Shown piece by piece: positions 1 through 64,000 of a DNA stretch of 64,000 bases. Numbering within the stretch: position 1 is the first letter of the stretch; every line of letters begins with the position of its first letter. Below the pieces are notes generated by a model. That model was not told where the DNA came from. It worked only from the letters and a program-made list of their open reading frames with translations, and did no database searches. A program made the translations under genes and the position numbers. The stretch lies in the NCBI GenBank assembly GCA_045600045.1, contig JAZRXD010000051.1:18740-82739 (forward strand), in the 5' to 3' direction. The DNA comes from Bacteroidales bacterium. Lineage in GTDB: Bacteria > Bacteroidota > Bacteroidia > Bacteroidales > UBA1715.

Positions 1-62
1 TACCAACTCACTTATGACATAGTTAGTTAGATACGTTGCAATTTGATGATGATTTGGCTGAC

Positions 63-551
63 TCATAATATTTCAACAGCAATTTTTGTTAACGATTGTA
101 ATGCCCTTTCGGTACCAAAATAATATTGTTGGTCAAGATATTTATCTTGCAATAATTGAGCTGCTTGTTCTGGGGTATAAATTCCCTCGCGATAATTTGT
201 CAATTGTAATACGACGCCATCATCAGCAATTGGACCAATAACAATATCATAATTATGAATAGTAACACCGTCCTTTTGACTACGATTAGAGTCCACAAAC
301 AAAAACCATTCTACACTCGCTTTTTTTGGAAAAACTTTAACATTTAAATTAGAACATAAAGCTGATTCGTCAAATTCGTAACTGATGAGTGTTGCCGTTC
401 CACCAAAAAGACGAGTCTTCTTGTTTGCCATACGAATTGCCGTATTCCTATCTGATGTCAAATAAAAACCAGCCCCAAAATCTTTGTGTTTCAAGCCTTT
501 ATTCAAATCTATTGTTTCAATATCAGTATTTGTACCATGATATAGTTTCAT
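63..551 (-). CDS. DUF3990-like protein, predicted minimal ADP-ribosyltransferase fold (candidate toxin)
   Basis: 162-aa ORF. Motifs LYHGT (res 3-7), GAGFYLTS (res 26-33) and SYEFD (res 57-61) occur in the order of the H-Y-E ART triad. Its start overlaps the stop of the upstream 71-aa ORF by 4 nt (ATGA on the minus strand, 548-551). Confidence 0.7.
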   Translation of the reverse strand: MKLYHGTNTDIETIDLNKGLKHKDFGAGFYLTSDRNTAIRMANKKTRLFGGTATLISYEFDESALCSNLNVKVFPKKASVEWFLFVDSNRSQKDGVTIHNYDIVIGPIADDGVVLQLTNYREGIYTPEQAAQLLQDKYLDQQYYFGTERALQSLTKIAVEIL

Positions 552-763
552 GCAAGCGTACCTCCATTTTTTTTACAAATAACAAGCAAATCGTCTATAG
601 TTTCTTCCATTGATTGTAGATGTTCCACATCATAAAATTCAACTAAAAATGCCAATCCCTTATGCTCTTTCAAATAACGATACGCAGATTGTCTCGACAT
701 ATCATATCGTTGTCCAAATGCATATATGCAAGCCGTAAAATATGGTATTTCAAACTTACTCAT
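548..763 (-). CDS. DUF3791-like small protein, candidate partner of the DUF3990-like gene
   Basis: 71-aa ORF directly upstream of 63-551 and translationally coupled to it. The sequence (FTACIYAFGQRYDMSRQSAYRYL) matches my memory of the DUF3791 family, which co-occurs with DUF3990. Confidence 0.65.
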   Translation of the reverse strand: MSKFEIPYFTACIYAFGQRYDMSRQSAYRYLKEHKGLAFLVEFYDVEHLQSMEETIDDLLVICKKNGGTLA

Positions 764-832
764 TTCTATATTGTTTCAATACCCCAAACATCTATTGCGA
801 AAATAAACACAATTTTTGAATACAGTATAAAA

Positions 833-1987
833 TCACAAAAAAGATTTTGCGTATTTCATTGATTCTTCGTGTGTTGCAACGTAATTTTCAAGTGTTGGTT
901 CTGCTATGAACGAAATTGTTTGCATTGTTTTTTCAATCATATCAGACATTCCAAAAAACGAAATTTTGTCTTGTAAAAATGCCGCAACAGCAACTTCATT
1001 CGCCGCATTCATAATACAAGGCATATTTCCGCCAGTTTCGATTGCCGAAAGTGCAATGTTTAAATTTCTAAATAAAGTACGGTTTGGTTGTTCAAATGTC
1101 AAGTCCTTGTATTCAAACAAATTAACACGTGGGAAATCTGCTTTAAGGCGGTCTGGATAACTAAATGCGTATTGAATTGGAATTCGCATATCTGGCATTC
1201 CAAGCTGTGCTTTGATAGAACCATCTTCGAACTGAACAGCCGAGTGAACGATTGATTGCGGATGCACCAAAACCTCAATATCTTTTGGTGCAACATTGAA
1301 CAACCATTTGGCCTCAATCACTTCCAAACCTTTGTTCATAAGCGATGCCGAATCTATTGTAACTTTTGCGCCCATGCTCCAGTTTGGATGCTTCAATGCC
1401 TGCGCTTTTGTTACCGTTGCTAATTGTTCTTTGGTAAAACCACGGAATGGTCCGCCAGAAGCAGTCAATAAAATCTTTTCGGGTTTATTGCCACACTGTA
1501 ATTCTCCGTGCAAGCACTGAAAAATTGCCGAATGTTCTGAGTCAACGGGAACGATGCCTGATTTTGGATGTTCTTTCAGTAATTTGTTGACTAACTGTCC
1601 TGCAACGACAAGAACTTCTTTGTTTGCCAATGCAATAATTTTGTCGTGTTTAATAGCATTGATAACGGGTGCAAGACCAGCATAGCCGACCAAAGCCCCC
1701 AAAACCATATCAACCGACTCCATTTCAACCACATCGTTCAACGATTCGTTACCAGTGAACACTTTTATCATGTATTTTTCCAAAGCCTTCGACACATATT
1801 CGTACTTGTCGGGATTGGAAATGACAACCACATTTGGATTGAATTTGATAGCTTGTTCAATCAATAAATCTGCATTGTTGTGCGCAGTTAAAACTTCAAC
1901 GGAAAATTCATTTGGATGACGTGAAATCACATCTAACGCTTGTGTTCCAATGGAACCCGTTGAACCTAAAAGAGCTATTCTTTTCAT
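833..1987 (-). CDS. dxr: 1-deoxy-D-xylulose 5-phosphate reductoisomerase
   Basis: MKRIALLGSTGSIGTQALDV NADPH-binding N-terminus, and full-length similarity to Dxr (DSEHSAIFQC, LKHPNWSMG). Start placed at the ATG at 1987 (MKRIAL) rather than the ORF-track start at 1999. Confidence 0.95.
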   Translation of the reverse strand: MKRIALLGSTGSIGTQALDVISRHPNEFSVEVLTAHNNADLLIEQAIKFNPNVVVISNPDKYEYVSKALEKYMIKVFTGNESLNDVVEMESVDMVLGALVGYAGLAPVINAIKHDKIIALANKEVLVVAGQLVNKLLKEHPKSGIVPVDSEHSAIFQCLHGELQCGNKPEKILLTASGGPFRGFTKEQLATVTKAQALKHPNWSMGAKVTIDSASLMNKGLEVIEAKWLFNVAPKDIEVLVHPQSIVHSAVQFEDGSIKAQLGMPDMRIPIQYAFSYPDRLKADFPRVNLFEYKDLTFEQPNRTLFRNLNIALSAIETGGNMPCIMNAANEVAVAAFLQDKISFFGMSDMIEKTMQTISFIAEPTLENYVATHEESMKYAKSFL

Positions 1988-1988
1988 A

Positions 1989-2867
1989 CTAAAAAACAAT
2001 ATAATTTTCGGAATTTACAGGTTTCCCCTCCTGCCATAATTCAAAATGCAAATGCGGTCCAAGTGTCAAATCTCCGGTATTGCCAAGCAAAGCAATTCCT
2101 TCGCCAGCAACAACGTGGTCGCCTGTTTTTTTCAACAATTTTGAATTGTGTTTATATACCGAGATAAAATCGTTACTATGTTGAATTATAATTGTATAGC
2201 CTGTTTCTACCGTCCATGTGTCAAGAATGACGGTTCCATCCAAAACAGAGTGGATAATACTGTTTTCGGCAGCAACAACATCTGTTCCGTGATGTTCCGA
2301 ACTGAAATTACTTGAAATAACACCTTTAACGGGTGGATGAAAGAAGAAATTTTCAATTCGAACGCCAGCTGTGTTTGCACGGAAGTTTACGTTAAGAGCT
2401 TCATTTTCTTGAATTTCCATGCGTAGCATTGAATCGGCTGGAGAAATGTCGAAGTTCAAATTAGTGTAGTTTTCTGCATTTGAAGCCGCAATAGAATCAA
2501 TGTTTTCGTAATTTGCAGGATCTTCGCCGTTTAGTATGGTATGCAGAATTTGCATTTTCTGCGCATATAGGTTCATTTGATATTCGAGGGAATCAACAAT
2601 CTCTGCGTTTCGTTCAATTTTTTCACGTTCTTCCATAACGGGATAATTTGGAATGATGTATTCCTTTAAAGGAGTGTAGGCGATTATCAAATAAACAATA
2701 AAAATCAGAACAATTGAAAGTGCTGCAACGACTGTAAACACATTCATTAGAGACAAACGGAATGAAAATATCGTGGCGAATGTTTTTTCGTCAATAATCG
2801 ACAAATTGTATTTCCTACGTAGCTTTGTCCGATGTTTTTTCTTTGTGTTATCAGTGTTATTACTCAT
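1989..2867 (-). CDS. M23/LytM family metallopeptidase, membrane anchored
   Basis: N-terminal TM helix. C-terminal [18 protein letters not shown] is typical of the M23 HxH motif. Confidence 0.9.
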
Positions 2868-3522
2868 TTTCTATAATTTTTCCGTCTTCCATTTTTATTA
2901 CTCTATCCGAAATTGCCGCAAGATTGTCATCGTGTGTGACGATAACGTACGTTTGGTGGAATGTGTCACGCAAGCGAAGGATTAGTTGATGTAATTCCGC
3001 TTTGTTGTGCGAATCCAAATTTCCCGAAGGTTCGTCGGCGAAAACTACTGCAGGATTGTTCATAATTGCCCGTGCAATAGCAACTCGTTGTTGCTCACCT
3101 CCCGAAAGTTCCGCGGGTTTATGCGTCATTCGTTCCGATAGATTCAAAAAATCCAGTAATTCTTTTGCGTGATTTTCTGCTTGTTTGAGATTTTTACCTT
3201 GTAATAATGCGGGCAGACAAACATTTTCCAATGCTGTGAATTCTGGCAGAAGTTGATGAAATTGAAATACAAACCCGATGTGATTGTTCCTGAACAGGGC
3301 TAATTCTTTCTCTTTTAAAGCGTTGATGTTGGTGTCAAGAATTTGAAGCGTACCTTCATCTGCGTTTAAAAGAGTTCCCATTATTTGAAGCAATGTGGTT
3401 TTCCCTGCACCGCTTTTACCTACAATCGAAACAATTTCTCCACTTTCAACGTCAAAATCAATGCCTTTCAAAACTTGAAGGTTGCCAAATGATTTTTGTA
3501 TGTTACGAGTTTGAATAATCAT
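2860..3522 (-). CDS. ABC transporter ATP-binding protein (LolD/MacB-type)
   Basis: Walker [10 protein letters not shown], signature LSGGEQQRV, Walker [13 protein letters not shown]. Start placed at [13 protein letters not shown] (3522). Confidence 0.9.
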
Positions 3523-3588
3523 ACTGCAAAGAAAATCAATTTTTGCGAGAAAAAGATATTTTCTCAAATAGTTGTGGCGACAAGAATT

Positions 3589-4536
3589 TTATTGAAATCG
3601 TGTGTCGATGATTCCTAGTGAATCAATGTCGTGTGCCAACATTTTTGTGAAAATTTCGGCTCCGCGTTGATTTAAATGCGAAGAGTTGTAGAAAAACGTT
3701 GTGTCGAACGAAAGAAAACAATTTGTGTAGTCAAGAATTTTCGCATTGCATAATGCGGCGTACATCGAAAATGTGTTTTTGATTTCAGCCATTCCTATAA
3801 CTTTTTGTGTTGCTTCAACATAAGTTGGAGGATAGACGAAAATCATTTTTATAGAATCATTTTTGCAATTCAACAAATATGTCTTAAATAATTGCTCGGA
3901 AGTGGAATCTTTGTCGAATTTTATGGTATCAATTGTTTTTAAAATTGTTCCGTCCCATTTGTTGTTGAATGCGTGAAAACCTTTTTGCAACACAATACTA
4001 TCTTCATTTGAATGAAAAGCTTGCACGCAACAGTTCCAAAGGCCATCGTGGCGGATGTATCTAATAAGTGGAACATACAAGTCTAAAAACGGAAAGTTTT
4101 CTTCGGAAATCACAATAGAACGCATTTCAGAATCACGGAAATACGGAAAATATTGATTTTGCTCGTAACCGTTGGTCGCTCCTAATGTTGTTCCCCAATC
4201 AACAATTTGAATGATAGCTTTGGGTTTCTCATTTTTACAACGATAATAATTATATCGTGGAATTTGTCTGTCGACACAACTTCCGTCAATTCCTAAATTG
4301 TAAGATGAAATGTGCAATGTGCTATCTAAAATTCGAGGTGAAATTTGTGTCCAAGCTCTCGATGAACCCATAACAAGAACGTCGTGTGTCATTCCACCTT
4401 GAGAAATCTCGTTCCAAACCGTGTATTTATGATTGTGCGAATTTTTGAGCTTTTGCGAAAGTAAATAGTCGGTTGTGATTGCCACAATAAGTAAAACAAT
4501 GGCTGAAATGAGTATTTCCGAAAAAAATTTCTTCAT
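3589..4536 (-). CDS. membrane-anchored hypothetical protein, possibly SGNH/DltD-like fold
   Basis: 315-aa ORF with an N-terminal TM helix. Weak SGNH-like blocks (VMGSSR, NLGIDG, SSHLNQRG). The function call is tentative. Confidence 0.55.
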   Translation of the reverse strand: MKKFFSEILISAIVLLIVAITTDYLLSQKLKNSHNHKYTVWNEISQGGMTHDVLVMGSSRAWTQISPRILDSTLHISSYNLGIDGSCVDRQIPRYNYYRCKNEKPKAIIQIVDWGTTLGATNGYEQNQYFPYFRDSEMRSIVISEENFPFLDLYVPLIRYIRHDGLWNCCVQAFHSNEDSIVLQKGFHAFNNKWDGTILKTIDTIKFDKDSTSEQLFKTYLLNCKNDSIKMIFVYPPTYVEATQKVIGMAEIKNTFSMYAALCNAKILDYTNCFLSFDTTFFYNSSHLNQRGAEIFTKMLAHDIDSLGIIDTRFQ

Positions 4537-4541
4537 TGAAA

Positions 4542-5513
4542 CTAATCTTTCAAAGCAATGAATTTGATCAAGTCTATGAGTGCATTGCGGGCTTCAGTAT
4601 CTGCAAAAGATTGACAAAGTTCAATTGATTCGGCACAAAATGCTTGTTGCTTTTTTGTTGCGTAGTCAAGTCCGCCTTTGTTTCGTACAAAATCAGCTAA
4701 TTCTTCCAGCTTTGTTTGTTTATTGCCGTGATGTTCCAATTTGAAAAGAATCTTTTCCCGTTCAACAAACGAGACCTGAGATAAAGCGAACAACAACGGA
4801 AGTGTCTGTTTTTTTTCTTGTAAATCGTTATATGATTTTTTGCCCAACACCGATGCCCGTGAGTAATCTAAAACATCGTCGCGGATTTGGAAAGCCAAAC
4901 CTAATAATTCGGCAATTCGTTCCACTTTTTTTATGTCGTTTTCCGAAGCATTTTTGCTTGAATATGCTCCTGTAACCATTGCCACGATAAATAAAGCGGC
5001 GGTTTTTGATTTTATAATTTCGTAGTATGTGTTTTCGGTGTTTTCGAGTGTTTTGGCATGTTCAATCTGCATCAATTCTCCTTCGCTCATTCGTTTTACA
5101 CCTTGCGACATTATTTCCAACGCTTTGATTTCATTTTTCTCAATTGCGTATAAAAGACCTTTTGCCAAATAATAATCACCTGCAAGAACGGCAATTTTGT
5201 TTTTCCATTTCGCTTTGACAGACAATAGATTACGTCGGGTTTCTGAATCATCTACAACATCGTCGTGAATCAATGTCGCGTTGTGCAGCAATTCCACCAT
5301 GTAAGCTGCCGAAAATGTTGATTCTGTTACGTTGCCAAATAATCGGGCGGATAAAAACGTGAGTGCGGGACGGATTTGTTTCCCTTTGTTCCCAAAAACG
5401 TATTTCGTGACGGCGTTCAATAAATTGGTTTTTGACAAAAGGTTCGGTTCAAACATTTTGTCGAATTTTTGAATGTCGTCTTTAATAATTTGAGGAAACG
5501 AATATTCTGCCAT
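4542..5513 (-). CDS. polyprenyl diphosphate synthase (trans-isoprenyl, IspB-like)
   Basis: Two aspartate-rich motifs, LIHDDVVDDSETRR and FQIRDDVLDY. Confidence 0.92.
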   Translation of the reverse strand: MAEYSFPQIIKDDIQKFDKMFEPNLLSKTNLLNAVTKYVFGNKGKQIRPALTFLSARLFGNVTESTFSAAYMVELLHNATLIHDDVVDDSETRRNLLSVKAKWKNKIAVLAGDYYLAKGLLYAIEKNEIKALEIMSQGVKRMSEGELMQIEHAKTLENTENTYYEIIKSKTAALFIVAMVTGAYSSKNASENDIKKVERIAELLGLAFQIRDDVLDYSRASVLGKKSYNDLQEKKQTLPLLFALSQVSFVEREKILFKLEHHGNKQTKLEELADFVRNKGGLDYATKKQQAFCAESIELCQSFADTEARNALIDLIKFIALKD

Positions 5514-5615
5514 TTTTTGAAATTCAATTTGTCAAAGATACTGTTTTATTTGGATTGTGAAATTATGATTCGTTATTGGCTGAAAGAATGTTTTTTATGT
5601 TTTTCATTTTAATAG

Positions 5616-5623
5616 TATATTTG
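5616..5623 (+). promoter_or_regulatory. candidate Bacteroidota -7 promoter box for ffh
   Basis: TATATTTG matches TAnnTTTG, 22 nt upstream of the ATG. Confidence 0.4.
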
Positions 5624-5645
5624 TACCGTTTGAAATAGAATAACA

Positions 5646-6977
5646 ATGTTTGAGAATTTATCAGAACGATTGGAGAAATCCTTCAAAATGTTGAAGGGTC
5701 AGGGCAAGATTACCGAAATCAACGTTGCCGAAACTTTAAAGGACGTGCGTCGTGCATTGCTTGATGCCGATGTGAACTATAAAATCGCCAAACAATTTAC
5801 CGAAGATGTAAAACAGAAAGCTCTTGGGCAAAATGTTCTTACTGCGGTGAAACCGGGCGAAATGATGACGAAAATCGTTCACGATGAGTTGACAGCTTTA
5901 ATGGGCGGTCAGAAAACCGATTTGAATCTCAAAGGAAATCCTACCGTTATTTTGATGTCAGGCTTGCAAGGTTCTGGTAAAACAACAATGTCGGGGAAAT
6001 TGGCCAATATGTTAAAAACGAAACAAGGCCGCCATCCATTGCTTGTTGCATGCGACGTATATCGTCCAGCTGCAATAAACCAATTGCAGGTTTTGGGAGA
6101 ACAAATCGGTGTGCCGGTTTTTGCAGATTTATCTGATAGCAATCCTGTAAATATTGCGGAAAAAGCAATCCGTCAGGCAAAATTGAACGGACAAGATATT
6201 GTGATTGTCGATACTGCCGGTCGTTTGGCTGTTGACGAAGCTATGATGACCGAAATCACGAATATTAAGAATGCAATCAATCCGCAGGAAATTTTGTTCG
6301 TTGTTGATTCAATGACTGGTCAGGATGCTGTGAATACGGCAAAAGAATTTAACGACAGATTGAATTTCGATGGTGTTGTTTTAACGAAACTCGATGGCGA
6401 TACACGTGGTGGTGCTGCTCTTTCGATTCGCTCAGTCGTAAATAAACCAATAAAATTTGTCGGTACAGGCGAGAAACTCGAAGCAATAGACGTGTTCTAT
6501 CCAGAACGTATGGCCGACAGAATTCTTGGTATGGGTGATATTGTTTCGTTGGTTGAACGTGCTCAGGAACAATACGACGAGGAGGAAGCCCGCAAGTTGC
6601 AAAAGAAGATTTCGAAGAACCAATTCAATTTCGAGGATTTTCTTGCTCAAATTCAACAAATTAAGAAGATGGGTAATTTGAAAGATTTGGCTTCGATGAT
6701 TCCTGGTATGGGAAAGGCTTTGAAAAATGTTGATATTGATGATGATGCATTCAAAGGAATAGAGGCAATTATTCGCTCAATGACACCAGAAGAACGTGCA
6801 AATCCAATTATTTTGAACGGTTCTCGTCGCAAACGTATCGCATTGGGTAGCGGAACGACTGTTCAAGACGTAAATAAACTCATCAAACAATTCGACGAAA
6901 CGAAAAAGATGATGAAAATGGTTACTGGAGCAAAAGGTAGCCGTATGATGCAGAATATGATGGCAAATATGAAATAG
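5646..6977 (+). CDS. ffh: signal recognition particle protein Ffh
   Basis: NG domain GLQGSGKTT, DTAGR, TKLDGD. Methionine-rich M domain at the C-terminus. Confidence 0.97.
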   Translation: MFENLSERLEKSFKMLKGQGKITEINVAETLKDVRRALLDADVNYKIAKQFTEDVKQKALGQNVLTAVKPGEMMTKIVHDELTALMGGQKTDLNLKGNPTVILMSGLQGSGKTTMSGKLANMLKTKQGRHPLLVACDVYRPAAINQLQVLGEQIGVPVFADLSDSNPVNIAEKAIRQAKLNGQDIVIVDTAGRLAVDEAMMTEITNIKNAINPQEILFVVDSMTGQDAVNTAKEFNDRLNFDGVVLTKLDGDTRGGAALSIRSVVNKPIKFVGTGEKLEAIDVFYPERMADRILGMGDIVSLVERAQEQYDEEEARKLQKKISKNQFNFEDFLAQIQQIKKMGNLKDLASMIPGMGKALKNVDIDDDAFKGIEAIIRSMTPEERANPIILNGSRRKRIALGSGTTVQDVNKLIKQFDETKKMMKMVTGAKGSRMMQNMMANMK

Positions 6978-7042
6978 GGATATTAGAAGTCCGTTGTTAG
7001 AATTTTGTTGGCAACTGACTTCTGACAACTAAAATCAAAAAG

Positions 7043-7915
7043 ATGGAATTAATAGATGGTAAGAAAGTTAGCGAGTCAATTAAACAACAAATTGCCGAAG
7101 AAGTAAAGGCAATTCAGGCTCGTGGTGAAAAAGTGCCGCATTTGGCCGCAATTCTTGTTGGAAATGACGGAGGTAGTGTTACATACGTTAATAATAAGGT
7201 AAAAGCGTGTGAACAATGTGGATTTAAGTCAACGTTGAAAACATTCGACGAAAATATCACGGAAGAAACGTTATTGAAAACCGTTGAAGAATTTAATAAC
7301 GATGATGACATTGATGGTTTTATAGTTCAACTTCCGTTGCCAAAACATATTGATTCGCAAAAAGTTATAGAAGCAATCAATCCAAACAAGGATGTTGATG
7401 GTTTCCACCCAATGAATGTCGGAAAAATGATGATAGGTTTGCCATGTTTTAAATCGGCTACGCCTGCTGGCATTCTCGAATTATTAAAATTCTATCACAT
7501 TGATACTGCAGGAAAACATTGCGTAGTAATTGGTCGAAGCAATATCGTTGGAAAACCGATGAGTGTGTTGTTGAGCCAAAAAGGATGGGATTGCACGGTA
7601 ACATTGTGTCATAGTAAGACGAAAAATTTAGAAGCAGTTTGTGCATCAGCAGATATTTTGATAGCTGCACTTGGTACGCCAGGTTTTGTGAAAGCAAATA
7701 TGGTGAAAGAAGGTGCTGTAGTTATAGATGTGGGAACAACACGTGTTACCGATACTACTCGTGAACGCGGATGGCGTTTGTGCGGTGATGTGTTGTTTGA
7801 TGAGGTCTCTCCAAAATGTAGCTACATTACACCTGTTCCTGGTGGCGTTGGCCCAATGACAATCTGCTCGTTGATGATTAACACATTGCAGGCAGCAAAA
7901 GGAAAAAAAGCATAA
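7043..7915 (+). CDS. folD: bifunctional methylenetetrahydrofolate dehydrogenase/cyclohydrolase
   Basis: Full-length FolD pattern ([36 protein letters not shown]). Confidence 0.97.
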
Positions 7916-7993
7916 AAATGTCTTTTGGCAGAATCTCTAGTTAGAAAATTTAATTTTCCTGGTTTTTGATTCCTGAAAACTGACAACTCTAAA

Positions 7994-8563
7994 ATGACTG
8001 AGACAAAAGAATTGGTGATTATTGGTGGCCCAAATGGTTCGGGAAAAACAACATTCACGCAAAGTTATGTGGAGTTGCATCCCATGTCTTGTTTGAATGC
8101 CGATGAAATTGCCAAGGTATTGAATCCTCAAGATATGAGTAAAGTCAGTGTAAGTGCTGGAAAAATTTTCTTTCAACGGTTGGAAGAATACAAAAAGCGT
8201 GGCGAAAGTGTTTTGATTGAAAGTACACTTTCAGGAACGTATTTAACTAAAATGATGGACGATTTCCACAATGAAGGTTATGATGTTACGCTTGTATATG
8301 TTTTTCTTTATTCTCCCGAAGTTTGCATTGAACGAATTAAGGAACGTGTGCTGAAAGGTGGACACTATGTCCCCGATAGAGACGTGATACGTCGTTATTA
8401 TCGAAGCAAAGAAAATTTTTGGAATAATTATAAAAATGAAGCTGATAAATGGTTTTTGATTTATAATTCCGAAAATAAATTTATTCCAATTGCATTGGGA
8501 ATGAAAAATCAATTCTCAATAGAGAATAAAGATTATTTCTACAAATTCATGTCAAAATTTTAA
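7994..8563 (+). CDS. zeta-toxin-like P-loop kinase (COG4185-type ATPase)
   Basis: Walker A GGPNGSGKTT, ESTLSG, and GGHYVPDRDVIRRYYRS, typical of the zeta toxin/AAA family. Confidence 0.8.
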   Translation: MTETKELVIIGGPNGSGKTTFTQSYVELHPMSCLNADEIAKVLNPQDMSKVSVSAGKIFFQRLEEYKKRGESVLIESTLSGTYLTKMMDDFHNEGYDVTLVYVFLYSPEVCIERIKERVLKGGHYVPDRDVIRRYYRSKENFWNNYKNEADKWFLIYNSENKFIPIALGMKNQFSIENKDYFYKFMSKF

Positions 8564-8567
8564 GATT

Positions 8568-8822
8568 ATGAAATATCGTTATAAGACAGTCGGAACGTGT
8601 AGCCAACAGATAGATTTTGAAATAGAAGAAGGAATTCTTAAAAATGTCAGATTCTATGGTGGCTGTAATGGAAATCTTCAGGGAATTGGTAAATTGGTCG
8701 AAGGAATGCCGGTAACTGCGGTTATAGAAAAATTGCAAGGCATTCAATGTGGCATGAAACCAACCTCATGTCCCGATCAATTGACAGTTGCACTAAAAAA
8801 GGTGTTGGCGAAAAATCAGTAG
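8568..8822 (+). CDS. TSCPD-domain small protein (TIGR03905-like, four-Cys)
   Basis: 84 aa with GTCSQQIDFEIE...FYGGCNGNLQG...GIQCG...TSCPDQL. Starts 4 nt after the zeta-like gene stop. Confidence 0.8.
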   Translation: MKYRYKTVGTCSQQIDFEIEEGILKNVRFYGGCNGNLQGIGKLVEGMPVTAVIEKLQGIQCGMKPTSCPDQLTVALKKVLAKNQ

Positions 8823-8847
8823 AAATTGTTGATTAAGAAAAAAAAAT

Positions 8848-8855
8848 TATATTTG
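8848..8855 (+). promoter_or_regulatory. candidate -7 promoter box for the 68-aa ORF
   Basis: TATATTTG, 63 nt upstream of the ATG at 8919. Confidence 0.3.
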
Positions 8856-8918
8856 CGTTGGTGTTGAATGTGGGAAAGTGTGTAAACAAATTATTTTGTT
8901 TTGATTTAAGTATTTGGT

Positions 8919-9125
8919 ATGGAAGTAAAGAAGTTCTCTGACTTGAATTTATACTTAAAAGGCTTTGAAATAGAATCGATTGGAAATCAGGCAGTTCGCA
9001 AAGCACAGGAAGAAAACCGCAAAAAAGGAATTCCTTTGGTTTATTCGGTGGACGGAAAAATTTATTATGAATTGGCTGACGGAACTATCACAACTAATAG
9101 CCCTTTCAAAACAGACAAAGGGTGA
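8919..9125 (+). CDS. small hypothetical protein (68 aa)
   Basis: ORF with its own candidate promoter. The sequence resembles small proteins I recall next to COG4185 zeta-like ATPases, but I cannot verify this. Confidence 0.45.
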   Translation: MEVKKFSDLNLYLKGFEIESIGNQAVRKAQEENRKKGIPLVYSVDGKIYYELADGTITTNSPFKTDKG

Positions 9126-9157
9126 TTATTTATTAATTTTAGACTAATCAATTTATT

Positions 9158-12100
9158 ATGAAAAAAATATCAAAAGGACTAATTGTTGCGTTGAGTTTGG
9201 TCCCTGCTGTGGGTTTCTCTCAAAAAGTTGTGAATATCGATGTTAAATCGAATGTTCACAGTATCAGTCCATATATTTATGGAACAAACGAATCGTATGA
9301 TGGAGCAACTGCTGCTCGTTGGGGTGGAAACCGAAGCTCCAGTTACAATTGGGAAAACAATGCTTCGAATGGAGGAAACGATGCGAATTTTACATCAGAT
9401 AATTTTTATGATTATACGGCAAGTACAACACCTGGACTTCCTATATTAAATGCAGTTAAAACTGCTGATAGTAAAGGTCAGTATAGTTTGGTTTCTTTAC
9501 AAGCTGCAGGTTATGTTGCGGCAGATAAAAATGGTGTAGTGATGGAAAACCAAATCGCACCAAGTGAACGTTGGATTCCGGTATCATTTCATAAAGAAGC
9601 TCCTTATTCATTGACTCCGGATTTAAATGATGGGGTTGTATATGTTGATGAATTGATAAACTATATGTCGGTAAATTTAGGAAGAGCTGGCGATGGCGGT
9701 ATTTCTGCGTATGCAATCGATAACGAACCATATTTGTGGAATCAAACTCATGCTCGTTTACATCCAGAAAAAACAACTCCAGAGGAATTGATAGAAAAAA
9801 CAGCAGATTTGTCTTCTGTTATTCGTGAATTGGCGCCTGGAGCAGATATTTTCGGTCCAATGTTTTTTGGATGGACGGATGCTTACCAATGGGGATTGTC
9901 AGGTTCTGATTGGATGAATATTTATAATTTAAGTAGAAGAGATGGATATCCGGCAAAATATAGTTGGTTTGTTGACTATTATTTGGATACGTTGTGCAGA
10001 ATAGAAAAATCAACGGGTATACGTCCTGTTGATGCAATTGCTTTCCATTGGTATCCAGAAACTCAAGGCCCTAAAACTAAAAAACGTATTGTGAACATGG
10101 ACAATGATGTGAGTGCTTCGGAATTGATAGCCGAGGATATGATTGAGGCGAGACTTCAAGCACCGAGAGCATTGTGGGATTCTAAGTACAATGATGGGTC
10201 TTATGTGTCAATTCAAGGTGGTAAAGCCATCATTTCCAAAATAAAAAAATCAATAGATCTTTTTTATCCAGGAACAAAAATAGCTTTTACAGAATTTGAA
10301 TACGATGCTGAAGATCATTGGTCGGGCGGTTTGACTCTTGTTGATGTCTTAGGCATTTTTGGTCGAGAGGACGTGTATTTGGCTTGTAAATGGGATACAT
10401 TTAAAAAGTATTCTATTGCTGCATATAATCTTTATTTAAATTATGATGGGAATAATAGTAAATTCGGAACGACTTCGGTGTATGCAATGCAAAACGATAC
10501 GGCAGCGTTGTCAAGTTTTGCGTCTCTTGATGATGAAGGGAATTTACATATCATTTCTGTAAACAAAACTGGATTGAAACAAAATACAGTATTTAATATA
10601 GCGAATGGTATTTATACCGATGGCGTTGTATATGGATTTGGTCAAAATTCGGCAAATATATCTCAATATGACGTTATTGATAAAATCGAAAATTCATCAT
10701 TCTCTTATGTTTTGCCAGCGTATTCGGCTACACATATAATATTGAATGTTGCTTCGCAATCAAAAATTGTGAAAGCAAATGTTGTCGATCCGAATGTTGA
10801 TGAAATAAATGTCTATTTTGCCGATGATATACAGCTTGTGTCGGAAAAAGATGCTCGTGATGAATTTTCTGTTTTAGTAGAAGGTGCTACAAAAGATGTG
10901 TCGGCTGTTTCTGTTGAAGGCTCTCTTGTTAAAGTGAAATTGACAACTCCAGTTTTGGCAACAGATAAGCAAATAAAAATAACATATAATGGTTCCAATT
11001 TAATTGGTAGCTCAAATTTGCCTGTTGCCAGTTTTGATACAGTGCTAGTGTATAATGAACAAAATGATGCTCCAATACACGTTTTGTCGGCTCAGGTTGA
11101 TCAATTAGGTCGTTATGTGATTTTATCAATGTCCAAGGAAATAGGAGAAGTGAAAGATTTTGGTGGCCTTAAAATGGAAAAAAATAGTTCTGAAGTAGCC
11201 GTGAAATCATTAAATGTATCAACAGATTCTCCTTATGATTTGTATGTATATCCTGCAGAGAGAATAATCAAATATGATGACAATTTGATTTCGGGTATTG
11301 CAAGTTCGGATCTTTTGGCAAAAGATGGAAGTCAGATACATGATTTCTCAATGAAAATGGAGGGTGGCGCTAATTATGCACCAAAAATTGATTCTATGAT
11401 AGTGAAAGATAATTATACTATCAAATTATATTTCAGTACGAATATGAATCCGGATCTTGATTATGACAATGTAGGTCTTAATTTGTCTTGTTCGGAGGGT
11501 GATATAAAATACACTTCAAAATACACTAAAAATAATAGAATTTTGACGATGACAACTGAAACGCCTATGATGCCAGGAGTAGAATACACGTTGTCTTATA
11601 TTGATAATTCATTGGTTACTACAATTCATAATGGTGTACTTGAAAGTTTTTCAAAAGTATTGGATAATCAGTTGGAAGATATGGGAGCAAAATTGGTTAA
11701 TGTTCCATCTGAGGTTATACAATGTGATCAATTTTGGAGTAGAGTTGGTAATCCTGTCATAGAAGATTGTAGTGATACATCAAGCTTGGGAAATGGAAAA
11801 CATTTAGGTTATATTGGTTTGTTTGATAGTTATTCTTATAAGATAAACGTTGAAGAAGACAGAAATTATACGGTTTATGTGCGATATGCTTCAACTTCTG
11901 ATGGTGAAATAAATTTTGATATTGATGGAGAATTATATCATTTAACATTGCCGTCGTCAGGAAGTTTTATGAATTGGGTGGAAGCATATCGTGTGATTCC
12001 TTTAACAACGGGCGAACATGAAATAAAAGTGATGATTTTGAAATCGGGCTTTAATATGAATTATATTCAATTTAAAGCCGAAGAAAAATCTCCGGTGTCA

Positions 12101-12664
12101 AAAATCACAAAAACAAATATCCCTGCAAAAGGAGATGTAGTTAGAATGTATTTTGCAACAAATATTGCGACATTGCCATTAGTTGACGAGTTGTCGTTGT
12201 CATGTAACGATACTGTGTCTATTCCAATAGTTTCTGTTGATTATAATTCTTCTGCTGTTTTAAATATAAATATCGACACAACAATTTACAAAGGCGATAA
12301 CATAGTATTACAATTACATTCCGAAACAATAAAAACAGTAGATGGCGGAGAGGTGAAAGATACAGTAGTCGTAGTTTCAAATAAATCAACACAAATATAT
12401 GTTCCACCAGTAATAGACGCTATTGAAGAAATTGGTAATGACTTTGTTGTGGCTCCAATTCCAGTAAATCAAGGAGAGAATACATATATCTCAACTTCGA
12501 AAGATTGTGAAATTTCATACATGATAATCTCATCGGAAGGAAAGGTCGTTGAGTCAGGCAATTTCGTGGGTTATACTTCGTTTGCCCTAACACAAACTGG
12601 TATATATACAATAATTCTTAACGATGGTAATTCAATAACAACAAAGAAAATAGTTGTTAGATAG
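9158..12664 (+). CDS. T9SS-secreted glycoside hydrolase, GH44-like catalytic domain plus Ig-like repeats and a CBM6-like module
   Basis: Signal peptide. WGGNRSSSYNWENNASNGG and AIDNEPYLWNQTHARLHP (NEP acid/base) plus FTEFEY fit a clan GH-A/GH44 pattern as I remember it. CBM6-like block YTVYVRYASTSDGEINFDIDGE...NYIQF. C-terminal sorting-domain-like beta-rich tail. Confidence 0.75.
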   Translation: MKKISKGLIVALSLVPAVGFSQKVVNIDVKSNVHSISPYIYGTNESYDGATAARWGGNRSSSYNWENNASNGGNDANFTSDNFYDYTASTTPGLPILNAVKTADSKGQYSLVSLQAAGYVAADKNGVVMENQIAPSERWIPVSFHKEAPYSLTPDLNDGVVYVDELINYMSVNLGRAGDGGISAYAIDNEPYLWNQTHARLHPEKTTPEELIEKTADLSSVIRELAPGADIFGPMFFGWTDAYQWGLSGSDWMNIYNLSRRDGYPAKYSWFVDYYLDTLCRIEKSTGIRPVDAIAFHWYPETQGPKTKKRIVNMDNDVSASELIAEDMIEARLQAPRALWDSKYNDGSYVSIQGGKAIISKIKKSIDLFYPGTKIAFTEFEYDAEDHWSGGLTLVDVLGIFGREDVYLACKWDTFKKYSIAAYNLYLNYDGNNSKFGTTSVYAMQNDTAALSSFASLDDEGNLHIISVNKTGLKQNTVFNIANGIYTDGVVYGFGQNSANISQYDVIDKIENSSFSYVLPAYSATHIILNVASQSKIVKANVVDPNVDEINVYFADDIQLVSEKDARDEFSVLVEGATKDVSAVSVEGSLVKVKLTTPVLATDKQIKITYNGSNLIGSSNLPVASFDTVLVYNEQNDAPIHVLSAQVDQLGRYVILSMSKEIGEVKDFGGLKMEKNSSEVAVKSLNVSTDSPYDLYVYPAERIIKYDDNLISGIASSDLLAKDGSQIHDFSMKMEGGANYAPKIDSMIVKDNYTIKLYFSTNMNPDLDYDNVGLNLSCSEGDIKYTSKYTKNNRILTMTTETPMMPGVEYTLSYIDNSLVTTIHNGVLESFSKVLDNQLEDMGAKLVNVPSEVIQCDQFWSRVGNPVIEDCSDTSSLGNGKHLGYIGLFDSYSYKINVEEDRNYTVYVRYASTSDGEINFDIDGELYHLTLPSSGSFMNWVEAYRVIPLTTGEHEIKVMILKSGFNMNYIQFKAEEKSPVSKITKTNIPAKGDVVRMYFATNIATLPLVDELSLSCNDTVSIPIVSVDYNSSAVLNINIDTTIYKGDNIVLQLHSETIKTVDGGEVKDTVVVVSNKSTQIYVPPVIDAIEEIGNDFVVAPIPVNQGENTYISTSKDCEISYMIISSEGKVVESGNFVGYTSFALTQTGIYTIILNDGNSITTKKIVVR

Positions 12665-12686
12665 TGTTATTTTTACACTTTTGTTG

Positions 12687-12694
12687 TATATTTG
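12687..12694 (+). promoter_or_regulatory. candidate -7 promoter box
   Basis: TATATTTG, 23 nt upstream of the ATG at 12718. Confidence 0.4.
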
Positions 12695-12717
12695 TTCACT
12701 AAATAAAAAATATATTT

Positions 12718-13848
12718 ATGAGAAAAGGTGCTACAATTATTGCAAGTTTGTTTTTCGCGATGGGTTTGTCGGCTCAACAAACAAGTATGCCAACAAATTA
12801 TTGGACTGAATATGAGTCGAATTATGAATTGTATGATAGTTGGTGGGAAGTTGACGACCAAACCACAAATGTGCAAGGTTTGAGAGGTTTGACGCCAGGA
12901 AATGGTTTGATTATGGAACCAGATGCTGCATATAAAATTACATCGGAAGGTGCCGATAACGAAATCATACATATTAATTATGTTAAAACAAAAGATTACG
13001 AAAAATTCGGCTTGAGTTGGTTGAATTGGGCGTATTCGGCTTGTTCAAACGACAATTGGCAGTTGGTGAATCCTTTGACTGGCGAAAATTGGGCGGAAGG
13101 AGAAAATTGTCATCGTACAGCAAAAGGTTATTCTGTTGATTTCTCCGATCCTGCAAACAGAATAGTTTCTTTTAAATATCAATTAAAGAGTGATGATATT
13201 GTAAAACTTCGTGTTGATTTGTGGGACATTAAAGGTCGTAAGACAACAAAATCGGGCTATATCTGCACCGATGAATTGGAAAAAGTTAGTATAGTTTCTG
13301 TTACTAATGAAAAACAATGGCAAGATTTTACGATTATCTATACTGATGAATTCAACGAAGCTGCTTATAGTGAATTGGAAGAAGAATTCGATAACGGTTA
13401 TTTCTATGGAACAACTCCTGGACCTTTGGCTGACGGAAACAATTCTTGGTGGAATGGCTTGCAATTAACTACACCTCAATCATCTTTGAGTTTGCTTTTG
13501 GATTCAACAAGAATCATCGGCCTTGAAATGTATATCAATTGCGATGTTACAACTAAAGGTCAAGAAGCAGATTTGTATATAAAAGATCTTACTGTCGGTA
13601 ATGTGCTCACAAGAAATACTGAGCCAGGTGCAATTGTTGATTACGTTGCTACCGCTATCGAGACTCTTGATAGCAATGGCGAACTAGAACTTGTTAACGG
13701 CGTTGTTTATTCAGCTGGTAAAATTGTAGTTCTTGATATGCTTGGCCAAAAAGTGAAATCGGCAAAAGAACAATTGGATATTAATGATCTTCCTGCAGGC
13801 ATCTATTTTATTCAGGCAGAAGAAGGTACCGCAAAAATTGTTAAGTAA
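12718..13848 (+). CDS. T9SS-secreted hypothetical protein
   Basis: Signal peptide (ASLFFAMGLSAQQ). C-terminal sorting-domain-like tail (VVLDMLGQKV...LPAGIYFIQAEEGTAKIVK). No catalytic motif recognised. Confidence 0.8.
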   Translation: MRKGATIIASLFFAMGLSAQQTSMPTNYWTEYESNYELYDSWWEVDDQTTNVQGLRGLTPGNGLIMEPDAAYKITSEGADNEIIHINYVKTKDYEKFGLSWLNWAYSACSNDNWQLVNPLTGENWAEGENCHRTAKGYSVDFSDPANRIVSFKYQLKSDDIVKLRVDLWDIKGRKTTKSGYICTDELEKVSIVSVTNEKQWQDFTIIYTDEFNEAAYSELEEEFDNGYFYGTTPGPLADGNNSWWNGLQLTTPQSSLSLLLDSTRIIGLEMYINCDVTTKGQEADLYIKDLTVGNVLTRNTEPGAIVDYVATAIETLDSNGELELVNGVVYSAGKIVVLDMLGQKVKSAKEQLDINDLPAGIYFIQAEEGTAKIVK

Positions 13849-13870
13849 ATACTCGATTTAGAAAGGAAAT

Positions 13871-13905
13871 AGAAAGCTCGCCTGTTGGCGGGCTTTCTTT
13901 GTTTT
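13871..13905 (+). terminator. intrinsic terminator
   Basis: GC-rich hairpin agaaagc(t)cgcc-tgtt-ggcgggctttct followed by a T-rich run. Confidence 0.8.
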
Positions 13906-13938
13906 GGGAGATTTTTTTTTGTAATTCCAAAATTTGTG

Positions 13939-13946
13939 TAGTTTTG
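13939..13946 (+). promoter_or_regulatory. candidate -7 promoter box for the SulP gene
   Basis: TAGTTTTG matches TAnnTTTG, 77 nt upstream of the ATG at 14024. Confidence 0.35.
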
Positions 13947-14023
13947 CACGCCGTTTCGGGACAGATGTTGGTAGGTGTGGTTCTGAAACGAATTGAGTAT
14001 TAATCTAATAACTTTTAGGTTTT

Positions 14024-15751
14024 ATGAGTTTTATCTCTACAAGTAATGTAAAAGGCGATGTTTTCGGTGGAATTACGGCAGGAATCGTCGCTTTGCCGTT
14101 GGCTTTGGCGTTCGGTATTCAGGCATTTGGAGGTGTGAACGATCCAAATGCAAGTGCTGTTGGAGCATTGGCCGGTTTGGTTGGGGCAACAATGTTGGGC
14201 TTTTTTGCTGCTCTTTTTGGTGGTTGTCATTCTCAAATTAGTGGTCCTACAGGACCAATGACCGTTATCACAGCTTCGTTGATTTCTGGTATTTGGGCTT
14301 CGCAACAAGCTGCTGGAGCTTCGTTTTCCGAAGCTTTGCCAACAATTATTATTTCAATGTCGTTGGCGGGAATGTTTTGCGGTTTGTTCCAAATTTTATT
14401 TGGCGTTTGCAAAATAGGTAAATATATCCGTTATATTCCGTATCCGGTTCTTTCCGGTTTCATGAGTGGTATTGGTGTAATCATTATTCTTCAACAAATT
14501 TATCCACTTATCGGACTAAAATCACCGGTTTTGGTTGTGGATATGATTTTGGAATTCCCAGAACGTGTTGCAAACGGAATCTCGCTTCAGGCATTGCTTT
14601 TGGGACTCGGAACGATTGCTATAATTTATCTTTTCCCATTGATTACGAAAAAAGTTCCTGCTACATTGGTTGCTTTGATTGTAATGACGGTTGTTTCGTT
14701 GTTTGTTAACGATTTTCCAGTAAATTTGACAATTGGAGAGATTCCGTCGGGTTTCCCTTTGCCATTTTTTATGAAAGATGGAATTGATTTGTCAGCAATA
14801 AATTGGGGAACAATCTTAAAAACGTCGGTGATACCTGGCTTAACTTTAGCTGGCTTAGGATCTATAGATACGTTGCTCACATCGGTTGTTGCTGATAATA
14901 TCACTAAAACCAAGCACGATAGCAATAGGGAATTGATGGGACAAGGTATTGGAAACGCTGTTGCATCAATGTTCTGCGGAATTGGTGGGGCAGGCGCGAC
15001 TATGCGTACTGTGGTGAATGTGAAAAGTGGTGGTCGTTCACAAATTTCGGGAATGGTTCATTCTTTATTCTTAATGGCTATTTTGCTTGGTTTGGGTTCG
15101 GTTGTGAAATTCGTGCCACTTTCTGTGTTGGCAGGTATTTTGATTTCTGTTGGAGTCGGAATTATTGATTTTAGAGGATCAAAAGATTTACTACGCATTC
15201 CAAAATCGGATTCTTTTGTACTTATAATTGTATTGCTTACAACAGTTTTCGTTGATTTGTTGACAGCTGTTGGAATTGGTATGGTTATCGCTTGCGTTTT
15301 GTTTATGAAACGTACGAGCGATTATGTTGAGAATTCTTATTCTTCGGAAGAATTAATTGGATTTAATCCGAATTCACCTTGGGCTGACGAGGAAGGTTTC
15401 CCACAAGAATTACTTCACAAAGTGTTTATCCAACGTCTTGACGGACCCGTGTTCTTCGGTTCTATCACAAAATTCAACGAGGTGATGCATTCTGTTCCGG
15501 AATCTGCCGAAGTTGTTATTATTCGTATGAAACGAGTTTCGTTTATGGACCAATCTGGTTTGTACGCAATGGAAACCGCTGTGAAAGATTTGCAGAATAG
15601 CGGGAAACGTGTGTTGATGACAATTATTCAGCCACAGCCAAGGAAATTGATGACAAAATTAAATATCATTCCAGGTATTGTACCAGAAGAAGATACGTTT
15701 GAAACGTTCGAAGATTGTACGGAATATATTCGTAAAACGTATTTGAAATAG
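14024..15751 (+). CDS. SulP family anion (sulfate/bicarbonate) permease with C-terminal STAS domain
   Basis: Multi-TM protein with GGITAGIVALPLALAFG and SQISGPTGPM motifs. STAS-like C-terminus (VIIRMKRVSFMDQSGLYAME). Confidence 0.93.
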   Translation: MSFISTSNVKGDVFGGITAGIVALPLALAFGIQAFGGVNDPNASAVGALAGLVGATMLGFFAALFGGCHSQISGPTGPMTVITASLISGIWASQQAAGASFSEALPTIIISMSLAGMFCGLFQILFGVCKIGKYIRYIPYPVLSGFMSGIGVIIILQQIYPLIGLKSPVLVVDMILEFPERVANGISLQALLLGLGTIAIIYLFPLITKKVPATLVALIVMTVVSLFVNDFPVNLTIGEIPSGFPLPFFMKDGIDLSAINWGTILKTSVIPGLTLAGLGSIDTLLTSVVADNITKTKHDSNRELMGQGIGNAVASMFCGIGGAGATMRTVVNVKSGGRSQISGMVHSLFLMAILLGLGSVVKFVPLSVLAGILISVGVGIIDFRGSKDLLRIPKSDSFVLIIVLLTTVFVDLLTAVGIGMVIACVLFMKRTSDYVENSYSSEELIGFNPNSPWADEEGFPQELLHKVFIQRLDGPVFFGSITKFNEVMHSVPESAEVVIIRMKRVSFMDQSGLYAMETAVKDLQNSGKRVLMTIIQPQPRKLMTKLNIIPGIVPEEDTFETFEDCTEYIRKTYLK

Positions 15752-15810
15752 TCAGGTTTTAATATCAATTGTTAAAAATTGATAATTGAAAAACAAAAAA
15801 AATAATTGTA

Positions 15811-15842
15811 GAGACGTTGTTTTGCAGCGTCTCTTTTTTTTA
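15811..15842 (+). terminator. intrinsic terminator
   Basis: Hairpin gagacgttg-tttt-gcagcgtctc followed by a T9 run. Confidence 0.8.
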
Positions 15843-16046
15843 TAAAAAATTTTCTCCCGTTAGTCCAATGAAATCGGGCATCGAAAAAGAAATTGTAAAA
15901 ATATTGTAACTTTTTGTGTGTCAATTTAGTCTTTGGTTTATACAGTTGAGTTCAAATTATTTGCTTTCTGCAAAAAAATGAATTATATTGCATAATTATA
16001 AAAAGTGTCAAAAAGACACTAAGTGTGGAATTTAAAACGTAGTTTT

Positions 16047-19000
16047 ATGAGAAAATTCTATTTGTTTGTGGTCGCTGCATTGTTTGCAGCTGTTTCCTTT
16101 GCTCAAGGAACATTGGAGTTAAAAAAAGCAACATGGGGTAGTGGAGCGAGTATGCAGATTTATTATGAGGGTAGAATTCTTATGAATGAAATGTTCCCAG
16201 AGTTCACACCGGTAAAAAATCAGGCTTATACTGTACAAATTAAAGGTTTTAAAGCTGATCAGTATGTTGGTGAGTTCCAATTCTCTTTTGTGGATAAAAG
16301 TAAAGCTGCAAATTATTGGTTGGATATGTCAAGTGGGCTTATGATTGCGGAAGGTCTTGAGGCAAGTCAGTTATGCAATATTGGCGGCACGAATTTAATT
16401 AAAGAAGTAATTGAGTATCCAAGTGGAGATAGTGAATCGGGAGAGTATTATTTGGTTTTCTGCGTATATAATGCTTTCGAAGATGTTGAAGTGCTAAATC
16501 TTTCGTATGACGAGATTACAGTTGAACCTTATTTCGGATTGTATGTTGAAGAACATCCACTTGTAGGTTTTGATCTAAAAGTTGGAGGCACGGCTAGTGT
16601 TGGTTATTATTTAAAGTATAGTAATGTGACTAAACAATCAATCACATGGTCTTCTTCAGATGAGGGAATAGCAACGGTAAGCACGGGTGGCGTTGCTACA
16701 GGTATTGCACCTGGAACTGTGAAAATCACAGGTACAGCTGTTTGTACGGTAAATAGTGCTTGCACATATAACGGCGAAAATTATACCGCTGGACAAGAAG
16801 TAACACTTTCAATTGAAAAGGAACTTGTTGTAAGAGAAGCTCCAGATATGATTTTTACTTGGAACGAGAATGGAAAAGATATAGAAGATCTTGGTTTCGA
16901 GTCAATGAGTGATTGCTGGCAAATTGTGAAAGATGGTCTTACTTCCAATTCCGCTTCTGTTGGTGATATTTTTAGTGTTGAATTCGAAGGAATGGCAACA
17001 GCTTCAGGGTCTATTGAATTTGCATTGGTTGATTCCGAAGGAAAACTTTTGTCGGATTATGTTTCCGGAGGTTCTGTTGTGAAAGGCGAAAAATTTGAGC
17101 TTTCCGCTGATATGTTTGTTTCTACAGCTTCGGGCGCGAATCCTTCTTTAGCTATTTCATTTATTCCTTCAAAAGGTAGTGCATACGGAAAGAGAAATAA
17201 TATAGAGGCGAATGTTGAAAAACTATCAATAGATTACACAGCTTGTTCTGATTATAAACCTGCACTTTCTGTGACAACTACGGAATATAATTATACTATT
17301 GGTGACGAAGCTTCACAATTGAGTGCAACAGCTTCTGCAGGTTGTACGTTGAATTGGTATAATTCGGAAAGCGTTGCGTTTGCATCTGTTCCAACTCCTT
17401 CAACAGAAGAAACAGGAACAATTACATATTATGTGTCGCAATCAACTGCATGTTGGGAGTCGGAAAAGGTTGCAATTATAGTAACTGTTGCTCCAGAATA
17501 TGTTGCTCCAGTTCCAGAGGTTGAAGAAACAGAAATTTCTTATTGCCTTGGAGTTTTTTCTGCTCAATTAAGTGCAACTGCGGAAGAAGGTGCTGTTTTG
17601 AATTGGTACAATTCAGATGATGAAGCTTTAGAAATGGCTCCAATTCCATCGGCAGATATTGTTGGAACACAGATTTACAAAGTGTCACAAACAAAGAATG
17701 GTTCTGAAAGTGAAAAAGTAACAATTACAGTTACTGTTTATGAAAATCCTGTTGTGATATTCGCTCCAGAAGAAACAAGTTTCGTTGAAGGTTCACAAGT
17801 GTTGCTTTCTGCTACGTCTTCTTCGGAAGGAACGTATTCTTGGAAATCGGGTGCTGAGCCAATCTCAGGAGCAGAAACTTCTTCATTCAATTTAACGTTC
17901 CAAAATGCTGGCGAATATGAAATAGAAGTAACATTGACTTCGTTAATGGGATGTTCAGGTTCTGCTTCGGCAACATTTGTAATTAGCGAACCTGACGAAA
18001 GCATCGTTTGCTCGCAAAATGAATATGAAATGTATGTTGGCGAACACGTTGTTGTTGACGCAACAATCAAGTCGGAAACAATTTCAACATTCCACTTGGA
18101 AACTTCTGCCGAAGATTCAGCTAAAGTAGAATTGATTGACAAGACAATTACTGCTCTTGCTGCTGGCGAAGTAACAGTTTATGCTGTTGGTGGCGCTAAC
18201 GAAAAAAGTGGTTCAGAACTTCGCGATAAAATAACTATCACAATCAAGGAATTTATTCCAGGTGTTGAGATTTCAATGCCAAAACAGGTTACTGTGAAAG
18301 TTGGTGGCGATACAACATTGATTGCTTCTGTGATTCCATCTATCGCTACATACAACGAAGTTTCATTCATCGAAAAAGATGACGAAATTGTAACAGTAAC
18401 TGCCGATGGTAAAATTATAGGTAAAGCTGCTGGAACTTCGCTTGTAACTGCATATACCAAAGAAGGTTTGCAAGCTCAAACATTAGTTTACGTTACTTCG
18501 AATGATGAAGATGTTGTTAAAATTCGTTTGAACAACGGCGATGATATGATTTACATGAAAGTTGGCGAACAGAAAACTATTCCTTGTCAAATTTCGCCGG
18601 TAACAATTAAAGCTAATGATTTGAAATGGTCGAGCGATGATAATGGTGCTATTTTAAATATTTCTGGAAATGGTGTTGTTACTGCATTACAAGAAGGTGA
18701 AGTAATGATGAGAGTTTCTTATGGCGCAATAACTACAGCAACAATCAATGTTGTTGTTACAAAATCGTATGCTCCTGTAATTTCTTACATCCCTTCTATT
18801 ACAATGCAACAACCTGGTGCTCATGCAACAATTGATTTGGCAAAATACGTTTCGGATGATGAAACTGCATTCGAAAATTTGGATATTACATTCTCTGAAA
18901 ACGAAAATGTTGCTGTCGAACTTTTCGAAACAAATGCAAAATTATCGTTAAAGAATACCGAATTTGCAGGTTTTACAAACATTACAATTGCAGCAAAAGA

Positions 19001-21518
19001 TGAAGACGGTACAACTACTGAAAGAACATTTGCAATTGAGGTTTTGGCAAAAGAAAATGCTGCTCCGGTAATTCTTACCGATACGATTTATATTCCATTC
19101 GGAAAATATACGAATGTTGTGATTGCCGATATGGCTTCCGATGATTTCACAGCTTCTTCTAATTTGATCTTCAACATTGTTGAAGAAGTCGAAAACATCC
19201 TTGTAAAACAATTGGCTACTTCTTTAAGAATTTCTGCAATGGATGAAATTGAAGAAGGTTTCTTCGATATATTGATTGTTTCATTCAAGGATGCTGATGG
19301 CCTTACTTCAGAAAAATCAATCGTTATTTGCGGTTTGCCAGAAGAAACAAACAATGCTCCTGTAATTTCGGCTATCCCACAACAAAACGAAACTGATGCC
19401 GCTAAATTCGCTGATATAGATATGGCTCAATACGTATCAGATGACTATACTTCTCCTTCTGCTATTGTTTGGTCTGCTTCGGCTTCGGAAAATGTAAGCG
19501 TTAAATTCTCAGGTCAATATGCCGAAATTTCAAATTTGAACGAACATTGGCGTGGTGCTGAAGTAGTTACTTTCACTGCAACTGACCAAGGTGGTAAATC
19601 ATCTTCTATCGACGTAACATTCTATCGAGAAGTTACTCCATCGGACGTTGAAAAAGAATTTGGCTGGTACGGAAAACCAACTATCAACATTATAACTTCG
19701 CGTTACAATGGAACTCCAAGCGAAACATTCACATTGATTGGTACATACTACGGTGCTGAATGTGACGGCGAATGGCAAATCGATGGTGTTATATTGGATG
19801 ATTCAAAGGCATTGCAACAAACTGTTAAATTCGACGAAGTTGGTTCTTATAATGCTAAATTCATTGTAAACTATGAAGTTGAATCAGAAATTAAGAGTAC
19901 AGATGTTTCTGCAACATTGAATGTTTATGGTGTTACAAACCGTAATCCTCAAATTTGTAAAGGCAACTCAATCAGTTTGGAAGCTAATTCAGGTGTGGAT
20001 TCATATAGTTGGAGCACTGGCTCAAGTGAAAGTGCAATTACTATAAATCCTGATGTAACTACGGAATATGTATTGACAATGACAAAAGGTCTTACAATAA
20101 TGAAAGATACAGTTTCGGTACGTGTTTCTGTTCCTGTTGAATTGCCTGAAGATTCTGTAATGTGTGCTTCTTCTACTTATGAATTGTCTGCAATTGGAGA
20201 AGATTTCGTGTCATACGCATGGTCGAATGGCGAATCTACCCAATCAATTGAAATTTCTGCCGAAGTTGCTGATTACACAGTTACAACAATTGATGATATG
20301 GGTTGTGAAAGTTCGGCTACATTTGCAGTGACAAAAGTGAACGAATTGCCGGTAATTGAGTTGGGTGACGATCAAACTCTTTGCGACAAAGAAATCGCAA
20401 CATTTGATGCAGGTGCTGGTTTCAGCTATGCTTGGACTATCCAAAAAGAATCAGGCATGATTGAAAGCGATGCACAATCAATTCAATTGGATTCTTCGGC
20501 TTACGTAACAGTTAAGATTACCGATGATAATATGTGTGAAAGCACTGATGTTGTGAATGTCACATTTACATATCCTTATCCAGAGGAAATCGGAATCGTT
20601 ACATTCAGTAATTCAAGCAAAAACATTATAGTTGCTTGGGAACGTACAGTTGATGTAAATACTGACTTCTATCAAGTTGAACGTCAACTTACAAATTACG
20701 AATGGGAAACTGTTGGTGAACCAGTTGCATTTGTAAACGATGCAATTGTTGTTGATGATGCAGCAAATTACGAAAATCGTTCATACAACTATCGTTTGGT
20801 AACAACCGATGGTTGCGGAAACAAAGCTTATAGCGGTATTTATTCATCGGCATTCGTTATTATGCCTGAGGTAGAAAAAGGTGGTCAACGTAAGGTGGAA
20901 TGTTATCCATATCGTTTCCCTGGAATGGAATCGGGTGCTACAGTGTACTTGTATCGCGTGAAAGGTGATATTGATGAATCAGAAACTGCTATTACAAACG
21001 AAGAATTTGAAGCTCAATACGAAGAAATTGCTTCATTCGTGGTAGAAGGTACTTCTTATACATGGATTGATGAAGAAGGCGTTTGCCAACCAGGTGATAA
21101 ACTTCGTGTTGCATTTGATCTTGGCAAATCAATTTCGGAAAAAGCTTTGAAGACAGTTGACGGCGAGTATGTAACAGTTGATTCAAAATCAGAATCAGGA
21201 CCATTCGCAATTGCTATCAGTAATATTGCTGAAGTAGAAAACGAAGATCCTCAAGCTGTTGAATCATTGTTCTCTGCTGATGTGGTTGTTTATCCAACTG
21301 TTGTAAAAGATGTAATTAATATTGCACTTGCAGGAAACGAAACTGAAAATTATCAAATTATGATAGTTGACGCAAATGGCTCTATTGTTGCTGAATCTGT
21401 AACAGGTAGCGTAGAAAAGGTATTAGTTCAAATTCCTGCCGCAAGTTTTGCTCAAGGTGTTTACACAGTAAAAGTTGTTGCAAACGGAATAGTGAAATCT
21501 GCTAAAGTTGTAAAATAA
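16047..21518 (+). CDS. giant T9SS surface protein, paralog 1 (1823 aa)
   Basis: Signal peptide MRKFYLFVVAALFAAVSFAQG from the ATG at 16047. Contains Big_2-like domains, two Ig-like modules (LSATA..LNWYNS..PTPST..YYVSQ), PKD-like, cadherin-like (YVSDDETAFENL) and FN3-like (IVAWERTVDVNT) segments. Type-A CTD (VVVYPTVVKDVINI...KVVK). Confidence 0.93.
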   Translation: MRKFYLFVVAALFAAVSFAQGTLELKKATWGSGASMQIYYEGRILMNEMFPEFTPVKNQAYTVQIKGFKADQYVGEFQFSFVDKSKAANYWLDMSSGLMIAEGLEASQLCNIGGTNLIKEVIEYPSGDSESGEYYLVFCVYNAFEDVEVLNLSYDEITVEPYFGLYVEEHPLVGFDLKVGGTASVGYYLKYSNVTKQSITWSSSDEGIATVSTGGVATGIAPGTVKITGTAVCTVNSACTYNGENYTAGQEVTLSIEKELVVREAPDMIFTWNENGKDIEDLGFESMSDCWQIVKDGLTSNSASVGDIFSVEFEGMATASGSIEFALVDSEGKLLSDYVSGGSVVKGEKFELSADMFVSTASGANPSLAISFIPSKGSAYGKRNNIEANVEKLSIDYTACSDYKPALSVTTTEYNYTIGDEASQLSATASAGCTLNWYNSESVAFASVPTPSTEETGTITYYVSQSTACWESEKVAIIVTVAPEYVAPVPEVEETEISYCLGVFSAQLSATAEEGAVLNWYNSDDEALEMAPIPSADIVGTQIYKVSQTKNGSESEKVTITVTVYENPVVIFAPEETSFVEGSQVLLSATSSSEGTYSWKSGAEPISGAETSSFNLTFQNAGEYEIEVTLTSLMGCSGSASATFVISEPDESIVCSQNEYEMYVGEHVVVDATIKSETISTFHLETSAEDSAKVELIDKTITALAAGEVTVYAVGGANEKSGSELRDKITITIKEFIPGVEISMPKQVTVKVGGDTTLIASVIPSIATYNEVSFIEKDDEIVTVTADGKIIGKAAGTSLVTAYTKEGLQAQTLVYVTSNDEDVVKIRLNNGDDMIYMKVGEQKTIPCQISPVTIKANDLKWSSDDNGAILNISGNGVVTALQEGEVMMRVSYGAITTATINVVVTKSYAPVISYIPSITMQQPGAHATIDLAKYVSDDETAFENLDITFSENENVAVELFETNAKLSLKNTEFAGFTNITIAAKDEDGTTTERTFAIEVLAKENAAPVILTDTIYIPFGKYTNVVIADMASDDFTASSNLIFNIVEEVENILVKQLATSLRISAMDEIEEGFFDILIVSFKDADGLTSEKSIVICGLPEETNNAPVISAIPQQNETDAAKFADIDMAQYVSDDYTSPSAIVWSASASENVSVKFSGQYAEISNLNEHWRGAEVVTFTATDQGGKSSSIDVTFYREVTPSDVEKEFGWYGKPTINIITSRYNGTPSETFTLIGTYYGAECDGEWQIDGVILDDSKALQQTVKFDEVGSYNAKFIVNYEVESEIKSTDVSATLNVYGVTNRNPQICKGNSISLEANSGVDSYSWSTGSSESAITINPDVTTEYVLTMTKGLTIMKDTVSVRVSVPVELPEDSVMCASSTYELSAIGEDFVSYAWSNGESTQSIEISAEVADYTVTTIDDMGCESSATFAVTKVNELPVIELGDDQTLCDKEIATFDAGAGFSYAWTIQKESGMIESDAQSIQLDSSAYVTVKITDDNMCESTDVVNVTFTYPYPEEIGIVTFSNSSKNIIVAWERTVDVNTDFYQVERQLTNYEWETVGEPVAFVNDAIVVDDAANYENRSYNYRLVTTDGCGNKAYSGIYSSAFVIMPEVEKGGQRKVECYPYRFPGMESGATVYLYRVKGDIDESETAITNEEFEAQYEEIASFVVEGTSYTWIDEEGVCQPGDKLRVAFDLGKSISEKALKTVDGEYVTVDSKSESGPFAIAISNIAEVENEDPQAVESLFSADVVVYPTVVKDVINIALAGNETENYQIMIVDANGSIVAESVTGSVEKVLVQIPAASFAQGVYTVKVVANGIVKSAKVVK
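18003..21518 (+). repeat. paralogous C-terminal cassette, copy 1 (about 3.5 kb, boundaries approximate)
   Basis: Colinear protein similarity with 28990-32464 and 38965-42415, running from the MPKQ(V/I)T(V/I)KVG Big_2 run to the CTD. Confidence 0.8.
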
Positions 21519-21542
21519 GTATTGTTTTATTCTAAATTGAAA

Positions 21543-21578
21543 AATGGGACTGTTCACAAGAACAGTCCCATTTTTTTT
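21543..21578 (+). terminator. intrinsic terminator
   Basis: Perfect 12-bp hairpin atgggactgttc-acaa-gaacagtcccat followed by T8. Confidence 0.9.
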
Positions 21579-21802
21579 GATTTTATAATTTTACATTGAG
21601 CTTTATATGCTAATTCTATATTTTTTCTAATTATTTGATAATTAATCGTTTATCTTGTTAATAACTTTTTTTACAATAGAGTAATATTTGTGATGTAAAC
21701 ATAAAAAGCTATCGGCTTTTTTGTTTAATTTTATCTTCCTATGAGTGCAGGGTTTGCTCTGCATTATAAGTGGATTTGAGTGTTAATTAACTATAAAAAT
21801 AT

Positions 21803-24800
21803 ATGCGAATGAAGAAATTTACTCTATTTGTTGTTTCGCTTCTTTTTGTGTTTGGTTCGTTTGCTGGAACTATTAAGTTGACAAAGCAAGAATATAACGG
21901 AAATTCGTATTATCAAGGAACATTGAAGATTAGTTTTTCGTCGGGAGTTCCTCAAATTGGTAATGTTTATCGTTTAAATTTCACAGGGGTTACAGCTGAC
22001 CATTTTATTGGCGAGTTGAGATTGGACATTGCTGATGTTTCTCCATACGCAAATTATTGGACCGAAATGAATCCGCAATATTCGATTTTGGCGCAAAATA
22101 TCAATCCTTGTGCCGAGGTATTTGCTTCTTCGGTTCGTTTGGGTGTTACTCAAACGGGTATGTATCCAAATTTGGGTTCCTATGTCGTTGTTATTCAAGC
22201 TTGGAATGCTATTGAAGGCGTTGATGAAGTAAATCTTTCGGTAAGCGGAATTTCTATGGTAAGAGAATCCGATAATCCTACCGCATGGTTCGAGGATTTC
22301 CCGTTAAGTGTGTACGATGTGCAAATTGGTGAAACGTCCGATTTGTCATCAATGATTTCTATGCGTGGCTATAAAGATTTAGGAAAATTCAGTAGTACCG
22401 ATGGTAATACATATCCAATATGGACTTCTGATGATGAAACAATCGCCAAGGTTGATGAAAATGGTGTTGTAATTGGTGTTGGAGAAGGTACGACTACGAT
22501 TCAGGTTAAAAAAGTTTTGGAAACCACAGTGGATTATATTGTTCAAAATGAAACCACTGGTTTGTACGAAGTGAAATATGCTGTAGGTACGAAACTTAAA
22601 GTTACTTTGAAACATACAGTTAATATCCGCAAGACAGCAAACATCGTTCTTCCGTGGAATGAATATGGAACCGATGTGGAAGGTATTGGTTATGTTGGTA
22701 TGAGTGACTATTGGCAATATGCCGATAAAGAAGCTGTGAACGAAGCTTTGGAGTCGTATGCCACAGGTTATTCTTCAACTTGGATTCCAACCGAAGGCGA
22801 TATGTTCTCATTGCACATTTCGGGAACCGCAAATAAAACTGGTACGTTGGAACTGGGACTTGTTGATGGTCGTGCGGAAGTAGATTATTGGGCAGAAATG
22901 TCTGATTTCGTAAAAGATTTGTCTGTTGTTGAAGGCGAAAAATTTGATTATACGATTGATTTGCCGATTAAAACAATTAAAAAAGGTGATGTTGATTTAA
23001 TCGCACCAGATTTGGTATTTGCATTTTTGCCAAGCGAAGGTAGTGTTGCGGGAATCGACAAGGGAATAGAATTTTATTTGGAAGAACATGATTGGACATT
23101 TGTTCCTGCTTCGAATTATTCGGTTTCTTTTGAAGAAGGTTCTTCAATGATGTTGAACGTGGGCGATTCACAAACTTTAACACTTGTGCTGAATAATCTT
23201 GCCGACGATGGTGTTTGGACATCTTCAAATGATGCTGTCGCAAGTGTAGTTGACGGAATGGTTACAGGTAAAGCCGCTGGTTCTGCTGTAATTACATATC
23301 GTGTTCAAGTTTCCGATAAACTTTCGTTTGCCGCTACATGCGACGTTACGGTTAATCAGAAAGGCATTTCGCCAATGCCTATTGTTTCAACCGATACAAT
23401 TATATATTGTATTGGTTCCGAGGCCGTTGCATTGACTGCCGAAGGCGAAGGTACATTGAATTGGTACGATTCCAAAAAAGTTAAGTTAGACGGGGTACCT
23501 ACACCGAATACAACAAATGCTGGATATACGACTTACTATGTTTCGCAAACAGTTGGAACCAACGAGGAAAGTGATTTAGCCAATATCGTAGTCTCTGTTC
23601 TTGAAAAGTTGGATGCTCCAACTGTCGATGCAACAACAAAAACGGTCTGTGCAGGAACACCTGCAAGTTTTACAGCTTCGGGTTATAGTAATTATGAATG
23701 GGTGAACGCAAGTAAATCTGTCGTTTCAACAAATAATACATTACATCAAACCGAAATGTCGGTTGGCACACGCACATTTTCTGTTTATGCTATTGATAAA
23801 TATGGTTGTAAGGGTGAGGCTACTACTGTAACATTGAATTTGAGTGCAGCTCCATCTATTTCGTTGTCGGGTGATTCGGAAATTGGTGTAGGCGAAGTTT
23901 ATACAGTAACAGCAAATTCAGAATCAGCCATCAAATCATACGAGTGGATGATTAACAGCATAAAAATGGAAGATGCTACTTCCGCTGATTTCTCAACTTC
24001 ATTCACTTCGGCAGGAACAATAAAAATTTCTGTCGTTGCAACCGATGAAAATGGTTGTGCCTCCACAACATCAACAATGGTAGCGGTAAGTTCTGCAAAC
24101 CAATCGCCAACGCCAATAGTTGCAAAAACAAGTTATACATATTGCCAAGGTACACAAAGTGAAACATTGTCGGCAACAGCTACAAGTGGAGCAACATTGA
24201 AATGGTATGATGGGTCGTTGAATTTGTTGGAAGAAGCTCCAACGCCTTCAACATTAACATACGGCGAGTCATATTATTATGTGTCGCAAGTTGTTAGTGG
24301 TATGGGTGAAAGTAGTAAAGTTGAAATTGTTGTTAATGTTACTTCTGGTCCATTTTTGTCATTGATTGCACCAGCTGCTATTATCCAAGGTGATTCTGTT
24401 ACGTTTGACGCTACTGCCGGATTCCAGGAAGGTACATTCATCTGGAGAGTTAATGGCGAGGAAATTTTTACCGAAGCATCTTCTACCGGTAAAAGTCAAT
24501 TGAAAACTAAATTTCCTGAACTTGGTGAATATATGTTGACTGTTGAACAGGCAACATCGGGTTCTTCTTGTAATGGTTTTGCTTCGCAAGTTGTAAGTGT
24601 CCGCGAACATCCAATGGCTTATTTCAAACAAAAAAGCTATATTTTGAGAGTCGGCGATACGTTGCACATCGAACCTGAATTCGTTTCGGTAACTGATAGA
24701 AGTAATGTCCGTTACAAACTTTGTAAATATAATGGTATAAACATTTCTACTCCGAATGATGGAACTTGTTATGTAATGGCTCCGTCGATAAGTAATGATA

Positions 24801-27800
24801 CTCTTATTCTGAACTTTGAATATTACGATAGGGGTTTGAATACTACCGTTTCATTGTATGATACTTGTGCTATTTCATCATATATGGATGAAACTTCTTT
24901 TGATATTCCTGAAGAAATACATCTTCCTACGGAATACTACAAAAATTTCACTGTGAAATCAACTATTCCTTCATATATGTACGATGTGACTTGGGAAGCT
25001 TCGACGGAAGGTCTTGCAACAATTACAGGTTCGATGGATTCCTACACAATCACTTCGTTGGAAGGAGTGAAGGAAGGTGTTGTTTTCTTTACGGGGACAG
25101 TAAAAATGAGAGACTACGATCAAAGTTGTACGAAAATAATTAAGGTTTTGATTAGCGATACTGTTGGCGTTCCTAGACCAAAGGTAGCTTCAAAATTGAT
25201 AAATTATTGCGTCGGAGATCCTACCGAAACATTGAGTGCAACTACTATAGAAGGAGGAACTTTGAAATGGGCAAGACCTTGGGGTGAGGTTTTGGCGGAA
25301 GCTCCAACTCCTTCGAGTGGAGAAGCACGTGAGGATGAATATGTTGTATCGCAGATAGTTGATGGCGAGGAAAGTCCTACGGTTACGGTTAAAGTCGTTA
25401 TCAATAGTATTCCTGAAATTTATTTCTATCCGCCAACTGCAGTTTATGTAGATTCTTTGGTGTATATGGAGGTTGGTTCATATCCAGAAGGAAAATATCT
25501 TTGGTCAACGGGTGAAAAGGCTGCAAGTGTTAATCAAACATACACTACTTTGGATCCTCAGACTATTACCGTCCAGGCAACAACAAATGCAGGTTGCGTA
25601 AATACTGCTACTCAGACTATAAAAGTAAAAGTTGCTCCGTCAACAACTGTTTCGTTCGAAAAATATGAATATACAATGAAGGTTGACGACACATTGACCA
25701 TTTCTCCGATTTTTGCCGATGAAACCATTTCGCAAACGAATCTTGAACCTTGGTCATCCGAATCGGAAATAGTTTCTTTCGATCAGGAAAATAATAAAAT
25801 TGGAGGCTTGGCACCTGGCACAGCCGATGTGGTTTATACTGTTTCGTTCAACGATTCTGAAACCGGAGCTTACGGAGATTTCGAAAAATATTTGACTATT
25901 GTGGTTAAACCAACTGTTTCGGAGCAACCAACAGTTTCAAAAACTTCTTATTCTTATTGTGTTGGAGCCGAATCGGAAGCGTTGTCGGCTACAGCTTCGG
26001 AAAACGGAATATTGAATTGGTATGATTCCGAAAATACAAAATTGGAATCAGCTCCAACTCCAAGTACCGAAGTTGCGGGAACTCAAACATATTTTGTTTC
26101 GCAGATTGTTGATGAATTAAAAGAAAGTGAAAAAGTTGAAATTACTGTTACGGTAAATCCGAATCCGGAATTGACGGTAAATTATCCTTCAACAATTTAT
26201 GTTGATTCTACAGTTACGCTGATTGCAACCACTAATGTTGATTGTGCTTTTTCATGGACTACCGGAACATCAGAACTTGAAAAGAATACTTCAAGTACTT
26301 CTGACGTTTCGTATTCTTCCACAGGCTCAAAATCTATTACGGTTCAAGCCTCAGATGAGGAATGTCTTACAACAAAAGATTTTTCAATCAATGTGAAAAA
26401 TGCACCATCAACAACACTTTCGTTTGTCGAGGAAAATTACTCGATGTATGTGGGCGATGCAATGACGGTTTCTCCTATATTCAGTGATGCAACTATTTCT
26501 CAAACAAACGAAACTCCTTGGTCTGGCAATTTCTCTTTCGTTACTGTCGATCAAACAACAAATGAATTCATAGGCGTTGCCGAAGGAACGGAGAATGTAA
26601 CATATACATTTGATTATCTTGATTCAGAAACTGGCGTAACGGGAACTGTTACTAAAATATTGTCGTTCGAAATCATTATGCCGTTGCCAAATGTTTCGGA
26701 AAATCCAACAGTTTCAAAAAAATCGTTTATCTATTGTGTTGGAAACGAAGCTGAAACATTGTCGGCCACAGCTTCTGAAAACGGAACGTTGAATTGGTAC
26801 GATTCTGAAAATACAAGATTGGAATCGGCTCCAACTCCAAGTACCGAAGTTGCTGGAATTCAATCATATTTCGTTTCTCAAACAATTGCGGGTAAGGAAG
26901 AAAGTGAAAAAGTTGAGATTTCAATCTCGGTTTATGCAAATCCAGTTATCACAGTTGATAATCCTTCTGTAGCGTATATTGATTCTACAATAGCTTTGAG
27001 TGCTTCGACTAACGAAGCTTGTAAGTTTACTTGGTCGGTTGGCAAATCAAGTGATGAACTAGTTTCTTCAAGTACTCAGACAATTTCGTATGCGACTGCA
27101 GGTATAAAAAATATTGACGTTGCTGCTGTAAGCGAATATTGTATTTCTACTCAAGAAATTTCAATTAAAGTTAAATCCGCTCCATCAACAACTATCTCGT
27201 TCATAAAGGAAAACTACTCAATGTATGTGGACGATATTGTGACGGTTAGTCCGACATTTAGCGACGAAACGATTTCTCAAACAAACGAAACTCCTTGGTC
27301 TGGTGAATTCGCATACGTTTCGGTTAATCAGTCAACAAATGTATTTACTGGTGTTGCCGAAGGAACAGAGGATATTACGTACAGATTTGATTATGTTGAT
27401 TCAGAAACTGGTGCAACCGGAACTATTACCAAAACATTGACATTCGAAGTTGCTTTGCCTGAACCAAATATTTCGGAAAAACCAACTGTTGAGCAAACGC
27501 GTTACGAATTTTGTTTGAACGGCGAATCGGTTGTTTTATCGGCTGTCGCTTCCGAAAACGGAACTTTATATTGGTACGATGCTCTTGGTGAATTATTGGA
27601 ATCGGCTCCAGTTCCAAATACCGAAACTGTTGGCGAAACAACATATTATGTTTCTCAAATTGTTGAAGGTTATGTTGAAAGTGGTCGTGTCGAAATTACA
27701 GCCGTAGTAAAAGCAAATCCTGAAGTTGTTTTGGATTATCCTGCTGTAGTATATGTTGATTCTGCGATAGCATTTACTGCATCGTGCGGAATTAAATCTG

Positions 27801-30800
27801 TATTTGTTTGGTCTTTAGGCAGTTATACTTCAAATCTTACAAACGAAAGTCGTTTTAGAACAGCATTTACCGATGCTGGAGAATACTCTCTTGGAATTTC
27901 TGTAACAACTGAAGAAGGCTGTTCGTTCGAAGTGGATCCTATGATTGTGAAAGCTAAATTTTCTCCAGAAGTGTCGTTTGACGCAGAATCATATTCAGTT
28001 CGTAAAGATGGTTCAATCACATTACAACCAAACTTTAATTATTTCGATTCGGAAATTGCTCCGGAATGGACGGTAGAAAATTCTTCGGTTTTGTCGGTTG
28101 AAAACGGCGTCGTTACTGGTCTTAACGAAGGAACAACAACTGTGACTTGTTCTGTTGACTATACTGACGAAGAAACAGGAATTAGTAAAATCTATTCTGC
28201 TCAATGTTCGGTTGAAGTTGTTGATATAGATGTTCCTAAACCAGTTGTCGCTTCTAAAACGTATTCTTATTGTGTGGGTAACGAGGCGCAGCAACTTATG
28301 GCATACGAAAGCGAAGATTGTACGTTGAACTGGTACGATGTTGATGGCTCTAAATTGGAGTCTGCTCCAACGCCAAGCACAGAAATTACAGGTACATATA
28401 ACTATTCGGTTTCGCAAACATTGAACGGTTTCGAAGGCGATAAAGTTGTTATTAGAGTTGTTGTAAATCCTCAACCTGAACTTTCGTTGAATGTAGCTTC
28501 CTCTAAAGTTTACACGAATACCGAAATACCTTTCGAGGCTTCTTCAACTGTTGCAGGATCGTATATGTGGAAAGTTGGAGATATGGAATTTTCTACGTTG
28601 AAAACAGCTAAAAAGACATTTCGTGCTGTTGGCGAATTTGATGTTTCTGTTCAAGTAACAACCGACAAAGGTTGCGTTGATTCAGCTAAGGTTGTAATGA
28701 CTGCAAAACCTGCTCCGATAATTACTTTGGGTAAAACTTCTTATTCGTTGTACGAAGGTGAAACAATTGAACTTTCTGCTTCAATAAAGAATTTCACTCC
28801 AACGGAAACTCCTGTTTGGTCTGTGGAAAATTCAACGATTGCTTCGGTAGAAAATGGGGTTGTTTCGGGTTTGAGTGTTGGAAAAACGACAGTCTCTTAC
28901 TCAACATATTATTTCGATGAAGAAACTCAGATTGGAAATACATATGCTGGCACAGCAACTTTGATTGTGAAGGAAAATGTTGAGGAACTTGTTTGTGCTT
29001 TGGATACATTGGAAATGTACGAAGGCGAAAGTCGTATTGTCGAAGCTGAAATCCATTCGGTGTTGTTATCTTCAAATTCATATCATTTGGAGGCTTCGAA
29101 CGAAAATTTGGTTGACGTAGTTGATAAAATGATTTCTGCCCGTGTTGAAGGTGAACTTGAAATTTATGCGATTTCCGATAAGAATCCTAATCTTCGCGAT
29201 ACGGTTTATCTTATTGTAAATAAATTCATTCCTGCCAAGGAACTTTCAATGCCGAAACAAATTACAATAAAAGTCGGACGTGACACAACATTGCCAGCTA
29301 CGATTATTCCATCGAATGCAACGTTGAAAAATATTTCGTTTATGGAAAAAGATGACGAAATCATTACCGTTTTGTCTGATGGAACTGTTGTGGGAAAAGC
29401 TCCTGGAACTTCAATAGCAACGGCATATACAAAAGAAGGTGTTTCTGCTCAAACACTTGTTTATGTTACGTCTAACAACGAGGATATTGTTAAAATTCGT
29501 TTGAACAACGGCGATGAAACTGTGTATTTGAAATCGGGCGAAATAAAGACAGTTTCTTGTCAAGTTTCTCCAACTACAATTAAAGCCAACGATTTACGTT
29601 GGTCTGTGAGTGATACCAGCGTCGTGACAGTTTCTCCAAGTGGTGTGTTGACTGCCAAGAAACCTGGCGGTGCATTTATGTTCATTTCGTATGGAATCAA
29701 AATCAGCGAACAATTGGCTGTGATTGTAACTAAAACGGTTGCTCCAACTGTTAATTTTATACCGAGTGTTATGATGCAACAACCTGGAAATCCTGTGAAA
29801 GTTGCTTTGCGTGACTATGTTTCCGATGATTCTACCGCATTCGAAAATTTGAAATTTGTATTCTCTGAAGATGAAAATATTGCTGTTTCGTTTGAAAACG
29901 ATTCCGCTGTGTTCTCATTGAAAAATTCAGAATTCATTGGCGAAACTAAAATCACAGTGACTGCAATCGACGATGAAAATTTAAAAACCTCGAGAACTGT
30001 TAAGGTTGTTGTGATTGAAAAACCAAACGAGGCTCCATCAATTGTGATGAATAGTGTGATAGTTCCTTATCAAAAATATACACAAGTTGTGATTGCCGAT
30101 ATGGCTGTTGATGATTATACGCCTTCAGCTGCGTTAAGCTTCCGTTACGAAGAAGGAGATAATCTTATGGTTAAGAACGTTCGTAATACGAATTTGAGAA
30201 TTTATGCTTTTGAAGAAGAATGGTCTGGTGTTGATTCTATCCATGTTTGGTTTACCGATGGTCATGGCGCCGAAACCGAAAGTTACATTCATGTGAAAGT
30301 TTTGGCTGAAGATGAAAATATGGCTCCGGTAATTTCTGCCATTCCTCAGCAAATGGAAAACGATACGATATTGTTCCCTGATATTGACCTTTCACAATAT
30401 GTAACCGATGATTACACGTCGCCTTCATCAATTGTTTGGACTGCCTCGACTTCGGAAAATGTTGCTGTGAAGATTACAGGCTCTCATGCCGAAATAACTG
30501 ATTTGAATGAATTCTGGCGTGGTGCCGAAATTATTACGTTCACGGCCATGGACCAAGGTGGTTTGACTTCGTCAATCGATGTTACATTCTTCCGTGAAAC
30601 AAAAACTACCGAAGTTGAGGAAGATTATGGTTGGTACGGAAAACCTATGGTGAATATTATTGCTACTCGTTTCTTCGGAACTCCAGATGAGGAATTCACG
30701 TTGATAGGTACATATTATGGTACAGATTGTTCTGGACGTTGGGAAATATCGGGTATCGACGAGTTGAAAAATCCTTCTGATTTGATTCAAATTTTGAATT

Positions 30801-32464
30801 TCGATACCACAGGAAACTACAACTTGAAATTCATTGTAATGTATGGTGAACAACACAACATTACATCGAAGGAACAAGATATGGATATTTATGGTGTTGA
30901 AGGTAAAAATCACGCTATTTGCTACGGCGACACAATTATTTTGAATGCAACCGATGGCGTTGATTCTTATTCATGGAGCACGGGTGAAACAAGCCAGTCA
31001 ATCGTTTTGAATCCGTTAAAAACAACCGAATATGTTTTGGAAATGACGAAGAAATCTGTTGTCCTTCGCGATACAATTGATTTGCGTGTTTCTGTTCCGG
31101 TAAGTTTGCCACAAGATTCGGTGATGTGTGATGGAACTGTTTATGAACTTGTCGCCGAAGGCGATGAATACGAATCGTACAATTGGAACATCGGCAAGAC
31201 AACCAAGTCAATCAAGATTCCTTCGGAAGTTGCTGTTTATTCGGTTGAAACAGTTGATGATTTAGGTTGCGTGAGCCGCGACACGTTTGCTGTAACTAAA
31301 ATCAATTCGTTGCCTCCTTTATTCTTGGGACGTGATACATCTGTTTGCGATAAACAAACACTTACTTTGGATGGTGGCGTAGGTTACGTTTATGAATGGG
31401 GTATCCAAAAAGAATCTGGTTTGGTATCATCGAACGAACAATCTGTTGTTTTGGATTCATCGGCTTACGTTATGTTGAAGATCACTGATGGAAATATGTG
31501 CGAAAGTTTCGATACTATCAACGTTACGTTCACATATCCTTATCCTGAAGAAATAGGTTTGATTACGTTTAACGAATCAAGTAAGAATTTGATTGTTGCT
31601 TGGGAACGCACTGTTGATGTGAATACTGAAAAATATCGTGTTGAACGTCTTGTTGACAATGTTAATTGGGAACAAGTTGGAAACGATGTTCCATTCTATT
31701 CATATGGTATTGTAGTTGATGAAGCTTCTAACTGCGAACAACGTGGTCAATATTATCGTTTGGTAACAACCGACGCTTGTGGCAACGAAGCTTTGAGTGG
31801 CGAATATCGTTCATCATATATGCAACCTATTGTTCATACTGTTGATGGTAAAATTAGTTTGACTTGGTGGACATATCAATCACCTCGCGAAGGTAATGTG
31901 CTTGGTAGTTATTTGTTGCGTGCAAAATCACCTGATGAACCAGCCGACGCCGACGAAATTGTTCCGGGTTACGAAACAATCGACGTTTTCCCAAGTCGTG
32001 ACGACCAAGTTGGTTGGACAGATTCCGAAAATCGTTACAAAACAAACGATATATTCCGTGTTGCTTTTATGCTTGACAAACCGGTGTTTGAGAATGCTTT
32101 TATAAATACGAATGGCGATGTGGTTGCGTACCAAACACAAAAATCTGAATCGGGACCATTTGCTATTGCAATTAGTAATATTGCCGAAGTGGAACGTGTT
32201 TCTATCGATGATACATTCCCAGCTGAAGTTGTTGTGTATCCAACAGTTGTTAAGGATGTAATCAATGTCGTGATTGTTTCCGACAATGTCGAAAACTACA
32301 CTGTTGAAGTTCTTAACGAAGCGGGACAAGTTGTTTCCTCAACCGAAACGGGCGAAGTAACTAACTATTCTATACAAATTCCAGCTCAAGGTTTAACACA
32401 AGGAATGTATAACGTACGTGTTTCATTACCAACAGCTTCGAAAACTGTAAAAGTGTTGAAATAG
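21803..32464 (+). CDS. giant T9SS surface protein, paralog 2 (3553 aa)
   Basis: Signal peptide (MKKFTLFVVSLLFVFGSFAG). Seven Ig-like YCxG..LSATA..LNWYD..APTPST..Y(Y/F)VSQ modules interleaved with PKD-like and Big_2-like domains. Same C-terminal cassette and CTD as paralog 1. Confidence 0.93.
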   Translation: MRMKKFTLFVVSLLFVFGSFAGTIKLTKQEYNGNSYYQGTLKISFSSGVPQIGNVYRLNFTGVTADHFIGELRLDIADVSPYANYWTEMNPQYSILAQNINPCAEVFASSVRLGVTQTGMYPNLGSYVVVIQAWNAIEGVDEVNLSVSGISMVRESDNPTAWFEDFPLSVYDVQIGETSDLSSMISMRGYKDLGKFSSTDGNTYPIWTSDDETIAKVDENGVVIGVGEGTTTIQVKKVLETTVDYIVQNETTGLYEVKYAVGTKLKVTLKHTVNIRKTANIVLPWNEYGTDVEGIGYVGMSDYWQYADKEAVNEALESYATGYSSTWIPTEGDMFSLHISGTANKTGTLELGLVDGRAEVDYWAEMSDFVKDLSVVEGEKFDYTIDLPIKTIKKGDVDLIAPDLVFAFLPSEGSVAGIDKGIEFYLEEHDWTFVPASNYSVSFEEGSSMMLNVGDSQTLTLVLNNLADDGVWTSSNDAVASVVDGMVTGKAAGSAVITYRVQVSDKLSFAATCDVTVNQKGISPMPIVSTDTIIYCIGSEAVALTAEGEGTLNWYDSKKVKLDGVPTPNTTNAGYTTYYVSQTVGTNEESDLANIVVSVLEKLDAPTVDATTKTVCAGTPASFTASGYSNYEWVNASKSVVSTNNTLHQTEMSVGTRTFSVYAIDKYGCKGEATTVTLNLSAAPSISLSGDSEIGVGEVYTVTANSESAIKSYEWMINSIKMEDATSADFSTSFTSAGTIKISVVATDENGCASTTSTMVAVSSANQSPTPIVAKTSYTYCQGTQSETLSATATSGATLKWYDGSLNLLEEAPTPSTLTYGESYYYVSQVVSGMGESSKVEIVVNVTSGPFLSLIAPAAIIQGDSVTFDATAGFQEGTFIWRVNGEEIFTEASSTGKSQLKTKFPELGEYMLTVEQATSGSSCNGFASQVVSVREHPMAYFKQKSYILRVGDTLHIEPEFVSVTDRSNVRYKLCKYNGINISTPNDGTCYVMAPSISNDTLILNFEYYDRGLNTTVSLYDTCAISSYMDETSFDIPEEIHLPTEYYKNFTVKSTIPSYMYDVTWEASTEGLATITGSMDSYTITSLEGVKEGVVFFTGTVKMRDYDQSCTKIIKVLISDTVGVPRPKVASKLINYCVGDPTETLSATTIEGGTLKWARPWGEVLAEAPTPSSGEAREDEYVVSQIVDGEESPTVTVKVVINSIPEIYFYPPTAVYVDSLVYMEVGSYPEGKYLWSTGEKAASVNQTYTTLDPQTITVQATTNAGCVNTATQTIKVKVAPSTTVSFEKYEYTMKVDDTLTISPIFADETISQTNLEPWSSESEIVSFDQENNKIGGLAPGTADVVYTVSFNDSETGAYGDFEKYLTIVVKPTVSEQPTVSKTSYSYCVGAESEALSATASENGILNWYDSENTKLESAPTPSTEVAGTQTYFVSQIVDELKESEKVEITVTVNPNPELTVNYPSTIYVDSTVTLIATTNVDCAFSWTTGTSELEKNTSSTSDVSYSSTGSKSITVQASDEECLTTKDFSINVKNAPSTTLSFVEENYSMYVGDAMTVSPIFSDATISQTNETPWSGNFSFVTVDQTTNEFIGVAEGTENVTYTFDYLDSETGVTGTVTKILSFEIIMPLPNVSENPTVSKKSFIYCVGNEAETLSATASENGTLNWYDSENTRLESAPTPSTEVAGIQSYFVSQTIAGKEESEKVEISISVYANPVITVDNPSVAYIDSTIALSASTNEACKFTWSVGKSSDELVSSSTQTISYATAGIKNIDVAAVSEYCISTQEISIKVKSAPSTTISFIKENYSMYVDDIVTVSPTFSDETISQTNETPWSGEFAYVSVNQSTNVFTGVAEGTEDITYRFDYVDSETGATGTITKTLTFEVALPEPNISEKPTVEQTRYEFCLNGESVVLSAVASENGTLYWYDALGELLESAPVPNTETVGETTYYVSQIVEGYVESGRVEITAVVKANPEVVLDYPAVVYVDSAIAFTASCGIKSVFVWSLGSYTSNLTNESRFRTAFTDAGEYSLGISVTTEEGCSFEVDPMIVKAKFSPEVSFDAESYSVRKDGSITLQPNFNYFDSEIAPEWTVENSSVLSVENGVVTGLNEGTTTVTCSVDYTDEETGISKIYSAQCSVEVVDIDVPKPVVASKTYSYCVGNEAQQLMAYESEDCTLNWYDVDGSKLESAPTPSTEITGTYNYSVSQTLNGFEGDKVVIRVVVNPQPELSLNVASSKVYTNTEIPFEASSTVAGSYMWKVGDMEFSTLKTAKKTFRAVGEFDVSVQVTTDKGCVDSAKVVMTAKPAPIITLGKTSYSLYEGETIELSASIKNFTPTETPVWSVENSTIASVENGVVSGLSVGKTTVSYSTYYFDEETQIGNTYAGTATLIVKENVEELVCALDTLEMYEGESRIVEAEIHSVLLSSNSYHLEASNENLVDVVDKMISARVEGELEIYAISDKNPNLRDTVYLIVNKFIPAKELSMPKQITIKVGRDTTLPATIIPSNATLKNISFMEKDDEIITVLSDGTVVGKAPGTSIATAYTKEGVSAQTLVYVTSNNEDIVKIRLNNGDETVYLKSGEIKTVSCQVSPTTIKANDLRWSVSDTSVVTVSPSGVLTAKKPGGAFMFISYGIKISEQLAVIVTKTVAPTVNFIPSVMMQQPGNPVKVALRDYVSDDSTAFENLKFVFSEDENIAVSFENDSAVFSLKNSEFIGETKITVTAIDDENLKTSRTVKVVVIEKPNEAPSIVMNSVIVPYQKYTQVVIADMAVDDYTPSAALSFRYEEGDNLMVKNVRNTNLRIYAFEEEWSGVDSIHVWFTDGHGAETESYIHVKVLAEDENMAPVISAIPQQMENDTILFPDIDLSQYVTDDYTSPSSIVWTASTSENVAVKITGSHAEITDLNEFWRGAEIITFTAMDQGGLTSSIDVTFFRETKTTEVEEDYGWYGKPMVNIIATRFFGTPDEEFTLIGTYYGTDCSGRWEISGIDELKNPSDLIQILNFDTTGNYNLKFIVMYGEQHNITSKEQDMDIYGVEGKNHAICYGDTIILNATDGVDSYSWSTGETSQSIVLNPLKTTEYVLEMTKKSVVLRDTIDLRVSVPVSLPQDSVMCDGTVYELVAEGDEYESYNWNIGKTTKSIKIPSEVAVYSVETVDDLGCVSRDTFAVTKINSLPPLFLGRDTSVCDKQTLTLDGGVGYVYEWGIQKESGLVSSNEQSVVLDSSAYVMLKITDGNMCESFDTINVTFTYPYPEEIGLITFNESSKNLIVAWERTVDVNTEKYRVERLVDNVNWEQVGNDVPFYSYGIVVDEASNCEQRGQYYRLVTTDACGNEALSGEYRSSYMQPIVHTVDGKISLTWWTYQSPREGNVLGSYLLRAKSPDEPADADEIVPGYETIDVFPSRDDQVGWTDSENRYKTNDIFRVAFMLDKPVFENAFINTNGDVVAYQTQKSESGPFAIAISNIAEVERVSIDDTFPAEVVVYPTVVKDVINVVIVSDNVENYTVEVLNEAGQVVSSTETGEVTNYSIQIPAQGLTQGMYNVRVSLPTASKTVKVLK
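25910..28222 (+). repeat. in-frame tandem repeat of tri-domain modules (unit lengths 777, 777 and 759 nt)
   Basis: Unit starts at 25910 (PTVSEQPTVSKTSYSYC), 26687 (PNVSENPTVSKKSFIYC) and 27464 (PNISEKPTVEQTRYEFC), with long stretches of near-identical DNA between the first two. More diverged units flank it at about 25160-25909 and 28223-28985. Confidence 0.9.
28990..32464 (+). repeat. paralogous C-terminal cassette, copy 2 (boundaries approximate)
   Basis: Colinear with 18003-21518. Examples are VYVTSN(D/N)ED(V/I)VKIRLNNGD, APVISAIPQQ, YPYPEEIG, YRLVTTD(G/A)CGN and KSESGPFAIAISNIAEVE. Confidence 0.8.
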
Positions 32465-32489
32465 CGAGAATTTTTAAGTTATGTGATGT

Positions 32490-32526
32490 ATAGGGTCAGG
32501 TATTAAATCTGACCCTATTTTTTTTG
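32490..32526 (+). terminator. intrinsic terminator
   Basis: Hairpin atagggtcag-gtattaaat-ctgaccctat followed by T8. Confidence 0.88.
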
Positions 32527-32716
32527 ATGGATTTTCAAAAATCCTAAAGATTCAATTTCTGTAATCTGTCACTACAAAACCTTTTTTTTCTGCCATTTGT
32601 AAGTTTTGGGGAGTAGTTAAGTACATTTTACAATTTTTTTGCTAAAATTGCACGCCTGAAAAATCGCTTCCTCATTATGAGAGAATTAAATATGTGTAAA
32701 TAATAAAAATAGGTAT

Positions 32717-35700
32717 ATGAAAAAGATTTTATTAGTTCTAACCACGTTGTTGTTTGCTTTTGCAACATTTGCTGAAGAAGCAAAATACGTCTATTATTCT
32801 TCAGAAAGTAGCGTGATAGTTGGTGTTGGTTCTGGCAATGAAAAACCAAAAGGTGTTGATATTTGGATTTCAATTTATGGTTTTATGGTAGAGGACGCAA
32901 CAGTTTACGCCGAAGGAAATCTTTCTGCCATTGGCGAAGCGACATTAGTTGATGGTAAATATTATCGTTTAGAACTATCAAATAGTAAAGGAACTACTTC
33001 TGGTGAAGTCGTGTATTCTTATACTGGTGGCGGAGCAACTCAATATACTGTACTCGTTGAATTGCACAATGCTGAATTGTTTCTTAATGGGAATCCGGTA
33101 AAGCAAGAAGATATAATTCCTGTTATGATTAATAGGCCTTACGAAGTGTCTGTTCGAGTTGACAATGTTGATTCTGTTACTTGGAGTATAATGCCAAAGG
33201 ATGTGGCGTGTTCAATAACTGAAATGAATGGCGAAACCGATTCTATTGCACAGTTCAAGTTCGAGAAAGAGTACAAAAAAGTTGAATTAATTTGTAACTT
33301 ATGGACTGGCGATGGAGTTTTTGATGTAAGAACTGTATATGTTGCTGCGGTAGATCCTACTAAACCTACTATTGTTGCGGATACAAATTATGTTTGCACT
33401 GATAATGTTTATCAATATATTTCCTTTACGAATTTCGTATCGTTACCCGTGGGTGCTGACGAGTCTTATAAATTAAATTGGTACGATAGAGAAGATGCGC
33501 TAAGGGCTGATGCAACTTCTGATTTCTGGCTTGCAGACTATAAAGAAGAAGAATTTGTGACGAAATACGTATCGTTGTCACGCGATGGAGTTGAGAGTAA
33601 AAAATATCCGGTTGTAATAAACCTTGTTAAACTTCCGAAGTTAGCTGAAAGTAGTATTCTTCAAGCTTGTGTTGGTTCAGAACAAAAATTATCTCTTACT
33701 ATGGATTCCAAAGATCCAGATGAAAATTTTATTTGGTATGAGTATGGATCCGACGAAGTTTTAGGAACAGGCAAAACGTTTGAACCTGAAATTACATCAA
33801 TAGGTGAAAATGTATATTACGAGGTTGAATATAAAAAAGGAGGAGAGAATGGATGCTCGATTAGAGGTTACGTCGATCCAGTTACACTTTATAAGGACAC
33901 GGTAGTAGTTACTTATACCGAAAAATTGGTTCATGGCGCTCACGTGGTAGAACTTGTTGCTGAATCTAATCCACTATATTCTTGTGGTTGGTATTGTCCT
34001 TCTTATAAAAGCATGTGGTCTTCTGGTGAAGATGAATTCGATGAGATCAACGAAGAAATGGGTACTGCTAGAATTAGTTTCACAACACCAGGAACAAAAA
34101 CTATTTCATGCTTAGTTCAGGCTAGCGATGGTTGTTCTATGACCAAAGATGTGAAAATTACAGTCCCAGATTATTCAAATCAATATACATTCCGCGCTGA
34201 TAAAATTGTGTTGCAATCTATCGAAAAGTGGAATATACAGTTATACAACAAAGTTGGCAAACTAGCTGACGTTGACTATAAATTGAAAGTAAGCTATTCA
34301 AATCCTGAAGCTGAGAAATATTTCTATTTCCCTGAAGATTCAAGTTGTGTAAAGGCAGTGTCGCCAAGCGACGAATCGTATTCTGCTACAATCCAAGCCG
34401 TAGATGCTGATTCCGAAGTTTTAGCAACGCTTATCGTTGTTATTCCAGAACACTATACTGCAGTTGTTCAAAAACAAGTAGCAAAAGTCAATCCAGCAGA
34501 AGATGATGGCGAATATCAAAATTGTGTGGCTAAATATGAATTTGAATTGGGAAGTGCCTACAATGTAGATATATTGGTAGAAAGTGACGAAGATGTCGTA
34601 GTTGATCATTTTGAATATGGTGATTTTGATGTTCTCGAAGTGCGAGATGGTCAAATATTCACATTGGCAGAAGGTGGAGAATATTTCAATGCAAGAATGA
34701 GCAACGACTCCGTTATCTCTATGTATGTAAATGTTGTTGCTACGGTTGACAAATGGGCTGTGAATGCCAAAAACGTTGAAATGAATACTGGCACTATATA
34801 TATGATGAGTGTTAAAAACGTATATGGCGACGAAGTTAGCGAGTTTGTTGATTTTGATTTGATTGAAGGCAACGGTTATACTAGTAATTGTAATTTCTAT
34901 GCGGCAGAAGAAGCAGGAACTGCTCAGGTTGTCGCTTCCTACAAAGGTGAAATTATCGATACAATTAATTTTGTTGTCAAACAAGGTCATGAATATCGTT
35001 TTGAACCATCCTTTGAAGATACAATTTTGTTTACTGGCGATTCTTTGAAAGTTTCTATAGTTGACGAAAAGGGAAATACAATTCCGTTTGCTCAAAATGT
35101 TATGTTTGGAGAATCACAATACTCGGAAAACGGAATGTTTTATGCTAACAAAGAAGGTGTGTTCCCTGTTTCAGCTTTCGGATTGGATGAATATGGAAAT
35201 TTTTTCCAAATATCTCCTATGCCTGAAATTACTGTGATAGATCCGTCATCTTTCACAATAAATGAAACAGAAATAAACGTTTCTCTTTTTGGTTATGAAG
35301 AATTTTATTGTGAGTATTTTGGGAAATATGGTTCTTTAATAAAGGAACGTATAACTTTTGCGTTGGATAATACCGATAAACCAGTAGCTTGGCCAGATGA
35401 AGAAGAAATAAACCAAGGAGAGGTTTATTATCAATTTTATTATGGATATCTTGGTATAAACGTTGGCTCCGATACTTTGCGAATTTCTGTTGGTGGTAGA
35501 CAACTTTTTGCTGTTCCGGTTACGGTTTATGAGGCATTTAGTCTTGAGCCAACTGAAGTGAAGAATATGCATGTTGGCGAAGAAATTGATTTTTCATGCA
35601 AATATGATGGCGAAGAACTTGGTTCTTCCGTTGTCTCATGGATAGCTGAAGCTCCAATGTCTCCAATCGATGATAATCCACCAATGCCATGTGCTCATTT

Positions 35701-38700
35701 TGAAGATGGTACTTTATATGCCGATGCGGAGGGCTCGGTTAATATTGTGGCAATAATTAGCAATGCGCCAGTTCTAATTGATGGAGAACTAAAAGAAGGC
35801 AACCATATTATTCAAGGACCAAAGGTTACAATTACTCAACCTTCATACTATTTATATTTAGCGTCGGGAACAGAAGATTTGACGGTAAACAAAGATACGG
35901 CAACGTACTATGTTTATGATATGAATAGTGACCCAGAGCATGGTGAACCAGCACAAATAGCTTTATTCGATGTTGAACAAAACTTTAATGAATTTGCTCA
36001 AATCCAATGGAGTTTCACCGATGATTTAAAAGGAATAAAAGTGTGGGCTACCGGTAATGCTTCGTTAACGGGTATGATGAGATTTTCGGTATTAGAGGGA
36101 GATGAAATTATTGAAAATGCAGTCAATAAAAAAGTTAAAGCTACATATAGTGGAATTAATTATGAAGTTGCTTCTATAATGTTCATGTCATTGGATTACA
36201 ACAATCAGGAATTGTATGATGTCTATCCTGAACCATTCCCTGCTGATTATGAAATAATGGTTGAAGATTCTTCTGTTGTTTCGTTTAAAGAAGGTATGGT
36301 TACTGCTTTGGATTATGGACATACACGCATAAATGTAACAAACCAATATGGTCTTGTTGCATATACCGATGTGTATGTAGTGAGCGATATTTTTATGTTG
36401 TATGGTCCTAAAATTTTATATGCCGATGGAAATCCATGTAATGAAAAATATAGCGTGTCATATTTAGAAGAAACAGAGTATGGCATTGAAGAAAATGAAA
36501 TTGTGGAGGCAAAATTTAGATCATCTGAAGAATCGATTCTTTCTTTTGCTGATGGAGTTGTAACTCCTCTTGACGAAGGCACAGTTCAAGTTTATGCTTA
36601 TATTTCTACGCTTGATGGCGATTTAGTAGTAGCACAAAAATCGGTTACGGTTGTCAAACAAATGAAAGCTCCTGAATTCAGTAACAATATTTCATATTGT
36701 GAAGGTTCCGAGCCAGCAAATGTTAATCCAACATACGACTTTGCAACACTTGTTTGGTACGACAACGATGGTGAGGTTGTAGAACAACCTAAATTCTCGG
36801 AATTGTCTGCAGGTTCTTATGTATATTATGTAAATCAAAAAACGAAGGAAGATTACATTGGCGAGTTAGATCTGAAAGAAAGCGAGAAAGTTGAATTCAA
36901 ATTCGAAGTGCTCGCATATCCAGAGGTTCCTGTTTTGAATATGGAAAGCCAAATCGTTTGCTCCGAAGACGAACTTGAAGCATTTTCAGTAACAAACTAC
37001 GACAAAACTGTTTTCATTAACTGGTTAGTTAATGGCGAATATGTTAAAGACAATAAATCGGAAGAAAATACTTATATGCCTGTTCGCATGGACGGTCAAA
37101 TGTCTGTTCAAGCTGCGGTAGAATTGAATGGCTGTGTTAGTTATTCTAAAACAGCTTCGGTTGTTGTAAATAAAATTGAAGTTCCACAAATAGAATTCGA
37201 AGCTGGTATAAATGAATTTTATGTTGGTGAAGAATTTTCTATTTCAGCAACAAATATCGACGAAACAGAATATGACGTAAAATGGATTATAAACGACAAC
37301 GAATACGAAGGCTCAAAAGTTAGTGTCGCATTTAATGATGCAGCTCGTTACGATTTTGCCTGCTTCGCAGCCAATAAAACTACTGGTTGTGTTGGTGAAA
37401 CCGACAGTGCGGTTGTTGTGAAAGCATACGAACAAATGGAACTACCGGGTGTTGAACCAGAATTCCAATCAATCTCATATTGTGAAGGTGACCTAGTTGA
37501 ATTCCCTGTTTGGACAACTTATGATTTTGCAATATTAAAATGGTATGATGAAAAAGGTAATGAGATTTCAGGTCAAGTTTCAGCTGTTTTGCCAGTCGGT
37601 GATCATAAAGTTTTTGTGAGCCAAGCTCCAAATAAAAAGTACGAAGGATATTTAATAGAAAGTGAAAAAGTTGAGATTTTGGTTATCGTTCATCCTCATC
37701 CTGACGAACCTTTGTTGAACACTTATGAACAGAAAGTTTGCTCCGAATCGGACATCTTACCATTCGAAGTTACTAACAAATCTGATGACGTAGATTATCA
37801 ATGGTATGTAAATAAAGGCTATGTAACTTCGGGTACGACAACGTTTTTGCCTAACTTAACGAGCGAAGTATTAAATATTAAAGTATGTGCTGTTAGTAAT
37901 GGTTGTCCGATTTCTTCACAAATTGCTGTAGTTGAAGCTGTCGCTGCGGTAACTCCACAAATCATATTCGCAAAGGGTTCAAACGAAGTTCTTGTTGGCG
38001 AAACTGTTGATTTGTCAGTTCCTGGTGTTGATGATAACAACTATGATATAGAATGGTTAATTAACGAAACGAAATATACTGGTGCTAAGATTTCGGTAAC
38101 ATTTAAAGATGCAGGCACCTACAATGTTGTCTGCTATGCTTCCGAAAAAACTACTGGTTGTCAAGGTCAAGCAGAGGAAAAAGTTATTGTTGATTTCAAC
38201 GGACAAATTTCTGCTCCATACGTAAAATCTCCTGAAAACGTAGTTTGTTTGACTGCTGGCAGTGCTGTATTTATGGATATTTTTGCTGCTCCAACTTCGG
38301 AATTGGCAGAATTAAAGTGGTACGATGAAACAGGCAATGCATTGGAAAAAACACCTGAGGTTTCACAACTTGGAACAACTACTTATTATGTAAGTCAAGT
38401 AATCAAAGGTGAAAAACCTATCGAAAGCGAGAAAGTGAAAGTTTCGGTTTCTACATATTATGTTCCAACTCCAACTTTGAATATGTACGACCAAAAATTG
38501 TGCGATTCTAAGGAAATTGCTCCGTTTGTTGCTTCATCGAACTATCAAGTTAAATGGTATCAAAACGGACTGGAAGTAGCTACGGGTTCGGTATATTCTC
38601 CAATACTTTCCGATGCTGCTAAATCAGAATATAATGTTGTTGCATACGATGAAAAGACAGGTTGTCAAAGTGATGTTGTAACAACTACGGTTACATTCGG

Positions 38701-41700
38701 TACTCCTGTTGTTCCTGAAATTATTTTTGCAAACGAAAAATTACAAATTGCAAAAGGTGAACCTGTTGAAATGTCTGCAAACATCGATACTGAATCTTAC
38801 GCAATCGTTTGGATTGTAAATGGTCAAAAATTGCAAGGCGAAACAGTTACAGTTGGTTTCGATGAAGCTGGTTCTTACGATGTAGTTTGTCAATCAATCC
38901 AAAAAAATACTGGCTGTTCCGCTGAAAAAACAGCAACAATCACGGTTGAAGAAAGTGTGGTTCCTGTAACTTCTATTGCAATTGATGCTGAATCTCTTGA
39001 AATGTATGTCGGTAACAAACAAACACTTGCTGTTTCTGTTGTCCCTTCATTCGCTACCGACCAAACATACACCATGACGGTTGAAAATTCCGCCATAGCA
39101 GAAATTCGCGGTAATACGGTTTATGCTTTGGCTGCAGGAACAACATTGGTGAATGTTGTGTCGAACGAAAATCCTGAAGTTTCCACTTCAATTGAATTGA
39201 ACGTGAAAGATGGTTATGTTCCTGTAACTGAAATCGACGCTCCTAAATATGTTGTCTTGGTTCCTGGTGAAGTAAGAAATTTGGATGTTAAAGTTTATCC
39301 TCAAAATGCTACAAACAAAGAATTGACTTATAAAGCTGGTAGCTCATTGTATGAAGTAGATAGTGAAGGTACGATTACCGCTTCGGAAATAAATGAGGGT
39401 TTTGCTGAAATGACAATTTCTTCAAAAGATGGTGTTGCTGCAACAGTTATGGTTTATGTAACATCTTCGGAAGAAGACATTGAAGATTTTGATGCTCCTG
39501 CTGTTGTGGTGGTAAAAGTTGGTGAATCGAAAACAATATCTTATTCGATAGCTACCGTTTCTGCCAAAGTGAACACTGCTAAATTCGTTATGAGCGATTC
39601 AGACATTGCTTTATGCGAAAATGGTGTTGTAACAGGTCTTCAAGCAGGTGAAACTACATTGACACTTACTATAGGCGACATCTCGAAAAATATTTCGGTT
39701 ATAGTCAATAAATCCGATGCTCCAATTCTTAATTTGCCTAAGGAAATTCATATCTCGAACGTTCGTGAAAATTCTGATTTGAAGAGTCTTGAAATTGGAA
39801 CAGCATTGATTCCTATTTCAAAATATATTTCTGATGATAACACTCCATTCGAAAACTTGAAGATAGAGGCTGTATCAAGCGATGAAGCAGTTTCTGTTTC
39901 GATAGATGAAAATGGTAAATTGTTCGTTAATGCCGGCGAATTTATCGGTACAGTTGATGTTACACTTACGGTAACCGATGTTGACGAATTGACTTCTACA
40001 GGTTCTTTCAAATTGATTGTAGAAGAATTAATCAATCAAGCTCCGGTTCTTCTTGTCGATGTAATCAAGGTTAAATACAATCAAAATGTATATGTGAATC
40101 TTTCCGACATCGCTTCCGACGATTACACAGCAGTTGAAGATTTGTTGTTCGAATTCAACGCTGAAAAAGTTGAAGTTGAATTGAAAGGCAATGAATTACG
40201 TTTGAAATCAACAGAACCGACACTTACATCTGATGTGTTGAATGTGAAAGTTACCGATATGTATGGTAAGGTTTTGGATGGAACAATTGCATTGGAAATT
40301 GCTGCTGCTCCAAATCAAGCTCCTGTGATTTCTGCAATTTCTACTCAAGTGGAAACTGATGCAGAACCATTTGTAGCTTTGAATTTGACAAAATATGTTA
40401 CCGATGATTACACATCTCCATCGTCAATTATGTGGTCGGCAACTCAATCAAATAACATTGCAGTTTCGATTGTTGACGGTATTGCAAAACCTATAGTTTT
40501 GAATTCATTTTGGAATGGTGTTGAAGCAATCACATTCACTGCAAAAGATGATGAAGGTTTGACAGATACAGTAGTTGTTTACTATCAACGTACCGTTTCT
40601 CAACAGGATTCTTATATGCCAAAATGGGAAGGCGTTCCAACTGTAACAATCTCAACAATGCGTCAAATTGGTGTGCCGGGCGATGCTTTCGTTTTGATGG
40701 CAAATATTTCAAGTTTCGATTGTTCTTGGGAATGGAATATTCCTGGTGCCAACGGTATTGATCCAACTTCGTTGATGCAAACAATAACATTCGATCAACC
40801 AGGTGTTTATCCTGTTTCGTTGACTGTTACTTCTGCCGATGAAAAATACTCAATCACAGCTGACTTGGCTATTCAATTGACAGTTGTTGGTGTTCAAGAA
40901 CGTAATCTTTCAATTTGCCAAGGTCAATCCGTTGTCTTGTCTGCTTCGGAAGGTTTGACTTCATACTTCTGGTCAACCGATGAGGTTTCTTCTGCAATTA
41001 GTGTACGTCCGGAAACAACAACAACTTATGCAGTAAAAATGAAGAAAGGAATGTTTACAATGACTGATAGCGTTGTTGTAACAGTTTCAGTTCCTGTTTC
41101 GTTGATTGAAGATTCTGTAATGTGTGCTGGAACAACTTATGAACTTGAAGCTCAAGGTGATTATGTATCGTATTACTGGAATACAAATTCTCAGGAAAGA
41201 TCAATCGTGATTCCTGCCGAGGTTGCAGAATACTCGGTATTTGCAATTGATGAAATGCGTTGTGCAAGTGTTGACACATTTAATGTGACGAAGGTTAATG
41301 AATTGCCAACAATTGATTTGGGTGAAGATCAAACTCCTTGCGATGGCGAAACCGTAACACTTGACGCTGGTGCTGGTTTCGACTATTTGTGGAGCAATGG
41401 TTCAACTGAACAACAAGTTGCTTTGACAGGTTCTACTAACACAATGTGGGTCCGCATTATCGACGAAAATAAATGTATAAACTCCGATACAGTAACAGTT
41501 GCATTCAAGTATCCATACGCGGAACAAATCGGTGTTGCAACATTCAGTGAAACAACTAATCATGTGATTTTAGCTTGGGAAAAGACAGTTGATGTAAATA
41601 CTGTTAAATATAGAATCGAACGCGAAACCGGTGTAACCGACAATTGGGAACAAGTTGGCGAAGATGTTCTATTCAGCGAACCAGGTATAGTTGTAGATGA

Positions 41701-42415
41701 AGAAGCAAACTTTAATATACGAGCTTACAAATATCGTTTGGTAACTACAGATGGTTGTGGCAACGAAGCTATTAGTGAAGCTCACCGTTCAATGGTTGCA
41801 ACATATATGGTTCAGGATAATGGGTTGAAGACAGTACATTGGACAGCTTACGAACCAAAGGAAATGATTACTCAATATTTGATTCTTCGTGGAACGGATC
41901 CTCTTGCAATGGATACTGTAGAAGAATTTCCTGCAAGTAATTTGTATGAAATTTGGAATGAAACGGATAATTCATTTAAAGGCAGAGACGATATTCTTTA
42001 TCGTGTAGTGTTCCGTTTGAAATCTGAAGTTAACGAAAATCGTTACAATGATGTTGATGGAAACGAAGTAGAAGTCTCTTCAATGAAAGCTGAATCGGGA
42101 CCATTCTCGTTGGCTATGTCTAACATTGCTGAAGCAGAACATATCGAAAGCATTCAAAACGTTGCATTCCCTGCTGATGTAGTTGTTTATCCTTCTACAA
42201 TCACAAATGTTATCAACGTTGCGATTGTCGCTCAAAACGACGAGGACTTCACAGTTTCGGTTGTTTCATCAAATGGACAAGTTGTTAAGACAATTAAGAC
42301 GGGTGATGTTTCGAAAACATTGTTGCAAATTCCAGCTGATGATTTAACACAAGGTTTGTACAATGTTACGATTTCGGTTGGTTCACAAATGAAGACATTT
42401 AAAGTTGTAAAATAA
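32717..42415 (+). CDS. giant T9SS surface protein, paralog 3 (3232 aa)
   Basis: Signal peptide MKKILLVLTTLLFAFATFAEE. The N-terminal 3.9 kb is unique and made of degenerate Ig/Big_2-like units. It is followed by three tandem tri-domain modules, then the shared C-terminal cassette and CTD (VVVYPSTITNVINV...FKVVK). Confidence 0.93.
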   Translation: MKKILLVLTTLLFAFATFAEEAKYVYYSSESSVIVGVGSGNEKPKGVDIWISIYGFMVEDATVYAEGNLSAIGEATLVDGKYYRLELSNSKGTTSGEVVYSYTGGGATQYTVLVELHNAELFLNGNPVKQEDIIPVMINRPYEVSVRVDNVDSVTWSIMPKDVACSITEMNGETDSIAQFKFEKEYKKVELICNLWTGDGVFDVRTVYVAAVDPTKPTIVADTNYVCTDNVYQYISFTNFVSLPVGADESYKLNWYDREDALRADATSDFWLADYKEEEFVTKYVSLSRDGVESKKYPVVINLVKLPKLAESSILQACVGSEQKLSLTMDSKDPDENFIWYEYGSDEVLGTGKTFEPEITSIGENVYYEVEYKKGGENGCSIRGYVDPVTLYKDTVVVTYTEKLVHGAHVVELVAESNPLYSCGWYCPSYKSMWSSGEDEFDEINEEMGTARISFTTPGTKTISCLVQASDGCSMTKDVKITVPDYSNQYTFRADKIVLQSIEKWNIQLYNKVGKLADVDYKLKVSYSNPEAEKYFYFPEDSSCVKAVSPSDESYSATIQAVDADSEVLATLIVVIPEHYTAVVQKQVAKVNPAEDDGEYQNCVAKYEFELGSAYNVDILVESDEDVVVDHFEYGDFDVLEVRDGQIFTLAEGGEYFNARMSNDSVISMYVNVVATVDKWAVNAKNVEMNTGTIYMMSVKNVYGDEVSEFVDFDLIEGNGYTSNCNFYAAEEAGTAQVVASYKGEIIDTINFVVKQGHEYRFEPSFEDTILFTGDSLKVSIVDEKGNTIPFAQNVMFGESQYSENGMFYANKEGVFPVSAFGLDEYGNFFQISPMPEITVIDPSSFTINETEINVSLFGYEEFYCEYFGKYGSLIKERITFALDNTDKPVAWPDEEEINQGEVYYQFYYGYLGINVGSDTLRISVGGRQLFAVPVTVYEAFSLEPTEVKNMHVGEEIDFSCKYDGEELGSSVVSWIAEAPMSPIDDNPPMPCAHFEDGTLYADAEGSVNIVAIISNAPVLIDGELKEGNHIIQGPKVTITQPSYYLYLASGTEDLTVNKDTATYYVYDMNSDPEHGEPAQIALFDVEQNFNEFAQIQWSFTDDLKGIKVWATGNASLTGMMRFSVLEGDEIIENAVNKKVKATYSGINYEVASIMFMSLDYNNQELYDVYPEPFPADYEIMVEDSSVVSFKEGMVTALDYGHTRINVTNQYGLVAYTDVYVVSDIFMLYGPKILYADGNPCNEKYSVSYLEETEYGIEENEIVEAKFRSSEESILSFADGVVTPLDEGTVQVYAYISTLDGDLVVAQKSVTVVKQMKAPEFSNNISYCEGSEPANVNPTYDFATLVWYDNDGEVVEQPKFSELSAGSYVYYVNQKTKEDYIGELDLKESEKVEFKFEVLAYPEVPVLNMESQIVCSEDELEAFSVTNYDKTVFINWLVNGEYVKDNKSEENTYMPVRMDGQMSVQAAVELNGCVSYSKTASVVVNKIEVPQIEFEAGINEFYVGEEFSISATNIDETEYDVKWIINDNEYEGSKVSVAFNDAARYDFACFAANKTTGCVGETDSAVVVKAYEQMELPGVEPEFQSISYCEGDLVEFPVWTTYDFAILKWYDEKGNEISGQVSAVLPVGDHKVFVSQAPNKKYEGYLIESEKVEILVIVHPHPDEPLLNTYEQKVCSESDILPFEVTNKSDDVDYQWYVNKGYVTSGTTTFLPNLTSEVLNIKVCAVSNGCPISSQIAVVEAVAAVTPQIIFAKGSNEVLVGETVDLSVPGVDDNNYDIEWLINETKYTGAKISVTFKDAGTYNVVCYASEKTTGCQGQAEEKVIVDFNGQISAPYVKSPENVVCLTAGSAVFMDIFAAPTSELAELKWYDETGNALEKTPEVSQLGTTTYYVSQVIKGEKPIESEKVKVSVSTYYVPTPTLNMYDQKLCDSKEIAPFVASSNYQVKWYQNGLEVATGSVYSPILSDAAKSEYNVVAYDEKTGCQSDVVTTTVTFGTPVVPEIIFANEKLQIAKGEPVEMSANIDTESYAIVWIVNGQKLQGETVTVGFDEAGSYDVVCQSIQKNTGCSAEKTATITVEESVVPVTSIAIDAESLEMYVGNKQTLAVSVVPSFATDQTYTMTVENSAIAEIRGNTVYALAAGTTLVNVVSNENPEVSTSIELNVKDGYVPVTEIDAPKYVVLVPGEVRNLDVKVYPQNATNKELTYKAGSSLYEVDSEGTITASEINEGFAEMTISSKDGVAATVMVYVTSSEEDIEDFDAPAVVVVKVGESKTISYSIATVSAKVNTAKFVMSDSDIALCENGVVTGLQAGETTLTLTIGDISKNISVIVNKSDAPILNLPKEIHISNVRENSDLKSLEIGTALIPISKYISDDNTPFENLKIEAVSSDEAVSVSIDENGKLFVNAGEFIGTVDVTLTVTDVDELTSTGSFKLIVEELINQAPVLLVDVIKVKYNQNVYVNLSDIASDDYTAVEDLLFEFNAEKVEVELKGNELRLKSTEPTLTSDVLNVKVTDMYGKVLDGTIALEIAAAPNQAPVISAISTQVETDAEPFVALNLTKYVTDDYTSPSSIMWSATQSNNIAVSIVDGIAKPIVLNSFWNGVEAITFTAKDDEGLTDTVVVYYQRTVSQQDSYMPKWEGVPTVTISTMRQIGVPGDAFVLMANISSFDCSWEWNIPGANGIDPTSLMQTITFDQPGVYPVSLTVTSADEKYSITADLAIQLTVVGVQERNLSICQGQSVVLSASEGLTSYFWSTDEVSSAISVRPETTTTYAVKMKKGMFTMTDSVVVTVSVPVSLIEDSVMCAGTTYELEAQGDYVSYYWNTNSQERSIVIPAEVAEYSVFAIDEMRCASVDTFNVTKVNELPTIDLGEDQTPCDGETVTLDAGAGFDYLWSNGSTEQQVALTGSTNTMWVRIIDENKCINSDTVTVAFKYPYAEQIGVATFSETTNHVILAWEKTVDVNTVKYRIERETGVTDNWEQVGEDVLFSEPGIVVDEEANFNIRAYKYRLVTTDGCGNEAISEAHRSMVATYMVQDNGLKTVHWTAYEPKEMITQYLILRGTDPLAMDTVEEFPASNLYEIWNETDNSFKGRDDILYRVVFRLKSEVNENRYNDVDGNEVEVSSMKAESGPFSLAMSNIAEAEHIESIQNVAFPADVVVYPSTITNVINVAIVAQNDEDFTVSVVSSNGQVVKTIKTGDVSKTLLQIPADDLTQGLYNVTISVGSQMKTFKVVK
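36665..38960 (+). repeat. in-frame tandem tri-domain modules in paralog 3 (periods 783 and 765 nt)
   Basis: Landmark Cys codons of ISYCEG (36698), SISYCEG (37481) and NVVCLTAG (38246). Each unit reads Ig-like (..WYD..Y(Y/F)VSQ..), a second Ig-like (QxVCSE..) and PKD-like (..EYD(V/I)(K/E)W(I/L)IN..). Confidence 0.8.
38965..42415 (+). repeat. paralogous C-terminal cassette, copy 3 (boundaries approximate)
   Basis: Colinear with copies 1 and 2 but more diverged (APVISAISTQVETD, YPYAEQIG, YRLVTTDGCGNEA, KAESGPFSLAMSNIAEAE). Confidence 0.75.
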
Positions 42416-42435
42416 TTCAACAATAAAATTTCAAA

Positions 42436-42468
42436 AAGCCGGGATGAATTTCGTCACCGGCTTTTTTT
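42436..42468 (+). terminator. intrinsic terminator
   Basis: Hairpin aaagccgg-(14 nt loop)-ccggcttt followed by a T run. Confidence 0.8.
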
Positions 42469-42567
42469 ATATCCGTAGTTGTCAAAAATACATATTTTGA
42501 CTTCGTTTGTTATCATTTGTTTAGTTATGACATCTTTTTTTCATGCCATTGGCTATTTAAATGTCAA

Positions 42568-42575
42568 TACATTTG
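42568..42575 (+). promoter_or_regulatory. candidate -7 promoter box for yraN-like gene
   Basis: TACATTTG, 16 nt upstream of the ATG at 42592. Confidence 0.35.
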
Positions 42576-42591
42576 CTCATAAAACAATGAT

Positions 42592-42960
42592 ATGGATTCT
42601 CAAGACAATAGTCAAGTTGGAAAATGGGGAGAAGAAACTGCTGTTGCATATTTGGAATCGCACGGTTATTCTATTTTAGAACGAAACTGGCGTAATAATC
42701 ATCAGGAAGTTGACATAATTGCTCAAGAAGGAGATACTGTAGTCATTGTAGAAGTAAAAACGCGTACAACGACATTTATAAGCCCTGTAGAAGCTGTAAA
42801 CAAACAAAAGCAGAAGTTGCTATTCTCTGCAGCTAATTCGTACGTCAGACAAAAGAATTTGGATTGTGAAATTAGGTTTGATATTGTTTCTATTGTTGCA
42901 GTAAATGGTTCAGTTGATATAGAACATATTGAAAATGCGTTTTATCCAAAAATCCATTGA
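42592..42960 (+). CDS. yraN: YraN family (UPF0102) endonuclease-fold protein
   Basis: GEETAVAYLESHGYSILERNWR...EVDIIAQEGDTVVIVEVKTR is the canonical UPF0102 pattern. Confidence 0.9.
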   Translation: MDSQDNSQVGKWGEETAVAYLESHGYSILERNWRNNHQEVDIIAQEGDTVVIVEVKTRTTTFISPVEAVNKQKQKLLFSAANSYVRQKNLDCEIRFDIVSIVAVNGSVDIEHIENAFYPKIH

Positions 42961-43030
42961 TTTTGTTCATTTAGTACTATTTGTTAATGATAAATATAAA
43001 AAATCTTTTTGTGGTAATGGCAAGGCGTGG

Positions 43031-43038
43031 TAGTTTTG
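43031..43038 (+). promoter_or_regulatory. candidate -7 promoter box for the 43097-47902 operon
   Basis: TAGTTTTG, 58 nt upstream of the ATG at 43097. Confidence 0.35.
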
Positions 43039-43096
43039 CTGCGAAAAGAGATACCGCAATGATTCAAAGAATGTTTAACCAAATTTTATATTTATC

Positions 43097-44416
43097 ATGA
43101 AAAAGACAAGACTATTTCAAATGCTTATGGGAGCATTTGTGAGTGTGGGAATGAACGCATATGCTGATACGTACAACCCTCAGACGATTTACAAAAAAGG
43201 AGACAAGACCGAAATTACGGTAAATGGTGTTCCGTTGTCGATAGTGTATATCAACGACCAACCATCATCGAGTTACACGCCGTCAACTCCCTACGATGCG
43301 AATAACTCGTGGTTGTGGAGTGTTGCCGATGATTATACTGGCGAATGGGTTCCGTTCCATTATGTCTATTCTGCCAATAATCCAATTGTGGTTTCGTATG
43401 TCGGCAATCAATATAAATTGTTGCAGGAAATGTGGCCTACTTCTTCAACACCATCAGAAGCGGCTGCGGCTAATTGGGGATGGATTTGCTTGGATTGTGC
43501 TTCATCATCGGTAGAAACGTGTCCAAATGCGTTCTCTACAGATTATTTCCCTATTTCGTTGGCACAACAAAACAATGGGGCTGATAATACAACTCCGGCA
43601 AATGCAAGTGGTGGTGCAGGCATAACTTCTGGCGAAGGAGGTAATTTTGTTTACATAAATCAATTGCGTTCGTGCAATACGCCGTTTGCTTTGTACAACA
43701 ACGATATTTATTTTCGTGATGCGTGCGATCCTCATTCGGGGATTGGTTATTATGGTGTTTCCGACAATACAAATGTGCCGGCACCTCAAAAACGCTTGTT
43801 CGCCGACACCGATACCGATGGACCGGTTTTGTATGGTTGGAATGGTGGCGCATTAGGTATTCGCCAACGAAAAAATCTTTCTGCTGTAAATGGTCCACAT
43901 ATAGAGAAAATTGCGTTGCAATGGACACCAAGTACGGTATTTATAGGAACAGAAAAATTACCGATGTTGCTTACGTCGTACAATACGGTTGCTGTAAAAG
44001 GAATGACAGGAACATCGACGGGATTTTCTTTCAATGGAACGGAGAAAACGAAGGCGTTTTCGGTGTATGACGCAACGAATAAAAAAACATCGTTTGTAGT
44101 ATATGGCAACGGTGTAGTGAATGCAAAGAAAATTTATGCAGAGGAAATAGAAGTGTTGGCAACGGTAAATGGAAACAAATGGCCTGATTATGTATTTTCC
44201 GATAGCTACGAATTGAAACCGTTGAACGAATTGGGTTCTTACATTAATGAAAACAAACATTTGCCAGGTGTCCCTTCTGCCGAAACAATGGAAAATGCAG
44301 GCGTAAATTTGGCTGAAATGAATGCTACTTTGTTGCAGAAAGTTGAAGAATTAACATTGTATGTTATTGACTTACAGAAACAAATTAACGATATGAAAAT
44401 AGTCAATGAAAAATAA
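43097..44416 (+). CDS. secreted tail-fibre-like protein with C-terminal coiled-coil block
   Basis: Signal peptide. Aromatic-rich N-terminal segments that loosely resemble CBM5/12. C-terminal WPDYVFSDSYELKPLNELGSYINENKHLPGVPSA...LLQKVEELTLYVIDLQKQI, a block I recall in Bacteroidota proteins annotated as tail fiber domain-containing. Confidence 0.8.
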   Translation: MKKTRLFQMLMGAFVSVGMNAYADTYNPQTIYKKGDKTEITVNGVPLSIVYINDQPSSSYTPSTPYDANNSWLWSVADDYTGEWVPFHYVYSANNPIVVSYVGNQYKLLQEMWPTSSTPSEAAAANWGWICLDCASSSVETCPNAFSTDYFPISLAQQNNGADNTTPANASGGAGITSGEGGNFVYINQLRSCNTPFALYNNDIYFRDACDPHSGIGYYGVSDNTNVPAPQKRLFADTDTDGPVLYGWNGGALGIRQRKNLSAVNGPHIEKIALQWTPSTVFIGTEKLPMLLTSYNTVAVKGMTGTSTGFSFNGTEKTKAFSVYDATNKKTSFVVYGNGVVNAKKIYAEEIEVLATVNGNKWPDYVFSDSYELKPLNELGSYINENKHLPGVPSAETMENAGVNLAEMNATLLQKVEELTLYVIDLQKQINDMKIVNEK

Positions 44417-44423
44417 TTAAGTT

Positions 44424-47156
44424 ATGAAAAGATTGATTGTTTTTATACAGATTGTTTTGTTCTGCTCATTGCAAACTTTTGCGCAGTCGGAAGAAGTATT
44501 GAAACGATACAAAACAATAATGGATGAGGTTTTTTCGGGAATACCATCCAGTAAAGTCACTACAGGATTGCTTATTGAAAAAGCAATTCCGTACGTAAAC
44601 CTAAGTAAATATGACGGATCGAAACAAAGTGATACAATTTCATATTCATTATGGAAAAAGTTGTATAAACAGTATTGTTTTGCGCATTACGATTATTCAA
44701 ATGTGGATTTCAATCAGGATTTTTTAGAAATAGAAGATTCTGAAGATGAAATTCAGATGGGTATGCTTTTGTTTGAATACAATCAAGTAAAGCCCGAGGC
44801 AGTTCCCAATGGTCAGATCGTAATGGATAGTGTGCAGGGAAAAATTATTGACAAAACATCTTTATCTACTCAGGTACTTGACGAAAAATGGTGTTTTTCA
44901 ATTGTGCCTTTGATTTCAGAGATTACTGTTGGTACATATTATTTTTCTTTTTCGGAAAACTATTTCATAGGTAATAGAAAGAATCAAATACAAGAATTGT
45001 CGGTTGATTTTGATGATGGACAAGGTTTTGTCCTGGTTGGAATGGGACAAAGTAGAATGGTTATCTATGAAAATCCAGGAGAGAAAACCATAACAGTAAG
45101 AGCTAAAGTTTTGGGAACGTATTTTTATGGGAAAGGGAAACTTGTGGTGAATTCCTTATCAGACGTTTCTGATAATATGCTAAAAAGTATGAGTTTCAGT
45201 GTAGAACCTGATTTTGGGCCAGAGAGTTTTTGGTCAAATAATATAGAAAGTCAATATGCTTATTATGGAAGATGTCAGAGCGATGGAACGATTAGAAAAC
45301 CATATTTAATAGTATCTGGTTTTGATCCTATGGATAATAATAGGTTAATTGATGAAGGTGATGACAAGGTTAACTTATATCGAGTCTCAAATAAAAATGG
45401 GTATTTGGATCAATTACGAAATGATGGTTATGATATAATAATTTATCGTTCAAAAAATAGTGGAGAATCCATTATTCCAAATGCTTTGAATTTGGTTGAT
45501 TTTATTCAAAAAATCAATACGGAGAAAACGTCAAACAATGAGTTAATAATCGCTGGCGCAAGTATGGGTGGTTTGGTTGTTCGATATGCGTTAACGTATA
45601 TGGAATATCACAAAATTGACCATCAAACGAAGTTGTTTATTTCAGTTGATTCGCCTCAGGAAGGTGCAAATATTCCATTAGGAATACAATATATGGTAAA
45701 ATATCTAAATAGCGATTTGTTAGAATCGATGGACGAGTTAAAAGAAGCAGAAAATAATATGCTAAATAGTGATGCTGCAAAAGAAATGTTGTTGTATCAT
45801 CATACAGCTACAAGCGGAAAAACAGCTCATTGTTCTGATAAAAGAACAGACTTTGTGAATGATTTGATGAGATTAGGAAATTTCCCTAAAAATTGTCGAA
45901 CGATAGGATTGTCCATGGGAAGTGGTAATGGTACGAAACAAGGTTTTGCCCCTGGGAGTTTATTGTTGAAAAAGGATCCGACAATGTCCGTGTTGTCACC
46001 ATTAGGCATTCGCCCAAAAATTTCTTGGGATTTCTATGTGTATGCAGTTCCTGACAAAGAAAGTCATTTGGTTTATGAGGAAGGTATCTATACGAATGTT
46101 TGTTATAATGGTCTTTTTATAAAAGAATGTATGAGTCTCAATACAATAACTTCTCGGACGATATATGTTGACAATACAATGCCAATTGATGATGCTCCAG
46201 GAAGTATTCGCAATTTGCATAATATGGGCGATTTCCGTGAAAGGAAAGATTTGTTTGGAATTGATTATGTAGATTTATTAGATATTATTGGTGCCGTAGA
46301 ATGTGATTCTAATCCGGATAATTTTATACCTACATATAGTTCTTTAGGATTACAGAATCTTACAAATCCATCTATAGATATCAAGTCGTATTTATTAGGA
46401 AGGACGGATATGATGAAAGTTTCGAATAACATGTTTGTAAAAACAAAGCCTTCGAGTGTGTCGTTATTCGATGTCTTATATGTGGAAGATAGAAACCTAG
46501 ACCATATATATGATAATGATAAGGTTGGGGTTTTTACTGAAGATATGACGGCAGTAATGCTTCAAGAATCATCGTCTGAAAATTTGTATGTTGAAAATGA
46601 AACAGTATTAAATGGCCATAGAAAAGCTGTAGAAGCCCGGACAAATGCTTTTATTGGAAATTCAGTTGATAATTTGGATTACAATAATGGTAACGTGATT
46701 GTGGAATCTGGAGCAACTATGTCTGTTCTGGCAAATGAGAAAATTTCAATAGAACCAGGAACAAAGATTAAAAAAGGAGCTTCCTTTTCCGCAAAAATTG
46801 GAAATGACACATATTGTGATGAATCAAATATGAATTATGTAAAATCGTATAATATTATAGATGAAGATTATGATGAGGTAATACAGCCAGAAAACGAAAT
46901 GGTCTCGTTAATCACACAATATTCTGATCCTGTTATTGTTTATCCAAATCCTGTAAAAGACGAACTATGTATTTCATCGAATAAATTGAATAATAGGGTG
47001 AATATATACGATGTTAAGGGTAAGAAAATTTTAGCAAGGAAATTTGATAAAAATATAGAAGTTGAATTCTCAAAATTCCCTCTGGGAACTTACGTTATAC
47101 AAGTTGTTCAAGGGAATGGGCATATAGAAACAAAGCAAATCATTAAAAATAAATAG
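44424..47156 (+). CDS. T9SS-secreted alpha/beta-hydrolase (lipase/esterase-like), 910 aa
   Basis: Signal peptide. Nucleophile-elbow motif IIAGASMGGLVVRY (G-x-S-x-G). C-terminal sorting domain VIVYPNPVKDELCI...GTYVIQVV...KQIIKNK. Confidence 0.85.
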   Translation: MKRLIVFIQIVLFCSLQTFAQSEEVLKRYKTIMDEVFSGIPSSKVTTGLLIEKAIPYVNLSKYDGSKQSDTISYSLWKKLYKQYCFAHYDYSNVDFNQDFLEIEDSEDEIQMGMLLFEYNQVKPEAVPNGQIVMDSVQGKIIDKTSLSTQVLDEKWCFSIVPLISEITVGTYYFSFSENYFIGNRKNQIQELSVDFDDGQGFVLVGMGQSRMVIYENPGEKTITVRAKVLGTYFYGKGKLVVNSLSDVSDNMLKSMSFSVEPDFGPESFWSNNIESQYAYYGRCQSDGTIRKPYLIVSGFDPMDNNRLIDEGDDKVNLYRVSNKNGYLDQLRNDGYDIIIYRSKNSGESIIPNALNLVDFIQKINTEKTSNNELIIAGASMGGLVVRYALTYMEYHKIDHQTKLFISVDSPQEGANIPLGIQYMVKYLNSDLLESMDELKEAENNMLNSDAAKEMLLYHHTATSGKTAHCSDKRTDFVNDLMRLGNFPKNCRTIGLSMGSGNGTKQGFAPGSLLLKKDPTMSVLSPLGIRPKISWDFYVYAVPDKESHLVYEEGIYTNVCYNGLFIKECMSLNTITSRTIYVDNTMPIDDAPGSIRNLHNMGDFRERKDLFGIDYVDLLDIIGAVECDSNPDNFIPTYSSLGLQNLTNPSIDIKSYLLGRTDMMKVSNNMFVKTKPSSVSLFDVLYVEDRNLDHIYDNDKVGVFTEDMTAVMLQESSSENLYVENETVLNGHRKAVEARTNAFIGNSVDNLDYNNGNVIVESGATMSVLANEKISIEPGTKIKKGASFSAKIGNDTYCDESNMNYVKSYNIIDEDYDEVIQPENEMVSLITQYSDPVIVYPNPVKDELCISSNKLNNRVNIYDVKGKKILARKFDKNIEVEFSKFPLGTYVIQVVQGNGHIETKQIIKNK

Positions 47157-47158
47157 TT

Positions 47159-47902
47159 ATGAAAAAAATTCTGTATTTCTTACCGTTGTTATTTTCAAGT
47201 TGTGCTTCATTGTATATTCCTCCAATGGTTAATGCACCATTGTTTAAGGAGAAAAGCGAAGCACAAGTCGAGTTATCTGTTAGTCCAACAAGTGTATGTG
47301 CGTCGGCAGACTATGCTTTTTCGGAACATTATGGTGTAATGATAAATGGTAATCTGTCGTATGGTAATTTTACGGATTACAATGATATTTTCACTTCTAA
47401 AGATCAGTCTCGTCGTGATTATTGGGATTTGTCTATATATGGAAAGTATAGTCATAAATATGTAGAAGGGGCGATAGGAAGATTCAACTTGTTACAAAGC
47501 GAGAAAACATTCTTGGAAGCGTTTGTCGGTGGAGGTTACGGAATTGCGGACGAAAATAAATATCACAACAAGTATTCGCAAGTTTTTGTTCAGGGCGATT
47601 TCGGACAAAGACTTCGAATATTTGATTGGGGAGTTTCATTTAGACTGTCTTCTGCTTTTCATCAATTTGATTGGCAGGATGATTACGGGAAATCCTTCAA
47701 CGAAGACTATGCTCAGTTTCATGTGGAGCCTATGGCGTTTTGTAGAGTTGGTGGCGAACATTTGAAATTTGTTCCTAAAATAGGTTTGTCGTTGCCAATA
47801 TCAACATCAAATTTCAGTAATGTAGAAGAAAACATTTTGGATGCTGATTATTATCGAACCACGTTGTTGCATGTTTCTATAGGTGTCCATTATTCGTTTT
47901 AA
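47159..47902 (+). CDS. small outer-membrane beta-barrel-like lipoprotein
   Basis: Lipobox LLFSSC. Alternating hydrophobic pattern and a C-terminal aromatic residue (VHYSF). Starts 2 nt after the upstream stop. Confidence 0.7.
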   Translation: MKKILYFLPLLFSSCASLYIPPMVNAPLFKEKSEAQVELSVSPTSVCASADYAFSEHYGVMINGNLSYGNFTDYNDIFTSKDQSRRDYWDLSIYGKYSHKYVEGAIGRFNLLQSEKTFLEAFVGGGYGIADENKYHNKYSQVFVQGDFGQRLRIFDWGVSFRLSSAFHQFDWQDDYGKSFNEDYAQFHVEPMAFCRVGGEHLKFVPKIGLSLPISTSNFSNVEENILDADYYRTTLLHVSIGVHYSF

Positions 47903-48093
47903 CTTGGTAAACATCATGTGGATTATGTATAAAAGTGGCGAAGAATTGATAATAACAGAACCTCGATAAATAACAATTTATCGGGTGGCGGTTAGAGGCC
48001 CTCAGGGCTCAGATCAATGTAAGTATATAAAATATTTGTTTTATCCCAAAAGCAATTAGCCATTTTGTGTCTTTATCTATGACGGATTGTTTT

Positions 48094-48136
48094 CTCCCTA
48101 TTGAGGACTAATGTCTTAATAGGGAGTTTTGTTTTG
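48094..48136 (+). terminator. intrinsic terminator, about 190 nt downstream of the nearest stop codon
   Basis: Hairpin ctccctatt(g)-13 nt loop-(t)aatagggag (9 bp plus a G-U pair) followed by ttttgttttg. Confidence 0.75.
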
Positions 48137-48177
48137 TAATAATCAGTAATTTATCGTTAGGGGTAACTCCTTTTTCT

Positions 48178-48185
48178 TATATTTG
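48178..48185 (+). promoter_or_regulatory. candidate -7 promoter box for aroB
   Basis: TATATTTG, 20 nt upstream of the ATG at 48206. Confidence 0.4.
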
Positions 48186-48205
48186 CCAAGCTTTTGTCTA
48201 AGGCA

Positions 48206-49240
48206 ATGAAGAAACTCGAAATAAAAAGTTCTATAGGTGAATCGGACATATATGTGGGCGAATCGCTCGCAAATGTTTCAAACTATTTGCCGAAAAATCG
48301 AAAGATTGCAATCATAACAGATCCGGCCATTCATTCATTGTATGGAAATCAATTTCCTAAAGTTGATTTGGTTATAGAAATTCCTCGTGGCGAAGCAAAT
48401 AAAAGCTTGCAATCGTTGGATGTGATTTTTGAGCAATTGATTGAAAACGAATTCGATAGAACTTCATTTATTTTGGGAATAGGTGGTGGAATAGTGTGCG
48501 ATATGAGTGGATTTATTGCCACGATTTTCATGCGGGGAATTGAATTCGGTTTTGTTTCTACAACATTGTTAAGTCAAGTTGATGCGAGTGTTGGTGGTAA
48601 AAATGGAGTAAATTTCCGAGGTTACAAGAACATGATTGGAACATTCAGTCTTCCCAAATTTGTGATTTGCGAATTGAATATATTGAAATCGTTACCGATG
48701 TCGGAATTGTTGAGCGGTATGGGTGAGGTTGTGAAACATGGGGCGATAGCAAATGAAAAATTATTCTCGTATATAGAAAACAATATTGAAGGTTTGCAAA
48801 ATTATTCACAAGAGGTTTTGGAAACATTTGTATATGAATCGATTGTGATTAAATCAAATGTTGTTAGTTCGGATGTACGCGAATCAGGAGCACGCAGAAT
48901 CTTCAATTTTGGTCATACGTTTGGACACGCTGTCGAAAAAATAACGAAAATGCCTCATGGATTTTCTGTTAGTGTTGGTATGGTGATGGCGGCAAAACTT
49001 TCGGTTTTGAAGGGGAAAATGAGCAAGACAGATTGCGATAGATTGATTGCTTTGTTGAACAAGTTGAATTTGCCAACAACGTGTCAGGTTAATTCCGATG
49101 AGTTGTTGCAAGTAATGAAATGTGACAAAAAACGTGATGGCGATAGTGTACATTTCGTGTATTTGACAGGAATTGGTTCTTGTGAAGTTGAAAAAGTTAC
49201 ATACACAGAATTATCTACCTTGATTAGTGATTTGTGTTAG
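48206..49240 (+). CDS. aroB: 3-dehydroquinate synthase
   Basis: GIGGGIVCDMSGFIA, LSQVDASVGGKNGVNF, FGHTFGHAVE. Start placed at the ATG at 48206 (MKKLEIK). Confidence 0.93.
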   Translation: MKKLEIKSSIGESDIYVGESLANVSNYLPKNRKIAIITDPAIHSLYGNQFPKVDLVIEIPRGEANKSLQSLDVIFEQLIENEFDRTSFILGIGGGIVCDMSGFIATIFMRGIEFGFVSTTLLSQVDASVGGKNGVNFRGYKNMIGTFSLPKFVICELNILKSLPMSELLSGMGEVVKHGAIANEKLFSYIENNIEGLQNYSQEVLETFVYESIVIKSNVVSSDVRESGARRIFNFGHTFGHAVEKITKMPHGFSVSVGMVMAAKLSVLKGKMSKTDCDRLIALLNKLNLPTTCQVNSDELLQVMKCDKKRDGDSVHFVYLTGIGSCEVEKVTYTELSTLISDLC

Positions 49241-49862
49241 CATCATAGAAAAATCCCTTGCGAAAATCATTCAAATCGCAAATTCAGCTGAAATGGCTGA
49301 AATTCGTATTGATTTGTGCGAAATGGACGAAACTTCTGTTGCCGAAGTGTTTCCGAAAATTCAAAAACCGACAATCGCTACTTGTCGTCCGAATTATTGT
49401 GACGATACAAAACGAGCAAGGCTTTTAAAGACTGCGATTTCATTTGGTGCAAAATATGTGGATGTAGAAATTGAATCTTCCGAAATATTCAAGAAAGAAG
49501 TGATGGACTTTGCAAAAAATCATGGTTGCAAGTGCATTATTTCATACCACAATTACGAAAATACTCCGGAATTGTCGGAATTACAGTCAATTGTTGACAC
49601 TTGTTTTACTCAAGGTGCAGATGTGGCAAAAATTGCAACAACAGCAATGAATACAAAAGATAGTGCTCGCATTTTGTCGCTTTATTCAAACTATAGCAAT
49701 TTGGTTGCTTTGGCTATGGGGAAATTGGGAAAAATTACGCGAATTGCAAATTTGCAATTGGGTAGCCCATTTTCGTTCGCGGCAATCGATGAAAATCATG
49801 CAACGGCTGGCGGTCAAATGACTGTTTCTCAAATGCAATTGTTGAACGAACAATTGCAATAA
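49227..49862 (+). CDS. aroD: type I 3-dehydroquinate dehydratase
   Basis: ISYHNYENTP (catalytic His region) and GADVAKIATTA (Schiff-base Lys region). GTG start overlaps the aroB end; the exact start is uncertain. Confidence 0.85.
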   Translation: MICVSIIEKSLAKIIQIANSAEMAEIRIDLCEMDETSVAEVFPKIQKPTIATCRPNYCDDTKRARLLKTAISFGAKYVDVEIESSEIFKKEVMDFAKNHGCKCIISYHNYENTPELSELQSIVDTCFTQGADVAKIATTAMNTKDSARILSLYSNYSNLVALAMGKLGKITRIANLQLGSPFSFAAIDENHATAGGQMTVSQMQLLNEQLQ

Positions 49863-49879
49863 TTTATTTGTTTTTTCAA

Positions 49880-52303
49880 TTAAATCAACATGTTGCTAAT
49901 CGTGAAAACGATAAATGCTGTTATCCAGGCAATTGCAGTAGGATAGAGAATAGAGAATAATACCCAACTTTTTTTTCTTGATTCACTATAAATCGCAGCC
50001 AAAGTCGCCAAACAAGGGAAACAGAGTAGTATAAATACCATTATTGCTAGAGCCGACGCTTTTGTGTAAGTTCCATCTTTCAAAATAGAATCTCCTAATG
50101 CCTTGCTCGTTCCGTCGTCTGTAATTTCGGCGTCGAAAAGAACTCCAAGCGTACTTACAGCAATTTCTTTTGCAGGAATACTTGCTACAATTGCAATACT
50201 TGCTCGCCAATCCAATCCAAGAGGTTTCATTACTGGCTCAAGACATTTCCCGAATTTCCCTAAATAAGAATTTTTTGCATCGATGGTATTAGGAGAGGCT
50301 TGTACCATAATTGTTTCTCCATTTGTGTTGATTTCTTCAACCATAGGTCTTGGATAATAGCTTAGCACCCAAATAACGATAGATGCTCCTAAAATGACTG
50401 TGCCAATTTTCTTTAGATATTGCAAACATTTGTCCCACATGTGTTTAACCACAGCTAGCGCTGTTGGCATTCTGTATGGCGGAAGTTCCATAACAAATGG
50501 GGTTTCATCTTCGCCAAATCTTACGGCTCGTAATAATTTTGCACTCAGAATGGCTGCTACAATGCCCAATACATAAAGACCAATCATTATTGTTGCCGCA
50601 TGGTTCGGAAAAAATGTTCCGGCAAATAAAACATATATTGGTAATCGGGCACTGCACGACATAAATGGTACAACCATCATTGTGATAATTCTGCTACTTC
50701 TGCTTTCAATTGCTCGTGTTGCAAGTATTGCTGGAGCGTTACAACCAAACCCCATCAACATTGGAATGAACGATTTTCCGTGTAAGCCCATTTTGTGCAT
50801 AAAATTGTCCATAATAAATGCTGCACGCGACATATAGCCGGAATCTTCCATCAACGAAATGAAAAGATAAAGAAGAAGGATGTTTGGCACAAATGAACAT
50901 ACTGCGCCAACGCCACCAATAATTCCGTCAACAATAAGGGAACGTAGTGCGTTGTTTGGCATGATTGCATTCAACCAGTTGGAAATTGCCGAAAATCCTG
51001 CATCAATCCAGTCTTGCGGATATGAACCAAGCGTAAATGTAACGTAGAACATTAGCCACATAATTGCAATAAAAAGAGGAAATCCTAACCAGCGATTTGC
51101 CACAAGTTTGTCGATTCTTCTAGTATTGCGGTTTATGTCTTTTTTACCTTCGATAAATGTTTCGTGCAAGGCTCCGGAAATGAATCCGTATTTTGCGTCG
51201 CTAATTGCTGTTTCAACATCAATGTCAAGTTGACGTTGAATGTTCTCTGCCGAATTTTTTGCGATACCTTCCCATTCTAGATAGCTCTCGCATTTTTTTA
51301 GAACATCAATAGCTTCTTTGTCATTCTCAATCATTTTGATGGCCCAATATCGAGCAGGAAATTGTTGAGGTAAATCTTCTGCATTGTGCATTTTTTCACT
51401 GAGAGCGACAATTTCTGGTTCCATCACACTACCATAATTGATGTGGACGTGTCGTGCTTCGCGGTTTTTCCCTTCAAAAAGTTCTATTACGGTGTCAAGT
51501 AGTTTGTCGAGTCCTTGCCCGTTTTTTGCTATTGTCGGAACCATTGGCGTTCCCATCATGGAACCAAGCTTTTCGTAGTCGAGAACGGCACCGCTTGCTG
51601 AAAGTTCGTCGAACATATTTAATGCCACAACAACACGTTGGTTGAGGTCAATCAGTTCGGTTGTTAAATAGAGATTCCGTTCAAGATTTGATGCAACTAC
51701 CGAGTTGATGATAACATCGGGTAGGGTTGTTTGTAAATGTCGGCGGACGTAAATTTCTTCAGGAGAATAAGCCGATAAAGAATACGTTCCTGGCAAGTCG
51801 GTCACGTTAAAGTGATAGCCACGATAGTTGAAGTGTCCGGTTTTAACGTCAACAGTAACGCCACTGTAATTCCCTACGTGTTCGTTGCTTCCGGAAAGAG
51901 CGTTGAATAACGATGTCTTTCCACTATTTGGATTGCCGACAAAGGCAATGTTTATGATGTTTCGTTGAGTAGTTTTGTGCAGATTTGTAAAACATTGAGA
52001 ATTGCAGGCTCCACAATCGCCACAGGCAAAGTAGTTCGGCGCAGTTGCGTCTTCGGCAGACAAATGGGAATCGGCGTCTTCTTCGGAAAGAACGGTGATG
52101 AGTTCAGCTTCGCTTCGACGTAATGAAACATCGTAGCCCATAATTGAATATTTTATAGGATCGTTCATCGGCGCATTGATAACCGAAGTAACTTTTTGTC
52201 CGCGGACAAATCCCATTTCCATGATTCGTTTACGGAAACCACCATGCCCCGAAACTCTGACTATAACGGCTGTTTCGCCGTTTTTCAATTCTGATAGCTT
52301 CAT
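49880..52303 (-). CDS. feoB: fused FeoA-FeoB ferrous iron transporter
   Basis: N-terminal FeoA (MKLSELKNGETAVIVRVSG). G domain GNPNSGKTSLFNAL and DLPGTYSL. Polytopic permease C-terminus. Start placed at the ATG at 52303. Confidence 0.93.
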   Translation of the reverse strand: MKLSELKNGETAVIVRVSGHGGFRKRIMEMGFVRGQKVTSVINAPMNDPIKYSIMGYDVSLRRSEAELITVLSEEDADSHLSAEDATAPNYFACGDCGACNSQCFTNLHKTTQRNIINIAFVGNPNSGKTSLFNALSGSNEHVGNYSGVTVDVKTGHFNYRGYHFNVTDLPGTYSLSAYSPEEIYVRRHLQTTLPDVIINSVVASNLERNLYLTTELIDLNQRVVVALNMFDELSASGAVLDYEKLGSMMGTPMVPTIAKNGQGLDKLLDTVIELFEGKNREARHVHINYGSVMEPEIVALSEKMHNAEDLPQQFPARYWAIKMIENDKEAIDVLKKCESYLEWEGIAKNSAENIQRQLDIDVETAISDAKYGFISGALHETFIEGKKDINRNTRRIDKLVANRWLGFPLFIAIMWLMFYVTFTLGSYPQDWIDAGFSAISNWLNAIMPNNALRSLIVDGIIGGVGAVCSFVPNILLLYLFISLMEDSGYMSRAAFIMDNFMHKMGLHGKSFIPMLMGFGCNAPAILATRAIESRSSRIITMMVVPFMSCSARLPIYVLFAGTFFPNHAATIMIGLYVLGIVAAILSAKLLRAVRFGEDETPFVMELPPYRMPTALAVVKHMWDKCLQYLKKIGTVILGASIVIWVLSYYPRPMVEEINTNGETIMVQASPNTIDAKNSYLGKFGKCLEPVMKPLGLDWRASIAIVASIPAKEIAVSTLGVLFDAEITDDGTSKALGDSILKDGTYTKASALAIMVFILLCFPCLATLAAIYSESRKKSWVLFSILYPTAIAWITAFIVFTISNMLI

Positions 52304-52321
52304 CTGCGTTATTTTACAATA

Positions 52322-52329
52322 CAAACGTA
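52322..52329 (-). promoter_or_regulatory. candidate -7 promoter box for feoAB
   Basis: The minus strand reads TACGTTTG, 18 nt upstream of the ATG. An adjacent TAATGAT on the plus strand resembles a Fur-box half-site. Confidence 0.35.
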
Positions 52330-52428
52330 ATGATTTACATAAAATCCTCAATTACTATTTTATGGATTTTTCCTGTTGTTGTAAAAATTGCTTCGTTATT
52401 TTAATGATTGTTTTCACGGGATAATTTC

Positions 52429-52436
52429 TATTTTTG
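52429..52436 (+). promoter_or_regulatory. candidate -7 promoter box for lpxH
   Basis: TATTTTTG, 18 nt upstream of the ATG at 52455. Confidence 0.4.
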
Positions 52437-52454
52437 CGGATAGAATAGATAATA

Positions 52455-53225
52455 ATGGAAGAATCCAGAAAAATATATTTTGCATCGGATTTTCATTTGG
52501 GATTTCCCAATGACGAGGAAAGTAAAGAACGTGAAGCGACTGTTCTTTCATGGCTGAATGAGATAAAACCGTCGTGTGCGGAATTGTATTTGTTGGGTGA
52601 TATTTTCGATTTTTGGTTTGAATATAAACGTGTCGCTCCGAAAGGATATATTCGGCTTTTAGCAAAATTGGCGGAATTTGTTGACTCGGGTATTCCTGTG
52701 AATATTTTTTCGGGAAACCACGATTTGTGGTATGGAGATTATTTGTCAAAAGAAATTGGCGTAACTATTTATAATGAACCACTTGTCAAAGAATATTTTG
52801 GCTTCAAAATGCTTATTCATCATGGACATGCATTGGGCAACTACGATAAAGGAATGAATTTCTTGCATTGGATTTTTTCCAATCGCTTTTTGCAATGGTG
52901 TTTTAAGTTTGTCCCGGTAAATTGGGCTTTTGGTTTTGCTCATTCGTGGTCTGCGCACAATAGAAACGCAAAAGTGTACGAATCATCGAATTATTTGGGC
53001 GATGACAAGGAATTCTTGTTGATGTATGCAAAAGATGTCTTGAAAACGCAGCACTATGATTATTTTATTTTTGGACATCGTCATGTTGCTGTGGATAAAC
53101 AAGTTGAACCTGGAAGTCGTTATATTAATACAGGAAATTGGATTACAAATTCAACGTATGCGGTTCTTTCGGAAACTGGCGTTGAAGTGAAATCTTTTAA
53201 AGGTGGCGATTTAATCGTCCGTTAA
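52455..53225 (+). CDS. lpxH: UDP-2,3-diacylglucosamine diphosphatase
   Basis: Calcineurin-like metallophosphoesterase motifs FASDFHLG, LLGDIFDFW, GNHD and GHRH, in LpxH-like spacing. Confidence 0.88.
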   Translation: MEESRKIYFASDFHLGFPNDEESKEREATVLSWLNEIKPSCAELYLLGDIFDFWFEYKRVAPKGYIRLLAKLAEFVDSGIPVNIFSGNHDLWYGDYLSKEIGVTIYNEPLVKEYFGFKMLIHHGHALGNYDKGMNFLHWIFSNRFLQWCFKFVPVNWAFGFAHSWSAHNRNAKVYESSNYLGDDKEFLLMYAKDVLKTQHYDYFIFGHRHVAVDKQVEPGSRYINTGNWITNSTYAVLSETGVEVKSFKGGDLIVR

Positions 53226-53833
53226 AAATCAATTGCGAATTTAACTCCCGAAGGAATCGGTGAAGGATTAGAAAATCCAACTGGTGTGTAATAAAATGCT
53301 GGTTGCCAACGCATTGTTAAATCGTCGGAAACGTCGAATTCAAATAAATGAGCTTCGGTGTAAGCTTCAAGAATGTTGATTATATACCAGACTCCTACGC
53401 CGATTATACATAAATCACGGTATTTGCGATAGTAATCTCGTCCTTGTTGTACGCTAACTGGCGAATATCCTTCTTCGCCTCGAACTGTCAAAATCGTATC
53501 TGCTGGTGGAATTAGACCTTGTTCCAAATATGGATTGCGGTAGTTGTTGTAGGCTGTTTTGAACGATTTGTAATAATCTTGATAAAAATAAAGTCCATAT
53601 CCAATTCCTGCAAAACCAGCATAAACTATTGGTGTTTTCCACCACGAACCATTATAAATCTGTCCGGCTCCAGGAATGAATGTGGATAGTAAGGCTGCGG
53701 TTTTAGGCGAATGCTTTTTTATGGTGTCTAATGATCCTTCTGGTAAATCTTGCAAAGCAACAACGCTGTCCGTTTGGGCAACGACGTTGAAACTGAAAAA
53801 ACAAACAAAACAGAAAAAAAGTGCTTTCCGCAT
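53222..53833 (-). CDS. DUF5683 domain protein
   Basis: Signal peptide. LLSTFIPGAGQIYNGSWWKTPIVYAGF is typical of DUF5683, the usual parB neighbour in Bacteroidota. Confidence 0.85.
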   Translation of the reverse strand: MRKALFFCFVCFFSFNVVAQTDSVVALQDLPEGSLDTIKKHSPKTAALLSTFIPGAGQIYNGSWWKTPIVYAGFAGIGYGLYFYQDYYKSFKTAYNNYRNPYLEQGLIPPADTILTVRGEEGYSPVSVQQGRDYYRKYRDLCIIGVGVWYIINILEAYTEAHLFEFDVSDDLTMRWQPAFYYTPVGFSNPSPIPSGVKFAIDF

Positions 53834-53835
53834 TA

Positions 53836-54714
53836 TTAATTGATTTTTTCAAGCAAATTGACAATAGCTTCAAGTTCTTGGGAATTCTTGAATGCAATTG
53901 AAATTTTACCAGAACCTTTTGTTGTAACGTTTAGCGTAACTTTTGCTTTATTCAATTTATTCGAAATCTTGGCTTGAATAGCTTTTTGTTCGTCGGATTT
54001 TGTACTCTTTGGCTTTTTGCTGTCGCTTTTCGCATTGATTTTCTGAACAAGTTCTTCCGTTGCGCGCACCGACAATCCTTTTGCAAGGATTTCAGTATAA
54101 ACTTCACGTTGCTTTTTCTCGTCATTTAGAGAAAGTAAAGCTTTCGCGTGTCCTTCGGAAATCTCGCGGTTGATAAGTCCGTTTTGGATTTCTGGAGGAA
54201 GTTTCAAAAGCCTTAATGAATTGGCAATAGTTGAGTGGCTTTTGCCAACTTTTTTACCTAATTCTTCTTGTGTTAATTTCCCTTCTTCAATTAGTCGTCG
54301 GAATGATTCTGAAGTTTCAATAGGATCAAGGTCAACACGTTGCAGGTTTTCTATAAGTCCCATGACAAGTGTTTCCTGGTCGTCCGCTTTGCGAATGTAT
54401 GCGGGAATTTTGTCTAATCCAACAATTTGCGAAGCTCTGAAACGACGTTCTCCCGAGATGATTTGATAAGAATCAACGCCAGTTTCACGGATTGTGATAG
54501 GTGTGATTATTCCAACTTCTTTTATGGAATTCGCTAATTCCTCAATTTCTTGCTCATCAAATGTTTTTCGAGGTTGGTTGGGATTTGCGGAAATTTTAGA
54601 AATTTCGATTTCCGAAACACCTGCGTGTTTTACTACATTATTGTTGATAGGTGTTTTCGCTCCTCCAAGAAGAGCGTCCAAGCCTTTACCTAATCCTGAT
54701 GGTTTTGCTGCCAT
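53836..54714 (-). CDS. parB: chromosome partitioning protein ParB
   Basis: NPNQPRK, IISGERRFRAS, and HTH QEELGKKVGKSHSTIANSLRLLKL. Confidence 0.95.
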   Translation of the reverse strand: MAAKPSGLGKGLDALLGGAKTPINNNVVKHAGVSEIEISKISANPNQPRKTFDEQEIEELANSIKEVGIITPITIRETGVDSYQIISGERRFRASQIVGLDKIPAYIRKADDQETLVMGLIENLQRVDLDPIETSESFRRLIEEGKLTQEELGKKVGKSHSTIANSLRLLKLPPEIQNGLINREISEGHAKALLSLNDEKKQREVYTEILAKGLSVRATEELVQKINAKSDSKKPKSTKSDEQKAIQAKISNKLNKAKVTLNVTTKGSGKISIAFKNSQELEAIVNLLEKIN

Positions 54715-55502
54715 TATTGTTTCGTTTCTGGTAAGTTGTTTCTACGTAATAATTCTTGTGCAAGATTCAAGTAGTTCTTTGCTCCGATTGAAGTTGCGTC
54801 GTGTGTGATGATTGGTTTTCCAAAACTTGGAGCTTCAGCCAATTTAACGTTTCGTTGGATGATCGTGTCGAAAATCATCGTTTCGAAATGTTTGTGAACT
54901 TCTTCAACAACTTGGTTCGAAAGTTTCAAACGTACATCGTACATTGTGATTAGGAATCCTTCAATTGTAAGTGATGGATTGAAATTGTCTTGTACAAGTT
55001 TGATTGTATTTAAAAGTTGGGTTAAACCTTCAAGTGCAAAATATTCACATTGAATTGCCAAAAGTACGGAATCGGCAGCTGCCAATGCGTTGGAAGTAAG
55101 GATTCCCAACGATGGTGTGCAGTCTATAATAATGAAATCGTAATCGTTGCGAACTTTGTCAATTACACTTTTCAAATACATATTGCGATTTTCGTCATTT
55201 GCCAGTTCAAGTTCCAAACCAACCAAGTCTATGTTTGCAGGAAGAATGTCTAATTTCTCAATTTCTTCGTAGTGATGAATTGCTTCTTTTGGTGTGCATT
55301 TTTCGGCTAAACATTCGTAAATACCCAACATGTTTCCATCGTTAATGTCAATTCCCAATCCGGTTGAAGCATTACCTTGTGGATCGAAGTCAACTATTAA
55401 AACAGAATATTCAAGAACGGCTAAGCTCGCACCTAAGTTTATGCTTGTGGTGGTTTTTCCTACACCGCCTTTTTGATTTGCAACTGCAATTACTTTTCCC
55501 AT
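54714..55502 (-). CDS. parA: chromosome partitioning ATPase ParA/Soj
   Basis: Deviant Walker A NQKGGVGKTT. Start placed at MGKVIAVAN (55502). Confidence 0.95.
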   Translation of the reverse strand: MGKVIAVANQKGGVGKTTTSINLGASLAVLEYSVLIVDFDPQGNASTGLGIDINDGNMLGIYECLAEKCTPKEAIHHYEEIEKLDILPANIDLVGLELELANDENRNMYLKSVIDKVRNDYDFIIIDCTPSLGILTSNALAAADSVLLAIQCEYFALEGLTQLLNTIKLVQDNFNPSLTIEGFLITMYDVRLKLSNQVVEEVHKHFETMIFDTIIQRNVKLAEAPSFGKPIITHDATSIGAKNYLNLAQELLRRNNLPETKQ

Positions 55503-55710
55503 TTTTCTATCTGATTTTCTTTTACTGTCCAAAAATACAAAAAAACTATTCTCTCCTACAATGCCATTTTCTCTACATATAGAAAATCAATCCTAATTTG
55601 TTGATTTATAGTTATTAAAAAGTTATTAACAATCTGCGGAGGGCGAAATGTTGTGTTCAAAAATTCTTCGTTGTGGAAACAATTGTTATTTTTGTCTGGA
55701 AATAAAAAAG

Positions 55711-56871
55711 ATGAAACGTTTTTTATCAATCTTATTCGCAATTTCTTTAGCCATTGGGGCTTTTGCGGAATATAAACCATCAGAAACGGCGGAATTTTCT
55801 GTTTTAGTTTGTTCTCCTGGCGAGGTTATTTATTCGCAGTTTGGCCATGCGGCCATTCGCTTGTGCGATACTGCTCAACGTGTTGATGTTGTTTTTGACT
55901 ATGGCGTGTTCGAGATTGGTGATTTAGTGGAATTCGTTAGTAATTTCATGACGGGAAATATGTACTATCTTTTGGCTACGCGTTCTTTCCGACAAATTTT
56001 GGCAGAGTGCGAATATGAAGGTCGTGGAATTGTTGAATATAAATTGAATCTGACTTTTGAGGAGAAAACCAAGATTTGTAAATTGTTGTTGTGGAATTTG
56101 AAACTGTATAATCAAACGTATCTATATAATTTTTTTGAAGATAACTGCGCTACAAGAATTTATGATGTTCTTGAAAAGGGAATCCCTGATTTGCAATATC
56201 GATATGTTTATAAACCAACAACGTGGCGAGATGTCATTTTTAAATATGCAAACGATAAATCGTGGATTGGTTATGGCATTCAATTAGGACTTGGTTTGCC
56301 TGCCGATACGACAATGTCGCCGAAACAAATGACTTTTTTGCCTGATTATTTGGGTAATTGTATTGAATCATCAACAATCGGAGAACGAAATTTAATAAGT
56401 TCTTCGTCGCAAATAATGGCGGCAACAAAAGTGTTTACGTTGCCGTGGTGGAACAATTCTTTATTGGTGTTATGGATTTTGTTTTTGTTGTTCGTAGCTC
56501 AAACAGTCCGCGAATTTGTGACAAAAAAGCATTGTGTTTGGTGCGATGTTGTACTTTTTGCTTTGGCTGGAATTATAGGTTGTGTGATTTGGTTTATTTC
56601 ATTCGTCAGCATACATTCTTTGGTGTTCCCGAACTTCAATACGATTTGGTTGACGCCAATTCATTTGGTGTTTGCCATTGTCTGGCTGATTCCTGTGTTT
56701 AGACATTGGTCTCGTTGGTATTTTATGTTCACTGCAGTTTGTATATTGATATATGTTGTGATTTCGGCAATCGCAGGTCAATTCATTCCAGCGGCATCGC
56801 TTCCTCTTATGCTGATTTTTATAATGCGTGCATTCGCTGCGTTATATTCTTCACGTTTGAAATTAAGTTGA
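55711..56871 (+). CDS. DUF4105 (Lnb N-terminal periplasmic domain) membrane protein
   Basis: Signal peptide from the ATG at 55711. GHAAIRL and FFEDNCATRIYD motifs. C-terminal multi-TM region. Confidence 0.85.
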   Translation: MKRFLSILFAISLAIGAFAEYKPSETAEFSVLVCSPGEVIYSQFGHAAIRLCDTAQRVDVVFDYGVFEIGDLVEFVSNFMTGNMYYLLATRSFRQILAECEYEGRGIVEYKLNLTFEEKTKICKLLLWNLKLYNQTYLYNFFEDNCATRIYDVLEKGIPDLQYRYVYKPTTWRDVIFKYANDKSWIGYGIQLGLGLPADTTMSPKQMTFLPDYLGNCIESSTIGERNLISSSSQIMAATKVFTLPWWNNSLLVLWILFLLFVAQTVREFVTKKHCVWCDVVLFALAGIIGCVIWFISFVSIHSLVFPNFNTIWLTPIHLVFAIVWLIPVFRHWSRWYFMFTAVCILIYVVISAIAGQFIPAASLPLMLIFIMRAFAALYSSRLKLS

Positions 56872-56971
56872 TCGATATTTCCCGAAATGGAATTGTTCGG
56901 GAATGAAATGCCGATATTCATATTTTTAAAGAAAAAAACAAAAGCCCAATACGTAATTTACGTAATTTACA

Positions 56972-56979
56972 TATTTTTG
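56972..56979 (+). promoter_or_regulatory. candidate -7 promoter box for nhaD
   Basis: TATTTTTG, 34 nt upstream of the ATG at 57014. Directly preceded by a tandem 9-mer (acgtaattt x2). Confidence 0.35.
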
Positions 56980-57013
56980 CGGAAGTGTTAAACATTTAAA
57001 ATAATTAAATAGT

Positions 57014-58306
57014 ATGTACTCAACAATTATGGTTGTGATTTTTGTTCTAGGTTATTTATGTATAGCTTTGGAACATCCAATTAAGGTTGACAAGGCGGCT
57101 TCTGCTTTGTTGATAGGTGTGTTAACTTGGGCTGTGTTCATTTTGTTCAGCGGAACTGATGTGCATGAAGTCGGCGAAGCTTTGAATGAGAATTTGGCTG
57201 AAACTGCTCAAACATTGTTCTTCTTGTTCGCTGCAATGACGATTGTAGAAATCGTTGACCGTCATAATGGTTTCAAAATTATTACAGATAAAATTACAGC
57301 ATCAAGCAAAGTAAAATTGTTGTGGATAATCAGTTTCTTGACATTCTTTATGTCGGCTGTTCTTGATAATTTGACAACTACAATCGTGATTTTGTCGTTG
57401 TTGCGTAAGTTGATCAAGGATCAACCAACACGATGGACATATGCGAGTATAGTTGTTGTTGCTGCAAATGCCGGTGGCGCATGGTCTCCAATCGGCGATG
57501 TTACAACAATCATGTTGTGGATTGGTGGGCAAATTACTGCTGCTAAAATTATTACAGGTATTTTCCTTCCAAGTTTGATTTCTATGATTGTTCCTTTGAT
57601 TATTCTTTCTTTCACTATGAAAGGCGAAATCGAACGTCCAGATGCGGAACAAGAATCAGTTTCAATAACAACTCCAAGAGAACAATTAGCATTATTGATT
57701 TTGGGTGTTAGCTTGTTGTTGTTCGTGCCTGTATTCAAGACAATAACTCACTTGCCTCCGTTTATGGGTATGTTGCTTGGTTTAGGTGTTATGTGGGCAG
57801 TTACTGAATTTATGCACAAAAAGAAATCTGAAGAAATAAAGAAACAATTGACGGTTGTTCACATTCTAAAACGTGTTGAAACACCTACTATATTCTTCTT
57901 CTTGGGTATTTTAACAGCAGTTGGAGCTCTCGGCGCAGCTGGTCAATTAGGATTGCTTTCAGAATGGTTGCGTGATGTAACCGGTGAAAATGTATATGTA
58001 ATTGATAGTATTATCGGTGTTTTGTCGTCAATTATCGACAATGTACCTCTTGTTGCTGCTTCAATGGGTATGTATCCTATCGATCCTTCTTTGGCTGATT
58101 TTGCTGTAGATGGAACATTCTGGCAAATGCTTGCTTACTGTGCTGGTACCGGTGGTTCAATTTTGATTATCGGTTCTGCTGCAGGTGTTGCTGCAATGGG
58201 ATTGGAAAAAATAGATTTCATTTGGTATTTGAAACATATTAGCTGGTTGGCATTAGTTGGTTATTTCGCTGGTGTTGCTGCAATTTATGTTGAATCTTTA
58301 ATCTAA
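57014..58306 (+). CDS. nhaD: NhaD/ArsB-superfamily Na+/H+ antiporter
   Basis: Polytopic protein with LEHPIKVDKAA, FFMSAVLDNLTTT and SIIDNVPLVAA, typical of NhaD. Confidence 0.88.
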   Translation: MYSTIMVVIFVLGYLCIALEHPIKVDKAASALLIGVLTWAVFILFSGTDVHEVGEALNENLAETAQTLFFLFAAMTIVEIVDRHNGFKIITDKITASSKVKLLWIISFLTFFMSAVLDNLTTTIVILSLLRKLIKDQPTRWTYASIVVVAANAGGAWSPIGDVTTIMLWIGGQITAAKIITGIFLPSLISMIVPLIILSFTMKGEIERPDAEQESVSITTPREQLALLILGVSLLLFVPVFKTITHLPPFMGMLLGLGVMWAVTEFMHKKKSEEIKKQLTVVHILKRVETPTIFFFLGILTAVGALGAAGQLGLLSEWLRDVTGENVYVIDSIIGVLSSIIDNVPLVAASMGMYPIDPSLADFAVDGTFWQMLAYCAGTGGSILIIGSAAGVAAMGLEKIDFIWYLKHISWLALVGYFAGVAAIYVESLI

Positions 58307-58310
58307 AATC

Positions 58311-59015
58311 ATGGTTTTGGCATCAATAATGAATTTGTTGGCTGATGTAACGGTAGGACAGTCGGTTCCTGCCGTTGCTGAAGCAGCTGCGGAAGAGTTC
58401 TCTTTTTGGAATATGGCCGTAAAGGGCGGTTGGATTATGATTGTTCTCGCAGCATTTTCTATGGTGGCAGTATATATTATTGTTGAACGTGCATTGGCAA
58501 TTACTAAAGCTGCCAAAGAAGACGTGAATTTCATGAATGAGGTGAAAAATTACGTTTCTCAAGGTAAAATAGAAGAAGCTCATATTCGTTGCCAAGGTAC
58601 CGATTCCCCAGTTGCACGAATGATAGACAAAGGTATCTCTCGAATTGGAAAACCTCTTGCCGATGTTCGCGAGGCAATTGAGAATGTAGGAAAATTGGAA
58701 GTTGCAAATATGGAAAAAGGTCTTCCTATGTTGGCAACAATTTCAAGTGTTGGACCAATGGTTGGATTCTTGGGAACTGTGCTCGGTATGATTACCGCTT
58801 TCTATGATATGGCAAATGCAGGAGGAAATTTCAGTATCGCAATGTTGTCGAATGGTATTTATACAGCAATGGTAACGACTGTTGCTGGTCTTATTGTTGG
58901 CGTTGTTGCAATGCTTGGTTATAATATTTTGGTCGCACAAATCGGAAAAGTTGTCAATAAATTAGAATTACGTACGACTGAATTTATGGATTTGCTTAAC
59001 GAACCTGTAATGTAA
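58311..59015 (+). CDS. exbB: MotA/TolQ/ExbB proton channel protein
   Basis: LATISSVGPMVGFLGTVLGMITAF signature and three TM helices. Confidence 0.9.
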   Translation: MVLASIMNLLADVTVGQSVPAVAEAAAEEFSFWNMAVKGGWIMIVLAAFSMVAVYIIVERALAITKAAKEDVNFMNEVKNYVSQGKIEEAHIRCQGTDSPVARMIDKGISRIGKPLADVREAIENVGKLEVANMEKGLPMLATISSVGPMVGFLGTVLGMITAFYDMANAGGNFSIAMLSNGIYTAMVTTVAGLIVGVVAMLGYNILVAQIGKVVNKLELRTTEFMDLLNEPVM

Positions 59016-59404
59016 TGGCAATAGAAGCAAGAAATAAAATTGGAACAAGTTTCAATATGTCGTCAATGACGGATATTGTATTCTTGTTGCTTATATTCTT
59101 CATGGTAACGTCTACGCAAATTGCTCCGAATGGATTGCAAGTTTCGTTGCCACAAAGTACTTCCCAAGTAAAATTGATTCCTCATGTTTCGGTTTCTATT
59201 GATGCTTCGGGACGTTATGCCGTAAATACCGATGTTTTACCTTTTGAACAATTGGAACCTCGCTTAAAACAAGAGTTGTTAGGTCAGGAAGAACCTGCTA
59301 TCGTTTTACGTGTTGATAAAGATGTTCCAACTGGTGAGACGGTGAAAATAATGGAAATAGCAAATAGAAATCGTTGGAAATTCACGTTGGCAACCCAACC
59401 TTGA
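59015..59404 (+). CDS. exbD: biopolymer transporter ExbD/TolR
   Basis: N-terminal TM MTDIVFLLLIFFMVTS. Start overlaps the exbB stop. Confidence 0.9.
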   Translation: MAIEARNKIGTSFNMSSMTDIVFLLLIFFMVTSTQIAPNGLQVSLPQSTSQVKLIPHVSVSIDASGRYAVNTDVLPFEQLEPRLKQELLGQEEPAIVLRVDKDVPTGETVKIMEIANRNRWKFTLATQP

Positions 59405-59405
59405 T

Positions 59406-60173
59406 ATGAAAATAGACAAAAATAAGCAGTATGGTATTCTAGGAACGGTTATTGTTCATGGAATCGCTTTGCTTATATTGTTATTGTTTGGATTTGCTCC
59501 ACCAAAAGTGGAATTTCCGGAACCTGATGGGATTATGGTTGATTTTGGAGAATTGGTGATGGGTGATGATGATGCGGGTGCTCCGAGTTCTTCGGTTCCA
59601 GAGTCAGAAATGTCGAATCCGGTTCCTGCAGAAGAAACAAATGCCTTAACGCAAACCGAAGTTCCTTCTATTCCAATTGAACAAGCAGAAAGACATACTG
59701 AAGAGATGAAGCCAACTATTTCTCCCGAAGAACAAGAAAGAATCCGTCAGGAAGAAGAATTTAAGGCGAGAATGGATGCTTTAGCTGGCAAAATGAATCA
59801 AAGTGCCGGCAATAATTCTGATGGAATGGCTGGAAATTCAACAACAGGTGCGGAATCAGGCGTTGCAGGAAATCCTAATGGAAGTGGCAATTCAGGAAAT
59901 AAAAAAGGAAATCCGGGTAATCCCTATGGAAATGGAGATGCGGTTAATTTGGTGAAACCAACAAATACGCAAAATTGCGACAACCCAATTGTTTTGACTG
60001 TAACAGTTAATTCTCAAGGAAAGGTTGTGGATATTAAGAAAATAGAAACGGCGTTGTCAGAACAAAGTTGCATTGAGGCGGCAAAGGAGGCTGCTCGAAA
60101 AACCACGTTCCAACCTGATTCAAAAGATATTCGATACGCAAAAATCACGTATGAGTATACTATGTCAAAATAA
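59406..60173 (+). CDS. TonB-like energy transducer (divergent)
   Basis: N-terminal TM helix, an acidic/Gly-Asn-rich linker and a TonB-C-like end (LTVTVNSQGKVVDIKKI...ARKTTFQP). Confidence 0.7.
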   Translation: MKIDKNKQYGILGTVIVHGIALLILLLFGFAPPKVEFPEPDGIMVDFGELVMGDDDAGAPSSSVPESEMSNPVPAEETNALTQTEVPSIPIEQAERHTEEMKPTISPEEQERIRQEEEFKARMDALAGKMNQSAGNNSDGMAGNSTTGAESGVAGNPNGSGNSGNKKGNPGNPYGNGDAVNLVKPTNTQNCDNPIVLTVTVNSQGKVVDIKKIETALSEQSCIEAAKEAARKTTFQPDSKDIRYAKITYEYTMSK

Positions 60174-60202
60174 ATGATATATTTGTATATAAATAGAAGA
60201 CT

Positions 60203-60604
60203 ATGAAAAAATATCTAATACTTATATTGTCGGTTTTCGTTTTGCTTGGAACAAGCTGTGCAAAAAAAACTGAATCAAAAATCGTCGGAGAATGGCAGTT
60301 GGTTTCTGTTGGTGATTGTGGCTGGGCTGATAGTGCAGCGTGGGTCTTTTATTCTGGAGGTGATTTGTCTGTTGAATATGACCCAGTAATGAATGATGGT
60401 ACAATCAAACAACTAGGTACTTGGGAAGTGTATACACGTTCTCTTGTTACTCCATATCTAGAAGTTGGAGGAAGTGTTGGGGGATTGGATGGTCATTGGA
60501 AAATAGAGAAAATCAATAATAAAAAATTGATTCTTCAAAGAATTGAATTTCCGAATGGGGAAACTCAAGGTGCTTTTTTGCGTAGGGAATTTTTGAAAAA
60601 ATAG
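60203..60604 (+). CDS. lipocalin-like lipoprotein
   Basis: Lipobox LLGTSC. IVGEWQLVS and GHWKIEKINNKKLIL are typical of the small lipocalin-like family. Confidence 0.75.
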   Translation: MKKYLILILSVFVLLGTSCAKKTESKIVGEWQLVSVGDCGWADSAAWVFYSGGDLSVEYDPVMNDGTIKQLGTWEVYTRSLVTPYLEVGGSVGGLDGHWKIEKINNKKLILQRIEFPNGETQGAFLRREFLKK

Positions 60605-60609
60605 TCCTT

Positions 60610-61968
60610 GTGGCGAAATCAAAAACTCTTTTTGTTTGTCAGAATTGTGGTGCTCAATCCCCAAAATGGATGGGAAAGTGTACTTCGTGTGGTTCTTGGA
60701 ATTCATTCCAAGAAGAAGTCATAGAGTCTTCGGTCGCAAAAACTTCGGTATCGGTACATTCTTCTGTAAAGCCGATGATTTTGTCGGAAATCAAAACGGA
60801 AAAATTAGATCGGATAAAAACTGGAATCCAAGAATTGGATCAGGTGATTGGTGGCGGAATAGTTCCTGGTTCTGTTATTTTGTTTGGTGGAGAACCCGGT
60901 ATAGGAAAATCGACTTTACTTCTGCAGGTTGCTGTTCGTCTGCAGAAAAAAGTGTTGTATGTCTCTGGTGAAGAAAGTCCTCAACAAATTTATTTGCGTG
61001 CTCAGCGTTTAAATGTTCCTTCAAATACTTGTTATATTTATAGTGAAACGAATGTCGCAGCAATCGTTCAGGAAATAAAAGAGTTCCAACCGGAATTGGT
61101 AATTATCGATTCTGTTCAAACATTAAAACATCCTGATATAGATGCATCGCCAGGTAGTGTTTCTCAAATCCGTGAAACATCGAATATGCTTATTGAATTG
61201 GCAAAGCAAACGCATATTCCAATGTTTTTGATTGGTCATATCAACAAAGAAGGCAGTATAGCAGGCCCTAAAATATTGGAACACATGGTCGATGTCGTTC
61301 TACAATTCGAAGGCGATATGCAAAATGTATATCGTATTTTGCGAAGCAATAAAAATCGTTTCGGATCGACTGCGGAAATTGGCATTTTTGAAATGGTTCA
61401 AAATGGATTGCGCGAAGTTTCAAATCCATCAGAAATAATGTTGAGTGGCAATCCTGAAAAACTTAGTGGCGTTGCTATTGCATCGGTAATGGAAGGAATC
61501 CGCCCGTTGATGATAGAAGTTCAGGCATTGGTTAGTACGGCGGCGTATGGAACACCACAACGTACGGCAAATGGTTTCGATGGAAAACGTCTTAATATGC
61601 TTTTAGCCGTTATTGAAAAACGTTTGGGTGTAAAAATTTATACAAAGGATGTTTTTATAAATGTGGCAGGGGGTATTCGAGTTCAGGATCCAGCGATAGA
61701 TTTTGCAGTTGTTGCTGCAATTTTGTCGTCGTTGTTTGATTTTTATATTCCAAGTTCATATTGTTTCGCCGGAGAAATTGGTTTGACTGGCGAAATTCGT
61801 TCTGTGTCTCAATTGGAGAAACGAATAAAGGAATCTGCGAAGTTGGGTATTCAAAAGATGTTTGTCCCTTCGTGCGAAATTTCAAGTAAATCCCAATGCT
61901 CTGTCGTGTCTTGTTCTCGAATAGATAAAACTTTTAGGGAGATTTTTCGGAACCAGAAAGAAGAATAA
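60610..61968 (+). CDS. radA: DNA repair protein RadA/Sms
   Basis: Zinc ribbon CQNCGAQSPKWMGKCTSCGSWNSF, Walker A GGEPGIGKST, the KNRFG motif and a Lon-like C-terminus. GTG start. Confidence 0.95.
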   Translation: MAKSKTLFVCQNCGAQSPKWMGKCTSCGSWNSFQEEVIESSVAKTSVSVHSSVKPMILSEIKTEKLDRIKTGIQELDQVIGGGIVPGSVILFGGEPGIGKSTLLLQVAVRLQKKVLYVSGEESPQQIYLRAQRLNVPSNTCYIYSETNVAAIVQEIKEFQPELVIIDSVQTLKHPDIDASPGSVSQIRETSNMLIELAKQTHIPMFLIGHINKEGSIAGPKILEHMVDVVLQFEGDMQNVYRILRSNKNRFGSTAEIGIFEMVQNGLREVSNPSEIMLSGNPEKLSGVAIASVMEGIRPLMIEVQALVSTAAYGTPQRTANGFDGKRLNMLLAVIEKRLGVKIYTKDVFINVAGGIRVQDPAIDFAVVAAILSSLFDFYIPSSYCFAGEIGLTGEIRSVSQLEKRIKESAKLGIQKMFVPSCEISSKSQCSVVSCSRIDKTFREIFRNQKEE

Positions 61969-62053
61969 CATAATTTTTTTTTGAAAGACCTGCCAAGAAT
62001 TGCAAAGGTTTTATTACTTTTAGCAAAAATTTAGACATTTAATACTCAATATA

Positions 62054-62746
62054 ATGGAAGTAAAGAAAAGCGATAAAGCGAATCTTGAGGATAAAAAGCT
62101 GATGTTCAGAGAAATAGGCTTTGTTGTTGTGCTTTTGGTAATTTTAGGAGCCTTTGAATTAGGTATCAGTGAATCAAATACGGTGATAGATCGTGGCAAT
62201 ATTGTTGCCGAAGATGATATGGAGATGGTTGAGGTGACTCGCGAACCAGAACAGCCAGAACCAGAACAACCAAAACCTGAAATGCCAGAACCTCCTCAGG
62301 CAGAGAATATTGAAGAAACAGAAGATGAATCTCAAGACCAGTCTGAGTTAGTGCAAGGAAATAATGATGACCAAAATGCTTCGATAGATGCTCCTCTTGA
62401 TTTCGGTCCAGATGACGAAATTGAAGAAAAAGTTCATATTCGTGTAGAAAAAATGCCTAGTTTCCCTGGTGGAATGGGAGCTTTGATTCAATTTATCGGA
62501 AATAATTTGGACTATCCGCAAGATGCAGCAGATTTAGGCGTGGAAGGAACGGTAGTTGTTAAATTCGTTGTAAATAAACACGGTAAGGCTGTTAATCCAG
62601 AAATCTTAAAACCTGTTCATCCTTTGTTGGATAAAGCAGCTTTGGATGTTGTCGCAAAATTGCCAACTTTTGAACCAGGTGAACAAGCTGGTGAAAAAGT
62701 TCCTGTATATTTTAACTTACCTGTACAATTTAAATTGGGCAAATAA
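62054..62746 (+). CDS. tonB: energy transducer TonB
   Basis: TM helix, a Pro/Glu-rich linker (EQPEPEQPKPEMPEPPQ) and a TonB C-terminal domain (MPSFPGG...GVEGTVVVKFVVNKHG). Confidence 0.9.
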   Translation: MEVKKSDKANLEDKKLMFREIGFVVVLLVILGAFELGISESNTVIDRGNIVAEDDMEMVEVTREPEQPEPEQPKPEMPEPPQAENIEETEDESQDQSELVQGNNDDQNASIDAPLDFGPDDEIEEKVHIRVEKMPSFPGGMGALIQFIGNNLDYPQDAADLGVEGTVVVKFVVNKHGKAVNPEILKPVHPLLDKAALDVVAKLPTFEPGEQAGEKVPVYFNLPVQFKLGK

Positions 62747-62749
62747 TTT

Positions 62750-63310
62750 ATGGAAGAACTCGAATTAGTGATAGAGGACACAAAAGAGCGAATGGTTGCT
62801 CCTTTGACTCGTTTGGATTCTGAATTGTCTAAATTACGTGCGGGAAAAGCATCTCCTGTAATGTTGGAGTCTGTAAAGGTTGATTATTATGGAACAATGA
62901 CCCCGCTAAACCAAGTTGCCAATGTTAATACACCTGATGCTCGAACATTGGTTGTCCAACCTTGGGAAAAGAAAATGATTGATCCGATAGAAAAGGCAAT
63001 TATGGCTGCTAACTTGGGCTTGACTCCAATTAACGACGGACAAATTGTTCGTATAAACATTCCTGTTTTAACTGAGGAACGCCGTAAAGAGATTTGCAAA
63101 CAAGTACGTTCGGAAGCTGAAAATACAAAAGTTGTGATTCGTAATATCCGTCGTGATGCAAACGAAATGTTGAAGAAACTTCAAAAGGATGGTTTGGCTG
63201 AAGATATGGCGAAAGATGGTGAAGCACAAATTCAAAAAATCATTGATGCTGCAATTGCGAAAGCCGATGAAAAAGCTGCTGCAAAAGAAGCCGATGTAAT
63301 GAAAATATAA
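62750..63310 (+). CDS. frr: ribosome recycling factor
   Basis: Full-length RRF pattern (LRAGKASPVMLESVKVDYYG, NLGLTPINDGQIVRINIP, IRNIRRDAN). Confidence 0.97.
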   Translation: MEELELVIEDTKERMVAPLTRLDSELSKLRAGKASPVMLESVKVDYYGTMTPLNQVANVNTPDARTLVVQPWEKKMIDPIEKAIMAANLGLTPINDGQIVRINIPVLTEERRKEICKQVRSEAENTKVVIRNIRRDANEMLKKLQKDGLAEDMAKDGEAQIQKIIDAAIAKADEKAAAKEADVMKI

Positions 63311-63338
63311 AGAATAGTATTATTTATTTTAAATAAAA

Positions 63339-63369
63339 ATCCCGATAGAAAGTTCTGTCGGGATTTTTT
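63339..63369 (+). terminator. intrinsic terminator after frr
   Basis: Hairpin atcccga-(loop)-tcgggat followed by T6. Confidence 0.75.
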
Positions 63370-63423
63370 GTTTAATTGAGTATAAATAAAAAAGATTTGC
63401 TGTTTCCAACAAATCTTTCTGAG

Positions 63424-63495
63424 AGCCTTATGCCGGACTTGAACCGGCGACCCCTTCATTACGAGTGAAGTGCTCTACCACTGAGCTAAAAAGGC
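63424..63495 (-). tRNA. tRNA-Thr (anticodon CGU)
   Basis: The reverse complement reads GCCTTTT-TA-GCTC-AGTGGTA-GAGC-A-CTTCA-CTCGTAA-TGAAG-GGGTC-GCCGG-TTCAAGT-CCGGC-ATAAGGC-T. This is a 72-nt cloverleaf with one T-T mismatch in the acceptor stem. CCA is not encoded. Confidence 0.9.
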
Positions 63496-63545
63496 GTATT
63501 TGTATGCAAAAGTATAAAATACTTTGAATAATGTTTTGCTTTGGT

Positions 63546-63977
63546 TTAAGAATTTTTTGACCAAAGGAGCTTTTTGCCGAAACCTAAAGTGTTGTCGGTA
63601 TATTTTGCTTCAAAAATCTTTATATCCCACAAAATTTTGGGCGTAAGTGTGGTAAGTGGGAAACGTTTTATATAAACTTTTTTTGCGTGATTTTCGCTTT
63701 CACCTTCACATAATGTCATTTCTCCGGAAAACTGAAGACCTTGAACTTTTCCTACAATTTCTGTTTCCAGCACAACACTGCCGGCAATTTTCACATTTTG
63801 TAGTACTTCTTGAATATGTCGTGTGTCGTCGTGTGAAGTGATGATGAATGATTTGTTTTCTTCGTCGAAAGCATAGAAAGCGTTGAAACACCAAGGTTGA
63901 CCGTCTTTGCTTGTTGCAACTGTAATAACATGGTGTTTCTTTACGAAATCGGTAATTTTAGACGGGAATTCAGCCAT
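63546..63977 (-). CDS. pyridoxamine 5'-phosphate oxidase family (YhbP-like) protein
   Basis: 143 aa. ITVATSKDGQPWCFNAFYAFDEE and a split-barrel-like pattern. Confidence 0.75.
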   Translation of the reverse strand: MAEFPSKITDFVKKHHVITVATSKDGQPWCFNAFYAFDEENKSFIITSHDDTRHIQEVLQNVKIAGSVVLETEIVGKVQGLQFSGEMTLCEGESENHAKKVYIKRFPLTTLTPKILWDIKIFEAKYTDNTLGFGKKLLWSKNS

Positions 63978-64000
63978 TAGTCTTCGTAAATATGTTCTTC

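Follow-up and report, generated by a model that had tools for sequence, protein, structure and literature searches.

A constant C-terminal cassette shared by three tandem giant Ig-like proteins of a Bacteroidales bacterium: an old, selected module and candidate stalk

Cargo proteins of T9SS type A lose their sorting domain to the PorU sortase, after which the newly made C-terminus is attached to a glycolipid of the cell surface. Type A CTD cargo with PorU anchoring has been described for the gingipains of Porphyromonas gingivalis and for Prevotella intermedia (PMC4560394, PMC11969387), with cleavage in the coil that separates the sorting domain from the last domain of the mature protein (PMC11969387). 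Only a short PT/GI preference is seen at cleavage in P. intermedia (PMC4560394, PMC11969387), and cleavage in P. gingivalis is described as sequence-independent (PMC4804311). Giant T9SS substrates of tens of Ig-like repeats are also known. These include the SprB-type adhesins, which end in a type B sorting domain, and GhpA (PDB 9flp, 9flw, 9fly), seven chains of which build the Aureispira grappling hook; its domains carry conserved cysteines with disulfides between neighbouring domains, and its gene is accompanied by ghpB and ghpC (bioRxiv 10.1101/2024.01.29.577165).

The three genes described here, g1, g2 and g3, lie in tandem on the + strand of a 64,000-nucleotide stretch of a Bacteroidales contig (the window; Table 1). 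Like gingipains and P. intermedia cargo, their products have a Sec signal peptide, a TIGR04183/PF18962 beta-sandwich above cut-off and a disordered linker leading from the last mature domain to the sorting domain. In contrast to these, they are non-enzymatic Ig-like arrays of 1,800-3,550 aa, and a near-invariant motif of 17 residues stands ahead of the linker. They share with SprB the giant size and the tens of Ig-like repeats but not the sorting domain, which is of type A. With GhpA they have in common, in addition, conserved cysteines, and GhpA is the best structural match of the piece running from the Cys units to the sorting domain; however, GhpA is known as a heptamer, whereas g1-g3 are known from sequence and predicted monomer models.

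Table 1. Features of the three giant genes and of their C-terminal cassettes (positions in the window)
Feature	Position	Strand	Description
g1	16023-21518	+	ORF, 1831 aa; signal-peptide-like N-terminus; TIGR04183 C-terminus
g2	21803-32464	+	ORF, 3553 aa; predicted T9SS type A cargo
g3	32717-42415	+	ORF, 3232 aa; predicted T9SS type A cargo of deeper clade B
g1 cassette copy	18009-21515	+	residues 663-1831; end-to-end alignment with g2 cassette
g2 cassette (reference)	28994-32461	+	residues 2398-3553, 1,156 residues
g3 cassette copy	38981-42412	+	residues 2089-3232
Three Big_2-type Ig domains, g2	28994-29224, 29225-29500, 29501-29737	+	Pfam Big_2 on units 2 and 3
Three acidic cadherin-like units, g2	29738-30025, 30026-30319, 30320-30601	+	Big_9, AlphaFold2, Foldseek
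PKD-like unit, g2	30602-30898	+	homologous to g3 unit with Pfam PKD match
Three Cys-containing Ig-like units, g2	30899-31102, 31103-31306, 31307-31540	+	Ig_7 matches
FN3-like domain a (FN3a), g2	31541-31825	+	AWERTVDVNT...YRVER...YYRLVTTDACGNE; seven-strand model
Second sandwich (FN3b), g2	31826-32140	+	variable acidic insert; model strands, residues 319-411
Motif KSESGPFAIAISNIAEVE	g2 32141-32194; g1 21186-21239; g3 42086-42139	+	just before sorting domain
T9SS type A sorting domain, g2	32234-32461	+	PF18962, TIGR04183

The original prediction held that the three C-terminal segments are colinear at the protein level, and they align end to end over ~1,156 residues. BLASTP returned a single colinear C-terminal alignment per gene pair, each with E = 0 (g1 413-1831 with g2 2145-3553, 46.5% identity; g1 433-1831 with g3 1856-3232, 36.7%; g2 with g3, 31%). 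For the cassettes themselves, identity to g2 is 51% for g1 (1175 columns, end to end) and 37% for g3 (1178 columns, query 4-1156), with 37-40% for comparisons against g3. g1 and g2 can also be aligned over some 250 aa 5′ of the cassette, if only weakly (middle stretch, 16-25%), and as this region consists of repeated Ig_7/PKD modules, the boundary proposed earlier corresponds to a real module edge. The proposed starts were right within two or three codons, 18003 being in frame and 28990 and 38965 each 2 nt off frame. All the peptides quoted as common to the segments were found, with small differences in g3 (YISDDNTPFENL and SYFWSTD) and g2 (YRLVTTDACGN), and the example of one peptide written in different codons is exact (gaatcaggaccattcgcaattgct from 21192, gaatcgggaccatttgctattgca from 32147, ESGPFAIA from both).

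The cassette is composed, in order, of three Big_2 domains, three cadherin-like units, a PKD-like unit, three disulfide-type Ig units, two FN3-like sandwiches, the motif and the sorting domain. Of the fold labels given previously, Big_2, cadherin-like, PKD-like and Cys Ig-like hold, and FN3-like is a tentative one; since most domains fall below Pfam thresholds, the fold classes rest on structures predicted from 14 aligned sequences. Two pieces were modelled, piece A (the three acidic units and the PKD-like unit) and piece B (the Cys units to the sorting domain), with mean pLDDT of 87 and 83.5, respectively, and both are all-beta. Foldseek TM-scores reach just 0.13-0.29, which is expected of flexible chains of several domains, so that fold matches identify domain classes and not a specific relative. 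When single cassette pieces were searched, neither the acidic units nor the Cys units nor FN3a/FN3b had a significant Pfam match, the sorting domain was the sole match in NCBIfam, and a PDB sequence-profile search with piece B matched only the mirolase sorting domain (E = 0.035).

Among the individual domains, units 2 and 3 score 27.0 and 27.3 bits with Big_2 (PF02368, cut-off 22.8), while unit 1 has no Big_2 match in Pfam and just a weak HL_N-beta match. The Big_2 units may be counted as two or three, Pfam reaching its cut-off for two. The PKD family matches the g3 protein with 34.7 bits (cut-off 23.5), the best stretch, residues 2643-2709, lying in the g3 unit homologous to the PKD-like unit of g2; PKD and PKD_4 are each found in 2/14 family members, and the unit is modelled all-beta. 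Ig_7 (PF19081) is found at the Cys units of 6/14 members and a K319L-like PKD in 5/14, and C8, C77, C124, C150 and C201 (piece B numbering) are invariant in the family. This Cys-unit stretch is the part common to many other Bacteroidota giants. Where a single FN3-like unit had been announced before the CTD, two sandwich domains separate the Cys units from the sorting domain. An FN3 fold is a seven-strand sandwich with a strand-B Trp and Tyr in strands C and F; FN3a is modelled with seven strands (residues 219-299), its AW..., Y.VER and YYRLVTTD..GN elements follow the expected FN3 order, and its structural matches to Ig/FN3 arrays are multi-domain. FN3b is the most variable stretch of the cassette (21-31% identity). 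Neither has a match in Pfam, FN3 (PF00041) included.

The acidic units carry YV(S/T)DDxT, (S/T)AxDxxG and N-x-A-P linker motifs, in which N97, A99, P100, N194, P197 and the DD pairs are invariant. All 14 family members match the bacterial Big_9 family (PF17963, best E 1.4e-10). With piece A, the top 50/50 PDB matches in Foldseek are cadherin or protocadherin ectodomain arrays (EC1-EC4; E 4e-14 to 4e-11), and the pLDDT-87 model has cadherin-type beta-sandwich repeats in tandem. Unlike cadherins, the units have no sequence match to Pfam Cadherin (PF00028 and relatives); Cadherin_5 was seen in one member with E = 0.094, and the best protocadherin match in a PDB profile search was weak (E = 0.007). 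Cadherin Ca2+ sites are built from DxNDNxP, DxD and DRE motifs, which the N-x-A-P linkers and the DD and DxxG motifs of the cassette recall. These invariant motifs are compatible with Ca2+ binding at the cadherin-like linkers, and we suggest that it may occur there.

Evidence for export comes from both ends of the proteins. TIGR04183 scores 25.2 bits for g1 and 26.7 for g2 and g3 (cut-off 23), and PF18962 is found in 14/14 family members (best E 6.5e-11). The signal peptides of g1, g2 and g3, read by eye from the translations (MRKFYLFVVAALFAAVSFAQ, MKKFTLFVVSLLFVFGSFAG and MKKILLVLTTLLFAFATFAE), show a basic N-terminus, a hydrophobic core and an A-x-A-like or F-A end. The same genome encodes PorU (NF033707, 1061 bits, cut-off 420) and SprA (TIGR04189, 2332 bits, cut-off 200). 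With sorting domain, signal peptide and machinery present, g1, g2 and g3 are predicted to be T9SS type A CTD cargo.

The ESGPF...SNIAE peptide had been listed as part of the cassette. It is not specific to it: the motif also stands ahead of the sorting domain in >100 other protein clusters. In these proteins, the sharply conserved motif K-x-[ED]-S-G-P-[FY]-S-x-[SA]-x-S-N-[ILM]-A-E takes the form ESGPFAIAISNIAE, and it has 2.5-4.3 bits vs <1 bit in the flanks; its 17-residue near-invariant form is L-K-[SAT]-[ED]-S-G-P-[FY]-S-x-[SA]-[LIM]-S-N-[ILM]-A-E, and E417-E430 are invariant in the cassette family. In this genome, 9 ORFs carry it 90-106 aa before their C-terminus, and it is pre-terminal in 114/118 occurrences among 141 distant matches (median 104 aa from the C-terminus), preceding both Por_Secre_tail and DUF6383 end domains. 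AlphaFold2 assigns it low confidence (pLDDT 49-58), and the linker behind it falls below 50. Three other CTD cargo proteins of the window lack the motif, so T9SS export does not generally depend on it. Literature searches with the motif strings, or for conserved elements preceding the CTD, returned nothing relevant, and the motif is apparently undescribed so far. We tentatively propose, as a possibility on the less likely side, that it serves as a signal dedicated to recognition, cleavage and attachment by the PorU complex in many Bacteroidales T9SS cargo, or as a docking strand for an anchoring partner.

The suggestion that the cassette defines a family holds. Representatives of ~37 protein clusters align over all 1,156 residues, from the first residue on, and in every one the cassette is C-terminal, as a discrete terminal module behind N-terminal parts of 662-3,174 residues in full-length relatives. 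These clusters are confined to MAGs of the same genus and family; the cassette occurs in 11/13 same-genus genomes and at ~30% identity in sister genera. Public records name the family just ‘Ig-like domain-containing protein’. Only the last ~300 aa are common to other cargo: a profile starting at FN3a matches over positions 1 to ~115-135 in 44/208 genera of the order, and because no match was found outside the order in a phylum-wide genome sample, the FN3a/FN3b/motif module appears order-restricted in the sampled genomes. The tandem order of an A-type gene followed by a B-type gene is kept in genomes G003, G011 and G006. A 439-aa gene (43097-44416) considered as a cognate partner has no homologue behind the arrays of these three genomes and was discarded in that role. 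The upstream 376-aa CTD protein (12718-13848) alone recurs, adjoining the G006 array with 66% identity. A related-locus search of the genome contigs with a single 637-aa protein gave no match.

The cassettes had been described as old copies free of recent gene conversion, and several measures agree. NG86 dS between copies is 1.1-1.5, that is, saturated; nucleotide identity is 53-61% and the longest stretch of identical DNA measures 31 nt. At identical residues the same codon is used in 51-58% of cases, where codon usage by itself would give 48%. A tree of 26 cassettes, from this genome and relatives, places g3 in one genus-wide clade and g1 and g2 in the other, where each adjoins a different copy of genome G006, and AU tests rejected monophyly of g1 + g2 (p = 0.013) and of all three copies (p = 3e-5). 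The duplications are therefore old: the split of the g3 type from the g1/g2 type predates the genus, and the g1/g2 split predates divergence from at least one sister species. Tandem genes in the same orientation do favour conversion, and the slight excess of shared codons points the same way, so one could imagine that concerted evolution, rather than selection on old paralogs, keeps the copies similar. This is very improbable and effectively already refuted by the short identical runs, the low nucleotide identity, the greater proximity of each copy to copies of other genomes than to its neighbours and the AU tests. Concerning purifying selection, the comparison proposed at the outset, dN/dS between paralogs (0.32-0.55, NG86), is uninterpretable because dS is saturated (>1), but omega is 0.04-0.17 in ortholog pairs whose dS is 0.2-0.7. 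All copies are held by purifying selection, without homogenisation.

The reading we favour, with a probability of roughly three in four, is that each giant consists of a Sec signal peptide, a long variable N-terminal Ig-like array and the constant 1,156-residue cassette, old and under selection, which would act as a stalk holding variable tips. As PorU removes the sorting domain and the new C-terminus is glycolipid-linked, the cassette would be the cell-proximal part, a fixed stalk keeping lineage-variable, presumably adhesive, binding tips away from the cell surface, with disulfides, and probably also Ca2+ at the cadherin-like linkers, to stiffen it. A conserved stalk under variable tips is an ordinary design among adhesin families. 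The anchoring or partner-binding function originally ascribed to the three cassettes in common is an inference. An omega down to 0.04, low for a mere spacer, hints that the cassette also does something beyond distance-keeping.

Alternatively, the cassette might serve mainly in export and attachment. FN3b, the motif and the sorting domain would together make up a signal dedicated to the T9SS attachment complex, with the rest of the cassette carried along; the contrast in conservation between motif and flanks, its regular distance from the C-terminus, its presence ahead of two kinds of end domain and a low-confidence prediction resembling that of a linear motif needing a partner would all agree with this. 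Yet it is the last ~300 aa only that other cargo share, and the upstream 850 aa, equally colinear and conserved in the family, are left unexplained; with three CTD cargo of the window also lacking the motif, we consider this account unlikely. Slightly less likely still is that the cassettes are interfaces for assembly, with stalks of one paralog or of different paralogs bundling side by side into a multi-stranded fibre by analogy with the seven GhpA chains, so that one fibre could display several different tips. GhpA fragments make up 8 of the best 28 PDB matches of piece B in Foldseek, including ranks 1, 2 and 4 (E 7e-16 to 2e-9); among the invariant cysteines, the PKD unit, Cys unit 1 and FN3a have one unpaired residue each, and the very low omega would suit a lateral packing surface. 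The GhpA match is nonetheless generic for Ig arrays, with just 13-19% identity and TM-scores of 0.25-0.38, and further matches of piece B are to other Ig/FN3 arrays. No PorP, PorE or OmpA family match was found in the flanking genes, whereas ghpB and ghpC accompany ghpA, and a lateral interface between paralog stalks 37-51% identical would be poorly conserved.

Giant T9SS surface proteins take up much of the coding capacity of uncultured gut/rumen-type Bacteroidales, and almost all of this share is unannotated. A sharply bounded, selectively maintained stalk of 1,156 residues gives annotators a usable family definition, and its boundary shows where constructs can be cut, tips for binding assays and stalk for display. 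The junction motif is the more general point. If the proposal made for it is true, in either version, the motif would be a Gram-negative counterpart of LPXTG-type sorting motifs, and this would explain why it is kept unchanged in the three giants and in at least six other proteins of the genome with different end domains; as a PorU signal, it would differ from the situation in P. gingivalis, where cleavage is described as sequence-independent. A processing or anchoring signal of this kind would offer a sequence handle on cargo recognition by the attachment complex, for a subset of T9SS cargo, and a simple prediction of the mature C-terminus for hundreds of proteins.

The giant T9SS cargo genes g1, g2 and g3 are consecutive and lie on the same strand of the window, and the N-terminus of each product is signal-peptide-like. 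BLASTP gave one colinear C-terminal alignment for every pair (E = 0 each). Against the g2 cassette, the shared C-terminal region taken as reference (residues 2398-3553), g1 aligned over the full length with 51% identity and g3 with 37%, in agreement with the protein-level colinearity of the original prediction. The peptides quoted there were all seen in the three-way alignment, apart from slight variation in g3 and g2, and the DNA strings of its codon example, ESGPFAIA, were located exactly at 21192 and 32147. The proposed left boundary is also real: in public data, about 37 cluster representatives align with the whole g2 cassette, starting within its first few residues. The cassette was C-terminal in every case, and the region N-terminal to it ranged from 662 to 3,174 residues in full-length members.

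The window corresponds to C51:18740-82739 of the source genome (2.5 Mb, 103 contigs, 93% complete). Both the PorU sortase (1061 bits against a cut-off of 420) and the SprA translocon (2332 bits) are encoded in this genome, and further T9SS cargo, including a GH44/CBM6 enzyme, is found near g1-g3. Upstream of the array lies a 376-aa protein with a T9SS C-terminal sorting domain (CTD), whose homologue (66% identical) adjoins the giant-gene array of the related genome G006. No other flanking gene recurs there, the downstream 439-aa gene included. Many more giant ORFs (2,700-5,917 aa) occur across contigs of the 2.5-Mb genome, and ORFs of this kind take up a very large part of its coding capacity. 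The tails of three of five examples (C57, C15, C69) resemble the cassette sorting-domain profile (E 1.4e-8 to 1.4e-3), compared with E 0.46 and 0.9 for C21 and C66.

Features of the window and related ORFs (C plus number, contig)
Feature	Location	Strand	Basis
g1 ORF, 1831 aa	16023-21518	+	ORF call, translation
g2 ORF, 3553 aa	21803-32464	+	ORF call, translation
g3 ORF, 3232 aa	32717-42415	+	ORF call, translation
376-aa CTD protein	12718-13848		
439-aa gene	43097-44416		
Junction motif copies	21186-21239, 32141-32194, 42086-42139	+	
Invariant Cys without partner in own domain: PKD-like unit (GTDCSG), Cys unit 1 (ICYG), FN3a (TTDxCGN)	30602-31102, 31541-31825		
Example giant ORFs elsewhere in genome	C21:9892-27642, C57:266-11413, C15:47990-58153, C69:15168-25376, C66:490-9747		
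Second-family members	C41:5551-12120, C81:346-7293	-	
Second-family members	C16:546-5966, C67:2-535, C37:15711-18200	+	
Third G006 giant (L038/L039), 3,553 aa	G006:C1:119488-130146	-	

Pfam alone recognized Big_2 in two of the three first units, PKD on the g3 unit, the sorting domain and little else. When 14 family members were scanned, Big_9 was found in all 14 in the segment of piece A (three acidic units and the PKD-like unit; best E 1.4e-10), and the Cys-unit segment matched Ig_7 in six and K319L-like PKD in five. AlphaFold2 models, built on 14-row alignments, were all-beta for piece A (mean pLDDT 87) and for piece B, which runs from the Cys units to the protein end (mean pLDDT 83.5). The 50 best PDB matches of piece A were without exception cadherin or protocadherin ectodomain arrays (E down to 4e-14). 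The Big_2, cadherin-like, PKD-like and Cys Ig-like labels first proposed are thus borne out. In the acidic units the N-x-A-P linkers and the DD and DxxG motifs are all invariant and would be reminiscent of cadherin Ca2+ sites. For piece B the best matches were fragments of the Aureispira grappling-hook protein GhpA, which is secreted by the T9SS, and after them eukaryotic Ig/FN3 receptors. TM-scores were low for both pieces, as expected of flexible bead chains, and the matches of these predicted models point to fold classes and not to specific relatives. An FN3-like domain is also predicted between the Cys units and the CTD, but two sandwiches are found there and not one: FN3a, a seven-strand FN3-like domain with AWERT...YRVER...YYRLVTTDxCGN, and FN3b, more variable and with an acidic insert. 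Three invariant Cys have no partner in their own domain; by analogy with the GhpA stem, they may form inter-domain disulfides.

The cassette defines a family. In its entirety it occurs only in the genus, with 2-3 copies in each of 11 of the 13 genomes, and, at ~30% identity, in sister genera belonging to the family. When a profile covered FN3a, FN3b and the junction motif but not the sorting domain, full-length matches within the order were confined to its own family, with one near-full match in another; FN3a by itself was found in 44 of the order's 208 genera. Beyond the order, 400 genomes sampled from the phylum gave no match. Among 1.84 billion representative proteins, 1,565 matched the profile at E <= 1e-3; the number fell to 245 at a limit of 1e-10 and to 20 at 1e-30. 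Many matches cover the entire profile and stop 85-95 residues short of the C-terminus.

The three copies are old. NG86 dS among them is saturated (1.1-1.5), identical residues use the same codon in 51-58% of cases compared to 48% expected from codon usage, and no stretch of identical nucleotides exceeds 31 nt. Because of this saturation, the paralog dN/dS values (0.32-0.55) are untrustworthy, and the comparison originally proposed as a test of purifying selection does not serve. The selection itself is clear from cassettes of 13 same-genus and 4 same-family genomes, where pairs with unsaturated dS (0.2-0.7) gave omega 0.04-0.17. In a maximum-likelihood tree of 26 cassettes, two deep clades are both genus-wide, with g3 in clade B and g1 and g2 in clade A; inside clade A, g2 groups with one G006 copy (SH-aLRT 98) and g1 with another (SH-aLRT 84). 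Constraining g1 and g2 together cost 38 log-likelihood units (AU p = 0.013), and constraining all three cost 477 (p = 3e-5). The duplications therefore predate speciation and homogenisation is absent, which upholds the earlier view of old copies without recent gene conversion. An A-type gene followed by a B-type gene is found in the same order in G003, G011 and G006. Directly upstream of these genes in G006 lies a third giant, also of 3,553 aa, with a different C-terminus (...GVYIVAVGNQTFMVVVK) and no match to the cassette query; array composition therefore varies between species.

The ESGPF...SNIAE peptide had been counted as a cassette feature, but ESGPFAIAISNIAE is not exclusive to it. K[AS]ESGPF..A.SNIAE occurs in nine ORFs of the genome, 90-106 residues from the C-terminus, and six of them (two on C16, one each on C37, C41, C67 and C81) are other proteins just ~25% identical to the giants. 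Two of these that were scanned (C41, C37) carry DUF6383 above cut-off as end domain, not Por_Secre_tail. Large proteins of 830-2316 aa form a second family, which has in common with the giants the terminal module alone, at ~25% identity: a Cys unit (YLWSNGSTE), FN3a (ISATDxCGNE), FN3b and the motif. In the 141 best distant hits 118 occurrences were found, 114 of them no more than 130 residues away from the C-terminus (median 104), preceding Por_Secre_tail or DUF6383 end domains; in 415,000 residues of reversed-sequence controls the motif was absent. In the logo, 17 residues stand out at 2.5-4.3 bits, L-K-[SAT]-[ED]-S-G-P-[FY]-S-x-[SA]-[LIM]-S-N-[ILM]-A-E, with flanks below 1 bit; the search pattern had set G and P in advance, but left K, S, N and E free. 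Since three further CTD proteins in the window do not carry it, the motif marks a subset of cargo. No Pfam model was found for it, and literature searches found no description of it.

At the motif, the model shows a short low-confidence strand (pLDDT 49-58), then a linker (pLDDT <50), then the sorting domain. PorU cleavage sites of Prevotella intermedia lie in coil of the same kind, with a conserved Ile at +2 and Asn tolerated at +1 (PMC11969387), a pattern that S|N-I-A-E of the motif would match. The motif might be a processing or docking signal, and it offers the best lead for further work.

Taken together, g1-g3 form a paralog family of probable T9SS surface proteins that is old and kept by selection, with variable tips on what is probably a constant cell-proximal stalk; this architecture is ordinary for bacterial adhesins. 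It is conceivable that the stalk bundles in the manner of GhpA, the top structural match of piece B. From T9SS biology, the cassette would function in anchoring and as a spacer.
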